The notes beneath the pieces were generated by a model. The model made no database searches, was not told the origin of the DNA, and saw only the letters and a list, made by a program, of their open reading frames with translations. The position numbers were made by a program, and so were the translations under genes. Positions 1 through 64,000 of a stretch of DNA of 64,000 bases are shown one piece after another. The stretch is from assembly GCA_963737635.1 (NCBI GenBank), contig CAVTTL010000001.1:1664001-1728000 (forward strand). Direction: 5' to 3'. Source of the DNA: an uncultured Methanoregulaceae archaeon (GTDB taxonomy: Archaea > Halobacteriota > Methanomicrobia > Methanomicrobiales > Methanospirillaceae). Within the stretch, counting starts at the first letter, position 1. Each line of letters begins with the position of its first letter.

Positions 1-84
1 GATCTCATTCGTAAAATGTGTAGGGATAGTAAATAAAACAGTAATTACAGTAACATTTATATCAGTAAAAGTCGTACAAAATGA

Positions 85-852
85 GTGGTAGAAAGGAGTG
101 CTAAAATGAAAGTTGGTACGTATGAAATACCTGATTACAGATTAATCCCGACAATGATTGAATCAACAAAAATAATTTATGACAAGTTTAAGGGAGAAAA
201 CGCTCCTGATAACTTAACTGTGGCAAACTTACTAGGTCACAAATCAGTGAGTGGCTCTCTTCTCACAAAACTTGGCAACCTTAGAAGTTATGGGTTAATT
301 GAGAAACGTGGAATTAAAGTCACGGAACTAGGAAAAAACATTACATATCCTATAAATGAAGAGGCAAGAGATGAGGCTATAAGACAAGCTATTTTGAATA
401 TCCCGTTATGGGCGGAATTATATAGAAAGTTTGGAGTAAACTTACCGAGAGAAAACTTTTGGGTGGATTTAAAACAAATTACGGGTTTAGAAGCCCCAGA
501 ATCGCAAAAACTCGCCGATATGGTTCGGAATTATTATATAGACGACACAAAATATCTTAATATTGTCGAGAAATCCGTCCCGCCCGCAGATTCAAAATCA
601 CAACAAGCGCGCGCAGAGGATACGAACGATAGAAAAGATGTTATGGACACATTGCAAGTCAATCTAAAATCTGGGACGATCCCCTTCACACAGTTCCAGT
701 TTGGAGAATCTAAAGTTGTAATTGCAGACAGAGCGCACTTGGACATTATCAGTGGTTTCCTTTCAAATTTGAAGGACACCTTAGACAAACAAAACATCCC
801 ATTGGGAAAACCAGAGTGCAAACCAGAAGGAACGAAAGAAAACAAAATCTAA
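85..852 (+). CDS. Hypothetical protein with probable N-terminal winged-helix domain (AT-rich, accessory)
   Basis: 255-aa ORF (ATG at 106 also possible); pattern VANLLGHKSVSGSLLTKLGNLRSYGLIEKRGIKVTELG is wHTH-like; TTTATA box near 56-61; lower GC than core genes. Confidence 0.6.
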   Translation: MVERSAKMKVGTYEIPDYRLIPTMIESTKIIYDKFKGENAPDNLTVANLLGHKSVSGSLLTKLGNLRSYGLIEKRGIKVTELGKNITYPINEEARDEAIRQAILNIPLWAELYRKFGVNLPRENFWVDLKQITGLEAPESQKLADMVRNYYIDDTKYLNIVEKSVPPADSKSQQARAEDTNDRKDVMDTLQVNLKSGTIPFTQFQFGESKVVIADRAHLDIISGFLSNLKDTLDKQNIPLGKPECKPEGTKENKI

Positions 853-868
853 TTTATTAAAAACAAGT

Positions 869-956
869 GCCGGGATCGCCAAGTTTGGCATGGCGGCTGA
901 CTTATAATCAGCTAATCCCCCCAAGGATTTCGTGGGTTCGAATCCCACCCCCGGCG
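869..956 (+). tRNA. Class II (long variable arm) tRNA with Ser-like body and UAU anticodon
   Basis: Manual fold: acceptor GCCGGGA/CCCCGGC (A7-C66 mismatch), D stem GCC/GGC, anticodon stem GCTGA/TCAGC with loop CTTATAA, 19-nt variable region with AATCC/GGATT stem, T arm GTGGG-TTCGAAT-CCCAC, discriminator G. Confidence 0.85.
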
Positions 957-1231
957 TTAATAGATTATAGTTCTCAGCTAAGAAAAATCTTTCTGTGTTA
1001 TCCTGTTTCTTTTGGTCGTGTTACTTTCTCCATATCCCGCGGAATATCCTACCGGTAAAAAGTCTGTTGAAGTAACAAATTCTGATAAGGTAGAACTCGA
1101 CAATGCGTTTGAATTGAAATAATAATTTGTTTCGATCCAAATATTATTTTCGTTCTTTTAGTAGTCATTAGTAGTTGCGTGATACTGCTCTGAAATTCGT
1201 GTAAAATCGTTCAATTCCTTCAAATAGTGTT

Positions 1232-1696
1232 TTAAAGCTGTTCGTTTATCTGAGCGTCCGCCGGCTCTTTTTTGTATTTCCCGCCGGGGATTGTGGGAAG
1301 AACATGTGTACCCCTGTCAGACGACACAATGACTGCCGATATTCTCGGCCTGTTTTTCGGGCAGTATAACACCGCCCCGGGACCCTCAATCCGCAGCAAA
1401 TCCTTGAGCTCTGCAACCGCCATGTCCCTCCGAAACATCCCACGGTGACGGCGATAGTCAGGCTTCACCTGTACAGGCATCAGACTTCGCCGACCTCTGC
1501 CCTCGATCAACGAGAAAAGGTCGGGTACTATGTTGTAGCGTAAAATGGCATCGTGTCCTTTGAGGTGCGCATGGATGTGGTCCCCCGTCCTTTTATATAA
1601 GGAGATACACGTTTTTTGATCTGTGACGCGAGGATCGGAACCCCGCACGCGTTCTTCTTTCAACGAGCGAGCCCGATGTCCCACTGTATCCAACAT
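1232..1696 (-). CDS. Hypothetical protein (uncertain)
   Basis: 154-aa ORF only; no recognisable motif. Confidence 0.3.
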   Translation of the reverse strand: MLDTVGHRARSLKEERVRGSDPRVTDQKTCISLYKRTGDHIHAHLKGHDAILRYNIVPDLFSLIEGRGRRSLMPVQVKPDYRRHRGMFRRDMAVAELKDLLRIEGPGAVLYCPKNRPRISAVIVSSDRGTHVLPTIPGGKYKKEPADAQINEQL

Positions 1697-1759
1697 ATTT
1701 TATTTTCCGCATCGTTGAACCATCCATAGCCTCTATATTATCGAATTTCACAATGTAAT

Positions 1760-2164
1760 TTGATAAGCATGGTATGGATCCAGATATATGATGAGATTGG
1801 GGTAATAAACGATGAAATGATAGAGAAGATCTGTCCTGATACCCCTAAACAATATAAGGAATGGTTTAAGTTTTACGCGTATATTAATGGAGAACCGTAT
1901 TTAATTCATTCTGAGGATTTGCCTCGCAGAATTAATGAAACTATTCAAATAACGGCAGAAATTGTTCCGAATTGTAAAACGGATTTTAATGAAAAACAAG
2001 AAGCATATGAAGAAGCCTTCAAAAACGCTTACTCAGAAATTTATGACGAGGAAAGGAAGATCTTCTCGAAAATAATGTCTGTACTTTTCGAGGCAAAGAA
2101 AACAGACAACAACCAGATCATTAATTTCAGAGATGAGCTTCTCCAAGCGAAAAGTCACGAATGA
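1760..2164 (+). CDS. Hypothetical acidic protein (AT-rich)
   Basis: 134-aa ORF with protein-like composition, followed by a T-run. Confidence 0.5.
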   Translation: MISMVWIQIYDEIGVINDEMIEKICPDTPKQYKEWFKFYAYINGEPYLIHSEDLPRRINETIQITAEIVPNCKTDFNEKQEAYEEAFKNAYSEIYDEERKIFSKIMSVLFEAKKTDNNQIINFRDELLQAKSHE

Positions 2165-2340
2165 TTGACATTTTTTTGACCGGTCAATCCGGCACCATGC
2201 CCCGGCACTCCGGGGAGTACCGCCACAGGATCATGCTCCATGCCTGCTCCTCTTTCTTTGTTTAACACGATGCTTTACACCACACTATCTCTCCCGCCCG
2301 GGGAGAAGTTATCACCGATCAACGCCAACAGGATAATCCC

Positions 2341-2893
2341 ATGATTCTGGTGGACTGGCAGCTCCGGGATCGCATCTCCCGCGGCCATATCAGGATCGAT
2401 CCTTACGATCCACATCTGGTACAGCCCAATTCGATCGATATCCGGCTTGGTAACCACTTTGTCTGGTACACTCCGGGTAACCAGGTCATCGATCCGTACG
2501 ACAAAGCAAGCGTGACTGCCGATGTTGGCGAGACACACGCAGATTCTTTCGTTCTCATGCCGGGTCAATTCGTCCTTGCCGAGACTCTCGAATGCATCGG
2601 CCTACCCGACAACATCGTCGCTACCATCGAAGGAAAATCAAGCATCGCCCGGCTCGGCGTCACGCTCCACCAGACCGGCGGCTGGATAGATGCCGGCTTC
2701 CGGGGCACTATTACCCTCGAGATGGCAAACGTGAACGCACGGCCGGTCAAGGTCTACGCGGGCATGCCGGTTGGCCAGGCTCGTTTTCTACACGACTGAG
2801 CGGGCAGAGAATCCGTACGACAAAAAGACCGATGCCAAGTATCTCGATCAGCAACAGGCTACGCTCTCCCGGTACCATGAGAATAAGAAATAA
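2341..2893 (+). CDS. dcd: dCTP deaminase (1-bp frameshift near 2778, probably a sequencing error)
   Basis: Motifs [34 protein letters not shown]; C-terminus ([17 protein letters not shown]...YHENKK*) continues in another frame to TAA 2891-2893. Confidence 0.92.
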
Positions 2894-3006
2894 GGGCATA
2901 TTGTACCCATATCCCCCAAACCACTGGATAACCGGTGGGCAATGAGGGTATATACCTTAAGAACCCATTTTATACGAATAAATCGTTCCGGAGTGGAGAT
3001 GAAGCA

Positions 3007-4852
3007 ATGCGACTTCTTCTGATACATTCAGATTACATCGAATACGAAGCAAAAAAGAAGACGAAGATGGCAGAGGAGGGAGCCGTTCTCGCAGACCGCG
3101 AGGAAGACGCGCTTACCGTCTTTGCCGCAGTTGAGTCCGTCGATGAAGAAGACCTTGAGGGCGTCATCCTCCAGGCTGTTGAGGAAGTAAAAAAGACCGC
3201 TGCACAGGTGAAAACGGACAAGATCGTCATTTACCCGTACGCTCATTTGTCAAACGATCTTGCCCGGCCAGAAGTGGCAGTACCCGTTTTGAATGCCCTT
3301 AAAGAAGGACTTGCCGCAGAAGGATTCGCCGTGAAACGTGCACCGTTTGGCTGGTACAAATCCTTCAAGATCTCCTGTAAAGGCCACCCGCTTTCCGAGC
3401 TTTCAAAGACGATTCTTCCCGGTGAAGAAGGAGAGGCAGTTTCAAAGAAGCTCGGCAAGAAAGAGGTCACCCATGACTGGTTTGTCATAACCCCGGACGG
3501 CACAACCCACGATTATCACCAGTATCTCGATACTACGCCGTTTGGCTGTCTGGTAAAAAAGGAACTGGGTGTCGCTGAACCGACCGGCGGCGAGCCGGCC
3601 CATGTGGATCTGATGCGGGCTAAAGAGGCTCGTCGATTACGAGCCGGCCAGCGACGTCGGATGCCTGCGCTGGATGCCCAAAGGCAAACTCATCCGCGAT
3701 CTTCTGGCCGATTATGTTCTTGCCATTGTCCTCCCCTACGGCGCGACCCCGGTCGAGACGCCGGTCATGTACGACCTTGGCGACAAAGCTATCTACGAAC
3801 ACGCGGACAAGTTTGGCGAACGGCAGTACCGGTTCAAAAGCAACAACCGGAATATGATGCTCCGGTTTGCTGCATGCTTTGGCATGTTCTCGATTATGCG
3901 GGACATGCATATCTCGAAAAATACCCTTCCTTTAAAGATGTACGAACTCTCCACGTACTCTTTCCGGCACGAACAGAAAGGTGAAGTGATCGGCTTAAAA
4001 CGCCTGCGTGCGTTTACCATGCCCGATATGCACTCGCTCTGTACCGATATGCCAGAGGCAATGAAGTGCTTCGAAGAGCAGCTTGCCATTGGCTGGCAGA
4101 CCGGCCGGGACTTCGAGACCCAGCTCGTCGCTGCATTCCGGTGCACAAAAAAGTTCTATGACGAGAACGAAGCATGGGTTAAGAAGATCGTAAAAGACTC
4201 CGGCTGCCCGATGCTTATCGAGATCCTTTCCGAGCGCGTCCATTACTGGGAAGCAAAGATCGACCTCGCAGTTATCGACGGCCAGAACCGCCCGATCGAG
4301 AACCCGACCGTTCAGATCGATGTCGAGAGCTCGACACGGTTCAATATCAAATACTTCAAGGACGATGGTACCCCGGTATACCCGCCTATCCTCCACTGCT
4401 CCCCGACCGGCAGCGTAGAGCGTGTGATCTGTGCGATTCTCGAAAACATCTCGACCCAGAAGGTCCCGGCACTGCCGACATGGCTCTCTCCGGTCCAGGC
4501 CCGTATCGTACCGGTTGCCGAGCGCCACACCCTATATGCGCAGGATATTTGCACGAGCCTCAATTCACAGAACATCCGGTGCGATGTTGATGACCGGGAT
4601 GAGAGCGTGGGCAAGAAAATCCGGGAAGCCGGTATGGACTGGGTACCCTACGTGATCGTTATCGGTGATGAGGAAATGGGCAGTAAGAATCTCACCGTTA
4701 CCATTCGCAGGAAATCCGAGCCGAATAAGCCTTACAAGGAGCAGATGACGGAAGAGACCCTCGCGGCCGCTATAAAGAAAGAGATCGCAGGCAAACCCTT
4801 CCGACCGCTCTATACACCGCGCAAACTCTCCCTGAAAGCACGGTATATCTGA
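3007..4852 (+). CDS. thrS: Threonyl-tRNA synthetase, archaeal type (frameshift near 3625)
   Basis: N-terminal editing domain [13 protein letters not shown]...YPYAHLS...[19 protein letters not shown]; catalytic [31 protein letters not shown]; C-terminal anticodon-binding domain. Confidence 0.95.
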
Positions 4853-4915
4853 TTTTCTTTCTTTTTTCCATCAGGATAATCTATTGATTCGAGTTCGATT
4901 TCGAAAGGACTATAA

Positions 4916-5497
4916 TTACCGGACCCGGGGCATGGTCACGATTTCCCGTACCTGGAGATCGAAGAAGCTTGCCGTGTGGGCCGGGCGGATCACACAGACC
5001 GAGTCCGCACCACTTCTCGTTCCGCCGATAGCGACGACTTCATTCTCGATACCGATCACGCCTTGGTCGGCAGCAATCAGCACGCACTCGACAGCAACCT
5101 TGAGGCCGCTTCCGACAATCTGGCGCAGAGCTTCCGCGATCGCTTCGGTCCGGGATCCGCCGCCAACCATGGGGGAGCGCGAGAGCGCTCGTTCAAGGCC
5201 GGAGAGGGCGAGGGTACCGGTCACGATTCTCACGCCCTGTTTCCGGAGCTCTTGTGCGGTTGCCTCCGAGAACTCCCACTCACCGGACTGTGAAAAGTGG
5301 GTGACGACCACGAGGGAGAGACCGGTGCCTTTCATCGCGCCAAAAAAAACCTGCGCTGTCTTCCCGGAGCTACTTGCGACTACGATGGTCGAAATCCCGA
5401 GTTCCTGTGCACGCCCGATGGCAAACCGAGCTGCGTCTGCGGTGTTTTCCGGGCCAGGTTTCTCAAAATAGTAGCAGGGTTTTGCAATAAATCCCAT
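4916..5497 (-). CDS. Pyruvate kinase C-terminal (PK_C) alpha/beta domain protein
   Basis: YFEKPGPENT, IVVASSSGKTA, GLKVAVECVLIAADQG and GGTRSGAD motifs typical of this archaeal family. Confidence 0.85.
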   Translation of the reverse strand: MGFIAKPCYYFEKPGPENTADAARFAIGRAQELGISTIVVASSSGKTAQVFFGAMKGTGLSLVVVTHFSQSGEWEFSEATAQELRKQGVRIVTGTLALSGLERALSRSPMVGGGSRTEAIAEALRQIVGSGLKVAVECVLIAADQGVIGIENEVVAIGGTRSGADSVCVIRPAHTASFFDLQVREIVTMPRVR

Positions 5498-5634
5498 AAG
5501 TCCTTTTTAATGAGCAGCCATGAAAAACTTTGTCAGATTATTGACCAGCTGGTTCTGTCAAGTCTGCGGGAGTTACAGAAATTCGATACGCCTGCTCGAA
5601 AGGGCAAACTGCTAAAGACTTGACAGAACCGTCG

Positions 5635-8600
5635 CTAATCAGCCGGCCCGTTTCTCCACTTCCCCTGAGGGATGGACATCTCGAACCGTGAGCCTGCCCC
5701 GGGTACACCGGTTTCTTTTATCCTGATACCGGTTATGGCGAGGATATCCCGGACAAGAAACAGTCCGAGGCCCGACGTTTTCCCGGGACCGACAGAGGTG
5801 GTATAACCGCGTTCGAAGATCAGCTCTTTTTTGTCCTGCGAAATCCCCACGCCGTCATCCTCATACGTGAGTATACACCCGGTCTCGGACGGTGCAGGGT
5901 AAATCCGGATACGGCGGACGTGTACGCCGTGACGTAGGGAATTGTCGACGAGATTGTAGAGGACTTTGCAAAACATGGGGTCTGCAAAGACCGAAAAACC
6001 CGGTGACGGTTCCTCGAACACAATCGTTCCCAGATCGAAATGCGACCTGATTTCGGCAAGGACCGGTGAGATCGCCTGCCAGACCGGAGCCGTTCCACCA
6101 AGGGATTCATAATCCTTGGTAAATTCAATATGGTGCCGGATGGCTTCGGCAGCGGTTTCTGCTTTGTCTAAATACTCAATCAGGTGAGGGTCGCGCAGCG
6201 ATCCCCTCATGAGATCGAGATACCCCATGACCCCGGTAAGTTTATTCTGGATGTCGTGCCGGGTGATGCTGGTCAGGATCCCCAGTTTGTGGTTGGCATA
6301 GGCAAACGCTTCCATCGCCTGAACCCTGTCGGTAATGTCATACGCATAGATTCGTATGAGATCATACTCCGGGGAAGCACATATGGCCTCCTGGAACGAC
6401 CGCTCATTGAGATGTACTACCCGGGCAGCCACGATCGGTTTTTTCGTATCAGATGCTGTCACGATCTCATCGAAATCAGCCGGGAGAAAGGCAGCAGGAT
6501 CCTCCGCAAGACCAAGACCTGAAAGCACTGTGGTAGTTGCCGGGTTGGCATAGGTTATGGTGCGGTCGGGTTTGGCTTCTACGACCGGGTTGGGATTCAT
6601 ATCCGGGTAGGAGGCTAATTTCCGGATCTCGCGTTCCGCTCTGTTTTGATCCGTCAGATTCGTGATAACGGCAAGAACGTACTGCTCACCACGACTGTCC
6701 AGACGTGTCAGGGATATCCTTGTCTCAAGTGCCGCACCATCACACCTCGTGCCGATCCAGGGGAATACCTGTGTCGTTCCATTGCGGGCGGTCTCAAGAT
6801 ATTTCTGTGCGATCTCAGGAGATGGCTGCCCATCCGGTTGGTCCTTGGGTGCATAATCCGGCAGCACATGCCCGATAAGATCTTCACAGGAACAGGCAAA
6901 CAGCCGGGTCGCTGCGGTGTTGCAGTCGAGGATCCGGTCGCTTATGAGAAGGGCTGCGTCGGTCATGTTCTCAAAGACGGCCCTGTACCGCGCCCGTTCC
7001 TCCTCACATGCAGCCTCAGCCTGTCTGGACGCCTGGATATCGTAACAGGAACAGGTAAAGCAGGCTCCTGTCGAATCGGGAACACAGACCTCGCGGATCC
7101 ACCGGTATTCCCCGGAAGAGTGCCTGAGACGATACGCCGATTCCCACGTCTCCCCGTTTTCAGCATGTTTTCTCACTGATGTCTGGTAATGGTCGCGGTC
7201 ATCCGGATGAATGCCTTCCAGCCAGCCATTCCCCTCTTCCTGCTCAGGAGATCTCCCGGTGAACGCAAGCCACGCCTTATTGAAAAACCGGCTTTCACCG
7301 CCCGCACCGGATTGCCGAACAGGGTGGGAAAGGCCGTCAAGGATAGAGCTATCGTTAAATCCTGCTTCTGCACCCGTGTACCTGCGAGCTGTTTGGCTTC
7401 GGTAATGTCCCGGAGAATCAGGCAGAGCGCCTGCCTGCCTTCCTGATCCTGGAACCGGGCGCCCTCAACACCGGCATCAAACGACGTCCCATCCCCTTTT
7501 ATGAGTCGCAATTCCCCTTTGGCGCATCCCTTCTCTTCACACGTCCTTACGAGTTCGACAAACCGGGGATCTCCGGCACCGGCGAGCCCCGAGCCCCCGG
7601 TCGAACGGAGTGCCTCTTCTGTCCGGCCAAACAACTGGCATGCGGCCGGGTTTGCCGCAAGAATATCGCCTGCCGGTACCGTAATTATGACCGCTGTGCT
7701 CATTTTTTCGAAGAATGTGCGGTACTTTTGCCGGTCTGTTTCAAGAGAATCTGTCAACCGCTTCCGTTCGGTACCATCGGTGATGAAGACACCGATGCAC
7801 GTCCGGCCGTCTGTCTCATCCGGCATTTCCTGGAGGAATAGTTCTACCGGTATGCAGGTACCGTCTTTTTTCCGGATTGTTGTCTCGTAATGCTCGGGTT
7901 TTTTGCACGCAAGAACCTGCAGGAACCGATTCGTATCATCCGATGATGGACCGAGGAGCTGCGACAGCGCAAGCGCAAGCAATTCATCTTCGGTATAGCC
8001 AAGCAGGGTACAGAGAGCTGCGTTTACCGCCCCGGTGCTCCCGTCGGCATGGACCGCGGCAAACGGAAGGGCAGCAGACTCGATCCCGCCTGCAAGGAAC
8101 CGGGTACGTTCCCAACTCCCGTGACCTCCTCTGCCGGCGCGGCGCTGGAGTGTTTTTTTGTCGAGAAGATCGAGTGCGAAAGATACGGTGGTGCCAAGGT
8201 ATGCGAGCACATCTGCATCTTCCGTTGAAAATGCGTACGGTTCACCGGAACAAAGGGTAATGATACCTACGATCTCGCCTTTAAGCCGGAATGGCACGGC
8301 GGCTAACGACCGGTACCCTTCGCTGAGAGCCGCTTCACCCCACGGTTGTGCGGCGGAATCAGTTTTAACATCGCTGCAGACTGCAGGTGCTCCCGTGCGG
8401 AGGATGTCAGCTGCCAGACTGTACTCCTGATCAGCGTTGATCTCCGGGGAACCCTCGTTCGTTAACCCCTCCCCTGTTCGTGCATGTGCCACCGGCCGGA
8501 GGGTGCCGGCTGCGTGATCGAAGAGCCCGATCCATGCCATACGGATGGTATCGCCATCTACCGCGACCCGGCAGGTTTCAGAAAGCAGCGTTTCCAGGTC

Positions 8601-10552
8601 ACGGACCGTGGGGGCTCTCGCACCGACATGAGCACTAAGTGTGTAGATGCGGTTTGCTGCTTTTATTCTTAAGAGGGTCTTTGTGCGGGAGGTAATCTCC
8701 TGGACTACCCCGATTATCCCGATAACCTTCCCGGTACTGTCACGGAGGGGAGAGAAGATCGATCGGGTCCACCCCCCTTTACCTGAGCCCGGATACTCAT
8801 ACCGGGTATCCGGGGTTGCGACGATCTCTCCGGTAACGGCACGTGCTGCCGGTGAATCCGCACCCGTCTCCTGGAGAAAAGGCAGCATTCCGGCCAGGTG
8901 CTTTCCAAGCGCATCCCGGTCTGCGATGCCGGTAATATCTTCCATCGCCGGGTTCCAGCCCGTAATGGTCTGATCCGGAGTGCAGACGAAGATACCGTCG
9001 CGGGCGCCGGCAATGACCCCGCCCATGGTCAGGGCTGCCGTCTCAAGATCTGCCGTTTTCTTCACCTGTTCGGTGATGTCGGTGAGTGTAACGACCATCT
9101 GGTGAATGTTTCCCTCAGGTGCCTGGAGAGTTGAGCCGCCCATTGATATTGTTCTGTTCCCCTCGGGACCGAGGGAAAAGGGAGCGGCATGGATCCTGCC
9201 GGTTCTCACCAGTTCGTCGAGCGCCTGAGTGAACCGGGCCCGATCGTTGGTACTGATAAAATCAGCAAGAGACTTCCCGGTTATCTCATCTGCGGCACAT
9301 CTGAGGAGCTCAGCGCCTGCCCGGTTGATCCTGATCACCGTTCCCTCAGGAGCGAGGATAAGCTCGGCAAGTGGCGCCTGTTCGAAAAGATCTTCGGATA
9401 CCGTTAGCCTGTCCTTCCAGGATCCCCTTCTGCTCGTGTTCTTTGGTTACATCGTGGATGACGAGCCCGATCTTTTGTGAGGTGCCATCATCGATGACCC
9501 GCGCGGTCACTACCGCTTCCCGGATCCTGCCGTCTTTGGTCCGGTACGTGGTCCCAAAGGTTTTCTTACCTTCCTGCAGGATCTCAGGGATCGTTTCCCG
9601 GATCGTATGCGGCTCATCCGGAACTTCCCAGTCCTGCAGGCCAAGACCCGGGAACTCTTCACAGGTGTAGCCTACCTGGCGGCAGGCTTCGTCATTACAT
9701 TCGACAGGCTTGCCGGTCCCGGGGTCTATAATGAGCATCCCGTCGAAAGAGAGATCCAAAAGGAGCTGGTGCTGAACCGTGAGCCTGCGTACCTGATCGC
9801 TCTCTTTTTTTTCTTCGCTTCTATCCGCCAGCAATCCCTGCCCGCCAAGGAATCGTCCGTTTTCCACCCGGGGACTATACGATGCACGTACAATGTGCAA
9901 TTGCCCGTGGGCATCTGGCATCCTGAACTCAAACGATGCAGGCATGCCCTGTTTCATAGCGGCAAAATGGCGTGCAACTGACGGAATATCTTCGGCACAG
10001 ACCAGGATAGCAAAATCCTTGCCAGTCAGCTCTTTTGGATCGTAACCGAACCCGGTTATGGCGGGGCTTATGTAGGTGATTATTCCCTCTTCATCAAGGG
10101 TAAAGATAACCTCAGTGAGGTGCTCAACTAAGGTCCGGAGTTCCCGTTCTGCTGTATGGAGTGCCCGATCGCTCTGGCGCCGTGCGACAGCCGATCGTAT
10201 CTTTGTCTCCAGTTCCGCAACCTGGGTCCGGGGCGAACCTTTTTTCTGGACATAGAAATCAGCGCCGGAGTTGAGCGCTTCAATCGCTACCTCTTCCCCG
10301 CCATTACCAGTGAAAAGGATAAAGGGCATCCCGTTGCAGCGTGGCCGGAGGTATTTGAGAAGCTCAAGACCATCCATTTCCGGCATCAGGTAGTCGGCGA
10401 CTGAAGGCATGGTACTGTTCTGCCTTGAGTTTTTCGATCGCTTCGCGTGCCGAAATGGCAGTGTCGACGGTAAATTCGCCTCCCCGTTCCATGAAATTTT
10501 TGGTAGCTTCCAGGAGTGCCGATTCATCGTCAACGTATAAGACCGATATCAT
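5635..10552 (-). CDS. Large hybrid sensor kinase: receiver, multiple PAS, GAF, histidine kinase (split by about 3 frameshifts)
   Basis: MISVLYVDDE...DYLMPEMDG receiver; repeated PAS/PAC units; GAF (RMAWIG...RSLAAVPF); HDIQNKL, NLVDNSLRHG and GLGLFLV kinase boxes, spread over ORFs 10364-10552, 9346-10533, 7173-9338 and 5635-7176. Confidence 0.85.
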
Positions 10553-10725
10553 GACTGCCTCCGGCAGCGCCGGATCAAAACCTTCACACTAGTTCCATCG
10601 TTTTTTAATCTACATAATGGTGTATGTCAGCCCTGCACCCCTTCCCGGACTGCAGCTTTCGGACCGGATCTCACAAAAAGGGAGGGAGAGAAACCAGGCC
10701 GATTGCCCATTCCTGCACGGGAAAG

Positions 10726-11091
10726 CTATCCGAGAACCTGTGAAAGTTTCGTTCTGAGTTCATCGAACGTGACTGGTTTCTGGAGAAATCCCAGGTTTGG
10801 ATCATTGAGTTTTTTCATCTCTTCCGGAACCGTCGGTGAAGCGGTAAAGAGTATCACCGGGATCTCCCGCATGTTGCATTCTGTCCGGAGACGTTTGAGA
10901 AAATCCCAGCCTGTGACCGGATACATCATGACATCGAGGAGGATTAACGCCGGGGGATCCGCCCGTACTGAGGTAAGGGCGTCCAGCCCGTTTGAGATGA
11001 GAACCGGCTTGTATCCGAGTTTCTTTAACAGGATACCCATCAGATCGAGGATAGGCTGTTCATCTTCAACTACGACAATTTTATAGGTCAT
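10726..11091 (-). CDS. Single-domain response regulator
   Basis: IVVVEDE, LILLDVMM, PVILFTA, FLQKP. Confidence 0.9.
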   Translation of the reverse strand: MTYKIVVVEDEQPILDLMGILLKKLGYKPVLISNGLDALTSVRADPPALILLDVMMYPVTGWDFLKRLRTECNMREIPVILFTASPTVPEEMKKLNDPNLGFLQKPVTFDELRTKLSQVLG

Positions 11092-12923
11092 GGCAATTGG
11101 CCCTTGTCCGGTCGTTTTTTCGGGATATGGATAATAAACGTGCTCCCGATGTTCGCGATACTGTCGACACTGATATATCCTCCATGGAGCTGGACATATT
11201 TCTTGGCAATGGCAAGCGATACGCCGGGCCCCCCCGATGTTTGCCGGGCGGCACCCTCATCGCCGGGTTTGAAGATCGCATCGAGCTGGGCCTCAGTGAT
11301 ACCTACCCCGTTATCCTGGATCGCAAGCCGGTGGAAGGGATGAGACGGCGAATCGCGGTACGTGATCCAGACCTTTTTTGGGGGTTTGGAATAACTCACG
11401 CCGTTTGCCACAAGCACGTCGAGAACATACGACAGTTTCTGGCGATCTGCTTCAAAGAGGAGGTCTTTAGGAATATCGATTGCAATCTCTGCTTTAAGGG
11501 CGTATCCCCCATTTGCAATGACTGAATCGATCATGCCTGACGCAGGAAAAACGGCATAGTCAAGGACGGTATCCTCTTCTTCAAGTATCGACAGTTCGAG
11601 CATCTGATTGATGATCTGGCGTTCCCGGTCCACGCTTTTTGCACACCGGTCGAGGATCTGCCATGTTTCGTCAGTCACGCCGAAAGAATGAGGGTCCTGG
11701 AGAAGCAGGTTGAGATATCCGAGCACCGGCTGGAGGGGAGTCCTGAGATCGTGGGCGACCGTGCGGATCATTTCGCGCCGCCGTTCCCTGGTCTGTTCTA
11801 CCCGTTCCCGGTATTCTTCCCATTCGGTATTATCCACGATATTAACGAGCCCGGCAGGCCGGTTGTTCCGGGTAATGGGGGTGAAATAAAGGACCGCCCG
11901 CCGGATCTCTCCCTTTTTGGTAATAAACCGGAACTCAGCGCGGTCCGGGACCGGTACCGGTGATTCCCACCGGCTGGTAAACACCTTGAACGGTTCCTTG
12001 TCTTCGTCGAGGACGCTGTCTGCAATATCCCTGCCTACGCATTCTTCCATGCTGTAACCGGAGAATGCGGAAAAGGCCGGGTTGGCAAAAAGGATTTTCG
12101 TGCGATCCGTGATCACGATGCCGGTGGGGGAACTCTCGGTCACCTGGCGGTTCTGGGCCGAACTGTCTGCTGCCAGTTCCCGGGCGAGCTTCTCAGCGTT
12201 GATATCGGTAATCGAACAGCTTACGATGGTATCATCGATCCGGTTCCAGGAAAGGTTGACCCAGTGCGGTTCTCCTGTCTTTGTGGCAAAACAGGTCTCG
12301 AAATTCTTGATATCCTCACCGGATCCCAGGTGCTCGAAAAAACGGCGCTGCAGATCGCGCGAAGAGAACAGGTCGGAAAATGCCATGTGACTGAGTTCTT
12401 CCACGTCATAGCCGAGCATCGTTGCCACCTGCTGGTTGGCAAGACGTATGGTGAACGTGTTTTTGTCAAAAAGGATTATGCCAAGCAGGGAGTTTTCAAA
12501 AATACCGCGGTACCGGGCCTCGGAGACCCGGATCAGGTTCGTAAAGTAGCCGACGGCAAGCGCGACGCAGATAAAAAGGATCGCCTGGCCGGTAGATGAC
12601 CAGAGCGCAAGTGCATCCGGATAAAGCGAGAAATACACCAGGCATTCATAAATAACCCCGCAAATGCCGGAAAGAATGATCCCGCGTTTGGGATAGAAAT
12701 AGGTCGCGTAGAGAATAGGGAAATAGAAAAGCTGGGGATAGATAGCCCCGGCATTCTTGGCAAGACCGATCGCGGTGATCAGGATGGAAGAAAGGGTCAG
12801 TGAGGCAATGACCGTTGAGCGCACAAAATCTGTGTGAGAGATCTGGTATCCCCGGATAGTAATGTACCTCTCCATGATTACTTTGAATTTAACGTGCTCG
12901 TACCCTATAAACCTGTCATTCAT
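11088..12923 (-). CDS. Membrane-bound PAS-PAS sensor histidine kinase
   Basis: N-terminal TM segments, two PAS domains, AHDLRTPL H-box, DNGVGI and GSTF boxes. Confidence 0.9.
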   Translation of the reverse strand: MNDRFIGYEHVKFKVIMERYITIRGYQISHTDFVRSTVIASLTLSSILITAIGLAKNAGAIYPQLFYFPILYATYFYPKRGIILSGICGVIYECLVYFSLYPDALALWSSTGQAILFICVALAVGYFTNLIRVSEARYRGIFENSLLGIILFDKNTFTIRLANQQVATMLGYDVEELSHMAFSDLFSSRDLQRRFFEHLGSGEDIKNFETCFATKTGEPHWVNLSWNRIDDTIVSCSITDINAEKLARELAADSSAQNRQVTESSPTGIVITDRTKILFANPAFSAFSGYSMEECVGRDIADSVLDEDKEPFKVFTSRWESPVPVPDRAEFRFITKKGEIRRAVLYFTPITRNNRPAGLVNIVDNTEWEEYRERVEQTRERRREMIRTVAHDLRTPLQPVLGYLNLLLQDPHSFGVTDETWQILDRCAKSVDRERQIINQMLELSILEEEDTVLDYAVFPASGMIDSVIANGGYALKAEIAIDIPKDLLFEADRQKLSYVLDVLVANGVSYSKPPKKVWITYRDSPSHPFHRLAIQDNGVGITEAQLDAIFKPGDEGAARQTSGGPGVSLAIAKKYVQLHGGYISVDSIANIGSTFIIHIPKKRPDKGQLP

Positions 12924-12970
12924 GGTTTCGGAGGAAAAATGGGCAGGGATCCGGGTCGTACTAAATGAGA

Positions 12971-14311
12971 TTACTTCAGGAGGGGTGAGAGTTTCCCGAT
13001 TACCCTGTTGACCTGAGCCACCGAGGTGCCGATATACGCATCGGGAGCGAGGAGAGCACCGAGATCGCTCCGGGAACAGTACCGGACAACCTCCGGATCT
13101 TCCCCAGGTACATCCGCAAGCGGCCGGCTTTCAGCGAGTGCCTGCATACTTGCCATCCTCACCCGTTCATGGGCGTCCTGCCGGTTCATGCCGCGCTTCG
13201 TGAGTTCGATCATCACCGATTCAGCCATATTGATACCGTGGAGAAACCCGAGATTGCGGCGGATTGCCGCACGGTTGATCTCCAGTTTGTCAAGTACCGT
13301 TGTCATAAGGCGGAGGCAGTGATCGGTAAGAATGGACGCTTCCGGAAAGAGTATCCGCTCACAGGAGGAGTTCGTGAGATCCCGCTCATCCCAGAGCGTA
13401 TTGTTGAGAAGCGCGGGTTCGACCGATGCCCTCACGATCCGGGCAAGACCGCATACCTGCTCTGATTTTATGGGATTACGTTTATGCGGCATCGTGGAGG
13501 AACCCACCTGGTGGGCACCAAATGCCTCCTCTACCTCACCAATCTCGGTGCGCTGGAGAGAACGGATCTCGATCCCGATCTTATCGAGCGTCGTTGCGAC
13601 GCCGGCAAGGAACATGAAATACTCTGCATACCGGTCCCGCGAGATCACCTGGTTTGAGACATCCACTGAGGAGAGGTGCAGCATCTGCATCATCGCCGCC
13701 TGGACCTCCATCCCCTGAGGGCCAAGCGCCGCCTGTGTTCCCACCGCGCCGGTCATCTGCCCGACCGCGACCCGGGGGCGCAGCTGTTCCAGGCGTTCAA
13801 TATGCCGGCCCACTTCGCTTGCCCAGATGGCAAACCGGAGGCCGTACGTGATCGGGACACCCTGTTGCCCGTGAGTACGACCCACGGCGACCAGCGTAAT
13901 CGTCTCCCCGGCCCGGCGTACCAGCACCCCAAGAAGGTTCCTGAGTTTTGCGTCGATAAGATCGAGCGTCTGGGCCAGCTGGAGACCGGTTGCCGTATCG
14001 AGAATATCGTTTGAGGTAGCGCCATAATGCACCCACCGGCCCGATTCCCCGCAGACTTCAGAGATCGCCTTTACGATCGCCATCATGTCGTGGCTGATCT
14101 CCATCTCGATCTCCTTTGCGCGGACAAGGGATGCCACAGACGCATTTCGCGCGATCTCCTCTGCAGCTGCCGCGGGGATCATGCCCTGTGCCGCCTCTGC
14201 CTGCGCCAGTGCTGCTTCGACAGAAACGACGCAGGCAAACCGGTTCTCCTCGCTCCAGACGGCTCGCATCTCCGGTGTCCCGTACCGGTACTCGATGGGG
14301 TGGACTGCCAT
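12971..14311 (-). CDS. purB: Adenylosuccinate lyase
   Basis: HYGATSND, GRTHGQ and GSSTMPHKRNP signature. Confidence 0.96.
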   Translation of the reverse strand: MAVHPIEYRYGTPEMRAVWSEENRFACVVSVEAALAQAEAAQGMIPAAAAEEIARNASVASLVRAKEIEMEISHDMMAIVKAISEVCGESGRWVHYGATSNDILDTATGLQLAQTLDLIDAKLRNLLGVLVRRAGETITLVAVGRTHGQQGVPITYGLRFAIWASEVGRHIERLEQLRPRVAVGQMTGAVGTQAALGPQGMEVQAAMMQMLHLSSVDVSNQVISRDRYAEYFMFLAGVATTLDKIGIEIRSLQRTEIGEVEEAFGAHQVGSSTMPHKRNPIKSEQVCGLARIVRASVEPALLNNTLWDERDLTNSSCERILFPEASILTDHCLRLMTTVLDKLEINRAAIRRNLGFLHGINMAESVMIELTKRGMNRQDAHERVRMASMQALAESRPLADVPGEDPEVVRYCSRSDLGALLAPDAYIGTSVAQVNRVIGKLSPLLK

Positions 14312-14415
14312 GAGAACAGATGGGTTGTCCGGGAATATTAGATTTGAGCATTGCCGGGCAACTCACGTACCCTTCCGACGCTCATAATACCTCCCAGCAC
14401 ACACAGTACCCTGAA

Positions 14416-16422
14416 ATGGACTCCCTTGATGGGTTCTTCCCGTACGATGAGTACCGCCCGAACCAGCGCCAGATGCTGGAGTTTGCCGCAACGGTCGCCC
14501 GCGACGGCGGGATCGGTATGATCGATGCACCGACCGGCAGCGGGAAGTCGAGCGTGGTCGCCTCCCTGTTAGCCGAACGAAAGGGGCGGAAGATCGTGAT
14601 CGCCGTCCGCACGATCAGCCAGCTCTCCACCTTTGTCCGGGAACTCGAACTCATAAAAAAGAAACAGCCGGGACTCAAAACCGTCTACCTTGTCGGGAAG
14701 AAAAGCATCTGCCCCCTGGGTGGCGAGGGAGACGTGTACCGGCGCTGCGAAGGGGTCAAGACGTTCTCGTCTGCCCTCATGCGCGAGCGGGCCGAACGCG
14801 GCGCTCTTACTCCCATAAAAGATCCCTTTATTATCCAGCAGATCCGCAGGATGGACCGCGAGCACCCCCTCATCTGCCCTTATTTTATCGCAAGCAAGCA
14901 GTTTGTCACCGGTGACACCGGGGGCGTCAAGATGGTCCCGTCTGCCGCCGTGCGTTCGAAAGCCGACCGGGTGCTCGCCGAGCCGGTCCGGCCCCAGGAA
15001 CTGGGAGGTTTTTCCGGTGATATCTGCCCGTATGAGCTGGTCATGCATGCCGCAAAAAATGCTGATGTGATAATACTGAATTATCACCACCTCTTCGACC
15101 GCGAGATCCGCGACCAGCTGTATGCGAACCTCAACGTCGAGGATAAGGACGTGATGCTCCTCATTGACGAGGCTCACAACTGTGGCGACGTTATCCAGTC
15201 GGTCGAGAGCGTCGCACTCGCCCAGAAGGATCTCGAACAGGCGACCCGGGAACTCTCGGGGATGAAACGGCTCCATAAGGGGGCAGAGGCGGTGCAGCAT
15301 GTCCTTCCCCGGCTTACGGAGTTTATGGGGGGGCTCGCCAATTCGATCGAGCCTGAAGACTGGTTCGATCCCGGGATATTCGACCGGGCCATCGTCAAGG
15401 GCTCGCTGTGGAAGGATATGGGGGAGATCGTGGACGAACTCATGGGCCTTGCCGAAACGGTCCGGGATAGGAACCAGAAAGCCGGTGAGTTCCGCGAAAC
15501 CGCGATCGAACGGCTGACCGTATTTATGTACCGGCTCACAGAGTCTTCCCACAACCCGGCGTATCTTACCATCTACAAAAAAACCGAGGAAGGCATCATC
15601 CTCGAAGTAAGAAATATCGACCCTTCCGCCCCGCTCTCCGAGATCTGTTCGATTCATGCCTGCTGCATCATGATCTCGGGAACGCTCTCGCCGGTCGACA
15701 GTTTCCGGCGGCTGTATTTTAATGATGCAAAGGTTGCGACCCTTGCCCTGCCCAATTCCTTCCCCAAAGAGAACCGCCTCATCTGCTGTGCGACCGACAT
15801 AACCACGGCATACTCTCTCCGGCAAAACCGGGAGAACACGGAACGGATCGTGGACTATATCACCGCATTTGCCGCGCTGAAGAAAAACCGTGCCATCTAC
15901 TTCCCGAGTTACCAGATCCTTGAATCCTATGCAGCGCTTGCCTCGCCCCATATAAGCAGGCGCAAAGTCTACATCGAACCCCGGGATGCCGCAGGTGCCG
16001 GTGCCGCACTCAACGAATTCCTCTCGCTTCCCGCGCAGGGTGAGTCCGGGATCATGTTTGCCGTCTGCGGCGGGAAGTGGAGCGAGGGCCTTGATTACCG
16101 GGGAGAGATGCTCTCCGGGGCGATGGTAGTGGGCCTTCCCCTGGCGCCGTTTACCCGGGTCAGGAAGATGATCATCGAATATTTCCGGCACAAGTACGGT
16201 GAAGAAGGCGAGTTTCTCTGTTATACGCTCCCGGCGATCAACAGGGCTCTCCAGGCGCTGGGACGCGTGCTGCGTACTCCAGAGGATCGCGGCGTTCTTG
16301 TGATGGCAGAACGCAGGTTCCTTGAAAAGAGGGTGCGTCTGGCGCTCCCGGCATGGATCCAGGATGAGATGATCGAATGCGACGCCCAGAAGTTCCGCGA
16401 GGTCCTGAAACAATGGAAATAA
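14416..16422 (+). CDS. XPD/Rad3-family ATP-dependent DNA helicase (Fe-S)
   Basis: APTGSGKS Walker A, Cys cluster, IDEAHN, SGTLSP, SEGLDY, QALGRVLR; ATG at 14416. Confidence 0.9.
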   Translation: MDSLDGFFPYDEYRPNQRQMLEFAATVARDGGIGMIDAPTGSGKSSVVASLLAERKGRKIVIAVRTISQLSTFVRELELIKKKQPGLKTVYLVGKKSICPLGGEGDVYRRCEGVKTFSSALMRERAERGALTPIKDPFIIQQIRRMDREHPLICPYFIASKQFVTGDTGGVKMVPSAAVRSKADRVLAEPVRPQELGGFSGDICPYELVMHAAKNADVIILNYHHLFDREIRDQLYANLNVEDKDVMLLIDEAHNCGDVIQSVESVALAQKDLEQATRELSGMKRLHKGAEAVQHVLPRLTEFMGGLANSIEPEDWFDPGIFDRAIVKGSLWKDMGEIVDELMGLAETVRDRNQKAGEFRETAIERLTVFMYRLTESSHNPAYLTIYKKTEEGIILEVRNIDPSAPLSEICSIHACCIMISGTLSPVDSFRRLYFNDAKVATLALPNSFPKENRLICCATDITTAYSLRQNRENTERIVDYITAFAALKKNRAIYFPSYQILESYAALASPHISRRKVYIEPRDAAGAGAALNEFLSLPAQGESGIMFAVCGGKWSEGLDYRGEMLSGAMVVGLPLAPFTRVRKMIIEYFRHKYGEEGEFLCYTLPAINRALQALGRVLRTPEDRGVLVMAERRFLEKRVRLALPAWIQDEMIECDAQKFREVLKQWK

Positions 16423-16862
16423 CCGGCGGTTCGTGCAGGCTCGGGCTCTGGTATGTGCATGTGTGGTGGAGCGGTGACAAGGTCCACCGCGTCCGGTTTG
16501 CGCCGACCGGCATTCCCGGCCCTGTACCAGAACCGATCCTGCAATACTGCGCCGGCCGTCCGGTTGATTTATCGGCATTATCGACCGTTGCCTGCGAAGG
16601 AGACTCAGTTTCCTGCCGTATCTACGAGGCAGTCCGGGGAATACCCTACGGCAGCACCATGACCTATGGGGAGATTGCAGCGCTCGTAGGTACCTCTCCC
16701 CGTGCGGTGGGGCGTGCGATGGCGCGGAACCCGACGCCGCTTGTGGTTCCCTGCCACCGGGTGGTAGCAGCACACGGGATCGGCGGTTTCACGCCGGAAA
16801 TCGAGATCAAGGAGCATCTTCTTTCGATGGAAAAGAAAGGGAAAAAGAACGCGGGCCGGTGA
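16413..16862 (+). CDS. ogt: Methylated-DNA-protein-cysteine methyltransferase
   Basis: IPYGSTMTYGEIA, RAVGRAMARNP, active site VPCHRVV. Confidence 0.9.
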   Translation: MEITGGSCRLGLWYVHVWWSGDKVHRVRFAPTGIPGPVPEPILQYCAGRPVDLSALSTVACEGDSVSCRIYEAVRGIPYGSTMTYGEIAALVGTSPRAVGRAMARNPTPLVVPCHRVVAAHGIGGFTPEIEIKEHLLSMEKKGKKNAGR

Positions 16863-16923
16863 GCGCCCTTTTTCGCAATCTCTAATTGCCATCCGGGAAA
16901 ACATAGGTTGGAGGAAAATCGCC

Positions 16924-17853
16924 ATGAAGATACTGGTGCTCGGGGCAGGTGCAGTTGGTTTATCCGTTGCTGCACAACTCTCCCGTGTCTGCGAGGTACA
17001 CGCGGTCAGCCGGAAGAAAAACGCTGACGCCATCAGTGCGAACGGCCTGCAGTTGACCGGTATCTGGGGAAACGAGACCTTCAGGTTCAGCGTTTCAGAG
17101 AGTGTACCGGCCGGCGCCCGGTACGATTACGTTTTCATAACCTCAAAATCCCGGGACACGGAGAACCTCTGTCGTGAATTCGCCCCCTTCATTGCGGGTA
17201 CCGAAACGATCAGCCTCCAGAACGGCATAGGAAACGAGGAGATCATCAGCCGGTATACCGACCGGGTCATCGGGGGCATGATCATTACCGGTTTTGAGTG
17301 GCGGGGAGAGGATAAGGTTCACGTATCGGTCGAAGCCGGACCGGCAAAACTCGGCCGTTTCCCGGCAGGACTCGACGAACCGGTGCAGAGGCTCCTGAAG
17401 ATCATGGCGGCAGCGGGGATCCCGGCGGAGGGGACCACGGACGTCCGGGCAGAGCTGTGGGGAAAGACCCTCTATAACTGCGCCCTCAACCCGCTTGGCG
17501 CCGTGATGGGAGTGCCGTATGGGGAGCTCGACCAGCCTGCGGCATGGCGGATCATTACCCCCATCGTCCGCGAGGGCTTTTCCGTCATCCACGCTGAAGG
17601 CATCCGTCTTTCGTGGGAATCAGCCGACCAGTATCTTACATTCCTCCATGATGTCCAGCTCCCGGCCACCGCCCGGCACCACTCTTCCATGCTCCAGGAC
17701 CTTGCCCGGGGCCGGCCTACCGAGATTGATGTTCTCAACGGCGCTATTGTGGCAAAAGGCGCCCAGCACGGTATCCCGACACCGGTGAATGCCTGTATCA
17801 CCGATCTGGTGAAATTCCGTGAAGCACTCATGGAGAAACGAGGCCCGCAATGA
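16924..17853 (+). CDS. panE: 2-dehydropantoate 2-reductase
   Basis: GAGAVG, SLQNGIG, NCALNPL, SSMLQDL...TEIDVLNG. Confidence 0.9.
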   Translation: MKILVLGAGAVGLSVAAQLSRVCEVHAVSRKKNADAISANGLQLTGIWGNETFRFSVSESVPAGARYDYVFITSKSRDTENLCREFAPFIAGTETISLQNGIGNEEIISRYTDRVIGGMIITGFEWRGEDKVHVSVEAGPAKLGRFPAGLDEPVQRLLKIMAAAGIPAEGTTDVRAELWGKTLYNCALNPLGAVMGVPYGELDQPAAWRIITPIVREGFSVIHAEGIRLSWESADQYLTFLHDVQLPATARHHSSMLQDLARGRPTEIDVLNGAIVAKGAQHGIPTPVNACITDLVKFREALMEKRGPQ

Positions 17854-18467
17854 GATCCGCAATAGTGCTTGCAGGGGGGGAAGCCCGGCGGGCACAGGGC
17901 CAGGAAAAATACTTCTTCACGTATGAAGGGAAAACCTTCATCGAGCGACTCGTCGGCTCGCTCTCGGGAGTCGTTGACGAGATCGTCATTGTTGCCCGCA
18001 ACCAGACACAGTGCACCCGGTTCCGGACGATCAGCAACGTCACCTGTATCTGTGATATCCGCCAGGGAATGGGCCCCATAGGCGGCCTTCATGCCGGGTC
18101 CCTTGCAGCACACGGGGACCTCGTATTCGTATCTGCCTGCGATATGCCCTGTATCGATCCGGGGGTCGTCTCGTATCTCTTCGAGTCAATCGGTTCGTAC
18201 GACGCAGCAATCCCCCGGTGGAACGAGCGGATGGTTGAACCCCTGCATGCCGTTTACCGGAAGACTGCCCTTCTCGCGTATCTTGAAAGCCATACCTCCC
18301 TCTCGCTGCGGACCATGATCCAGACCCTGAATGCCCGCTATATACCGGTGGACGACCTCAGGGCATTGGACCCCGGCCTCAGGACGTTTACGAACATCAA
18401 CAAGCTTGAGGAACTCGAACACATCAAGCTCTTTTCCCAGAACGAACCCGGGGAACCCGTTCCCTGA
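17850..18467 (+). CDS. mobA: Molybdenum cofactor guanylyltransferase
   Basis: AIVLAGG, GPIGGL, ACDMP, EPLHAVY, FTNIN. Confidence 0.9.
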   Translation: MRSAIVLAGGEARRAQGQEKYFFTYEGKTFIERLVGSLSGVVDEIVIVARNQTQCTRFRTISNVTCICDIRQGMGPIGGLHAGSLAAHGDLVFVSACDMPCIDPGVVSYLFESIGSYDAAIPRWNERMVEPLHAVYRKTALLAYLESHTSLSLRTMIQTLNARYIPVDDLRALDPGLRTFTNINKLEELEHIKLFSQNEPGEPVP

Positions 18468-18597
18468 AGCGATCTCACGTACCTGTTCTCCCCGCTGCTT
18501 TCCTGATGGAGCCCTCTAACATTATATGTATCAAAATCAACGATAGAATAATGAGTACCCCGTGACAGGTGCGGGTCATTGAGGAGAATGCGCATAT

Positions 18598-19455
18598 ATG
18601 GGACCAAAGTCACTTGACTGGGAGGCATGTCTTCGTCTCTTTATTGTGATCGCTGCAACGATCGGCGCGGTCCTTGGTACCATCTTCTCTCTCACACATG
18701 GCATCACTACCGTCTTTCAGTTTCTGTATATCCTTCCTATCATCTGTGTTGTCTATTTCTATCCCCGGCGTGCTGTCCTTTTTACCCTTTCCATCAGCGT
18801 CATCTATATCGGCCTTGTTTACCTTTTGGGATCCAGTAATCCGTTCCTTATTGCCGTTTCGACCGCATGGTTTGCCATCTTTATTACCCTCGCCGTTGTA
18901 GCGTCTTCCTTTGCAAACGGGCTTCTCGAAGAAAAAATACGGATCCGCAATATCATGGAGAATACGATAGAAGGTATCCTCTGTTTTGATCCGAGCATCT
19001 GGCGGATACGGGACGTCAACCAGAAATGCAGCCAATGGCTCTTATATTCCCGGAACGAATTGAAAGGAATTCCGGTGAGCACCATCTGGAACGACAAGAG
19101 TGCATACCAGCAGTTCCTGGCTGAGATAAAAGCAAAAAAAACCGGCGTGATATTCGAGTCCCTCTTCCGGCAGAAAACCGGCGGGGTCATCAGGGTCGTC
19201 ATCTCCCCTCTCTATATCACAAAAGAGATGGTTCTCTGCTCTGTTGTCAATGTAACCGATGCACGCATAGCCGATGAAGAGATACGACAGACCCTCGAGG
19301 ATCTTGAACGCCAGGTACGGGAACGGACCGCGCATCTCGAACAGATCAATGACGATCTGCGCAACGAGATCCTTGAGCGCCGCAAGCTTGAACGCACGCT
19401 TCTCTCCGGAGAACACAAAGACGAATCCGGCAAAGACAAGGAGAGACAACCATGA
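18598..19455 (+). CDS. Membrane PAS-domain protein with C-terminal coiled coil, no kinase domain
   Basis: 4 TM segments, one PAS domain, LERQVRERTAHL coiled coil. Confidence 0.8.
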   Translation: MGPKSLDWEACLRLFIVIAATIGAVLGTIFSLTHGITTVFQFLYILPIICVVYFYPRRAVLFTLSISVIYIGLVYLLGSSNPFLIAVSTAWFAIFITLAVVASSFANGLLEEKIRIRNIMENTIEGILCFDPSIWRIRDVNQKCSQWLLYSRNELKGIPVSTIWNDKSAYQQFLAEIKAKKTGVIFESLFRQKTGGVIRVVISPLYITKEMVLCSVVNVTDARIADEEIRQTLEDLERQVRERTAHLEQINDDLRNEILERRKLERTLLSGEHKDESGKDKERQP

Positions 19456-20912
19456 CCGGCCAGATCTCCCCGGATAAAAGGAACCAGATTGTCTGGACCG
19501 CGATAATCATACTGACCGTTCTCGTCACCCTGTCTTCTACGCTCTATGCCCTCTCCCGTGGCATTTACGACGTTTTTCCGTTCGTCTATTTCCTCCCCAT
19601 CATCCTCTTTGTCTACCTGTACCCGAACAAGGGCGTCTATTTCTCTCTTGCCCTGAGTTCGGTCTATATCCTTCTCGTCTACGTGTACAGCGGCTTTAAT
19701 CCGCAGGACGTAGCGCTCTCCACCGCGTGGTTTGTGATTTTTGTTACTATCGGCGTCGTTACCTCATCGTTTGCGGAAGGGCTGCGCGAAGAAGAGCGCA
19801 AATACCGGGGGATGTTTGAGAACTCCCAGGCCGGCATATTCACCTTCGACCTGAATACCCTGCAGATCACCGAGTTAAACGCGAAATGTGCGCAGATGCT
19901 CAGGTACGATCGTTCAGAGCTTACCGGTGCGGCACTCTCGCGTATTATAACCGATGAAGGCAGCCGCGAGCGGTTTATCCGGCAGACCATGATGTCTGCG
20001 GAGACCGGGGATCTTGAACTGTTTTTCACGGCACGTGACGGTACAACCCGGCAGGTCCTGGTCTCTGCTTCAGTGACGCCGGGAAATATCATCACCTGCT
20101 CTGCGGTTGATATCACCGCCCGCAGACTGGCAGAACAGGTGATCGAGCGGGCCCGGGACGATCTGGAGCGAAGGGTCACGGAACGTACCGAGGAACTCCT
20201 CGGCGTCAACAAGGTACTCTCGGCAGAGATCGAGGAACGTAAACGGTTCGAGACGGCGATCCGTCTTGCCAACCACAAAATCACCACCCTCTCCGGTATC
20301 ACCCGCCACGATATCCTCAACCAGATAACGGCGATCGTGATGTATCTTGCGCTCATACGGGAGATGGAGACCGATCCCATGATCTCCGGGTACCTTGAAA
20401 AAATCGGGGGTATCACGAGCCTTATCCAGAAACAGATCCAGTTTACGCAGGACTACCAGCACATCGGTTCCGGGGAGCCCAAGTGGCACGAGATCGATGC
20501 AGTGATCGGCAAAATTGCCGCCGGGGTCAAACAAAAAGATGTGGTGATCGATCGAAAGGTCGGCAATCTGGCCATTTTCGCCGATGCAGGTCTGCCAAAG
20601 GTCTTTGTCAACCTGATCGAGAATGCACTGACGCATGGCAAACACGTCACCCTCATCCGGTTCTCGTATTACGAGACGGAGAACGATCTGGTACTCTGCT
20701 GCGAGGATAACGGGGTTGGTGTCCCCGAAGATTCAAAAAAGCTGATATTCAAGCGGGAATATTTCCGGAATACCGGATACGGGCTGTTCCTGATCGTCGA
20801 GATTTTGAGTATTACCGGTCTTTCTATTACCGAGACTGGCACGCCCGGGGAGGGTGCCCGGTTCGAGATCCACGTCCCCAAAGGGAGCTACCGGTTCGGT
20901 AGCGATCATTGA
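19452..20912 (+). CDS. Membrane PAS sensor histidine kinase
   Basis: TM segments, PAS, RHDILNQ, NLIENALTHG, GYGLFL, GARFEI. Confidence 0.9.
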   Translation: MTGQISPDKRNQIVWTAIIILTVLVTLSSTLYALSRGIYDVFPFVYFLPIILFVYLYPNKGVYFSLALSSVYILLVYVYSGFNPQDVALSTAWFVIFVTIGVVTSSFAEGLREEERKYRGMFENSQAGIFTFDLNTLQITELNAKCAQMLRYDRSELTGAALSRIITDEGSRERFIRQTMMSAETGDLELFFTARDGTTRQVLVSASVTPGNIITCSAVDITARRLAEQVIERARDDLERRVTERTEELLGVNKVLSAEIEERKRFETAIRLANHKITTLSGITRHDILNQITAIVMYLALIREMETDPMISGYLEKIGGITSLIQKQIQFTQDYQHIGSGEPKWHEIDAVIGKIAAGVKQKDVVIDRKVGNLAIFADAGLPKVFVNLIENALTHGKHVTLIRFSYYETENDLVLCCEDNGVGVPEDSKKLIFKREYFRNTGYGLFLIVEILSITGLSITETGTPGEGARFEIHVPKGSYRFGSDH

Positions 20913-20959
20913 AGTGATATACAATCAGGGTCTGCGGATGAGCCCTTCCCGCCGGTTTA

Positions 20960-21724
20960 TCAGATATTCTTTTTCCTGCCGCTTGCGTCCCGGGAGTAGT
21001 GCCCGAACTCGCTCTTCTTGAGCAGCTCCCCGGAAAAGACCGGGCCGTCCCGGCAGACCCTCAACCCCTCCGGGTCGATACAGCAGGAGCCGCAGATCCC
21101 GACCCCGCATTTCATGTACCGGTGGAGCGAGAACTCCGTTTTCGCCGCTAACCCGGGACCGTCGATCTTGGCGAGGACTGCCCTCATCATCGGCTCCGGC
21201 CCGCAGACGGCTATCCGGTCATACGCGGCAATGCCGATGTCTTTGAGGAGGTCGGTGACAAATCCGTGCTGGCCCAGCGACCCGTCATCTGTTGCAATGA
21301 TGACGTCGGTGCTTTCATCGAGTTGATCGACAAAGAGCAGTTCTTTCTCTGTCCGTGCGCCCAGAAGCATCGTCATGATGCAGTCCGACCGGGCGAGCGG
21401 CAGAAGAGGGGCTGCCCCGACTCCGCCAGCGATGGCGAGCATCTTTTCGCCGCGGGTAAAACCATTCCCGTAAGGTCCCCTGATACCCAGGGATGCACCG
21501 GGTACGAGGTCGAACATGGCACCGGTCGCATCGCCGGCGTTCTGGACGGTGATGCTGTTGGCTGAAGAAAGTGCCATGGGAATCTCGTCCACGCCGGGCA
21601 CCCATACCATGACAAACTGCCCGGGTTCAAAGGTGAACTCGTGGTCAACGTAGAACGTTTTTATCGAGGGCGTCTCTTTCTTGATCTCGGTGATGGAGAC
21701 CGGTACAGCCAGCTGGTCATTCAT
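20960..21724 (-). CDS. pyrK: Dihydroorotate dehydrogenase electron-transfer subunit
   Basis: PGQFVMVW, RGPYG, AGGVG, CGPEPMM, MKCGVGICGSC...VCRDGPVF. Confidence 0.92.
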   Translation of the reverse strand: MNDQLAVPVSITEIKKETPSIKTFYVDHEFTFEPGQFVMVWVPGVDEIPMALSSANSITVQNAGDATGAMFDLVPGASLGIRGPYGNGFTRGEKMLAIAGGVGAAPLLPLARSDCIMTMLLGARTEKELLFVDQLDESTDVIIATDDGSLGQHGFVTDLLKDIGIAAYDRIAVCGPEPMMRAVLAKIDGPGLAAKTEFSLHRYMKCGVGICGSCCIDPEGLRVCRDGPVFSGELLKKSEFGHYSRDASGRKKNI

Positions 21725-22604
21725 GTGCGCACCCCACGATCTCTTCGGGATCAATGCCTTTTTTCCCGTACAGGTCTTTCTTTATGGTCTCGAATATCCC
21801 GATATCCCGCTGCACCGCGCTGCCGATCTCGACGGCACGTGCCCCGGCCATCATCATCTCGACCACGTTGTCGGCTGTCGATATCCCGCCGCACCCTATA
21901 ATAGGGATTTTGCATGCTTCGTAGAGCTCGTAGACGCAACGGATGGCAATGGGAAAGATTGCATCCCCGGAGAGCCCGCCGTAACCGTTGCCGAGGACCG
22001 GGCGCTCGAGTCCTGTCGATATGCGCATGGCTTTTACCGTATTGATCGCGACAATTGCTGTTGCCCCTCCCCGTTCTGCGGCCTTTCCTATTGCCGTGAT
22101 ATCGGTAACATTAGGGGTGAGCTTTACCCACGTTGGCATCCCGAGTACGCTCACTGCACGAGTACATTCCTCGACGAGAACAGGATCGACGCCGATTGCC
22201 GCTCCGTAGCCTTCTGCATGGGGGCAGGAGAGATTAAGTTCGACGCCTGCAGCCATTCCTTTGAACCATCCGGCAACTTCTGCAAACTCAGCGGGATTTC
22301 CGCCAAATATGCTGACGATCACCGGTTTATTCTCGAGCGCCGGGAGCTCTTCGGTGAACTCACGCGAGGGGTTCGGGAGCCCCATGGCATTCAGGATGCC
22401 ATTATCGAGGAGGGCAACACAAGGACCGGGATGCCCGTCTTTTGGCTGCGGGCCAATGGACTTGGTCACGACACCGCCTGCTCCCCGGGCAAGCATCCGT
22501 GACAGGGATGCACCGGTTGTCCCGAGAACCCCGGCAGCCAGAAGGAGGTGGTTGTCGAGAGTCACTCCACCGACCGTCACCGGGCCCGTCCTGAGTACGA
22601 CCAT
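21717..22604 (-). CDS. pyrD: Dihydroorotate dehydrogenase (family 1B)
   Basis: LNAMGLPNP, ELNLSCPH, VKLTPN, GGLSG; overlaps pyrK. Confidence 0.95.
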   Translation of the reverse strand: MVVLRTGPVTVGGVTLDNHLLLAAGVLGTTGASLSRMLARGAGGVVTKSIGPQPKDGHPGPCVALLDNGILNAMGLPNPSREFTEELPALENKPVIVSIFGGNPAEFAEVAGWFKGMAAGVELNLSCPHAEGYGAAIGVDPVLVEECTRAVSVLGMPTWVKLTPNVTDITAIGKAAERGGATAIVAINTVKAMRISTGLERPVLGNGYGGLSGDAIFPIAIRCVYELYEACKIPIIGCGGISTADNVVEMMMAGARAVEIGSAVQRDIGIFETIKKDLYGKKGIDPEEIVGCAHE

Positions 22605-22856
22605 CCATCACAAAGTGGACGTAATGTATTATAAAGGACATCTTTTTTAGTGGATTTACGGGTTCTGGTTCTTATGGAAGTGCTGGAATCTTGAAGACCA
22701 AATGTCATCCCATCATTCCTGATATCACCGTTCTAAAATGGGTTGAGGGTGGCGTGTGTAAGAGCACCTAGTCGGGTGGATTAATGGGTTATTTTGTATC
22801 TCATGCCCCACTGAGGGGAGTGGTCAGCCTCTTTTTCCTGTTGTTTGTATCACCCG

Positions 22857-24518
22857 GTTTCAATCCTTGTTCTCTTGGATGTTTTCCTCGAAGTCGGCGG
22901 TTTTTGTCCACGAGATTTCCTCCTGGCAGTTTCAATCCTTGTTCTCTTGGATGTTTTCCTCGAAGCCGGGTAAGGATCGTTGTCTTTCCGTGCGTTTTGG
23001 TTTCAATCCTTGTTCTCTTGGATGTTTTCCTCGAAGCCATCAAGCCAGTCCACAGTCATGGTTTTAGTCGGTTTCAATCCTTGTTCTCTTGGATGTTTTC
23101 CTCGAAGCATGTCGTTAGGTGTGACGGCATTAGGTGCCCTTGTAGTTTCAATCCTTGTTCTCTTGGATGTTTTCCTCGAAGATTGACGCACAGGGTGAAG
23201 GAGTTGGAAGAGGCAAAAAGTTTCAATCCTTGTTCTCTTGGATGTTTTCCTCGAAGTTTACGGGGCCTTCTATGGCCGTGTGTCGCATCAGTTTCAATCC
23301 TTGTTCTCTTGGATGTTTTCCTCGAAGGATACACAGTCATTAGAGTCGCAGGCCAATGCGGGTTTCAATCCTTGTTCTCTTGGATGTTTTCCTCGAAGAT
23401 AGATATCCATGAGACTCACGCAATCGATCCGGGTTTCAATCCTTGTTCTCTTGGATGTTTTCCTCGAAGAACCATCTGTTCCTTATCATCACCGCGTCAA
23501 TCACTGTTTCAATCCTTGTTCTCTTGGATGTTTTCCTCGAAGGTCGATCATTCGACGGTCAATCCTTGTTCTCTTGGATGTTTCCTCGAAGTCCGACGGT
23601 CGACAATGTGTTTCAATCCTTGTTCTCTTGGATGTTTTCCTCGAAGATGCTGTGGACGGGTGGATGTGTCGCTGACCCGTGTTTCAATCCTTGTTCTCTT
23701 GGATGTTTTCCTCGAAGTTTTGCGCAGGCATTATGAGTCCTGTGATTGGCAGTTTCAATCCTTGTTCTCTTGGATGTTTTCCTCGAAGACTTTATTACAT
23801 GCAAGAATACAGAGGGTGTTTTATGTTTCAATCCTTGTTCTCTTGGATGTTTTCCTCGAAGCCGTAGACAAGAAAGCATTTGTGGTATTAGATTCAGGTT
23901 TCAATCCTTGTTCTCTTGGATGTTTTCCTCGAAGTGACACCCATGATCCGTTGGGCCGCCTCGATCATGGTTTCAATCCTTGTTCTCTTGGATGTTTTCC
24001 TCGAAGATCAGCGATCCGGTCAGCATGGTGATCACAGCTAGTTTCAATCCTTGTTCTCTTGGATGTTTTCCTCGAAGTGCATAGTCCGTCGATTGCAGTC
24101 GTCGATGCATGTTTCAATCCTTGTTCTCTTGGATGTTTTCCTCGAAGCAGTCATGCCATCGATTGCCAGCTGCATCGAGTGATAGTTTCAATCCTTGTTC
24201 TCTTGGATGTTTTCCTCGAAGACTGTGCATTGATCAGTGCACTGGCGATCATGACCATGTTTCAATCCTTGTTCTCTTGGATGTTTTCCTCGAAGATCGT
24301 CATGTCGATGATGACTGCATGACTGATCAGATGTTTCAATCCTTGTTCTCTTGGATGTTTTCCTCGAAGATCGTAGCTCAGATCTGTCATACATCGATCG
24401 ACATGGGTTTCAATCCTTGTTCTCTTGGATGTTTTCCTCGAAGTCAGTAGCTGCTGCATCGATGGCACGACCAGATCGCAGGTTTCAATCCTTGTTCTCT
24501 TGGATGTTTTCCTCGAAG
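22857..24518 (-). CRISPR. CRISPR array: 24 repeats (one degenerate) and 23 spacers; 37-bp repeat CTTCGAGGAAAACATCCAAGAGAACAAGGATTGAAAC
   Basis: Direct repeats GTTTCAATCCTTGTTCTCTTGGATGTTTTCCTCGAAG on +, first at 22857 and last at 24482; spacers 33-38 bp except two of 15 and 18 bp; ATTGAAAC 3' end and leader position give minus orientation. Confidence 0.99.
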
Positions 24519-24623
24519 GCCGCCTAATTTTGGCCCTTTTCGGCTATATCTCAGTTAAAATGCTCAGATTTCCCGCATGAAATTCTTCATGCAAAAGTAT
24601 TGATTCCTATTTAAGGATAAGAA
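24519..24623 (-). promoter_or_regulatory. CRISPR leader
   Basis: AT-rich non-coding stretch between the cas4 stop and the first repeat; TATA-like TTAAATA on minus; GCATGAA/TTCATGC inverted repeat. Confidence 0.75.
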
Positions 24624-25214
24624 TCAGGTGCAAATCGTGCCGTAACAGCAGTCAATACACTTGTTTTTGTATTTGCTCTTTGTCGGATAAAATCCTTTGT
24701 CGATAATTTCTAGAATCTCGTTGACTATCTCAACGCCCCGGTCGAAATCGTTTCGGTTAAACTCAAGCGTTTCGATATGGTTGTTACTCCGGGTAAAGCA
24801 GATGAAACCCCGTTTCACATCAAGATTATAATTTTCTTTGATCATGATCGCATGGAGCACCAGCTGGTACTTATAGGTCGGGAAGATTGTATCCTTGAAC
24901 TCCGCGTACTTGTACTCGAACGGAGCGGCTGTACCGTCATCAAGAATGAGAACTTCGTCAATAATCCCCTTGATATGGTGCTGCTTTGACGCAACAAAGA
25001 CATTCATCTCCTTCTTTACGACACCAAGCTTTTTTCGCAGGTACTCGGGGTTCGTGACCAGTTTCTTCTCATGCACTTCCCGCCCTTTCATCACCTTGAA
25101 TCGCAATTCCTGATGCTGAGGAATATCAAGGCAGTGCATGTAGTAGATGAATCGCGGACAGAACAGGTACTCAAGCACATCGGAGATCGTGATGATCGTT
25201 TCGCTGTCTGTCAT
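24624..25214 (-). CDS. cas4: CRISPR-associated Cas4
   Basis: EYLFCPR, GIIDEV, EYK, YQL, C-terminal CIDCCYGTIC Fe-S motif. Confidence 0.95.
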   Translation of the reverse strand: MTDSETIITISDVLEYLFCPRFIYYMHCLDIPQHQELRFKVMKGREVHEKKLVTNPEYLRKKLGVVKKEMNVFVASKQHHIKGIIDEVLILDDGTAAPFEYKYAEFKDTIFPTYKYQLVLHAIMIKENYNLDVKRGFICFTRSNNHIETLEFNRNDFDRGVEIVNEILEIIDKGFYPTKSKYKNKCIDCCYGTICT

Positions 25215-25220
25215 GGAAAT

Positions 25221-25514
25221 TTAGAAAAATTTTGTGAGCAGTTCGTCGCTCACCAGTTTCCGGTCGAATGCCTGCCCGAGCAGTTTTACTTTCCTGAAGG
25301 ATTCGTCATCCATCGGGAACACATAGACCGAATCGACCTTTGGATCGATCTCCTGCTCGCACTCCAGCGCAAGGGAATCCCGCTCGTTTGCATTCAGGTT
25401 CCCCAGAAACACGCTCTTCTGCACACGGTACAACCCTTTATTCTGGCAGATCTGCGATACATGACTCCTCGCCCGGTTCTTTGCGATATCGTACACTACC
25501 CAGACCATTGTCAT
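25221..25514 (-). CDS. cas2: CRISPR-associated Cas2
   Basis: VVYDI, RVQKSVFLG, DSVYVFP. Confidence 0.95.
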   Translation of the reverse strand: MTMVWVVYDIAKNRARSHVSQICQNKGLYRVQKSVFLGNLNANERDSLALECEQEIDPKVDSVYVFPMDDESFRKVKLLGQAFDRKLVSDELLTKFF

Positions 25515-25526
25515 TCATTCACTCCC

Positions 25527-26501
25527 TTACCCGGATTTGATCAGTCCGTTTGCGATACGGTGGCATTCCATCTGGATCGTATTCCTGATCTTCACGTTGC
25601 GGCCATGGTACTCGATTTCGCGGTCGAGCATCTCGTTGAGCGCCGCAATGAGGAGCGTTTTTCCCTCCTTGTTCATGTACAGCCCGCCTGGCACCGGATC
25701 AAAGAGTGCCGGCGTCACCTGTTTTTTTGAGAAGAGGTTCACCACAGTCCGGTCAGCATGCACCCGGAACAGTTCGATAAGATCGAATACGAACGAACGC
25801 TTGTTGTAATTGTCGGTGTGCAGGAACCCCACGTATGGGTCGAGCCCCGCGATGATGCACGCGCGTTCGACCTGCGAGTAGAGCACGCCATACCCGTAGT
25901 TGAGCAGGCAGTTGAATCCGTCCTTTGCCGGATCCCGGCTCCGTCCTTTGAACTTCCACTGCTCGGGCATAATGTTGGCAATCGCATCGAAATACGCCGC
26001 AGATGCCATGCCCTCCACCCCCATGATCGAGCCGCGCCGCGAGTCAAGCGATCCTTTCAGGGCAAGAAGAGTTTTTTGCAATTCTTCGATCTTTGCTATG
26101 GAGAGGTCAAGCTGGTCTTTCTGATCGGGCCGGTTCTTCTTGAGGTCTTTTAAGAGATCGATCTGGTTCTGGATCTTCTCCGCGATCCAGCCCCGGGCCA
26201 GATAAAAACCGGTGTCGGCAGATTCGGCTTCGAGCTGGCGGCGGCGGATCAGAGTAGTGCTGCCGAGTTTTGAGTGCCACACGCGCCCGAACGGGTTGCC
26301 GTGATAATCAAGGAAGATGATGTCGATGTTGTTCTCGACCGCAAATTCGATCGCGTCGGTTGTAATGGTCGCGGATGTCGTGATGAGGATGCTGTCAATC
26401 TTGTCCGCGGAGACTTCAACGATTTTTTCATCGTTCTTGACCAGAAAACAGTTCTTTTCCTTCTTGAGAAACGCACCCCGGGTATTGATGACCAGCTGCA
26501 T
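25527..26501 (-). CDS. cas1: CRISPR-associated Cas1
   Basis: MGVEG, NCLLNYGY, GLDPYVGFLH, FDLIELFR. Confidence 0.97.
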   Translation of the reverse strand: MQLVINTRGAFLKKEKNCFLVKNDEKIVEVSADKIDSILITTSATITTDAIEFAVENNIDIIFLDYHGNPFGRVWHSKLGSTTLIRRRQLEAESADTGFYLARGWIAEKIQNQIDLLKDLKKNRPDQKDQLDLSIAKIEELQKTLLALKGSLDSRRGSIMGVEGMASAAYFDAIANIMPEQWKFKGRSRDPAKDGFNCLLNYGYGVLYSQVERACIIAGLDPYVGFLHTDNYNKRSFVFDLIELFRVHADRTVVNLFSKKQVTPALFDPVPGGLYMNKEGKTLLIAALNEMLDREIEYHGRNVKIRNTIQMECHRIANGLIKSG

Positions 26502-26504
26502 GAT

Positions 26505-27180
26505 TCAGTCCTTTTCATTCTTTAATGTGAGTTGTTTTACCGCCCCAAACCCGCGCGAGACGGATTTGCCGATGCCAAGGTAATCGGGGATCAGGAAATT
26601 TGCATGGAATTTCCCGGTGAAGGTCATGACGCTGACATCCTTGAGCCGGTCTTTCTGGAAATGGAGATTCGTGTCGCATTTGATCATACCAGGAACCTCG
26701 TATCCTAGCGATTTTGACATGGAGATGATGTTCCCGATCAGGATCTTCCGGACGAATTCGTCCCGCTCCTCTTTTCCCTTGAGCGTATAGAACCTCTTGT
26801 AATTCTCCTGGTTGAGCGCAAGCCACGGAGTCACAAACTCGTACGACCGGATCGTGTCCGAGATCCCGAACTCCTCGTCTTTGAGTGCGATACCCCGCTC
26901 GACAATCTGGTAGGTGTTCGCACCCAGCCGGATTTCCTCGGTACTCGTCGTAGATCTTTTTGAGGACTTCCGCACCTTCATTGATGCCGATGACGGTAGG
27001 GATTTCTTTAATCATCTTGTACTGGACGACCGGGTACCGGTAGATGAACTTGTCAGCGTTGTGCTGGTGGAGTTCGGTGTACTCGGCAAACTTCGTGGCA
27101 AAGAATCCGCGCAGTTCGGGAGCAGTACCGTGGATCGGACGTGTCGAGCCAAGGGTCAAGGTGAAGGTGTGGAGGATCAT
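26505..27180 (-). CDS. cas6: CRISPR endoribonuclease Cas6 (Cas6b-like; frameshift near 26940)
   Basis: LRGFF, YRYPVVQYK, YEFVTPWLALNQENY and terminal Gly loop GIGKSVSRGFG, across two overlapping ORFs. Confidence 0.9.
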
Positions 27181-27184
27181 ATGA

Positions 27185-29641
27185 TCAACAGAGAATTGTA
27201 CTACTTTTTGAACTCGTTAAATCAATATCAAATCCGACGCCGTCTTTATCGTATAACCGCTCATCCAAAATACGGAATGGTTCGCTCGTATTATTTATCT
27301 GTAAATCTTCCGGCCGTATTTTCATCCATGGTCCAAATCTAATATTAACTGAGCAATTTGCGATACGTTTACCAAGTCGTTTCATTTCATATCTCCGCAT
27401 CCATCTGTCTTTAATGGTTAATGCGTTTCGGATATCCGAAGGTAATGTATCATCCAAAGATGAAACTATAAATTGTTCCTGATGTTCGTCATCTCTTAAT
27501 AACTTTTTAATATTAACAATTTGTTCATTCTTGGTATCCCGGTTAATGCAATGTGTGTAATTGGCATATGCGGATACCACTTTCATTGATTGATTTAATT
27601 TCTGCTGAACTAATGAGAAGTAGAGAGTCCCGAGTTTGTAAAAATCCTTCTCGGGAATTTCTGGTTGTGAGGTCAGACTCCGATTCGTCTGTTCAAGGAG
27701 AATATTATCATAAATCATTGGAGAGAATTCCCGTCCTTTTTCATTAATCAGGGAGACTATTTCGATAACACTCTCTTTCTTTTCACCGTTGCGGTTACAA
27801 CGACCACAAACCTGAAAAATGGAATCTAATGGTGCATGATCACGAATGATAAAATCTGCATCAATATCCACACCGGCTTCTATACATTGTGTAGTAACAA
27901 TAACGGGATTTTGATGTTTTTCAATACATTTCTTTATCTTACAAACCCGCTTGCATCTTTCAGAGGGTGTAACATAAGATGAGAGATATATCAACGGCCG
28001 TAACTCAATGATGCCCTCTTTTATTAGGCCCTGTATTTTTTTGTGAATTAATTTACTTGAATCCCTCGTATTCATTACCAACATGACTGAGTTATCTGAG
28101 TATTTCTTGAGTAATTCTGGAAGGTTATCACAAAACAAATCAAGTGCTATTTTTTCAGGTTTTATCTGAAGTTTAACTCTCTTGCGATTTTCAAAATAAC
28201 TTGTATGGTAAGGAACTCGTTCTACAATTCCCGGGAAAAAACCGGGTTGGGTTGCAGACATCAGAACAAGATGGGTTTCACCTACTTCAGAGAGCGTCCT
28301 GAAAAAAAATTCAAATGGCTTCCAGAGTTCAGAAGGTAACGCTTGGATTTCATCGAATACTATAATTGCATTAAAAAGATTATGAAATCTCATAAGGGGT
28401 TTAGATTTTAATGAAAATATTGAGTAGAGCACTTGATCAAAGGTGGATACGATAATTTCAGAGTTCCATATGTTCAAGAAAAAGTCAATCGAATTATTGC
28501 TACGTTCATTATCATCAATACCGTTTTTGTATTCGAAATCTGCAATGGAATACCGGGGCATGTACAACCGGTCTTTATGAATTTCGTAAAGTCCGGATAA
28601 GAACTTCTTATATTCCGTATCCGTTTGTTCAATGATCGAAAGAAATGGCAGGGCAACAATAATTTTTGGAGTGAATTTTTTTTCCAGTTGAATTCTCTCT
28701 CGCAGCTTCAACGCCCACGATGCAGAGAGTAATGTTTTCCCGAGGCCGGTCGGTAACGTAATAGAATGAAGGTGTTCATTCAATGGAAAAAGACTAATAT
28801 TGCTAATCGTTTGTTGGTATGCCCGTATTCTCTCTTCGTTGATTACACCGGTTTTATTGAAATTTTTCAGATAATTGTCAACAAGATCAGCGGGAATGTC
28901 TATTGCATTCCGTTCATATTGATCTGGATTATCAGAGGCCAGATAAGCTTTGTCTGCTTCCAGAAGAATGGAATACAGCAGCAATGCTAAAATTCTCTGC
29001 TCAACATATTTTGATAATTCGGAAGGGTTATGATCATCGAAATTTGGGTATTTTCCATGTAGTTTTCGAATTTTACTTTGGATTGAATTAATAGACTCTT
29101 CATTGAATCCTTTTCCCTGCTGAAGATTTACTCCGGATATGGTATAATTAAAAAATTCCGGGTTAATATTCTGGAGTTGCAAAATCAACAACTCGGATTT
29201 TATATCACATTCTTTCCGGATCTCCTCAATGCTCTTGTACCTGCCGTGATGGCCTTCTATTGCCAGAAATACTGCAAGAGGCAAAAAGGATCTCCAGCGA
29301 GGTTCAATATGAGCGTTTTTCTCTTCAGATAGCCAGAGTTCCACCATATGCCAACCAAAAAAAGCGGACAGAAATGCATGTGATTTTTCGTCATCGCTTC
29401 CTTCGTAACGAGTATTATTCACCTTGCTCATAATGTATTTTTGAAAAAACAAGGAACTTTTTGCAAAATCATGACACACACCTGTGATTTCACATAATTC
29501 GCAAATTTCTATTTTGGAAAGTCCATTAAAATTCAGGTGTTTCTGGCTGATAAGATAATGAGAGACCGTACTTACCTGTGAAAGATGCTCAAAGAGTTTT
29601 AAGGGGGGATCAAGTGGATGAGAAATTAGTGAATATTCCAC
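27185..29641 (-). CDS. cas3: Cas3 HD nuclease-helicase
   Basis: LFEHL, CHDFAK, GHHG, LPTGLGKT, FDEIQ, MSATQP, EAGVDID, QVCGRCNR; GTG start at 29641 preceded by GGTGA. Confidence 0.93.
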   Translation of the reverse strand: MEYSLISHPLDPPLKLFEHLSQVSTVSHYLISQKHLNFNGLSKIEICELCEITGVCHDFAKSSLFFQKYIMSKVNNTRYEGSDDEKSHAFLSAFFGWHMVELWLSEEKNAHIEPRWRSFLPLAVFLAIEGHHGRYKSIEEIRKECDIKSELLILQLQNINPEFFNYTISGVNLQQGKGFNEESINSIQSKIRKLHGKYPNFDDHNPSELSKYVEQRILALLLYSILLEADKAYLASDNPDQYERNAIDIPADLVDNYLKNFNKTGVINEERIRAYQQTISNISLFPLNEHLHSITLPTGLGKTLLSASWALKLRERIQLEKKFTPKIIVALPFLSIIEQTDTEYKKFLSGLYEIHKDRLYMPRYSIADFEYKNGIDDNERSNNSIDFFLNIWNSEIIVSTFDQVLYSIFSLKSKPLMRFHNLFNAIIVFDEIQALPSELWKPFEFFFRTLSEVGETHLVLMSATQPGFFPGIVERVPYHTSYFENRKRVKLQIKPEKIALDLFCDNLPELLKKYSDNSVMLVMNTRDSSKLIHKKIQGLIKEGIIELRPLIYLSSYVTPSERCKRVCKIKKCIEKHQNPVIVTTQCIEAGVDIDADFIIRDHAPLDSIFQVCGRCNRNGEKKESVIEIVSLINEKGREFSPMIYDNILLEQTNRSLTSQPEIPEKDFYKLGTLYFSLVQQKLNQSMKVVSAYANYTHCINRDTKNEQIVNIKKLLRDDEHQEQFIVSSLDDTLPSDIRNALTIKDRWMRRYEMKRLGKRIANCSVNIRFGPWMKIRPEDLQINNTSEPFRILDERLYDKDGVGFDIDLTSSKSSTILC

Positions 29642-29652
29642 ACGGATCACCG

Positions 29653-30418
29653 TTACAGGAATGTAATGTTCTTTTTTTCGAACTGATATGAATTCCCACG
29701 CATATTTGCCGGAATTGGAGATACAGCCATATTGAGGACATAAGCTTTTGTATGAAAATTTCCGCTCTTTATCGCCAATATGAGGTACTTTCAACTCCTG
29801 AATATTATACCTTTTATTAGAGGTAATTTTTTTGAACACTAATGAGCACTCGTCTTTCGCTATGACAGTTGAGATTTCCCTTTCTCCGGGACCCAGAAAT
29901 GACGCTACATCATCGGAGAGATATTCTAACGTTGCAAGGAACTCAGATAGTCCCATACAAGGGGTGTAGACCGATCTTTCATTTTTTAGTCGGGATTTTA
30001 ATTCGTCCATCCTATCAGTCAAATTTACGTAGAGGATAAAACTGGGATCTCGCAATAGTTCCATCGGAATCTGAGTTGCAGTATTCGAAGCCGGAATTCT
30101 TTTCAATGGTTTGAGGAGTTTTTCTTTTTTTGATATTTTGATCGAATAATTAATGTCGCCGGAACTATCCTGCCTGAAATTGGTTACATGGGTGATTGTT
30201 TTAATCTCTTTTTCAATTTCAACGCCCACTTTCATATTTTTATCTCGGGAAAATTCAGAAATGTTATCTTTTTGTATTCCAAGAATTGCTCCCAGCAACC
30301 CTGCAATTGCCGGTCTTGGCGGAAAGGGGTACGTTAAGGAGGACACATTGCTGTACGGTTTCCTGAAGTGTCCGTATTTTGCCTGATACCTGATCGCAAT
30401 TACTGGAATGGATTCCAT
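29653..30418 (-). CDS. cas5: Cas5 (type I-B); read-through into cas3 is probably caused by a 1-bp error near 29748
   Basis: YGHFRKPYSNVSSLTYPFPPRPAIAGLLGAILG and YTPCMGLSEF; removing one A restores the C-terminus YKAYVLNM...KKNITFL* (TAA 29653-29655). Confidence 0.9.
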
Positions 30419-30425
30419 ACAATTC

Positions 30426-31499
30426 TCACTGTGCAGAGATTCTGTCGATATTCAAATCTATGACTTGTTTTTCTCCATCAGGCAAACTGGCTTTTAGTTC
30501 CGTGATGAGGGCTTTACCGTAATAATCGTGGAACTCCGGAGACTGACAGTATTCTATCCTTTCAATTTTGTCGTTGACCCTTTCGAGGGCGGCGATTAAT
30601 TTGGTGAAATCAAGAGAATAATCGCCGATCTTCCGAATGTTAATCTCTTCAGCCACATCTTTATTGGGTGTCAATTTTATTTTTTCTTCAAGGGAGCCGA
30701 TATGATATTCTGTGGGGACTTCTTCGTCTTTCCCATTTTCTTTAATTTTTATTCTTTCTTTGTAGACAATATTTATGAGCAAACGGGGCTGTTGTTCCCG
30801 CTTTGTACGAGTGTTAGCCGAAGATGTTTCCCGGACTCCTTTCCACAACGCTGCTTTAAACTTTGTGAGATCAGCTTCCGACAGATCGGTTGTTTTTGCG
30901 GCATTTTCGTTTGCCACACCATGAAAGGCAATTAATCCATAAGGGATTCCATAATATGTCGTAAACGTGCCCTGTTTCTGTTCGGAATCCTCGGCTTCTC
31001 CTTTTGAACGGAATATGCTTGTACCATGGAAGGTTATTTCTTCAACTTTGTTGAGGGTCTCACCGAAATTAATCTGGATCGGCCCGGTTATCTTGCTTGT
31101 TTCGCCCCATTCCTCGGGAGCTCCTTTGAAAGCAAGAGGACTTCCAAAGAGTCTAAGATCGATAAATAACTCCTTCAGCGTTTTCATCAGCTCTTCGCCA
31201 TCAATTTTCTTTTTATCGATTTCTTCAAGACGTGATTTTACCCTATCCGTGAGGTTTACTGTTTTTGTGCCAAGCTTTGTGACTAAAATATTCTTTTCGC
31301 CATCAGTTTGGATAAGGTAGTCCCTCACAAATCGTTTCAACCGGACATCTGTAACATAACAGTGTTTTGTGACTTCATCGATTCGGGGTCGGTTCTCATC
31401 GGGATCGCCATTGGGATTCCCGTTTTTGATATCATACACAAACAGGAATTCATTCCTGTTTTTTATGCTATTCGTTTTTTTTTCAGGAACTGGTGTCAT
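30426..31499 (-). CDS. cas7: Cas7/Csh2 (type I-B)
   Basis: NPNGDPDENRPR, VTDVRLKRFVRDY, IDLRLFG, TGPIQ. Confidence 0.93.
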   Translation of the reverse strand: MTPVPEKKTNSIKNRNEFLFVYDIKNGNPNGDPDENRPRIDEVTKHCYVTDVRLKRFVRDYLIQTDGEKNILVTKLGTKTVNLTDRVKSRLEEIDKKKIDGEELMKTLKELFIDLRLFGSPLAFKGAPEEWGETSKITGPIQINFGETLNKVEEITFHGTSIFRSKGEAEDSEQKQGTFTTYYGIPYGLIAFHGVANENAAKTTDLSEADLTKFKAALWKGVRETSSANTRTKREQQPRLLINIVYKERIKIKENGKDEEVPTEYHIGSLEEKIKLTPNKDVAEEINIRKIGDYSLDFTKLIAALERVNDKIERIEYCQSPEFHDYYGKALITELKASLPDGEKQVIDLNIDRISAQ

Positions 31500-33484
31500 T
31501 TTTTATCCCCTCCTTTATCCTTCAGGGCATTTCCGGAACTCTTCGATGGCAGATAGTAATCTGAAAGGCTTTGACCCAAACAGAGATAATAAGGAATTTC
31601 TTTTCTGCTAATCTCCCAATTTGTAATATTTGTACCAAGTGCAGCAACCGCTTCCGCAACACCACGCATTTCATCAGACCATGCACTTTTTGGAGTGGAA
31701 TAATCATCCAGTTTACTCCGTGTTTTTTGAAAAATTTCTTTTAATTCATCCGGGCTGAGCTGGAGTCCTTTCAGCCATTTTAGTGCATTTGTCGAAACTC
31801 CTCGAGCCAGCTGGATGCGAACCAGTTTTCCAAAGAGGAGTCCCACGAGAAAAGCATACTGTTTTTCCTTGGTATCGAGTCCCTTTGCTTCACTGTTGAG
31901 AAACTCATTCAAAGACTTCAAACCCTCATGTTGTTCAAGGTATTTATCAACATAATTTTGTCCAGGATTCATTTTGATAACCTCTAATTCATGTAAGAAT
32001 AATTGCAGATGCATCATATTGGCGATGTCATTCTGGATTACATTGATCGGGGTGTAGTGATTTTCATTTGATGTGGCTCCCAGATAATCATACGATAATT
32101 TCGCCGAGAATTCTGCTAATAATGATTTGTGAGAATATTGATTTTTTAGAAAAATTGCAGTTACTAAATCAAGAGTATCGACAGAAGAAGCAACAAATGG
32201 TTTTCTTCCCATCCCCGTTTTTTGTTTGGCATATTTCGGATTTCCAAGAACCCATTTGACAATCGACAATTTTCCATCAAGAGGCTTAAATTTTTTTGAT
32301 TTCCAGGGATGCCCCTCCGGGTATTTATCATGAATCTTATTTACACTGTCAATAACCCGTGATATTTCTGATAACCTGGATGGAAGAATACTTGGAATAA
32401 CTTTATGAATATTTTCAACGCTTTGACCTCGGACGTCACCCATGATAAATGTTAAATTGGCAATCGCTTTGTTGTCCGCTAAATCGATTAACAGATTCTT
32501 TTCGGTTTTTTCTGCACCATTAATATTATTCATCACAATCCTCAGTGCAGAGGTAATAATGTCCAATCCTTCAGATTTATCATCGGTCTCAATAATAGAG
32601 GGAATGATCAATGTCTGGTGCCCTGAGATATTTTGGATCAATGAGTGGAGCACATGGAATTTGGCAGCATATAATGCCTCAGCGCACGGTTCGCATATTG
32701 GAAATGCTTTCGTGGAGTTTTTACTGTCCACCCCGGGAAAAAATCCGGGTTTATCTACGTTGCCTATGTTTAATCCAACCCCTGACAAGACATTTGGATA
32801 AAGAACAGCTTCGGCATCACATAAACTACATTTCTCTGGCAAATTCGTACTCTGTGCCATATTTGTCTGATACATTGCCTCACGCTTGGTTAACAGAGCT
32901 TCATTTAACAATTCCGGGATTTCTGCACAATATTTTCCGTTAAGTTTCACAGAAAAAATTCGAATACCGTCACTTTTTGCCCAGATAATGGTATCAATAA
33001 ATGACTTCTGTTGCAATTTTCCATCAGAAGTTAATTCCCCGATTTCCACATTTGAAGCCGTGAAAATTTTGAGAATATCTGCAAGCCATGAAACATGCAA
33101 CGAGTTGGATTTTCTTTTAAATTCTTCAATAGTTTTTGTAATTTTTTTGCCGACACTGCCTTTTTTGTCTTTAGTGATATCCTCTTTCCAAGTGGGAGTT
33201 GCATACGTTCCCTGTGATGCAGTTTTTAAAAATAGATATTTCCAACTATCAGATATTTCGATAATTTCCGTTTCAAATGAGACTTGTTCATGATCGAGAA
33301 CAAAAATTCCTATCTTATCCTCATTGATTGTCTCGAATTGTAATTTTCCATAATTCCCGTGGGCTATTGCTTTTTTCCGTTGTTCAAGAAAAGAATCAAC
33401 TGAGGTTAATGCGGTTGTATCAAAGTCGCCTCTGAACGTATCAACCATTTTTAAAATACCAATTTCCCGTATCGCTTCAATCAT
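31496..33484 (-). CDS. cas8b: Cas8b/Csh1 large subunit
   Basis: MIEAIREIG start, CSLC...DKPGF...FPICEPC zinc motif, C-terminal FLVGLLFGKL; first gene of the cas operon. Confidence 0.85.
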   Translation of the reverse strand: MIEAIREIGILKMVDTFRGDFDTTALTSVDSFLEQRKKAIAHGNYGKLQFETINEDKIGIFVLDHEQVSFETEIIEISDSWKYLFLKTASQGTYATPTWKEDITKDKKGSVGKKITKTIEEFKRKSNSLHVSWLADILKIFTASNVEIGELTSDGKLQQKSFIDTIIWAKSDGIRIFSVKLNGKYCAEIPELLNEALLTKREAMYQTNMAQSTNLPEKCSLCDAEAVLYPNVLSGVGLNIGNVDKPGFFPGVDSKNSTKAFPICEPCAEALYAAKFHVLHSLIQNISGHQTLIIPSIIETDDKSEGLDIITSALRIVMNNINGAEKTEKNLLIDLADNKAIANLTFIMGDVRGQSVENIHKVIPSILPSRLSEISRVIDSVNKIHDKYPEGHPWKSKKFKPLDGKLSIVKWVLGNPKYAKQKTGMGRKPFVASSVDTLDLVTAIFLKNQYSHKSLLAEFSAKLSYDYLGATSNENHYTPINVIQNDIANMMHLQLFLHELEVIKMNPGQNYVDKYLEQHEGLKSLNEFLNSEAKGLDTKEKQYAFLVGLLFGKLVRIQLARGVSTNALKWLKGLQLSPDELKEIFQKTRSKLDDYSTPKSAWSDEMRGVAEAVAALGTNITNWEISRKEIPYYLCLGQSLSDYYLPSKSSGNALKDKGGDKK

Positions 33485-34081
33485 GCAATCTGCCCGAGCC
33501 CAGCAAAAAATCATTCAAACCAAATGGCGTACAGAATCAATCCCCACATTTTTATTCAACACTCCCCTATTTACCTCTCCTTCTCATAAACCTAGCGACT
33601 CGCAACGTGAAAGTGACAGCCACAGTACTTTCTCATTTTTAGCCCGGAATAAAAACAATCTGGTTTTGATGAGTCAGAGGAGTTCCCGATCTGTACTCCT
33701 TCCGGAGAAAATCCTCCACAGACCCCTTAGCTATTAGAATCGATGCACAACATCATTTGTCGCTGAAACGGTCGAGATCGCAAGACCGTACTGACTGGTA
33801 AGGGAACCCACGCCCCTCCTCGTAAATCTCTTGTGGAGATCGAATCGGGGAATGTGCATTCTCTTTTGAGTCTCTATCAACTGCTTGTGCAGCCCCGTGT
33901 CCGGTATCGGCGATTTTGCCGACTGTTCCCTTTTGATTACCAGTAATTTTGTTTTCACCACCCAATCTCATATAAGATTTAATCCTCTATCAGGATCTGT
34001 CGGTTTGCGTCGTCTAGACGTTAAATCGTCAAAATCGATGGATCAGGACGATCCCGTCGAGTTCAGATCGCCTTCTGATCC

Positions 34082-35407
34082 TTACATCCCTGCCCCGGCA
34101 AGGAGTTCATCGACCCGCCGGTTGATCTTTGTCAGGAGTTCCTCATCGGTCAGCACGCCTTCCGGTGGGTCAACGACCTTTCGGGTCTCGATCGGGACGT
34201 CGTCCATACGATAGGCACAACCGGCTGCCTCAATCCCTACCATTGCTACCGGGATGTGGATATCGGATATCTCGGTCGTGCAGTTGATATGCGGGTCTAT
34301 GGTGACCGTCGGCTTCTTGGAACTGCTGATCATCGCATCGACCGGGAAATGCGCACCGGGGTCGGTCGCGATATAGAGGCAGGCTTCGACCTCATTGCGG
34401 GTGAGGAGATCGATCGAGGTCGTCTCACCGGTCTGGTGGCGGGCCTGGTCCCTCCGTGAGAGGTCTACGGCATACGGGAATCCATACTGCCAGCCGAGAA
34501 CCTGGCCGGAACCGGCGACATTCCACGGGAGCCTCATGGCCATGATTGAGAATTTCGTATAGTTGTTGAGGTCATAGGCAAGGCTGATCGCCATATCGAC
34601 GTTATGGTTCCTGCCAAGAGACTGCGTCAGACCCATCCCAAAGAAGATGATACCAAACTTGGCAGATTTCAGGGTTTCCGCGACTTCATAGATCTTCTCT
34701 TTGGGGACACCCCCGACGTTATCCGGAAGGGCCTCACACCGGACTGCGCTCCTGAACGCATTCAACAATTCGTAATCGTATCCCTGCTCGATCTGGATGA
34801 ACGTATCGGCGCACCGGGCGGTATCGGTATACCGGCAGTCAACACAGATGGTCTTCCGGCCTTTGTGCCCCTTGACCGTGAAGAAACCCCGCGGGAAGAT
34901 CGAATACCGTGACATGTGCCGGGGGTGGGAATGTGCCGGGTTGCAGCCCCAGAAGATGACGCAGTCCGCACGGTTCTTGACCTCGCCAAGGGTACAGCTC
35001 GGGAGCCCGACATCCTCGATCGCCATAAGGGATGGGCCGTGGCAGATCGTTGCGCAATTGTCAACAATACCGCCAACCTTTTCTGCAATATCGTGGCCGA
35101 TGCTCATGGCCTGGCAGCTGGTGGACCCCCAACCGTACATGAGCGTCTTTCGAGACTTCACCAGCATCTGTGCGGTCCAGTCAACGGCCTCATCATAGGA
35201 GATCTCCTTGTAGGTCCCATCAGCCTGGCGCATTCGCGGGAACCTGATCCGGTCCGGGAGCGCCTGGTGGTTGAACTTCTCTGACCCGATAATACAGGCG
35301 TTCTTAACTCCGAGGATCGTTTTGTTGTCATCGGAGACCGTAACACTGATATCATCGCACAGGGCTCCGCAGACAGGACAAACAACATCGGTCACAACTT
35401 TCGGCAT
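34082..35407 (-). CDS. fwdB: Formylmethanofuran dehydrogenase subunit B (orphan copy)
   Basis: CPVCGALCDD, ICHGPS, CTLGEVKNRAD, WGCNPAHSHPRHMSRYS, YRMDDVP. Confidence 0.92.
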   Translation of the reverse strand: MPKVVTDVVCPVCGALCDDISVTVSDDNKTILGVKNACIIGSEKFNHQALPDRIRFPRMRQADGTYKEISYDEAVDWTAQMLVKSRKTLMYGWGSTSCQAMSIGHDIAEKVGGIVDNCATICHGPSLMAIEDVGLPSCTLGEVKNRADCVIFWGCNPAHSHPRHMSRYSIFPRGFFTVKGHKGRKTICVDCRYTDTARCADTFIQIEQGYDYELLNAFRSAVRCEALPDNVGGVPKEKIYEVAETLKSAKFGIIFFGMGLTQSLGRNHNVDMAISLAYDLNNYTKFSIMAMRLPWNVAGSGQVLGWQYGFPYAVDLSRRDQARHQTGETTSIDLLTRNEVEACLYIATDPGAHFPVDAMISSSKKPTVTIDPHINCTTEISDIHIPVAMVGIEAAGCAYRMDDVPIETRKVVDPPEGVLTDEELLTKINRRVDELLAGAGM

Positions 35408-35597
35408 CGGATATCACTTCCTTGACGGTCGCACAGAATCTTGGGGAACATTCCTCCCCATGATCTAACAGAATCTGATCGTACGGGCGACATAAATACT
35501 TTCTTTTAATTCTCACCAAATGTAAAACGAAAAATGTTAAAAAAGGCCTGATACCGTGCCGAAAACATCACCGGTGCGACGTCTGCGGCTTCGGAAA

Positions 35598-36638
35598 TCA
35601 GGAATCCAGTTCCGCAACCCACTCCCGGGTTGTCATCACCGTTGAAAATCGCATTGCCTGGGTCACGCAGATCGCCCGGTGCAGTTCTTCTGCCGTGACG
35701 GTTCCCGCGGTATTGGTAATATCGAGCGTCCCGGTCGCATCGGAAATGAACTGTACGGCATACCCCCGGTGGAAAGCCTGCCGGGCCGTGGTGTCGCAGC
35801 ACATCTGGGTCATGTACCCGACAATCGTGACCTTGGTGATCCCATGCTCCACAAGCCACGGGTCAAGACCGGTGCCGGTGAAACTACACGGCAGGGTCTT
35901 TTCAATAAGGACGTCAAAGGGGCGGTTTTTGATCTCATCGAGCAGCTCACACCCGTGCGTACCGATCCGGAATGTCTTTGCCTCCGGCGCGGCATTCGAA
36001 TGCCGGATAACAACGATGGGAATGTGGTGGTCACGGGCGGCATCCATAATCGAAAAAATATTTTCAAGGCTGCCTTCCGGGTAGGTCACCGGAAGGTTGC
36101 CGGTGAAATACTCGTTCTGGACATCGATCACGAGAACCGCCTCCCGGACTGCCGGAGCCGTATCCACCGCGGCAAACACATCACGGCTAATCGTCATCCG
36201 GTAGAACTCAACGGGTTTTCCCTGGACCTCTTCCGTGCATTCGCCCACGGTCTGGAACCCAAGCGTTGTGTAGAGCATCTGTGCCCGGAAATTGGTCTTG
36301 CGCACGATAAGCCGGATCGACCGGATCTCCGGATGGGAAAAACCGCGCCGGAGCGTGAGGAGTGCAATTTCTTTTCCGAGACCTTTGCCGACCCGTTCCG
36401 GGTGTAGCGCGATCCGGAACTCGGCACAGCCATCAGCTTCACCTGAGAGCATGGAGAAGCCAACGATTTTCCCGGCATCCTCGGCGACGAATATCTCGGT
36501 TCCCGCTTTACCAACGTACTCATCGAGCCAGCCGCTGTCACGCAGGGCATAATCAAGCCCGGAAAATTCCGGGGGATACGGAGGCCATGATTTGATAACA
36601 CTGATATCAGACTCATTCAAGGGACGCAGGGAAATCAT
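35598..36638 (-). CDS. GNAT acetyltransferase fused to an isochorismatase-family cysteine hydrolase
   Basis: N-terminal GNAT ([19 protein letters not shown]); C-terminal [24 protein letters not shown]. Confidence 0.85.
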
Positions 36639-36901
36639 GCAATGGTATTTTGGGCGGGGATGGATGAAAAGGGGTGCTGTTGTATTCGCGGTTGATGTGA
36701 CTGTAGTAACAAAATGAGACCCCGGCTCCAGGTGAAAATCTCAAGAAGAAAATGATATCATCAGGCAAAAGGTAAAGGAAAAGATAGGGGGAGCCACGAA
36801 CGGACTCATCTGGATCGATGGTCACATCCTGTCGATGAAAAGAGCAGGAACGTGAGCTCCCGTTAATTACACCCGATATTATTGGAGTTTGAAGAGGTAT
36901 C

Positions 36902-37492
36902 ATGTTGAACACTGAAGACACCAACAGGAACAATATTTTCGTTATGGATCATACCGCCAACCCGGCACCGCTCGGGCTCTGCGCATTTGGGACGACTACT
37001 ATACTCCTGAGCCTCTGGAATGCCGGTATAATCGGTATTTCCAGTCCGATTCTTGCCATGGCAATATTTTATGGCGGCATCGCACAGATCATTGCCGGGC
37101 TCATGGAATGGAAGAAGAACAATGATTTCGGGTTTTTGACCTTTGTGAGTTTCGGGTTCTTCTGGATGACCTTTGCCGGCGTCCTGATGCTTCCGGTTCT
37201 TGGCCTTGCAGCAGCCCCAAAGCCAGTCGACCTCGCTGCGTTTCTTGCGGTCTGGGGAATAGTCGCGCTTGGTCTCTTGGTCTGTACCCTCAAGATGCAC
37301 CGGAGCCTCCAGGTGACCGTCCTCGCGGTCTTCCTTTTAATTGTCATCCTTGTTGCCGCAGAGCTGACGGGAAGCGGCCTCATCAAACTGGCTGGCGGCG
37401 TTATGGGAATTATTGCCGGGGGTCTTGCCCTCTATATCGGTATAGGCCAGGTTGTTAATGAAGTCCATAACCGGAAAGTATTTCCGGTGTGA
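36902..37492 (+). CDS. satP: Acetate/succinate uptake transporter (GPR1/FUN34/YaaH family)
   Basis: ANPAPLGL signature, FYGGIAQ, SFGFFW; ATG 36944 is an alternative start. Confidence 0.9.
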   Translation: MLNTEDTNRNNIFVMDHTANPAPLGLCAFGTTTILLSLWNAGIIGISSPILAMAIFYGGIAQIIAGLMEWKKNNDFGFLTFVSFGFFWMTFAGVLMLPVLGLAAAPKPVDLAAFLAVWGIVALGLLVCTLKMHRSLQVTVLAVFLLIVILVAAELTGSGLIKLAGGVMGIIAGGLALYIGIGQVVNEVHNRKVFPV

Positions 37493-37584
37493 TAGTTCTT
37501 CCCGGAACCTGCTTCTTTTTTCGAGAATAAGTCATGAACTCTCGGTGGGGTTGCATTTTCTATTGACACACTAACTCTCATTAT

Positions 37585-37621
37585 GTTCATTTTTAGTGAA
37601 CCATTGTTGTTTAGTGAACAT
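37585..37621. promoter_or_regulatory. Putative tandem transcription-factor operator
   Basis: GTTCA-N-TGAAC inverted repeat and a duplicated TTTAGTGAAC in intergenic DNA. Confidence 0.35.
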
Positions 37622-37862
37622 CACGTCTCATATTCAGATGTCCTGGCACATGTCACGATGTCTGCCGGATATCCTCACGATCTTCTTATGCTATAAAGAC
37701 TGCCGTCTCTATACCGAGAGTGCGTGTTAGACTTTACTATAATATCCGGCCTGATTCGGGATCTTCAATCTTTCTAAAGGCATCTTTTCCAAGACCTTCC
37801 TGTTCCGGCTGTCGACAGTCACTTAAATCCACGATGACCATACCTAATACAGAAGGGGAAAC

Positions 37863-38728
37863 ATGGCGAGACTTGCGGTGATGGGGGTCGGGAGGATCGG
37901 GGGAGAAGTCGCGTCCCTCGCTGCCGTTCTGGGTCTCGTGGACGAGCTGGTGCTGTACGATGAGAGTGCGACATTACTCAAGGCCCAGACACTCGATATC
38001 CAGCATACCGGCCTCCCGGTAACCATATCTTCCGAAATCCGGGATATCCGGGACGCCGACGTCTGCATCTTTGCGGCAGGTACACCCCGCACACCCGATG
38101 TGAAGACCCGGGCAGATCTCCTCACGGCGAATCTTCCGGTGGCCCGGGAGTGTGTCAGCCTGCTTGACGGTTTTTCCGGCATTCTTATTACGATAACCAA
38201 TCCCATGGACGTGAACAATTTCCTCCTGCACCACCTCACCGGTCTACCCCGCGAACGGTGCATCGGTTTTGGCGGCCAGCTCGACAGCGCACGGTTCGCG
38301 CTTGCCCTCAAACAGAGAAACCTGACGGGTGACGCGGTTGTCCTCGGGGATCATGGCGAGCATCAGGTCCCGGTCTTTTCCCGGCTCCGCAACCGGTGAA
38401 TGAAGACAAGCGTGAAGAGATCCTTCGTGAACTTAAGGGGGCAAGTATGGAAGTGATCAAAGGAAAAGGAGGTACCGTCTTTGGCCCGGCATACCATGTC
38501 GCCTCCCTTATCCGGATGATTCTTTCCGATACCCGGGATACGGTTCCCTGTTCGGCGGTGCTCGAGGGAGAGTACGGCTTCTCCGGGTGTTCGCTCGGTG
38601 TCCCGGTCCGGATCGGGCGTGAAGGCATCAGGGAGATTGTCCCGTGGGATCTCGACTCCTGGGAACAGGCAGGGATGGAACAGGCCGCGGCATTTGTCCG
38701 CGATCTCTGTCGCACGGTGGTGCCATAA
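37863..38728 (+). CDS. mdh: Malate/lactate dehydrogenase family protein (frameshift near 38390)
   Basis: GVGRIG, AGTPR...TRADLL, ITNPMD, LDSARF, GDHGE, GTVFGPA. Confidence 0.85.
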
Positions 38729-38731
38729 ACC

Positions 38732-41196
38732 ATGCCCGTACTGGCCGTGAGATCCTCAGAAATACTGACCACTACCCGTACCAGTGAGGAATCAGGTGCA
38801 GTAACGATCGCCATCAACCAGGTGGAGTACAGCAATTCTCCCGACGGGCCCACCATTCATGTCTTCGGGAGGGACATGGGCGGTATCGCCCACCGGATTG
38901 ACGTCACCGGCTTCCTGCCGTATTTTTATGTCCCGGAGGAACAGGTGGGACAGGCGCATCCTTCGCAGGTGACTGTTGAGCCGGATACCATCTACCGCTC
39001 GATCCGGGGGGAGAAACTCAAACGGCTGTATACGGTCCGTCCCGGTGATGTCCGGGACGTACGGGAGCGGTACCGGCATTTCGAGGCCGATATTCCCTTT
39101 GCGACGCGGTTTATGATCGACTCCGGCCTTACCGGGGCAGTCACCACCCCATCGACGACGGTGGATTACCACGATCTGGTACCTGCCGAAGCAGATGCAC
39201 CGGCGCGGGTCTGCACGATCGATATTGAATGCGAGGACGAACGCGGCTTTCCGGATACCTCGCGGGATGCCATCATCTGCATTACCTGCCATGATTCGTT
39301 CGATAACGACTATACCACCTTCCTTTTCGGCGGGGCCGCCATGCCAGCCGAGATCACCGCCAAAGGACAAGAAGGCGGCCTGAAAAACGGGTGTTTCCGG
39401 AAAAGTGTCCATACCCTCTCTACCTACGCGGACGAGATCTCCATGCTCAAGGCGTTTGGCGCGTATATCGCCGGGCGCGATCCCGACATCCTCACGGGAT
39501 GGAACTTTGTCGATTTCGATATGCCGTACATCACCGGACGGATGGAGAAACTGGGGCTCTCGCCGGTTATGCTCGCCCGGCTCCCCGGTATGACCGAGAG
39601 AAATGCGCTTCGCGGCAGGGCACTCTTCGATCTTCTCACCGGTTACAAGAAGATGCATTCGACTTTAAAGGAATCTTACCGTCTTGACGCCGTAGCCCAG
39701 GAAGAGATCGGCGAGTGCAAGGTGCGGTACACCGGCACGGTCTCCGATCTCTGGAAAAAACAGCCTGCCCTCCTTGTCGAATACAACTTTAAGGATGTCG
39801 AGCTCTGCGTCGCGATCAACAAGAAAGACAATATTGTTGGCTTTTACCGGGAGATCGCCCGCTACGTCGGCTGCCCCCTCGATAAGACGCTGAATTCGTC
39901 GAGTGTGATCGATGTCTATATCCTGCGAAAGGCCCACGGCGAGTATATCCTTCCCTCGAAAGGCTTTGCAAACGCCGAGGAGTTCGAAGGCGCAACCGTC
40001 TTTGAGCCCAGCAGGGGCGTACGCGAGAATGTCATCGTGCTCGACCTCAAATCGCTTTATCCTATGGCGATGATGACGATCAACGCGTCGCCCGAGACCA
40101 AAGACCCGGACGGGGAGCTCAAGGCACCAAACGGTATCCGGTTCAGGAAACAGCCCGACGGGCTGACCCGGAGCATCCTCTCCGAATTACTCAAGGAGCG
40201 GGACACGAAAAAGAACCTCCGGAATACCTTTCCCTATGGCTCGCCGCAGTATCTCCTCTACGATATGCAACAGAATGTCCTCAAAGTGATCATGAACACC
40301 TACTACGGGGTGTCGGGGTACACCCGGTTCAGGCTCTTTGACCGGGAGATCGGGGCTGCGGTTACCTCTGTGGGCAGGGCTATCATCGAACACACCCGGC
40401 GGATCATCGAGGAGCACGGGTACAAGGTCATCTATGGCGATACGGATTCCTGCATGGTGCAGCTCCCAGCGCTCGACCGGGAAAAGACGATCGAAACGGC
40501 ACGGGTACTGGAAAAACAGCTCAATGCGAGTTACCAGGAGTTTGCCCGCCGCGAGCTCAACGCCGAGACCCATTACTTCTCGATCAAATTCGAGAAGATC
40601 TACGAACGGTTTTTCCAGGCAGGTAAAAAGAAGCGGTACGCCGCCGGCTTGTCTGGAAGGAAGGCAAAGCCACTGACCAGATCGATATCGTCGGTTTTGA
40701 GATCCGCCGCAGCGATACCCCCCAGATCACCAAAATCGTGCAGACCAAAGTGATGGAGATGATCCTTGCGGGGACCGACTATGCGGAGATCAAGGCGTAC
40801 CTGGGTGGCATCATCACGCAGTACCGCGCCGGGACGTTTTCCCTGGATGAGATCGGCATTCCGGGGGGGATCGGCAAGTCCCTGGACGACTACGAGACCG
40901 ACGACGCGCAGGTCAGGGGCGCCCGGTACGCCAACCAGCACCTGCATACGGAGTTTGGGAAAGGCAGCAAGCCAAAGCGCATCTATATAAAAGCGGTAAC
41001 CGGGAAGTACCCCAAAACCGATGTGCTCTGTTTCGAATATGCCGATCAGGTCCCAAAAGAGTTTGTCCCTGACTGGGAACTGATGCTTGAAAAGACCATC
41101 GAACAGCCGATCTCCCGGATCATTGAAGCGCTGGGATGGTCGTGGAAGGATGTCGATCCCTCGCATACGACGCTCGCCCAATGGGGTTTTGGTTAA
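38732..41196 (+). CDS. polB: Family B DNA polymerase (frameshift near 40645)
   Basis: Exonuclease DIE, GWNFVDFD; polymerase DLKSLYP, KVIMNTYYG, YGDTDS, KKRYA. Confidence 0.95.
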
Positions 41197-41480
41197 CGTG
41201 CTGAAAAGCCTGCTCCTCTGAGGCCGGCAGTCATTTTTCAGATCAGGTGCAGCAACCGGCCCTGTGAACCGGTGCAATGACCCGGATCTCCCATTACTTT
41301 TGGGGATAGGTAAAAACACGGTAGTTTACGCACTCCCCGCGCAAATGCTGCTCTCATTATTTGTCTTTGGTCAATTGGGGACCAAAAAATATTAATGCCT
41401 ATTTGTGCAATGAGGAATCATAGACGGAGAAGAGCACGCCTTGGGTTTTCCACAAGGTTAGTAGTTGACGGTGTAAATCG

Positions 41481-42833
41481 ATGACCGAACCAAGTTCCCT
41501 CTTTGGAAAACGTGAAGAACGTTTTGTCGATCTCTGGCTGCTTATCATCGTCAATACTACGATTATTGCTCTCCTCATCAGCATCCTCGCTTTCCATTAC
41601 GGGACTGCTGCGGTCGCAGCAAACCTTCTCTATATTCCGATTGTGATCGCGGCATACTGGTATCCCCGGTGGGGAATCTCGTACGCAGCCGGGGTTTGCG
41701 TCATTTTCATCGGGATTGTCATGGTTGTCACCGGGGGGGCAATCAGCCAGCTGGCTGCGTCCTTTTTTACCTGCCTGGTAATCATCGGTGTTGCCGCGGT
41801 TGTTTCAAGTCTTGCAAGCCACATGCGCAAGAATGAAGTAAAATACCAGGGGATCTTCGACCATTCTGAAGCCGGGATAGGCCTTGTGAACAGTGCGAAT
41901 CACGTTATAGAAGAGGTAAACCGGCGTTTTGCGGATACGCTGGGCTACGAACCTGCCGAAATTGCGGCCAAGCCCTTTCCTCAGATCTGGGCAGATGAAG
42001 CCGACCGGGAGCGATTCTTCAGCAGCCTTGCGTCCCAGGGAAGCGTGGAAAATCTTGAAAGCCGTTTTGTGACAAAGAACGGCGACAACAAGTGGGTCCT
42101 GCTCTCCGCCGGCGTGCTCCCGGATGACCAGTTTGTCTGCACTATCGTCGATATCACGGCACGGAAAAAGGCCGAAGGGGATCTTATCATACGAGATCAT
42201 GCGATCAGTTCGTCGCTCAATGCGATTGCCATCATGGATCTCGATTTTATGATCACCTATGTCAATAATTCGCTTCTGACCATGATGGGATCCCCCGACG
42301 AAAATGAGTTCTCAGGAGAAAATCTCTGGAAATTTGTCGCTTCCAAGCAGAGAAGGGAGACAATAAAAGATGCGCTGTACCGGAAAGGGAGCTGGCTTGG
42401 CGAGATCCTTCTCTACAAAGCGGACCACCAGACGCCGTTCTATGTGCTGCTCTGGGTTAACCTGGTGAAAAACGACAAGGATAACCCGGTCTGCGTTATG
42501 GCTTCGTTTATCGACATCACCGACCGGAAGCGCATGGAAGCCGTCAAAAGAAAGGCACTCGAACAGATCGAAAAGAATATCGAGCAGTTTGCTATTCTCG
42601 GCGATCATATCAGGAACCCGCTTGCCGTGATTGTGGGCCTTTCGAGCCTCACGCCCTGCGATGTGACCGACAAGATCATCCTGCAGGCCCGCGAAATCGA
42701 TCGGATCGTTACGCAGCTTGATATGGGCTGGATCGAGTCGGAAAAAGTGCGGGAATTTATCAAGCGCTACTATATGGTGGGTGTCCCGGAGATCAGTGAG
42801 TCCGGCGGGGTTCAGGAAGGTTTCGTGCGATAG
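41481..42833 (+). CDS. Membrane PAS-PAS protein ending in a HisKA-like helix without an ATPase domain
   Basis: TM segments, two PAS domains, GDHIRNPL...LDMGWIESEKVREF tail. Confidence 0.8.
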   Translation: MTEPSSLFGKREERFVDLWLLIIVNTTIIALLISILAFHYGTAAVAANLLYIPIVIAAYWYPRWGISYAAGVCVIFIGIVMVVTGGAISQLAASFFTCLVIIGVAAVVSSLASHMRKNEVKYQGIFDHSEAGIGLVNSANHVIEEVNRRFADTLGYEPAEIAAKPFPQIWADEADRERFFSSLASQGSVENLESRFVTKNGDNKWVLLSAGVLPDDQFVCTIVDITARKKAEGDLIIRDHAISSSLNAIAIMDLDFMITYVNNSLLTMMGSPDENEFSGENLWKFVASKQRRETIKDALYRKGSWLGEILLYKADHQTPFYVLLWVNLVKNDKDNPVCVMASFIDITDRKRMEAVKRKALEQIEKNIEQFAILGDHIRNPLAVIVGLSSLTPCDVTDKIILQAREIDRIVTQLDMGWIESEKVREFIKRYYMVGVPEISESGGVQEGFVR

Positions 42834-42841
42834 CGCAGTCC

Positions 42842-44805
42842 TCACGTACTGCTTTTGTGCCCGGTGTGCTTCCCGCTCTCTTTGAGCCGCTCGTTGAGTT
42901 TTTTTACCTGTTCGCGAAGCGCGATCGCCCGTTCGAAGTCGAGGTTGTCTGCCGCGTCACGCATCTGCTTTTCCAGCTCGATGACCACATTGGGGATCTC
43001 CGCCTTCGGCACGTGTTTGGTATCCTTGATATCGACTTCTTTTTCCTTGACCGGTTTTATGATCGTCTGCGGGACGATGTGATGCTCCGTATTGTAGGCG
43101 ATCTGCTTTTCACGCCGGCGTTGTGTCTCGGAGATCGCGGCCTTCATCGAGTCGGTCATGGCGTCTGCATAGAGCACCACCTTCGAATTCACGTTTCGTG
43201 CCGCTCTCCCGATAATCTGGATGAGGCTGCGGGCATCGCGGAGGAACCCTTCCTTGTCGGCGTCAAGAATGCCGATAAACCCGACCTCAGGAATATCGAG
43301 GCCTTCCCTGAGGAGATTGATCCCGACCAGAACGTCGAACTTACCCAACCGCAGTTCGCGGATAATCTCGGTGCGTTCCAGCGTCTGGATCTCCGAGTGA
43401 AGGTACCGCGTGCGGATGCCCCGGTCGGCAAGGTATTCCGAGAGTTCTTCGGCAAGTTTTTTGGTAAGCGTGGTGATAAGCACCCGGTCGCCGCGGGAAA
43501 TGGTCTTTTTTACCTCCTCGATCACGTCAAGCGTTTGGCCTTCGATGGGCCGGACCTCGACTGCCGGATCAATAAGGCCGGTCGGACGGATGATCTGTTC
43601 GACCAACTGGGTGGAGTGTTTTAATTCGTAGAGGCCAGGGGTTGCCGAGACAAAGATCGCCTGGCGCATGTACTGTTCGAACTCGAAAAATTTCAGGGGC
43701 CGGTTATCCATCGCAGAGGGGAGCCGGAAACCGTATTTCACTAAGGTTTCTTTTCGCGAACGGTCGCCGTTGTACATGCCATGCAGCTGGGGGATCGTCT
43801 GGTGGCTCTCATCGATGATCAGCAGGAAATCGTCCGGGAAATAATCGAGCAGGCAGTACGGTTTCTCGCCGGCTTTCCTGCCATCGAAGTGCCGGGAGTA
43901 GTTCTCGATCCCTTTGCAGGAGCCGGTCTCGCGGATCATTTCGAGATCGAAGTTCGTCCGCTGCCGGAGCCGGTGGGCCTCGATCAGGCCTAAGGTGGGA
44001 AGTACTTCATCGAGTTCTTCCTGTATCGAAACAATCGCGGCTTTCTGGGCACTCTCCGGGGTGACGAAGTGGCGTGCGGGGTACACATAGAAATAGTGCA
44101 TCTCTTCTTTTTTTGCCCCGGTATTTTTGTCCACTTCCCGGATGCGTTCGACCTCGTCGCCGAAGAGTTCGATCCGGATGATATCGTTAAAGTAACCGGG
44201 GACGATGTCGATCGTGTCGCCTTTGACCCGGAACCGGCCCGGGGACAAATCGATATCGTTTCGTTCGAACTGGATATCCAGAAGCCGGCTCATGATCTCG
44301 TTTCTGGTAATCTTCTGGCCGACTGCAAGATCAAAACCGAGGTTCCGGAAGTTTTCAGGGTTGCCAAGGCCAAAGATACAGGAGACCGATGCGACCACGA
44401 TCACGTCGCGCCGGTACGAGAGCGAAGCAGTTGCCGAGAGCCGGAGCATCTCGATCTTGGGATTGATTGCTGAGTCCTTCTCGATGTACTGGTCTTTTGC
44501 CGGGATGTACGACTCCGGCTGGTAATAGTCATAGTACGAGACAAAGTACTCGACCCGGTTTTTGGGGAAAAAATCGCAGAACTCCTGGTAGAGCTGGGCG
44601 GCAAGCGTCTTGTTGTGGGCGATGACAAGGGTAGGTTTATCTGCGGCCGCAATCACGTTTGCCATCGTAAAGGTCTTTCCTGAACCGGTAACGCCAAGAA
44701 GTGTCTGGAACCGGGCGTTATCCGCGAGACCGTCGTTGAGCCGCGCTATTGCTTCCGGCTGCGATCCGGCGGGGGAAAAGAAGAGACGAGCTGGAATCCT
44801 GTCAC
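42842..44805 (-). CDS. uvrB: Excinuclease ABC subunit B (frameshift near 44780 in the first codons)
   Basis: GVTGSGKT upstream of MANVI, YYDYYQPE, IDESH, QIIRPTGL, GRAARN, UVR domain; GTG start at 44805. Confidence 0.96.
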
Positions 44806-44884
44806 GGTGCTTAGGAGTTTTGGCCGGGATGTAAAAAGGGATTGGGATGTGGCATAACCTGTCACTACCCCGGAGACAGGTCGC

Positions 44885-46177
44885 TTATTTGGGTTTGTAA
44901 TAGCCCCATTTTTTCAGGGCTTCGTGCAGTTCCCGGGCTGTTTTAGCCTTCTCGTCCAGTGTCACGCCGTCCTGCCATGCCTCGATCGCCTGCATCGTGG
45001 CCCGTGCACCGGCCCGGGTGCCATTCGGGTGGCCATGGATCCCACCGGAGACGAGCAGGATGAGATCCTCGCCATAAATGTTGAGCACGTCGGGAACAAG
45101 GCCCGGGTGCAGGCCGCCGGATGAGACCGGGAAAGCCGTTTTGATGGACCCCCAGTCCTGGTCGAGGCACTGGTGGGGGACTTCCGTGATCTTTTTCTTG
45201 CGCAACAGATCGGCAAGGAGGATCGACTCGGTCTTTGTCCCGGTCAGTTTACCGACAGCTGTCCCGGTATGGATCTGGGAGACCCCGATCAGGCGCATAA
45301 GTTTTGCGAGGAAGTACATGGTCATCCCGTGCTTCCTGTTCCGGTCGAAGGCTGAATGAAACGCACGGTGCGCATGAATCGCGAGGCCCAGGTCAGAACA
45401 GTAGTCGCGCATCGTCATAACGCTGGCATTTCCGGCAACCACTACATCGATCATCGCATAGTTCCAGCCGTACTCGACCAGGAGATCGGCACGCTTCTTC
45501 ATGGTCTCCACGTCGGCAGAGATGTTTAAGAATGCCGATTTCCTCTCACCGGTCTCTTGTTCGGCCTTGTCCCGCAGCTGGGTCATGTATTTTACCCGGT
45601 CCTCGAACCGGTTAAAGGAGGTCGAGGTAAGATTTTCATCGTCCTTGACAAAATCAAAGCCCCCCCTCCATGTCTCGTACCCGACTTCAGCATGCTCTTT
45701 TGCCGAAAAACCGATCTTTGGTTTCGGTACGGCACCGGTGAGTGGCCGGCCGCGGATGTTCATCATTTTGCGGATCCCGTCCATGCCAAAGTGCGGCCCT
45801 TTAAATCCGCGGAGATACGCAGAAGGAAGCGACGCGTCGAGAAGGCGCAGGTTTTTGAGTGCTTTCATCCCAAAAATGTTCCCGGCAATCCCGCTCATCA
45901 GTTGTACGGCATTTCCCTCCTCCCAGAGTGCGAGAGGATAGGCGACCTTGACAAAGTGGTTATCAAACGCAAATGCGGTCGCCTCCAGCTTCTTCATTCG
46001 CGGTGGCATCGTAAACAGGGTCGTCCACGTGCCCGTTGAGCTCTCCGAGGCTATCCTGCCCGCGGCTTCTTCATCCGTGATCCCGGCTGCCGGTTCAAAA
46101 TAAAAAAGACAGACCAGATCGTCTTTTGCCGGTTCATAGGTTTTATCGACAAATTCGTTGTACCAATCAATAGCCAT
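44885..46177 (-). CDS. rbcL: RuBisCO form III (methanogen type)
   Basis: ESSTGTWT, KPKIG, GGFDFVKDDEN catalytic motif, HAHRA, GTAVGKL, SGGLHP, GGIHGHP. Confidence 0.95.
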   Translation of the reverse strand: MAIDWYNEFVDKTYEPAKDDLVCLFYFEPAAGITDEEAAGRIASESSTGTWTTLFTMPPRMKKLEATAFAFDNHFVKVAYPLALWEEGNAVQLMSGIAGNIFGMKALKNLRLLDASLPSAYLRGFKGPHFGMDGIRKMMNIRGRPLTGAVPKPKIGFSAKEHAEVGYETWRGGFDFVKDDENLTSTSFNRFEDRVKYMTQLRDKAEQETGERKSAFLNISADVETMKKRADLLVEYGWNYAMIDVVVAGNASVMTMRDYCSDLGLAIHAHRAFHSAFDRNRKHGMTMYFLAKLMRLIGVSQIHTGTAVGKLTGTKTESILLADLLRKKKITEVPHQCLDQDWGSIKTAFPVSSGGLHPGLVPDVLNIYGEDLILLVSGGIHGHPNGTRAGARATMQAIEAWQDGVTLDEKAKTARELHEALKKWGYYKPK

Positions 46178-46290
46178 AGCGCTTACCGTACCTACCAATG
46201 CGTGCATGAGTCAAAAATCTTCAGGTCGGAAAACAGGCGGGTTTTTCACCGGGCAGGAATATCCCCCTTGGCATGTCTGGAGAGCCAGTT

Positions 46291-46329
46291 TTAGGTAGAC
46301 CGAAATCATTTTTATTTAGGGCGTCCTAA
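46291..46329. promoter_or_regulatory. Two DtxR/MntR-type operator palindromes
   Basis: TTAGG-TAGA-CCGAA (46291-46304) and TTAGG-GCGT-CCTAA (46316-46329) directly upstream of the DtxR-family gene. Confidence 0.75.
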
Positions 46330-46340
46330 TAAGTACTTAG

Positions 46341-47060
46341 ATGGCACAGGAACAAATCGAGGAATATCTCGAAGCGATCTACGATATTGCCGGTACTGAA
46401 GGCGCTGCAAAGACCACGGCGATTGCAAAGTGCCTCAAAGTTGCGCCGGCGAGTGTGACCGAGGCGCTCCAGAGCCTGGCAGAGAAGAACCTCGTGAACT
46501 ACGAGCCATACCGGGGTGCGAGCCTTACCGGCGAGGGAAAGAAAATTGCCGAGACGATCAAACGCCGGCACCGGCTGCTGGAAGTGTTTCTGGCCGATGT
46601 CCTGCATATCAACCGGGCAAAGGTGCACGATGAGGCCTGCCGGATGGAACATACGATCTCGGAAGAAACTGAATGTGCCCTCTGTAAGATGCTGGACGCG
46701 CCATCGCGCTGCCCGCACGGGAGCCCCATCAGACCGTGTGACAAAGGAATCACGAATTGTGCAGACTGCAGGACCCAAGCAGAAACAGAAAATGCCCCTG
46801 CATCGAGAGAGCGAAAGATCATTCCGATCACGGAACTTGGCCCCGATGACAAGGGGAAAATCGCGTTTATCCGCGGTGATTGCAATATCGTCCAGCGTCT
46901 TTCGAATCTCGGCCTGACCCTCGGGACAATGGTGTCGATTAAACGTAAGGTGCCCATGAACGAGCCGGTAGAAGTGTTCGTGCACCGGACAAAACAAGTC
47001 ATCGACTATTCCCTTGCCGATGATATCTTCGTCCAATCGTCGGTTACGGGGGATCCATGA
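46341..47060 (+). CDS. DtxR/MntR-family metal-dependent regulator with C-terminal FeoA domain
   Basis: EEYLEAIY, PASVTE, RRHRLLEVFL, EACRMEH, CPHGSPI, FeoA-like tail. Confidence 0.92.
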   Translation: MAQEQIEEYLEAIYDIAGTEGAAKTTAIAKCLKVAPASVTEALQSLAEKNLVNYEPYRGASLTGEGKKIAETIKRRHRLLEVFLADVLHINRAKVHDEACRMEHTISEETECALCKMLDAPSRCPHGSPIRPCDKGITNCADCRTQAETENAPASRERKIIPITELGPDDKGKIAFIRGDCNIVQRLSNLGLTLGTMVSIKRKVPMNEPVEVFVHRTKQVIDYSLADDIFVQSSVTGDP

Positions 47061-47341
47061 CCCCATCAGATCCGCCATCGCGGGAACCGGTATCCTCCAG
47101 TGAAGCGGCTATCACCCTTGACACAATAAAACCTCCAGCCCGGTGCCGGATTGTGGCAGTTCCCACACGGGGGCCGTTCCGGCAGCGTCTCCTTGCTATG
47201 GGTATTATTCCGGGGGCAGAAATCGAAGTGATCAGGGCCGCACCCATGGGTGACCCCATCGAATACCTGGTGAAAGGGTATCATCTTTCTCTCAGGAAGG
47301 ACGAATCCCGATACATCACAGTGACCTGCGAGCGAGTTTGA
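47057..47341 (+). CDS. feoA: Ferrous iron transport protein A
   Basis: RLLAMGIIPG...APMGDPIE...LSLRKDE. Confidence 0.9.
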   Translation: MTPSDPPSREPVSSSEAAITLDTIKPPARCRIVAVPTRGPFRQRLLAMGIIPGAEIEVIRAAPMGDPIEYLVKGYHLSLRKDESRYITVTCERV

Positions 47342-47343
47342 TC

Positions 47344-47604
47344 ATGCAGAAAATTCCTCTTGCGCTCCTTGCTGCCGGGACAGGAGCGATGATCGAAGAC
47401 GTCCATGCAACCGATGGGCTACTCCGGCATCTCACCGCTATGGGGCTCTTGCCCGGTTCCCGGGTAACCGTGGTTTGTGCGGATCGCGGATCCCTTATTA
47501 TTTCGGTTTCTGGATCCCGCTATGCGCTCTCACGTGGGATGGCCATGAAGATACTCGTTCGTGACTCAAATTCCGATGACAAAACACAGGCAGATGCACA
47601 ATGA
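47344..47604 (+). CDS. feoA: Ferrous iron transport protein A (second copy)
   Basis: LTAMGLLPG...YALSRGMAMKILV. Confidence 0.85.
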   Translation: MQKIPLALLAAGTGAMIEDVHATDGLLRHLTAMGLLPGSRVTVVCADRGSLIISVSGSRYALSRGMAMKILVRDSNSDDKTQADAQ

Positions 47605-49602
47605 AAAAAACACTCCGTTTCGCGCTCGCTGGCAATCCGAATGTTGGCAAAAGCACACTTTTTAACGCAATCACCGGTTCTCACCAACATGTCGGCAACT
47701 GGCCGGGTGTGACTGTCGAAAAAAAAAGTGGATCCGTCCAGCACGGAGGCTACGATATCGAAATTATCGATCTCCCCGGTACCTACAGCCTGACCGCATA
47801 TTCCGCAGATGAAGTGATCGCCCGGGATTTCCTTATCGATGAAAAACCGGATGTTGTCATTCATGTTGTGGACGCAACCAATCTCGAACGCAACCTGTAT
47901 CTTACCACCCAGCTCCTAGAAATCGGCACCCCTGTTGTGATCGCCCTTAATATGTCTGATATGTCCGAGACAAGGGGAGACCGGATCAACCCGAAGAAGA
48001 TGGAGGAATATCTTGAAATCCCTGTTGTCAGGACTGTAGGAAGCCGGGGCGAGGGAATCCCTAAGCTGCTCAGTGCAGCAATAAAAGAAGCAGAAACATC
48101 CCCACACCACGAACACTCCATCGGGTATGGTAATACAACGGAAGGCGTGATCGCAGAGCTGTGCAAGATAATCGACCAGGATACAGCACTCATCTCGCGA
48201 TACCCTGCCCGCTGGCTTTCTATCCGGCTCCTTGAAGGGGATGAGAATGCCATTGAAAAAATCAAAGGAAGTCCAATCCAGAAAGACGTTGAAACTGTTC
48301 TTTCGAGGATCGATACCGGGGAGTACGAAGCAACGATGGCTGACCGCCGGTACGAAGTGATCTCCGCGATCCTGCCTCAGGTCTGCGTTACCTGTGTGAA
48401 AGACATGAGTGCTTCCGATCTCATTGACCGGGTTGTCACGAACCGGTACCTGGGTATACCAATATTCCTTGCGCTTATGTGGGGGGCGTTTGAACTCACG
48501 TTCGCTGTCGCCTCGCCTTTTACTTCTGCAATCACTGCGGCCATGGGCGTTCTTGGAACTGCCGTAACCGCCGGTGTGGGACCGGCCTGGCTTGCCTCGT
48601 TTATCAGAGACGGCATTATTGGCGGGGTAGGAACCGTTCTCTCGTTTGTTCCCAATATTTTCATTCTCATCCTGATCCTTGCAATCCTTGAAGATAGCGG
48701 ATATCTTGCCCGTGCAGCATTTATCATGGACCGGCTGATGTATTCCATCGGTCTTCCCGGCAAATCATTTATCCCGATGTTGATCGGGTTTGGTTGCAAT
48801 GTTCCGGCGATCATGGCAACCCGAACCATCGAAGATCAGAAAGACCGGTTAATTACGATCCTTGTCAACCCGTTCATATCCTGCGGTGCCCGCCTGCCGG
48901 TGTATGTTCTCTTTGCAGGCGCTTTTTTCCCGCATAATGCGGGGACGGTGATATTCGGATTGTACGTCCTTGGTATTGTGATTGCGATCCTATCGGCAAA
49001 ACTCTTCCGGGCAACTATCCTTCCAGGAAAACCGGCGCCGTTTTTGATGGAGATGCCACCCTACCGGCTCCCGACAGTTAAAACGTCGCTTATCCATATG
49101 TGGGACCGGGGATCCATGTATCTCCGGAAAGCCGGTGGTGTCATTTTTGGCGTTGCCGTTGTTGTCTGGGGACTGGCGTCCTTTCCCTATGGGGTCGAGT
49201 TTGGAGGAGCGCAGAGCTGATGCCGGCATGATCGGACACGCGATCCAGCCGCTCGTGCAGCCGCTTGGGTTTGGCTGGCAGATCTCAGTCGCGCTCCTCT
49301 TCGGCTTCATGGCAAAAGAGGTCGTGATCGGGTCGCTCGGCGTCCTGTATGGTGTCGGGGACAACGGAGGGGCACTGAGTCATGCATTGCTTGCCGATCC
49401 ATCCCTTGGACCGGTAACTGCATTGACGATCATGGTCTTTGTGCTGCTTTACCTGCCCTGCATGGCCTCCCTTGCCGTTATCAGAAAGGAGACCGGATCC
49501 TGGAAATGGACCGGATTTTCCGTTCTCTATGGTCTCACAGTAGCGTATATCGCCGCGTTCATTGTGGCGCATGTGGGTGTGTTTATCATGGGAAGGGTCT
49601 GA
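47601..49602 (+). CDS. feoB: Ferrous iron transporter B (frameshift near 49215)
   Basis: GNPNVGKS, NWPGVTVE, DLPGTYSL, GFGCNVPA, AKEVV, YLPC. Confidence 0.95.
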
Positions 49603-49603
49603 A

Positions 49604-50044
49604 ATGTCAACATCGCAAAAAGTGATCTTTTCCTGGATCGTGGGCCTGCTGTATTGTCTTTTTGGAGTTCTCCAGATCCTATCGGTAATCGTACCGGGGC
49701 TTGCCAGGATCCTGGCGCCCCTCATGATCCCGTCTGATATCGCATCAGGTTTCGTACTCTGCGTAATCGGCGCGGTGTTTATTGTCGGGGCACAGGAGAT
49801 GCACGCCCGGATTGCCGGCGGCGAAGCGTTCCTGTACGTTGGGATGCTCCTCTCGGTTGCCTTTGGCCTGATCATGCTGCTTGATCTCGGGGCGCAAGGA
49901 ATCGATACGATACTCTTTGGGAATGAGGGAAATTCCTGGTCAGTAACACAGATGATCGTGCCGATGCTCTACCTCGCTATGTTCTCTCTTATCGGGTTTG
50001 CAGCATGGGGACGCAGTTTTATAGAGGATATTATACCTGCTTAA
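49604..50044 (+). CDS. Hypothetical membrane protein in the feo operon
   Basis: About 4 hydrophobic segments; starts 2 bp after the feoB stop. Confidence 0.7.
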   Translation: MSTSQKVIFSWIVGLLYCLFGVLQILSVIVPGLARILAPLMIPSDIASGFVLCVIGAVFIVGAQEMHARIAGGEAFLYVGMLLSVAFGLIMLLDLGAQGIDTILFGNEGNSWSVTQMIVPMLYLAMFSLIGFAAWGRSFIEDIIPA

Positions 50045-50056
50045 ATGAGGTGTCTC

Positions 50057-50341
50057 ATGATCGAGTCTATCGCAAGAAAGATCCGAGATGGAGGTTATTC
50101 AGCAGCAGATCTTGCGGCAAGTGTGGGGCTCTCACAGGAGCAACTGAAAAACCGCCTTGCCCTTATGGAGCGGCAAGGGTACATTGTCCGGGTAGAGGAC
50201 TGCGGGCCGGTGGATGGAGGATGTGGATACTGCAGCTCGTGTCCCTCATGCAGCGACAAGGATCGTGCGATGCTTCCGGTGCAGTATCGTCTAACCAAAA
50301 AAGGGGAACTTCTTGTTGAAAGCAAGATTCCGCGTACCTGA
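50057..50341 (+). CDS. FeoC-like winged-helix protein with Cys cluster
   Basis: SAADLAASVG...LALMERQGYI followed by C..GCGYCSSCPSC; last gene of the feo operon. Confidence 0.7.
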   Translation: MIESIARKIRDGGYSAADLAASVGLSQEQLKNRLALMERQGYIVRVEDCGPVDGGCGYCSSCPSCSDKDRAMLPVQYRLTKKGELLVESKIPRT

Positions 50342-50424
50342 ATTTCCGATGCGTTTCCTGAAAAGAAGATTTACAGAGAGAGCCGCCTTGGCAAAAGATC
50401 AGGTTTCTTGTATCTGGCTCTCGA

Positions 50425-52015
50425 TCATAGATTGATTGTAGCGACAGGTACGAATGGGGGTTTGCCGGTATTCGGATCGACAAGAAGTGCAACCGCTCCC
50501 CGCGGTGTGTTTTTACTGATCTGCGTAACCATTCTGCTGTTGTTATACACTTCAACGGTCAGGTTATCGCCGGAGGAGTCCAGCTTCTGGAAGTCGGCTT
50601 GGACAAGGTCGTTGCTGTTCTTTATCGGATAGAACTGTTCCCCGGTTCCCCGGACTTCTATGAGACTTCCCGGGTTCCCGTATTCCCCAAAATAGGTGCC
50701 GTTATAGGTCACTTTGACCCATACCCCTTCTGCAGGGACAAGGGCTGGTGCTATGGTCGATGTCTGCTGCAGGGGGGTCACGGTCGGCGTGACTATACTG
50801 TGATCTGCATTATGTGCATTTCCCGGAAGGGACAGGAACATAACCGCAGACACGCCACAAATGACGAGAATCACAAGAATCATTGCAACAATCATCGTGG
50901 CCGGCTTTTTTTCCGGGTGCGGTCCGGCATCACGACCCGTTCCTACAGGGAGGATCGGGGGCGATGCGGACGCTGGCGCGGCATCAGGTATATCTCCGGA
51001 GAGTACCGGGAATACGACACCGTCTGGTACCCCGACAGGTTCCCCGGTTCCTGGCTGAAATGCTATGGTTTCTTCGATCTGAACAGGTACAACCTCTTCA
51101 ATCTGCCTGGATAATGCCTCGATGTCGGTTAACGGCCCGGCCCGCTGCTCGTCCAGGACGGACCGGGGCGGGATGATCCTGAACCTCTGGTTCTGGCTCC
51201 CTTAAGGGTGCTGCTGTATCGGGTGCATTTTCCGTTCTCTTTTCAGGAATGGCGTTCTCCCGGTCCAGGACTGGTTCTGCGCGGAGAGTTTCCTCAGGCG
51301 CATCAGGTAGGTTGTTCGCCGTCCCTTGGAGTGTTTCATGGTACGATGATGCTCCGGATAGGGGTGCGAGATCACGGTGTTCCTCGTCGGCCAGGGAATC
51401 GGGCGTCGGGGATCCCGTTTCGGATTCAGGCTCTAAGGAGATCTCGTGTCCGGTGTCATCCGGCGACGGTTCTTCTCTTATGTCATCCTGCTTCTCGTGT
51501 GCGGCCTGCATTGCTGAAAGTAATGCCTCAGATGGTCGCCGGCTCTTCTGCGGTACTTTTGTATGGGGAAGGAGGATCTCAGGGGCGCTGAAGCGGCGGA
51601 CGGTGGCGTCGGTGCCCGGGGATTTTACCGCCGCAGGCCGTTTTCCTGCCGGTACCGGCTCGTTGCGGATGGATACCACAAGCTCGATCAGTTTTTTAAC
51701 CCAGAGATCGCATTCTGCAGTCCGGTCCTGGTACGGTTGCTGGGAAAAGATCAGATCAAGCGTTTTTGCGTCATCGATGCCAGCCGGGTCGATGACCGTG
51801 AGGGTGATAAACGGTTCACGTGCCGGTGTCGTTCCGCCTTTGACCGATAATATGGTGGCAAACGGGATGACCTGAGGCTGGTCACGGAAATGGTCGCTGT
51901 CGACAAGGGCAAGGCGGTGGCTGGTGAGGATCAGATCGTACTCAGCATCGTCGATGAGTACCCTGTCCGTCGTCAGGATAATAGATTCGCCGCTTTTGAG
52001 GTAGGGACCGGCCAT
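50425..52015 (-). CDS. Hypothetical membrane-anchored protein (PH-like N-terminus, low-complexity linker, TM, extracellular domain); frameshifted
   Basis: ORFs 51098-52108 and 50425-50895 flank a Pro/Glu-rich linker; LILTSHRL...IPFATI is PH-like. Confidence 0.55.
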
Positions 52016-52192
52016 ATCTGGTGACTTCCGGAATATATTTTCGTTGTCTGTAGTGATATGCTTTTTAGGTAATTGTTCCCCGGGATCCTGAAATCTCCTT
52101 TTGTACATCTAGTATGTGGGCCGCGAAAAGAGGCCGGGGTTTCCTTGATATAGTTCTCTGAAGATACCAGATACACGGGAAATGATACCGGG

Positions 52193-52845
52193 ATGAAGGC
52201 GGTTCTTATTTTTTCCGGCGGGATGGACAGCACCACCCTTCTGTATGACCTTATCCACCAGGGGCATGAGGTCAGTGCAGTTACGTTCGACTATTGCCAG
52301 AAACACAAAAAAGAGATCCGGTGCGCAGAAAAGACCTGTGCAAAACAAAATGTCCCTCATATCCTTGTCAACCTTCAGGTTCTTGGCGATCTTGCTCCCT
52401 CCAGCCTCACCCGGGACTCGTGGACGGTTCCCGAAGGCCATTATGCAGAAGAGACGATGAAGCAGACTGTTGTCCCGAACCGGAACATGATCTTCTTGAG
52501 TCTTGCTGCTGCCTACGCGATTGGCATTGGTGCCAAAAACCTGTATTATGCAGCTCACGCCGGGGACCATGCCATCTATCCTGACTGCCGGCGGCGTTTG
52601 TAAGTGCCATGACGACGGCAATGCACCTGTGCGACTGGAACGATCTTGTGCTCCATGCACCCTATCTCTGGCTCTCCAAAAGCGACATTGTCGAAAAAGG
52701 TATCAGGCTCGGGGTGGATTATGCGGATACCTGGTCATGTTACAAAGGTGAGGAGTTCTCCTGCGGAAAATGCGGGGCCTGCACCGAACGGCGCGAGGCG
52801 TTCGAATTGGCTGGTGCGGTAGATCCTCTGGAATACCAGCAATAA
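52193..52845 (+). CDS. queC: 7-cyano-7-deazaguanine synthase (frameshift near 52590)
   Basis: SGGMDST, TVVPNRNMIFLS, YPDCR, TWSCY...CGKCGAC..R. Confidence 0.93.
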
Positions 52846-52875
52846 ACCATTCCCTGACAGGAAAACCTGGAGGGT

Positions 52876-53262
52876 CTATGGGTTTTCAAAGGCAAAATCG
52901 ACCCGGTAATCCTGCGAGCACTCGCCATCGAGTATGGTCTCGTACGTCCGGGTCTCACCTGATCCAATGCTTCCGATAAAGACGGATCGCGAATCCCGGA
53001 TGGTACCGGTGCCGGTGTTGACGAGATTGAAGTCCAGCATCAGGTTCTCCGGGGAACTATTTCCCGCGTTGTAAACGTATCCGGTCAGATCTGTATAGCA
53101 GCCATATTCCGGCGACCACGAGTCATGGAATTCATAGTGGGTGTGAAGCGAGCCCGCCGAGCTGTCTTGTACGGTCGTCGCGCTGAGACAGCCGGCACCT
53201 GCGGCAAGTGCCATTACGAGAAGGAGAAGAGAAGCGTAAAGATAGTTTTTTGCGGGATACAT
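52876..53262 (-). CDS. Putative lipoprotein
   Basis: Signal peptide with AGC lipobox-like motif; small beta-rich domain (GYVYNAG...IGSGETRTY). Confidence 0.65.
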   Translation of the reverse strand: MYPAKNYLYASLLLLVMALAAGAGCLSATTVQDSSAGSLHTHYEFHDSWSPEYGCYTDLTGYVYNAGNSSPENLMLDFNLVNTGTGTIRDSRSVFIGSIGSGETRTYETILDGECSQDYRVDFAFENP

Positions 53263-53310
53263 GATCGATTTTCTCTGCGATGGTTGGTTGTTCCCAAAAA
53301 GGGGAATGGG

Positions 53311-54098
53311 TTACTTGAGCACCAGAATCGATTCAGGTGCACGGATAATGAGTGCCAAGCTCTCGTAGATCTGGAATTCGAGGAGATCCCCGATTGGCCC
53401 ATTGTACGCGGTTATCATGTCCTGACCGATGGCAATAGATGCGTACTGGCTGCCAGAGGAGAGCAGCACCCCGCCTTTCTTGAGTACGGGTGCTTTAACC
53501 ACACCGTCGGTGACCATCGAACGGATGTGGTCGAGCTCGGTTCCGTCTCCCTGGGGGTACCGCCTCAGGAGGAGGTTGTACTGTCCGGGGCAAGAGCCAT
53601 ACTATAGGGTCCGTGGAAGCCTGCATCATCAAGCTTTGTTATTGCATCGATGATCTGGTCTGCAGCTGAACCTACCTTGTCCCACTTGGTCAGGGTAAGG
53701 GTACCTGCCCCTTCTGCGTTGAGCAGTCCCGATATACCGGCAAGCCCTGAGAAGATGATCTTGTCCTCTTTTGTGGCTGCATCCATCGCGGCACACGCAA
53801 CTGATCCCGTGTCCAGGATGAGGTGATCGCGTTCATACGCTGCCAGATCGCGCTTGGCAAGGGAAAATTCGGTCCTGATCATCGTCAGGGGAATTGCAGT
53901 ACTCCCGATGATCCCGTCTTCGATGGTATAGTCTCCCAGAGGGATATTCTTAAGACCAAACCCGTAGGGTCCTTCGATAGGAAGGATCCGGCGACCGGAT
54001 AACTGGCTTTTTGCGGCCTGAACTGTTACGTCATCGAGCAGTTTCCACGTTGCCGCTTCAATCGGTGCATCATCTCGTCCAAGATAGGTATTTGCCAT
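53311..54098 (-). CDS. Family 1 encapsulin shell protein (frameshift near 53580)
   Basis: YLGRDDAP, LSGRR...GPYGFG, EDKIIFSG, AGFHGPY, IGQDMITAY...YESL. Confidence 0.9.
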
Positions 54099-54103
54099 GG
54101 TTT

Positions 54104-54478
54104 TTACTCCCCTGTCGTTTTGAGTGATCCAATAGTTGGTTCATCCTTTGCCGCTGCCGCACCCGGCGCCGGGGAAGCCAACTGCGCAGCCAAGGTATCC
54201 ACTTCGAGTGTTCCCTTCCTGAGATACTCGTCCTCTTCGCCATTCGTCAGGATTCCCAGCAGCCGGATCAATTCACCGGCGTGGACGCGTTCTTCGTTTG
54301 CGATATCGGTGAGCACTGCCTTTGCGAGTGCATTGTCGGTTGCATCCGCATGGGCGAGATAGCCGTGGATAGCTTCGAGTTCCCCCGCAATGTCGAGCCG
54401 GATGGCCCTCAGGAGTTCATCCTTTGTCAGTTTTCGATCCGGAACGGTGCCACTGAATGGGTTGAAAAAGTCTGGCAT
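54104..54478 (-). CDS. Ferritin-like encapsulin cargo protein
   Basis: ELEAIHGY, IANEERVHAGE di-iron motifs; C-terminal PTIGSLK cargo-loading peptide; directly upstream of the encapsulin. Confidence 0.9.
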   Translation of the reverse strand: MPDFFNPFSGTVPDRKLTKDELLRAIRLDIAGELEAIHGYLAHADATDNALAKAVLTDIANEERVHAGELIRLLGILTNGEEDEYLRKGTLEVDTLAAQLASPAPGAAAAKDEPTIGSLKTTGE

Positions 54479-54572
54479 AATTTCCTCCGTTATTCCTCTA
54501 GGTCAATAGTATATCGTCAAGCATATATACTTTTGACTACCGGCATGATTTTATCCGGGTGCGAGCTCCAGA

Positions 54573-56126
54573 TTACGTAATAACCTTTTTTTTCCGGAGC
54601 AACCGGTTATAGGTGATGGCAAACCGGTGTGCCTCATTGCGGACCTCCTGAACATACCTGAGTGCGATGCCTTTTTTATCGAGCCTGAGGGGAAGTTCTT
54701 CTCCGGGCACATAGATCTCCTCCTCTCGTTTCGCAATCGCAATAACCGGCTGGCTGGCGGCACCAAGGGACAAAAGCGCTTCACGAGCTGCTGACAGCTG
54801 CCCTTTTCCTCCATCTACGATCACGAGGTCCGGGAACGGTGCGTGTTCATCAGACAGGCGCTGGTACCGCCTCTTTACCACCTCGGCTATTGAGGCAAAA
54901 TCATCTATCCCGGTGACGGTTTTTATCCTGAAACGCCGGTAGTTGCTTTTATCTGGTTTTCCGTCCCGGAACTGCACCATTGACCCGACCATTGCTGTAC
55001 CGGAGAGATGTGAGATGTCGAAGCATTCGATTACGGAAGGAGCGGAAGAAAGATGCAAGGCCGCACCCAGTTCGGCGCTCTTAAGCGCGTCCCGGAAGAA
55101 CGCAATTTCGAGGTTCTTTTGTGCAAGCTCGAGCAACTGTCGTTTCTCTCCCCGTTGCGGGACAACGATATTGACCTGCTGTCCCTTTTTTACCGAAAGA
55201 AATTCTGCGAGTGCAGGATCCGTCTCATGACCGAGGATCAGTTCTTTGGGTGCTTCGCGCTCCGAGTAGTACTGGACAAGAAACTCCTCAAAGAAGTCTT
55301 CACCGGCATCGAACGTGAACTCCTGCTTATTTACGAGCGTTCCCAGTTCGACGTTAAACGCAGTCAGGTAGACCCTGCCATCCGTTACCTGGTACGCAAT
55401 CACGTCCTGGTCGTACTCCCGCCGGCGCTCGACATGCTGCCGCTCGGCAAGGTGTTCTATTGCCGCGATCTCATTTCGCAGTACGAGAGCCCGCTCGTAA
55501 TCCTCTGACGCTGACCGTGCCGTCATCTCGTTCCGGAGTTTTGCAAGCAGCTCCGTAGACCTGCCTTTAAGGAGCAGGGTGGCTTTTTTTACATTTTCCT
55601 CGTACGCATCAGGGCTCACGGTTCCCGTACAGGGTGCGCTGCAGGACTGCATATGCCGCCGAAGGCAGGGGCGTTTCGGGAGTTTTCTGCAGGTTCGCAG
55701 GTGAAAGATCTTTTTTGCTACGTTGAGCACATGGTCGCGCTCGGCCGCGGAGACAAACGGCCCGAAAAACGTCCCGTCACCCGTTGCCCGCCGTGCGATC
55801 ACCAATCTCGGGAACTCCCCCCCGGTAAGTTCTATCCACGCATAGCGTTTTGCGTCTTTTAAATCGATGTTATACTTCGGTTGGTGTTTTTTGATAAGGG
55901 TGTTTTCGAGAAGGAAAGCCTCTGTTTCGTTGTCTGTTACTATCACACTCACTGACGCGATATGAGTGATGAGGCTCCGTGTTTTGGGGTCATGATCTTT
56001 CTTGGTAAAGTAGCTCGACACCCGTTTTCTGAGGTTTTTTGCCTTTCCCACATAGATAATAGTCCCGGTCTCATCAGAGTAAAGATAGCAACCGGGGTTT
56101 TCGGGAAGGCTTGTTGTATCGATCAT
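54573..56126 (-). CDS. uvrC: Excinuclease ABC subunit C
   Basis: GIY-YIG IIYVGKAKNLRKRVSSYF, IECFDISH, DGGKGQL, RNEAHRFA. Confidence 0.95.
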   Translation of the reverse strand: MIDTTSLPENPGCYLYSDETGTIIYVGKAKNLRKRVSSYFTKKDHDPKTRSLITHIASVSVIVTDNETEAFLLENTLIKKHQPKYNIDLKDAKRYAWIELTGGEFPRLVIARRATGDGTFFGPFVSAAERDHVLNVAKKIFHLRTCRKLPKRPCLRRHMQSCSAPCTGTVSPDAYEENVKKATLLLKGRSTELLAKLRNEMTARSASEDYERALVLRNEIAAIEHLAERQHVERRREYDQDVIAYQVTDGRVYLTAFNVELGTLVNKQEFTFDAGEDFFEEFLVQYYSEREAPKELILGHETDPALAEFLSVKKGQQVNIVVPQRGEKRQLLELAQKNLEIAFFRDALKSAELGAALHLSSAPSVIECFDISHLSGTAMVGSMVQFRDGKPDKSNYRRFRIKTVTGIDDFASIAEVVKRRYQRLSDEHAPFPDLVIVDGGKGQLSAAREALLSLGAASQPVIAIAKREEEIYVPGEELPLRLDKKGIALRYVQEVRNEAHRFAITYNRLLRKKKVIT

Positions 56127-56153
56127 GGATTAAAAGAGTATCAGGGTACAGGC

Positions 56154-57521
56154 TCATAAGCGCTGGGGATGGGGTAAAGATTCGATGATCAATCTGCACA
56201 GGCCAGTACAGTTCTCATCAGGACTTTTGTCAGGATAGTGGATTTTCTTTGAAAAACGAGTGTGGGCGGGAGGTTTTGACTGATGATTGCAGTTGTCACA
56301 CGACCCGCAGGTCTCTTGGACAGACGTCTCTCCAAAATAGTCAAGCAGGAATTTTCTCCGGCAGTGGGTTGTCTCGCAGAAACCGACCATGTCATGGAGT
56401 TTTTTCTGCGCGATCCGGATTGAACGTTCGCTGCCACTATCCCGATCGAGCAGTAACCGGACCTTATGCACGTCTGCCCTGCTGTACAAGAGGATGCATT
56501 CCCCGGGTTTTCCATCGCGGCCGGCCCTTCCCGTTTCCTGGTAATAGGATTCAATGGATTTTGGGAGGTCATAGTGGATGACAAAACGCACATCGGGTTT
56601 ATCGATCCCCATCCCGAATGCGACGGTAGCACAGATGATCCGGACGGTATTTTTAAGGAATGCGTCCTGCACGCGCTCTCGCGCAGGGGTGGAAAGCCCG
56701 GCGTGGTACGCAAGCGCCTCAAAACCCCGTTTACGGAGATCCGATGCGATCTCCTCAGTCTCCTTCCTGCTCATGCAGTAGATAATGCCGGCCTTGTTCT
56801 TGTGCCGGCAGAGGAACTCGGCGAGCTGGATCGTTGGGTTCTTCTTTGTGATCACCCGGTACGACAGGTTTTTCCGGCCAAAACTCCCGACAAACTCACG
56901 GGCCCGGACAAGCCCGAGCTGCTGGGAGATATCCTTTCGTACTTCCGGGACTGCCGTAGCCGTGAGTGCGATGATAGGGATTCCGGGTAATGTTTTCCTG
57001 ATCCGGGCCAGCGCCCGGTATTCAGGGCGAAAATGGTGCCCCCATTCCGAGATACAGTGCGCTTCATCGATGGCAATAAGACGGACCGGGGCACCGGCCA
57101 AGGATTCGAGGAAACCGGGCTGCATGCATTTTTCGGGCGAGACAAAGAGGAGCCGGAGCCTGCCCTCCCGTATCTCTGTCCCGATGCGGCTGCGCCTGTC
57201 TGAATCGAGCTGGCCGGTCCAGGCTGCAGCCGAAATGCCTCTGGCATTAAGGACATCCACCTGGTCTTTCATGAGTGCAAGAAGCGGGGAGATGACAAGG
57301 GTCAATCCCCCGAAGTACAGGGCAGGCAGCTGGTAACAGAGGGATTTCCCGCTGCCGGTCGCCATGATGGCAAGAGTATCATGGCCTTTCAGGACAGAGG
57401 TGATGATCGCTTTCTGGTGCGGCAGGAATGCAGGGTGCCCCCAGTATTTTTCGAGCAGGCTGATGGGAGATGGATGCTGTTCAGGGTATTGTTGCTGTGG
57501 GGCAGTCTGCGGTGTATCCAT
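56154..57521 (-). CDS. recQ: RecQ-family DNA helicase (short form)
   Basis: TGSGKSLCYQLP, DEAHCISEWGH, ATVAFGMGIDKPDVR, QETGRAGRDG, CRR...CGSCDNC zinc motif; ATG 57521. Confidence 0.9.
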   Translation of the reverse strand: MDTPQTAPQQQYPEQHPSPISLLEKYWGHPAFLPHQKAIITSVLKGHDTLAIMATGSGKSLCYQLPALYFGGLTLVISPLLALMKDQVDVLNARGISAAAWTGQLDSDRRSRIGTEIREGRLRLLFVSPEKCMQPGFLESLAGAPVRLIAIDEAHCISEWGHHFRPEYRALARIRKTLPGIPIIALTATAVPEVRKDISQQLGLVRAREFVGSFGRKNLSYRVITKKNPTIQLAEFLCRHKNKAGIIYCMSRKETEEIASDLRKRGFEALAYHAGLSTPARERVQDAFLKNTVRIICATVAFGMGIDKPDVRFVIHYDLPKSIESYYQETGRAGRDGKPGECILLYSRADVHKVRLLLDRDSGSERSIRIAQKKLHDMVGFCETTHCRRKFLLDYFGETSVQETCGSCDNCNHQSKPPAHTRFSKKIHYPDKSPDENCTGLCRLIIESLPHPQRL

Positions 57522-57900
57522 ACATGTCCTCGCTTGAGAATACAATAATGCGTGAGGAGACATGAGGCAGGACCATATATGAACTCCCGGGCGTGGGGAG
57601 TGAAACTGAAAGCGGGTATGCCATATCAATGGTTGCAACCATGAGCAATCCAAGACGACGGCAGGTGGAACAACGAATTCAAAGATCACCTCAAAAGATA
57701 TGGTATCAAGCCCCTATTGGCCAGAGTGAAGCATCCCCGGACGAATGGAACGTTAGAACTATTTTCCGGGAGTTTACGAGAATCATAGGTCAGTTTTTCG
57801 TTTATTCGACGTTTTTTATAGGCGGGTACAACGATACAGGGATGTTTTAAGAAGGAAAAAAACTAACCAGAATGAGCCAAAGGCGTAGCGAGGTAACTGT

Positions 57901-58039
57901 ATGCCAACAAGTAAGAAACAGATGACGAAGCTGAACCAAGTGAAGAAGGCCAAGGCAGAAGAGCCTCTCGAAGCAGGCGGCTGCGGGTAGCAAAGACGCC
58001 AAGAAGAAGCTTAAGAAGCTTGAGAAAAAACTCAAGTGA
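57901..58039 (+). CDS. Small Lys-rich protein of about 45 aa (absent from the ORF track; needs a 1-bp correction near 57964)
   Basis: Corrected translation MPTSKKQMTKLNQVKKAKAEELSKQAAAGSKDAKKKLKKLEKKLK*; GAGGT Shine-Dalgarno upstream; T-rich stretch downstream. Confidence 0.65.
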
Positions 58040-58262
58040 GCCGCCTGGAATTTCCACCTCTTTTTATTTTCCTTTAAAAGGGCTGATATAAACTAATAGA
58101 GCTATGCAAGTCACAAAAATGCTCGTATCTGAAGGGTAGCAGAAGGCTCAATTTTCAAATGTTAAAAAAATACTGATAAATGCGCTCTTTCTGATGTGAA
58201 TGCAAAAAGACAACGTTTATAGGATCTACTTTGAGTTTCTTTAAAAAATGGTATTAAAAAGC

Positions 58263-61073
58263 CTATACTTTTTTCTTAAGCATCTCTTTCAGGAACTGCC
58301 CGGTATAACTCTCCGGTACCGCAGCTACCTTTTCCGGTGTTCCGGTTGCCACGATCTCGCCACCGGCATCTCCTCCATCAGGCCCGATGTCTATGAGGTA
58401 ATCGGCCGACTTGATCACGTCGAGATTATGCTCGATCACGACCACCGTATTACCTTTCTCCACGAGATCATCGAGTACCGTAATCAGTTTCTTCGTATCG
58501 TCGAAATGGAGCCCGGTCGTCGGCTCATCGAGCAGGTAGAGTGTCTTTCCTGTTGCTCTCTTTGCGAGTTCCCGGGTGAGCTTGATCCGCTGGGCCTCCC
58601 CGCCCGAGAGTGTGGTCGCGCTCTGGCCGAGTTTGACATAATCGAGGCCGACCCGGGAGAGCATCTCAAGCTTGCCCCGGATCGAGGGAATGTTCTCGAA
58701 GAGCGCCATCGCTTCCTCAACACTCATGTCCAGAACATCAGCGATTGACTTACCTTTGTATTTCACTTCAAGGGTCTCGCGGTTGTATCGCTTCCCCTTG
58801 CACTCCTCGCATTCGATATAGACATCCGGCAGGAAGTTCATCTCGATCTTGATCATGCCGTCCCCTTCACATGCCTCGCACCGGCCGCCCCTGATATTAA
58901 ACGAGAACCGCCCGGGCTTATAGCCCCGCATCTTTGCCTCCTTTGTCCCTGCAAAAACGGTCCGGATCTCATCAAAGACTTTGGTGTATGTCGCCGGATT
59001 CGAGCGTGGTGTCCGGCCGATCGGGCTCTGGTCAATCACGATCACTTTGTCGATCTCGGAATCGAACGTGATCGCGGTGTGCGCTCCTGCCTGTTCCCGG
59101 GAGCCGTAGAGCTTCTGCATCATGCCCTTGTACAGCGTGTCGTAGACGAGCGTGGACTTCCCGGACCCCGAAACGCCGGTCACCACCGAAAAGAGGCCGA
59201 TCGGGATCTTCACGTTGATGTTCTTGAGGTTATTCTCCCTGCAGCCTTTGACCGTCACAAACTTTGAAGCCTTCCGGCGCGTGCCGGGCACTTCTATCCG
59301 CTTTTTCCCGGCAAGGTATTGCCCGGTAAGGGACTTTTTGTTCTTCTCGATCTGCTGGGGTGTGCCCTCGGCAACAACTGAACCACCGTGCAGGCCGGCT
59401 CCGGGTCCGATATCGATCACGTGGTCGGCGCTGCGGATCATGTCTTCGTCATGCTCAACGACAATCAGGGTGTTTCCGATATCGCGCAGCGTCCGCAGGG
59501 TTTCGATCAGCTTCCGGTTGTCCCGTTGGTGCAGCCCGATGGAAGGTTCGTCGAGCACGTAGAGGACGCCCATGAGGTTCGAGCCGATCTGGGTGGCAAG
59601 CCGGATCCGCTGGGCCTCGCCTCCGGAGAGCGTTCCTGCGTTCCTCGAGAGCGTGAGGTAACCAAGGCCAACCTTTTCGAGGAACAGTAACCGGGACCGG
59701 ATCTCTTTTATAATTTGGCGGGCGATCCCCTCCTCTTTTTCGGTGAGCCTGAGGCCGGAGAAGAACTCAAGGCTTGCTGCGATCGAAAGATCGGTCACAT
59801 CGATGATTGACTTGCCATCGATCCGGACCGCGAGCACCTTCTCCTTGAGCCGTTGTCCCTTGCAGGCCGGGCAGGGAAAGACCCGCATGTAACTCTCCAG
59901 TTCCCGCTTCCGCCACTCGGATTGGGTCTGGGCATAGAGCCGGGCGGTCTGTGGCAGGAGTCCCTCCCACTCGCCGTTATGCGACCACTGGGCGTCCCCG
60001 TTTTTCATGCTCATTGAGAAGTGCATTTTCTCGCTCGAACCGTACATCAAGGCGTTATATTGGGTATCGGTAAGGTCTTTTATTGGAGTGAGAGCGGAGA
60101 AACCGAAATGCTTTGCCACGGTAGCCAGGTACTGGCCCCGGAAACCATCCATCGGGTTCCGGTACGGTGCCACCGCACCATCCGCGATACACCGGTTTTT
60201 ATCGGGAATAATGAGGTCGGCATCGAATTCCATCTTGACCCCGAGCCCATGACATTCTTCGCAGGCCCCAAACGGGCTGTTGAACGAGAACATTCTCGGC
60301 TGGAGTTCCTCGAATGCGAGACCGCAGACCGGACAGGCAAGAAGGGAGGAGTACGTGGACTCCTTCCCCGCTTCGTCTGCAACGAGTACCAGCCCTTCGG
60401 ATTTTTTAAGCGTATTCTCGACTGCCTCAGATAGGCGGGACCTATCGGAGGTATCCAGCCGGTCGATCACGATCTCGATGTCCTGCTTCTTGTACCGGTC
60501 AAGAGCGATCTCCTCGTCGGTACGAATGATCTTCTTGTTCACCCGGACCCGGGCGTATCCCTCCTTGTTTAAGTCTTTGAGAAGTTGCTGGTAGGTACCT
60601 TTCTTCTGCCGGACGATGGGCGCAAGAACAGTAACCATACCGGGATGTTCTGCTGCTATCTGGTCGGCGATCCGGTCCGGTGTCTGGGCAGCTATCGGGA
60701 TATTGTGCTCGGGACAATAGGGTGTACCGATTCGGGCAAAAAGCAACCGGAGGTAGTCGTAGATCTCAGTGGTCGTCCCAACAGTCGAACGGGGGTTTTT
60801 GGATGTGGTCTTCTGTTCGATCGAGATGGCTGGCGAGAGTCCTTCGATGGAATCCACGTCCGGCTTGTGCATAAGCCCCAGAAACTGGCGGGCATACGTC
60901 GAGAGCGATTCTACGTATCGCCGCTGGCCTTCGGCATAGAGTGTATCAAAAGCGAGTGTTGATTTGCCGGATCCTGAGACACCCGTTATCACCACAAGCT
61001 TGTCACGGGGGATCTCAACATTGATATTTTTCAGGTTGTGCTGGCGCGCACCTTTGATGATGATATTCTTCAT
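58263..61073 (-). CDS. uvrA: Excinuclease ABC subunit A
   Basis: Two GVSGSGKS and [12 protein letters not shown] motifs, zinc fingers, [10 protein letters not shown]. Confidence 0.97.
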
Positions 61074-61214
61074 ACTGGTGTGAGGTACACAATGGATGCC
61101 GGTATTTAAAGAGATGAGTTATGGGGCATGAAAGTAAGCCCGATCCGGGAATAATAATTAACGGGGGTGCGGCTAAATACCGGGTCACCCTATATTTCCG
61201 GGAACGAAGGTGAA

Positions 61215-61406
61215 ATGATGCCCGTCGTAATTCTCAAAATGCGCAAAGGCTGGACTACCGAACAGAAACGCAGGATCGTCAAAGAGTTCACCAGCACCCT
61301 TGTATCCACGCTGAAAATCGACCCGGATCTCGTTACGATCATGATCGATGAACACAGCCTCGAGGATATCGGCCATGGCGGTGTGCTCCGGTGCGACGAG
61401 CACTGA
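61215..61406 (+). CDS. 4-oxalocrotonate tautomerase family protein
   Basis: N-terminal Pro (MPVV), EQKRRIV, IGHGGV. Confidence 0.8.
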   Translation: MMPVVILKMRKGWTTEQKRRIVKEFTSTLVSTLKIDPDLVTIMIDEHSLEDIGHGGVLRCDEH

Positions 61407-61652
61407 TCTTTTTTTTAAAAACCCGGAGCGGGATCGCGATTACCCGCCTTCCGTGCCGGCCGCGTGCGGTGGGGGCGGGGCCGGGCTTGTGGTGATGGGG
61501 CGGACCCATGGGCCGGAGATGGAGAGGGCCGTTCTCGATTCTTAATGATTCTGCATCTTTTGGATAAAAACGATCCATTAAATATTTTCGATCCTATTCA
61601 GATCGTATCGTAGTATATCACACTAAGAACTAAAGGTTGTGGAGAAGAGAAA

Positions 61653-62078
61653 ATGTCTTCAGTATCTGAAATGTGGAAGTCTTTTGGGAATTCGGAACGG
61701 ATATTGGCGGTTCTGTTTGCAATGGGATTCATTCTGGGCTTCCTGCTGACTCCGCTCGGATTCGAAACACGTATGAATGAACTACGGACCTTGGCGTTTG
61801 CAGCATTTTTTGTGACCGTGGGGTTGTTGATTCCGATTGCCGGACTTGTTTTACTGCTGTTCCGAAGACCAAAAGTCGCGGGCGTTCTGGCGGTCATCGG
61901 TGCTGTGCTCAATTTCCTCACCGCGCCCGCCGACCAGGCACTGGTTTTCTTCACGGTCCCCCCTCCGCCTGCCGTTACGGCGGGTGAGTATATTCTCATC
62001 CTGGTGGGAGTCGGGTATGTGCTGTACGGACAACGAGTATATGACGAACAGTCGAAGAAACAGGGCACCATGAACTAA
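61653..62078 (+). CDS. Hypothetical membrane protein
   Basis: 141 aa, about 4 TM segments. Confidence 0.7.
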   Translation: MSSVSEMWKSFGNSERILAVLFAMGFILGFLLTPLGFETRMNELRTLAFAAFFVTVGLLIPIAGLVLLLFRRPKVAGVLAVIGAVLNFLTAPADQALVFFTVPPPPAVTAGEYILILVGVGYVLYGQRVYDEQSKKQGTMN

Positions 62079-62216
62079 TTCAGTGGCAGAAGAGACCGCA
62101 CAAACCCCCTCTTTGAAGTGAGATAAAGATCCTCCCATCCCTCCCATTTTTTTAAAAATCAGAACCGTTAAAATATAATTGAAGATGGCAGATCAATTCT
62201 TTCTTATGCACCCGGG

Positions 62217-63323
62217 TTATTGCGTCCGTCTCCCGGCCTTGCGCTCTTCATAAGAGATCTGAGTGCTTCTCCCGGGCGTAAGTTCTTCTTTTTTCTTCTC
62301 ATCGCTCTGGAACCGTTCATCAAGAGGAATACTCGCACTCCGTCCTCTGGTGAGTGTCCTGTCTTCGTCCCGGGAGCTCCGGAAGCGTTCCTCAAGCGGG
62401 ATCCGGCTGCTTTCCCCTTGCCCGAGCCTATCCTCATCATCTCGTCCGCGCTGCGAACGTTCTTCGAAGGGGATCGCATTGCTTCTGTCGCGTGCCGCAG
62501 GGTTTCCCCTGTGGATATCCTGCGACGACGCGTCTCCATCAGGGATAAAATCGATACCGGTATCTTCCCGGGCCGCCATCCTTGCAGGAGACCTGCCCTG
62601 CGGCCCACGCGATTGTGCAGGAGGCTGCATCGGGGAACGCGCAGAGGAAATCCCCTCAGAAGGCCTGCCCTCATCGGAAGTATGCCGTGGGCCGGTATAC
62701 GCAAACCTGCTCTGCCCGGGTGCTGACCCCCGGATTTTAGCCACCTGTTCGTCGATCTCTGCTTCTACTTCGCCGGAGCTTTTTTCGGTAAACATCAGGA
62801 ACTGGAGGAAGGCTTCAGGTTCGCAGAAGACCGATACATCAAGCCGCTCAAAAACCAGCCTCCGCTCTACGTCGCCATACCATCCTCCCGCGCGGATAGT
62901 GATCGTTTCACTTCCGGGATCGAAAGCATAAACCCGCTCCACACCGCCATCCCTCCCGAACGTAGTCTCGGCTACCCCGCTGCCTTCAAAAGTAAAGGTT
63001 TTCCCGACAGCACCGTAGTCTCCTCCCTCCCGCATCACGATCTGTCGGCCACCAGCCTCGTACCGGAACGTGCGGGGAGGATGTCCGAAGGAAAAAGTCT
63101 CTTCGAGCATACCGTAGTTGTCAAAGACGAACCGCCGGAGTATTTTCCCCGGTTGTGCAGGATCGTTCTCCGTCATCGTGTTTGAAGATGGATCGAACCG
63201 GTAAAGCCTCCGTGCAGAGTCGTGGCCATCCAACACCCGGACATCGGCTGCACCGTAATGGTACACCCGGCTGATCGATTCCTGCTGGTTCCCAGTAAAT
63301 TCGGTGATAACTGACTCGGTCAT
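62217..63323 (-). CDS. Hypothetical protein with beta-repeat N-terminus and C-terminal peptide repeats
   Basis: 368-aa ORF; Shine-Dalgarno GAGG before ATG; internal repeats visible. Confidence 0.7.
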   Translation of the reverse strand: MTESVITEFTGNQQESISRVYHYGAADVRVLDGHDSARRLYRFDPSSNTMTENDPAQPGKILRRFVFDNYGMLEETFSFGHPPRTFRYEAGGRQIVMREGGDYGAVGKTFTFEGSGVAETTFGRDGGVERVYAFDPGSETITIRAGGWYGDVERRLVFERLDVSVFCEPEAFLQFLMFTEKSSGEVEAEIDEQVAKIRGSAPGQSRFAYTGPRHTSDEGRPSEGISSARSPMQPPAQSRGPQGRSPARMAAREDTGIDFIPDGDASSQDIHRGNPAARDRSNAIPFEERSQRGRDDEDRLGQGESSRIPLEERFRSSRDEDRTLTRGRSASIPLDERFQSDEKKKEELTPGRSTQISYEERKAGRRTQ

Positions 63324-63553
63324 GATCCTCTGCCTCTCGGTCTGCCTGATTTTTTAAGTATTGTTTTTCCTCATAAAAAGAGTTGTTCTCCCGCTAGATC
63401 TTCAACACTTTTGTAATAAAAGAGATCACCGCGGGACTAAAAATATTCTGTATACCGAGGCGTACTGTTTATGTTTGGACCGACCTTAGCGGCATAGTTA
63501 TCTCCAAATCATTCCCCTTGTCGTACGCACGGGTCCGGAAATCGCACCGGTTC

Positions 63554-63907
63554 TCACTTCGTTTTAGAATACTCACCAGGGACAAACTGAATCCCATCAT
63601 ACATCGGTCCGAAAAAATTCTCGTCGACAACGGCAACATTTAATTTTCCCGTTATTATGTCGTCAAACTCATTCTCGAATATCTGACAAGGGAACGTATT
63701 GGTCTGTTTCAGGTAAAACCGGACCCACTCCGACCAGAGCAACATGCGTTGAACGCTCTTGATCCGGTTACGCCGAACATGTTGTGATAAGAATTCAAGG
63801 AACAAGGATATTTCATTCGGTCCTTTTGCAGCACTATTTGGCATTCCATACATTTCGCTGGAGGCAATCCTGGCTGACATTTCTGTTGATGTGATAATTT
63901 CAATCAC
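63554..63907 (-). CDS. Hypothetical protein
   Basis: 117-aa ORF with protein-like composition; start codon uncertain. Confidence 0.5.
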   Translation of the reverse strand: MIEIITSTEMSARIASSEMYGMPNSAAKGPNEISLFLEFLSQHVRRNRIKSVQRMLLWSEWVRFYLKQTNTFPCQIFENEFDDIITGKLNVAVVDENFFGPMYDGIQFVPGEYSKTK

Positions 63908-64000
63908 CTGATTTGTTGATTTAGACTGCCTTTTAATAGAGCCTTGTCTGATTGTCAGATTTTAAAACACATTTTGAAAAATGACCGACGCATATTCATG

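Follow-up and report, generated by a model that had tools for sequence, protein, structure and literature searches.

The window analysed here, a stretch of 64,000 nucleotides from the genome of an uncultured Methanoregulaceae archaeon, begins inside an island of low GC content. The GC profile places this ~3.6-kb island at about C1:1662600-1666250 on the contig, and positions 1-2250 of the window belong to it. Across C1:1663001-1666000 the GC content is 0.345-0.43, compared with 0.50-0.60 in the flanking DNA, which agrees with the AT-rich island setting proposed in a preliminary description of this DNA. Three features follow one another on the forward strand: a gene for a winged-helix protein of ~250 aa (P0001, 85-852), a tRNA gene (869-956) and an AT-rich 3' trailer (957-1033). 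Further into the island lie two ORFs, at 1232-1696 on the reverse strand and at 1760-2164 on the forward strand, neither of which has relatives or a family match in Pfam, PADLOC or NCBIfam.

The tRNA is the sole one called by ARAGORN in the whole 64-kb window (868-957, anticodon tat). Rfam RF00005 matches 869-956 on the forward strand with 50.9 bits (E 5.5e-08; curated gathering score 29), and the match covers the full model (1-71). A parse of the sequence resolves an acceptor stem of GCCGGGA/CCCCGGC with six of seven positions paired and a mismatch at A7·C66, a D arm of 17 nt, an anticodon stem of GCUGA/UCAGC, a T arm of GUGGG UUCGAAU CCCAC and the discriminator G73 at position 956. The anticodon TAT (903-905; UAU, reading AUA) sits in a 7-nt loop, CUUAUAA (901-907), while the variable region of 19 nt (913-931) consists of U, a 5-bp stem (AAUCC/GGAUU) with a CCCCAA loop, a further U and C48. 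The landmarks of the tertiary fold, namely U8, A14, G18G19 and a T-loop of the form UUCRANY, are all present. With the covariation, model scores and independent contigs described below, these data define a class II tRNA with a long variable arm, a 7/5 fold, UAU and G73. The full cloverleaf, TAT at 903-905, the 19-nt variable region with its stem, G1-C72, G73 and the A7-C66 mismatch had been noted in the preliminary description, and all were recovered here.

The same description had allowed for an assembly error in the anticodon. Logan contigs from runs of other studies, spanning 226-951 (X4) and 448-922 plus 904-1300 (X3), match the tRNA with 0 differences; the single difference from the window within 1-1300 falls at position 1215. 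In all, three further studies have runs whose contigs contain the tRNA sequence unchanged, and no RNA run is among the runs listed. These agreeing contigs, together with the retention of UAU in homologues, rule out an assembly error. A hidden intron or alternative anticodon is ruled out as well, since 88 nt leave no room for one and the anticodon loop has the canonical seven nucleotides. Downstream, the trailer, which carries an AGAAA...TTTCT inverted motif and T-runs, is conserved with the copy in G028, a second genome of the genus. In blastn, the window and G028 share 73% identity over 171 columns (tRNA and trailer), and no homology was found between them upstream of the tRNA. Conservation is weaker across all seven trailers compared, and the trailer may be a terminator.

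P0001 was characterised from the ORF list, its translation, homology and a structure model. Its probable start is at position 106 (MKVGTYEIP...), and the ORF is intact, with 255 aa. A spacer of 16 nt (853-868, forward strand) separates its stop codon from the 5' end of the tRNA. We infer that the two genes are co-transcribed, because so short a spacer leaves no obvious room for a promoter of the tRNA's own; elsewhere, linked loci have a gap of 8-56 nt between ORF end and tRNA. In metagenome contig L022, the ORF directly 5' of the tRNA is a homologue of P0001 (31% identity, E 1e-34), and homologues occur at nine further loci. No family match was found for P0001 in Pfam, NCBIfam or PADLOC; protein atlas matches were confined to archaeal clusters without names, and one relative is labelled 'PadR family' in one source. 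The AlphaFold model (mean pLDDT 74.4, confident for residues 1-150) comprises a winged helix-turn-helix and a helical domain. Foldseek matches to regulators of the MntR/MarR type were weak (best E 0.032, for MntR; TM 0.22-0.41), and the best hit in a PDB profile search was also weak (E 0.025). This weak fold similarity suggests that P0001 may be regulator-like.

At seven of the 16 loci examined, the winged-helix gene is immediately followed, on the same strand, by a class II tRNA with a non-serine anticodon. The same slot holds a ParE-family toxin gene at two other loci, and complex prediction for the G327 winged-helix homologue with its adjacent ParE gave a score of 0.00 and no verdict. A module of a winged-helix gene, a gap in the range given above and a serine-chassis class II tRNA is sporadically present in Methanoregula and other Methanomicrobia. 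The first reading of the DNA had missed this main context, a sporadic, IS-associated module that pairs a conserved winged-helix gene with the tRNA as its 3' member.

Judged by model scores and identity elements, the chassis of the window tRNA is serine-type, as had been proposed earlier. The window copy scores 72.2 bits on a model of the host's tRNA-Ser vs 52.3 bits on one of the host's tRNA-Leu, and the Ser model is preferred in eight of ten family members; true Leu tRNAs reach 44-50 bits on the host Ser model. The two most distant members slightly favour the host Leu model (G439, 46.9 vs 50.4 bits, Ser vs Leu; G564, 50.7 vs 59.5). On a family model built from seven sequences, the window copy among them, the window tRNA ranks first with 98.4 bits, followed by the host's four tRNA-Ser (77.2, 71.2, 71.1 and 61.2 bits). 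All host tRNA-Leu fall below these (50-58 bits), as do the host tRNA-Ile(GAU) and an Ile-like CAU tRNA (49.8 and 52.9 bits).

The identity elements follow the same pattern. G73 is found in 9/10 family members and in all four host tRNA-Ser, and the remaining member has U73. A73 is absent from all ten members of the archaeal family and present in 5/5 host tRNA-Leu, the host tRNA-Ile(GAU) and the Ile-like CAU tRNA. G1-C72 occurs in ten members and G30-C40 in nine, with both present in the window copy. PMC9976931 lists G73, G1-C72 and G30-C40 as elements for archaeal and bacterial-type SerRS, and names A73 and a Leu-type variable arm among archaeal leucine determinants. The variable-arm layout, with U44, a stem, one unpaired base and C48, is that of the host's four tRNA-Ser, while the host tRNA-Leu have a variable region of 14 nt with two unpaired bases before C48. 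The acceptor stem is identical to that of host tRNA-Ser(UGA) except for G7A. With UAU in place of a serine anticodon (NGA or GCU), the molecule does not file as an ordinary tRNA-Ser; it reads AUA as a tRNA-Ile would, but its long arm and G73 depart from the class I body and A73 of that group.

The host encodes four tRNA-Ser, five tRNA-Leu, tRNA-Ile(GAU) and a CAU tRNA with an Ile body (tRNA-Ile2-like), as well as TiaS (138.7 bits) and a SerRS with a Seryl_tRNA_N domain. As the four tRNA-Ser, the tRNA-Ile2(CAU)-like gene, TiaS and SerRS are all retained, the window tRNA is an extra. One tRNA of the family and one copy of the winged-helix gene are found in this host. An origin as a hybrid, by integration into a host tRNA-Ser, was ruled out: all four are intact, the sequence differs throughout and attachment-type repeats do not flank it.

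Ten distinct homologues make up the family, and the earlier expectation that they would keep UAU was borne out in eight of them; one of the others has UAA and one CCA. In seven homologues, 95.2% of cells pair and double-sided changes occur in 14/21 pairs, values as high being reached in 0/500 shuffles. Because the shuffles did not match this pairing and these compensatory changes, the family is more than a chance resemblance and points to a selected tRNA. All ten members have C32, U33, R37, A38 and a 7-nt anticodon loop, and UAU is borne on six different anticodon stems. G37 takes the place of A37 in 3/8 UAU copies, which is unusual among decoders of A-starting codons. A 7-bp acceptor stem and a 5-bp T stem recur in all ten members, confirming the earlier remark that this canonical 7/5 fold is unlike that of allo-tRNAs, and the A7·C66 mismatch is exclusive to the window copy.

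Copies found through the neighbouring protein, independently of the anticodon (n=5), include three with UAU, one with CCA and one with UAA, and the UAA copy has the same AAUCC/GGAUU variable stem as the window copy. One chassis therefore bears anticodons for three amino acids (Ile, Leu and Trp), which fits a synthetase that ignores the anticodon. The family is sporadic in the genus, with members in 5/108 genomes. A model-based search for divergent members was non-discriminating, as the UAA copy scores under ordinary tRNA-Ser on the family model. Fold, anticodon-loop decoding frame and gene linkage are all conserved.

The location of the tRNA module looks mobile. All family loci lie in GC dips near IS, toxin-antitoxin and restriction-modification genes, and homologous loci carry IS, Panacea-domain and ParE genes. 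Six loci have a co-oriented transposase gene that begins 297-419 nt beyond the tRNA, with at least four families represented (IS6/IS1-like in three loci; IS5, rve-type and DDE_Tnp_1 in one each). No transposase was found beside the window copy or in the window island, and a search for direct repeats of at least 14 nt on either side of the island, which would mark attachment sites, found none. The tRNA was also considered as part of an IS6/IS1-like element and this was rejected, as two copies in G319 share the ORF span only, and the host has four full-length and two partial copies elsewhere but one family tRNA. Three IS5-type transposases also lie elsewhere in the host.

Codon use bears on what such a tRNA could do. 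Host long ORFs contain 9.7 ATA and 4.7 TTA per 1000 codons, vs 20-45 and 7.5-40, respectively, in island genes, so that AUA and UUA are enriched 2-8 times over host genes in foreign DNA of low GC content. In the linked gene family, AUA is 2-4 times as frequent as in the host, and it falls where relatives have hydrophobic residues. Residues aligned with its AUA codons are I/L/V/M/F in 318/519 cells (61%) and Ser in 18/519 (3.5%), much as for the ATT/ATC codons (984/1562, 63%, and 56/1562, 3.6%). This rules out recoding of AUA as serine in the element's own genes, and the recoding role that the preliminary description had offered as one option is not supported. The neighbouring transposases were likewise ruled out as dependent on AUA, with only 1-7 ATA codons in ~400.

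The explanation that we place first, while holding it to be tentative and somewhat short of probable, is a mobile, seryl-charged missense tRNA for AUA, carried as an accessory gene of a small module under the control of its neighbour. The two genes would be transcribed together and the tRNA released by RNase P. The host's bacterial-type SerRS, which does not read anticodons, would then charge the tRNA with serine, and the seryl-tRNA would compete with host tRNA-Ile2 and place serine at AUA codons. The winged-helix protein would hold expression of the operon low or conditional, giving a regulated missense or toxic tRNA. Given the enrichment of AUA and UUA in low-GC foreign DNA, AT-rich invaders would suffer more from such a tRNA than the host. 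Efficient Ile-to-Ser decoding would also damage the module's own product, since the linked genes use AUA at hydrophobic positions. Overall, the arrangement looks like a deliberate mobile translation-altering module and not an error. Several observations sit uneasily with a seryl-charged missense tRNA: the A7·C66 mismatch, G37 in three of eight UAU copies, the single U73, the Leu-leaning scores of the two distant members and the inactivity in E. coli of the analogous bacterial allo-tRNA(UAU). In addition, phage long-arm tRNA(UAU) often have A73, so a long arm and UAU alone do not signify serine.

It is somewhat unlikely, in our estimate, that the RNA does not decode at all and instead aids 3'-end processing or stability of the winged-helix mRNA, acts as a decoy or partner of a tRNA-targeting enzyme or toxin, or serves as a transposon landmark. 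The tight coupling to the upstream ORF would suit such a role, as would the co-oriented transposases downstream in six loci and the odd neighbouring tRNAs, with 8-nt and 6-nt anticodon loops, at two loci. Bacterial allo-tRNA(UAU), which are linked to transposons and toxin-antitoxin genes, showed no suppressor activity in E. coli reporters, and their describers suggested that they have no use in translation (PMC5389517). However, a mere structural element does not predict that the anticodon and its loop frame (C32, U33, R37, A38, 7 nt) are kept while the stems drift, or that U8, A14, G18G19 and the UUCRANY T-loop are all retained.

A second alternative, which we consider rather improbable, is codon supply, whereby a low-GC element brings decoders of AUA and UUA that are cognate-charged (with Ile or Leu) despite their odd body. 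Phage-borne tRNAs are thought to be cognate-charged codon suppliers of this kind, and tRNA(UAU) with a long variable arm occur commonly in the tRNA arrays of viral contigs. Nine of the ten anticodons (eight UAU, one UAA) read the codons most enriched in the island compared with host genes, and AUA stands for a hydrophobic residue in the linked genes. Against this, the family has G73 in nine members and A73 in none, vs A73 in all host tRNA-Ile and tRNA-Leu, and three synthetases would have to accept a single chassis bearing Ile, Leu and Trp anticodons. The UAA member also has neither A73 nor a Leu-type variable arm, the determinants named in PMC9976931. Moreover, the CCA member reads a codon (UGG) that is not rare, and the host is already equipped with tRNA-Ile2 and TiaS.

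That the window copy is a decaying relic, a pseudo-tRNA in a degraded island, is very improbable: one of ten members has A7·C66 and the island holds two ORFs without relatives or family and no transposase, but a single pair is affected, one weak pair at 7-66 alone does not disable a tRNA, the copy ranks first on the family model that it helped to build and reaches 72.2 bits on the host Ser model, which is independent of it, its upstream gene is intact and the same sequence recurs unchanged in the contigs of three further studies.

To our knowledge, natural codon-table-breaking tRNAs are rare, and we know of none that is mechanistically understood outside a few yeasts and Streptomyces. Candida tRNA-Ser(CAG) is a fixed nuclear reassignment on a Ser chassis. 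The module described here offers a compact, conserved archaeal system of one protein gene and one tRNA, whose canonical 7/5 fold should be accepted by standard translation factors and which comes with natural variants, three anticodons on the same chassis. It makes testable whether mobile elements mistranslate deliberately and why long-arm tRNAs reading AUA recur in them. If the tRNA were to prove Ile-charged or non-decoding, it would still represent a new tRNA family linked to mobile elements, alongside a new family of winged-helix proteins.

A full-text literature search yielded no report of a long-arm tRNA bearing an Ile anticodon in archaea. The UAU tRNAs of Nanoarchaeum and Korarchaeum are ordinary short-arm tRNAs with A73. 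The present host has tRNA-Ile2 and TiaS, and its UAU tRNA is long-armed with G73. The tRNA-Ile3(UAU) of Nanoarchaeum and Korarchaeum share with the window tRNA the codon and a genomically encoded UAU, and are described in the tRNAscan-SE 2.0 paper as replacing tRNA-Ile2 (PMC8450103). AUA is also the codon read by tRNA-Ile2, with its CAU anticodon, agmatidine and TiaS (PMC8450103).

By analogy, the closest parallel lies in bacteria, and the family can be regarded as the 7/5 equivalent, in archaea, of bacterial allo-tRNA(UAU). In both, a long-arm chassis of serine type bears a non-serine anticodon, predominantly UAU (Mukai et al., Nucleic Acids Res 2017, PMC5389517), and both are sporadic, occur in soil- or peat-type samples and lie near transposon-related and toxin-antitoxin genes (PMC5389517), neighbours that are known for the archaeal family from homologous loci. 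In contrast, allo-tRNAs are bacterial and are reported to have a 12-bp acceptor branch, arranged as 8/4 or 9/3 (PMC5389517), whereas the archaeal family has the canonical 7/5 arrangement and is linked to a winged-helix gene.

Eukaryotes provide two further comparisons. The nematode nev-tRNA-Ile(UAU) and nev-tRNA-Gly(CCC) resemble the archaeal family as lineage-conserved class II tRNAs, with UAU among their anticodons, that raise the question of genetic-code ambiguity; they are nuclear genes reported to be leucine-charged in vitro (PMC3333845, PMC4300185), whereas the archaeal tRNAs have a Ser-like chassis and G73 and reside in mobile DNA. Yeast tRNA-Ser (tS) variants follow the same logic, in that SerRS ignores the anticodon and a swapped anticodon leads to serine misincorporation, often with toxicity; a yeast tRNA-Ser with the Ile anticodon GAU is reported as lethal upon accumulation (PMC6125640). 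The yeast variants are laboratory constructs, while the archaeal tRNA, known here from its sequence, is natural, horizontally distributed and accompanied by a regulator-like neighbour.

A wider reading, to which we give low credence, would have the winged-helix repressor restrain a seryl-tRNA for AUA (UUA or UGG in sister modules), with release placing serine in hydrophobic positions, preferentially in AT-rich invaders, in whose genes these codons are several-fold more frequent than in the host, so that the genetic code would itself serve as a weapon or switch; the archaeal family would then join allo-tRNAs, nev-tRNAs and phage long-arm tRNA(UAU) in a cross-domain, convergent class borne by mobile elements. 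Among 59 distinct 7/5-compatible sequences of long-arm tRNA(UAU), eight of which are archaeal loci of the family, A73 occurs in 40 and an encoded CCA in 36; the phage-borne ones come from IMG/VR contigs. The 20-nt anticodon-arm pattern of the window tRNA had 0 matches in viral contigs. Phage copies share UAU, an extra arm and a place in mobile DNA with the archaeal family, but most have A73 and an encoded CCA end, they share an AGAU variable-loop motif that is absent from the archaeal family, and they sit in tRNA arrays, whereas the archaeal copies sit behind a winged-helix gene.

The only tRNA gene that ARAGORN finds in the 64-kb window (868-957, anticodon TAT) encodes an intact, selected and decoding-competent tRNA with a serine-type chassis. 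The gene adds to an already complete host set, sits on DNA that looks mobile and is coupled to a winged-helix gene. The gene at 869-956 (+) matches the Rfam tRNA model end to end, scoring 50.9 bits (gathering score 29). Its acceptor stem (GCCGGGA/CCCCGGC) forms six of seven pairs, with an A7·C66 mismatch, and is followed by U8 and C9, a 17-nt D arm with G18G19, and G at position 26. The anticodon stem GCUGA/UCAGC closes the loop CUUAUAA (anticodon at 903-905), and a 19-nt variable region with the stem AAUCC/GGAUU leads to the T arm (GUGGG UUCGAAU CCCAC) and the discriminator G73. The cloverleaf, anticodon, variable arm and G73 reported in the preliminary description are all present according to ARAGORN, Rfam and our own parse. 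An assembly slip as the source of the tRNA is ruled out, as Logan contigs from other studies' runs cross it without differences: X4 spans 226-951 with 0 differences to the locus, and X3 spans 448-922 and 904-1300; the sole difference within 1-1300 is at position 1215.

Related tRNAs are sporadic. Within the genus, 5 of 108 genomes carry one at E <= 1e-16, in a scan that scored 40 candidates per genome and may miss weak copies. A blastn search with the tRNA returned one close copy among 61 relatives (G028), with an anticodon arm identical to that of the window copy; the acceptor and D stems of G028 differ from those of the window copy and pair throughout. Searches with a 20-nt anticodon-arm pattern recovered G028 again and two non-tRNA matches in public genome contigs, three stretches in metagenome contigs (one identical to G028, a third variant on contig L022 and a chance match) and no match in viral contigs. 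Further copies were located via the neighbouring winged-helix ORF in genomes G319, G004, G001, G057 (another family of the host's order) and G439 (another family of the phylum). A degenerate pattern matched in 5 of 401 genomes of the phylum, namely the host and G004, already known, G441 (non-tRNA), and G564 and G692, which hold new copies; the reversed control pattern gave no matches.

The preliminary description had left conservation of UAU among homologues to be checked, and eight of the ten distinct sequences carry it, the others having CCA (G001) and UAA (G439). The pattern searches require UAU by construction, but it is also found in three of the five copies discovered only via the neighbouring protein. 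In a seven-sequence alignment, 95.2% of cells are paired and 14 of 21 pairs show changes in both partners; 500 shuffles yielded no case with as much pairing and covariation, and slid registers pair 37-50%. All ten members retain C32, U33, R37, A38 and a 7-nt loop, and six different anticodon stems carry UAU. This combination of covariation and a retained loop frame indicates selection on both the tRNA fold and the decoding loop. A tRNA-shaped RNA with no decoding role would account for the conserved fold, but less readily for the conserved loop, and is a doubtful explanation.

The tRNA body is of serine type, as had been claimed. On the host genome, a family model ranks tRNA(UAU) first (98.4 bits), followed by the four tRNA-Ser (77.2, 71.2, 71.1 and 61.2), two tRNA-Arg and, after these, tRNA-Leu (50-58), with tRNA-Ile(GAU) at 49.8 and an Ile-like CAU tRNA at 52.9 bits. 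All members were also scored on models built from the host's four tRNA-Ser and five tRNA-Leu. The window copy reaches 72.2 bits on the Ser model versus 52.3 on the Leu model, and the Ser model also scores higher for G004 (78.5 versus 58.2), the CCA copy of G001 (75.7 versus 48.2), G057 (62.6 versus 45.8), L022 (62.3 versus 47.0), G028 (55.7 versus 41.6), G319 (58.2 versus 52.5) and G692 (59.9 versus 53.8). As controls, the Ser model gives true tRNA-Leu 44-50 bits, and the Leu model gives true tRNA-Ser 46-52. Only the UAA copy of G439 (46.9 Ser, 50.4 Leu) and the UAU copy of G564 (50.7 Ser, 59.5 Leu) favour the Leu model; both genomes belong to other families within the phylum, and we attribute these exceptions to a poor fit of host-specific models. 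G1-C72 is found in all ten members, G30-C40 in nine and G73 in nine (U73 in G692). G73 and G30-C40 are reported as strong identity elements for the two types of SerRS in Methanosarcina barkeri, and A73 with a specific variable arm as archaeal LeuRS elements (PMC9976931). In the variable arm, U44, a stem, a single unpaired base and C48 succeed each other as in host tRNA-Ser, whereas host tRNA-Leu differs in its A73, its longer D arm and a 14-nt variable region with two unpaired bases. The acceptor stem of the window copy matches host tRNA-Ser(UGA) except for G7A, and that of the CCA copy is identical to the one of host tRNA-Ser(CGA).

The host assembly (2.46 Mb, 4 contigs, 51.6% GC), in which the window occupies C1:1664001-1728000, represents an archaeon whose tRNA genes include intron-bearing ones, and whole-genome ARAGORN with extracted sequences gives a complete standard set. 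This includes four tRNA-Ser (GCU, CGA, GGA, UGA), five tRNA-Leu, tRNA-Ile(GAU) and three CAU tRNAs, one of which has the anticodon stem and the T arm of tRNA-Ile(GAU) and, on that likeness, we infer to be tRNA-Ile2. TiaS is encoded (PF08489, 138.7 bits, open 424-aa frame), as is a SerRS with a bacterial-type N-terminal domain. Given this complete set, TiaS and SerRS, tRNA(UAU) is an extra gene rather than a replacement. The UAU tRNAs of Nanoarchaeum and Korarchaeum are reported to replace tRNA-Ile2 (PMC8450103), unlike the situation here, where a UAU tRNA, the putative tRNA-Ile2 and TiaS occur together. Two further ARAGORN calls outside the window, 'tRNA-SeC(tca)' at C1:623973-624068 and 'tRNA-His(atg)' at C1:1924866-1924940, are absent from the family model's 36 tRNA matches and are probably false positives. 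Within the window, two threonyl-tRNA synthetase ORFs overlap in different frames, at 2935-3984 (+; 349 aa, archaeal editing domain) and 3674-4852 (+; 392 aa, class II core and anticodon-binding domain). This could mean a frameshifted gene, one that is truly split, or an indel error in the assembly.

The adjacent 255-aa ORF (85-852, probably starting at 106) stops 16 nt before the tRNA and has no match in Pfam, NCBIfam or PADLOC. It shares 31% identity (E 1e-34) with an ORF of L022 that stops 8 nt before its tRNA, and 11 such ORFs cluster and align. Of 401 genomes from the order, 11 hold a family member, including a weak one outside the cluster (G115), and the family makes up at least 36 clusters of a large protein collection, nearly all without a name (one is labelled PadR-like and one is from a Bathyarchaeota MAG). 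AlphaFold (mean pLDDT 74.4, residues 1-150 confident) predicts a winged helix and helical domain, a disordered linker and a small beta-hairpin-helix domain. Foldseek gave weak matches to MntR/MarR-type regulators (best E 0.032), and a PDB profile search gave no significant match.

Across 16 loci carrying a family member, seven (the host, L022, G319, G057, G004, G001 and G439) have a co-oriented class II tRNA with a non-Ser anticodon 8-56 nt downstream. One locus (G192) has a degenerate gene resembling a tRNA, with an anticodon loop of 6 nt; two (G327, G019) have a ParE-family toxin gene in the tRNA's slot, two (G261, G369) have none of these, and in four (G037, G447, G466, G484) any tRNA genes nearby are ordinary host ones. 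The tRNA also occurs without the protein in G028, G564 and G692. The ParE loci suggest, by association only, that the downstream position is the place of a harmful effector; a complex prediction for the G327 winged-helix homologue with its adjacent ParE gave no verdict.

The AT-rich island of the preliminary description is evident, with GC of 0.345-0.43 at the tRNA versus about 0.50-0.60 around it. Homologous loci all lie in GC dips, except G564, where the whole region is low-GC. A second, larger low-GC stretch of the window lies at 22001-34000 (GC 0.37-0.49, AT skew down to -0.27). Between G319 and L022, a 2.0-kb block of 76% identity covers the winged-helix gene end, the tRNA and a transposase. 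In six loci, a co-oriented transposase gene starts 297-419 nt beyond the unusual tRNA (L035 10365-11549, L036 2285-3481, L022 1620-2810, L082 4995-6215, L017 13898-14533, L042 10686-11852). They are IS6/IS1-like in G319, G057 and L022, IS5 in G439, rve-type in G028 and DDE_Tnp_1 in G192. The recurrence of at least four IS families here suggests that insertions favour this site or that the two are functionally linked. Panacea-domain, ParB-N and restriction-modification genes also occur near homologous loci. No transposase adjoins the window tRNA, and the same IS families are found elsewhere in the host genome.

The 11 aligned winged-helix genes contain 63 ATA codons. Of the 519 cells that other members align to these codons, 318 hold I/L/V/M/F and 18 hold Ser, compared with 984 and 56 of 1562 for ATT/ATC. 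Because ATA aligns with hydrophobic residues within the module gene itself, a private code in which AUA means Ser is rejected; the original observation and the Ser-type body stand, while the proposed recoding falls. ATA occurs 9.7 times per 1000 codons in host ORFs of >=300 aa (n = 937; 13% of Ile codons) versus 20-45 in island genes, and TTA 4.7 versus 7.5-40, so the codons read by UAU and UAA are those with the strongest enrichment in low-GC DNA. Supplying rare codons and attacking by codon-biased missense would both agree with this bias. A codon-supply tRNA charged with its cognate amino acid is unlikely.

In the missense mechanism, the winged-helix gene and tRNA would be co-transcribed and processing would free the tRNA, which an anticodon-blind SerRS would serylate; it would then rival tRNA-Ile2 at AUA, at a level set by the winged-helix protein. 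As a whole, this chain is plausible but tentative. The strongest argument is that one chassis bears anticodons for three amino acids, which points to anticodon-blind charging; the UAA copy even has the variable stem of the window copy. A yeast tRNA-Ser with the Ile anticodon GAU is reported as lethal once accumulating (PMC6125640). Counting against the missense mechanism are the AUA-rich module gene, G37 in three of eight UAU copies, A7·C66 in the window copy and the reported inactivity of allo-tRNA(UAU) in E. coli (PMC5389517). That the window copy, with its acceptor mismatch, is a decaying member is improbable.

Among known kinds, bacterial allo-tRNAs come nearest. UAU is reported as one of their three predominant anticodons, with allo-tRNA(UAU) the most abundant group, and associations with transposon-related and toxin-antitoxin genes are described for them, as are some toxic or inactive members (Mukai et al., PMC5389517). 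Allo-tRNAs are defined by an 8/4 or 9/3 architecture, whereas the window tRNA is 7/5 and hence not an allo-tRNA; by analogy, it may work like one. A second parallel is nematode nev-tRNA-Ile(UAU), reported as Leu-charged (PMC3333845, PMC4300185). No description of an archaeal long-arm tRNA with an Ile anticodon was found in the full-text literature searched. Judged from sequence, the gene would belong to a known kind, natural missense-type tRNAs built on a Ser chassis and carried by mobile DNA; new are the archaeal setting, the canonical 7/5 fold and the predicted operon link to a conserved regulator-like gene. In IMG/VR, a degenerate long-arm tRNA(UAU) pattern matched 112 viral stretches (L083-L194), and among the 80 loci listed, ARAGORN found TAT tRNAs in 51; these 58 tRNAs are 87-97 nt long and lie mostly in tRNA arrays. 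Among 59 distinct 7/5-compatible long-arm tRNA(UAU), 8 archaeal loci included, 40 have A73 and 36 an encoded CCA; an AGAU motif in the variable-arm loop is common to many from IMG/VR.

Several homologous loci show further features. The ParE-family gene follows the winged-helix homologue by 19 nt in L041 of G327 (8364-9345, -) and by 56 nt in L039 of G019 (9373-10526, -), and convergent to it is a conserved 61-aa ORF with no Pfam match, which to us looks YefM-like. The G327 locus abuts an rRNA operon end (23S, two 5S, tRNA-Cys). In G192, the tRNA-like gene (L042 10269-10342, +; 42.8 bits, Rfam) lies 137 nt behind the homologue, with a restriction-modification pair upstream and an IS4-like transposase after it. 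A second, short-arm tRNA in G004 (L037 9395-9468, -; 55.4 bits, Rfam) lies 13 nt downstream of tRNA(UAU); with A73, an 8-nt anticodon loop and a four-base CCCC anticodon called by ARAGORN, it has the shape of a putative +1 frameshift-suppressor tRNA-Gly. Within some 40 nt ahead of the tRNA 5' end, L022, L035 and L036 share a conserved hairpin-like element, CUCC-GAUGAUACU...GUUGA-GGAG(A)G, which overlaps the winged-helix ORF end and in sequence resembles a kink-turn (GA/AG) motif. G004 and G001 have another conserved hairpin, CCCAU(U)AUGGG, at the same place.
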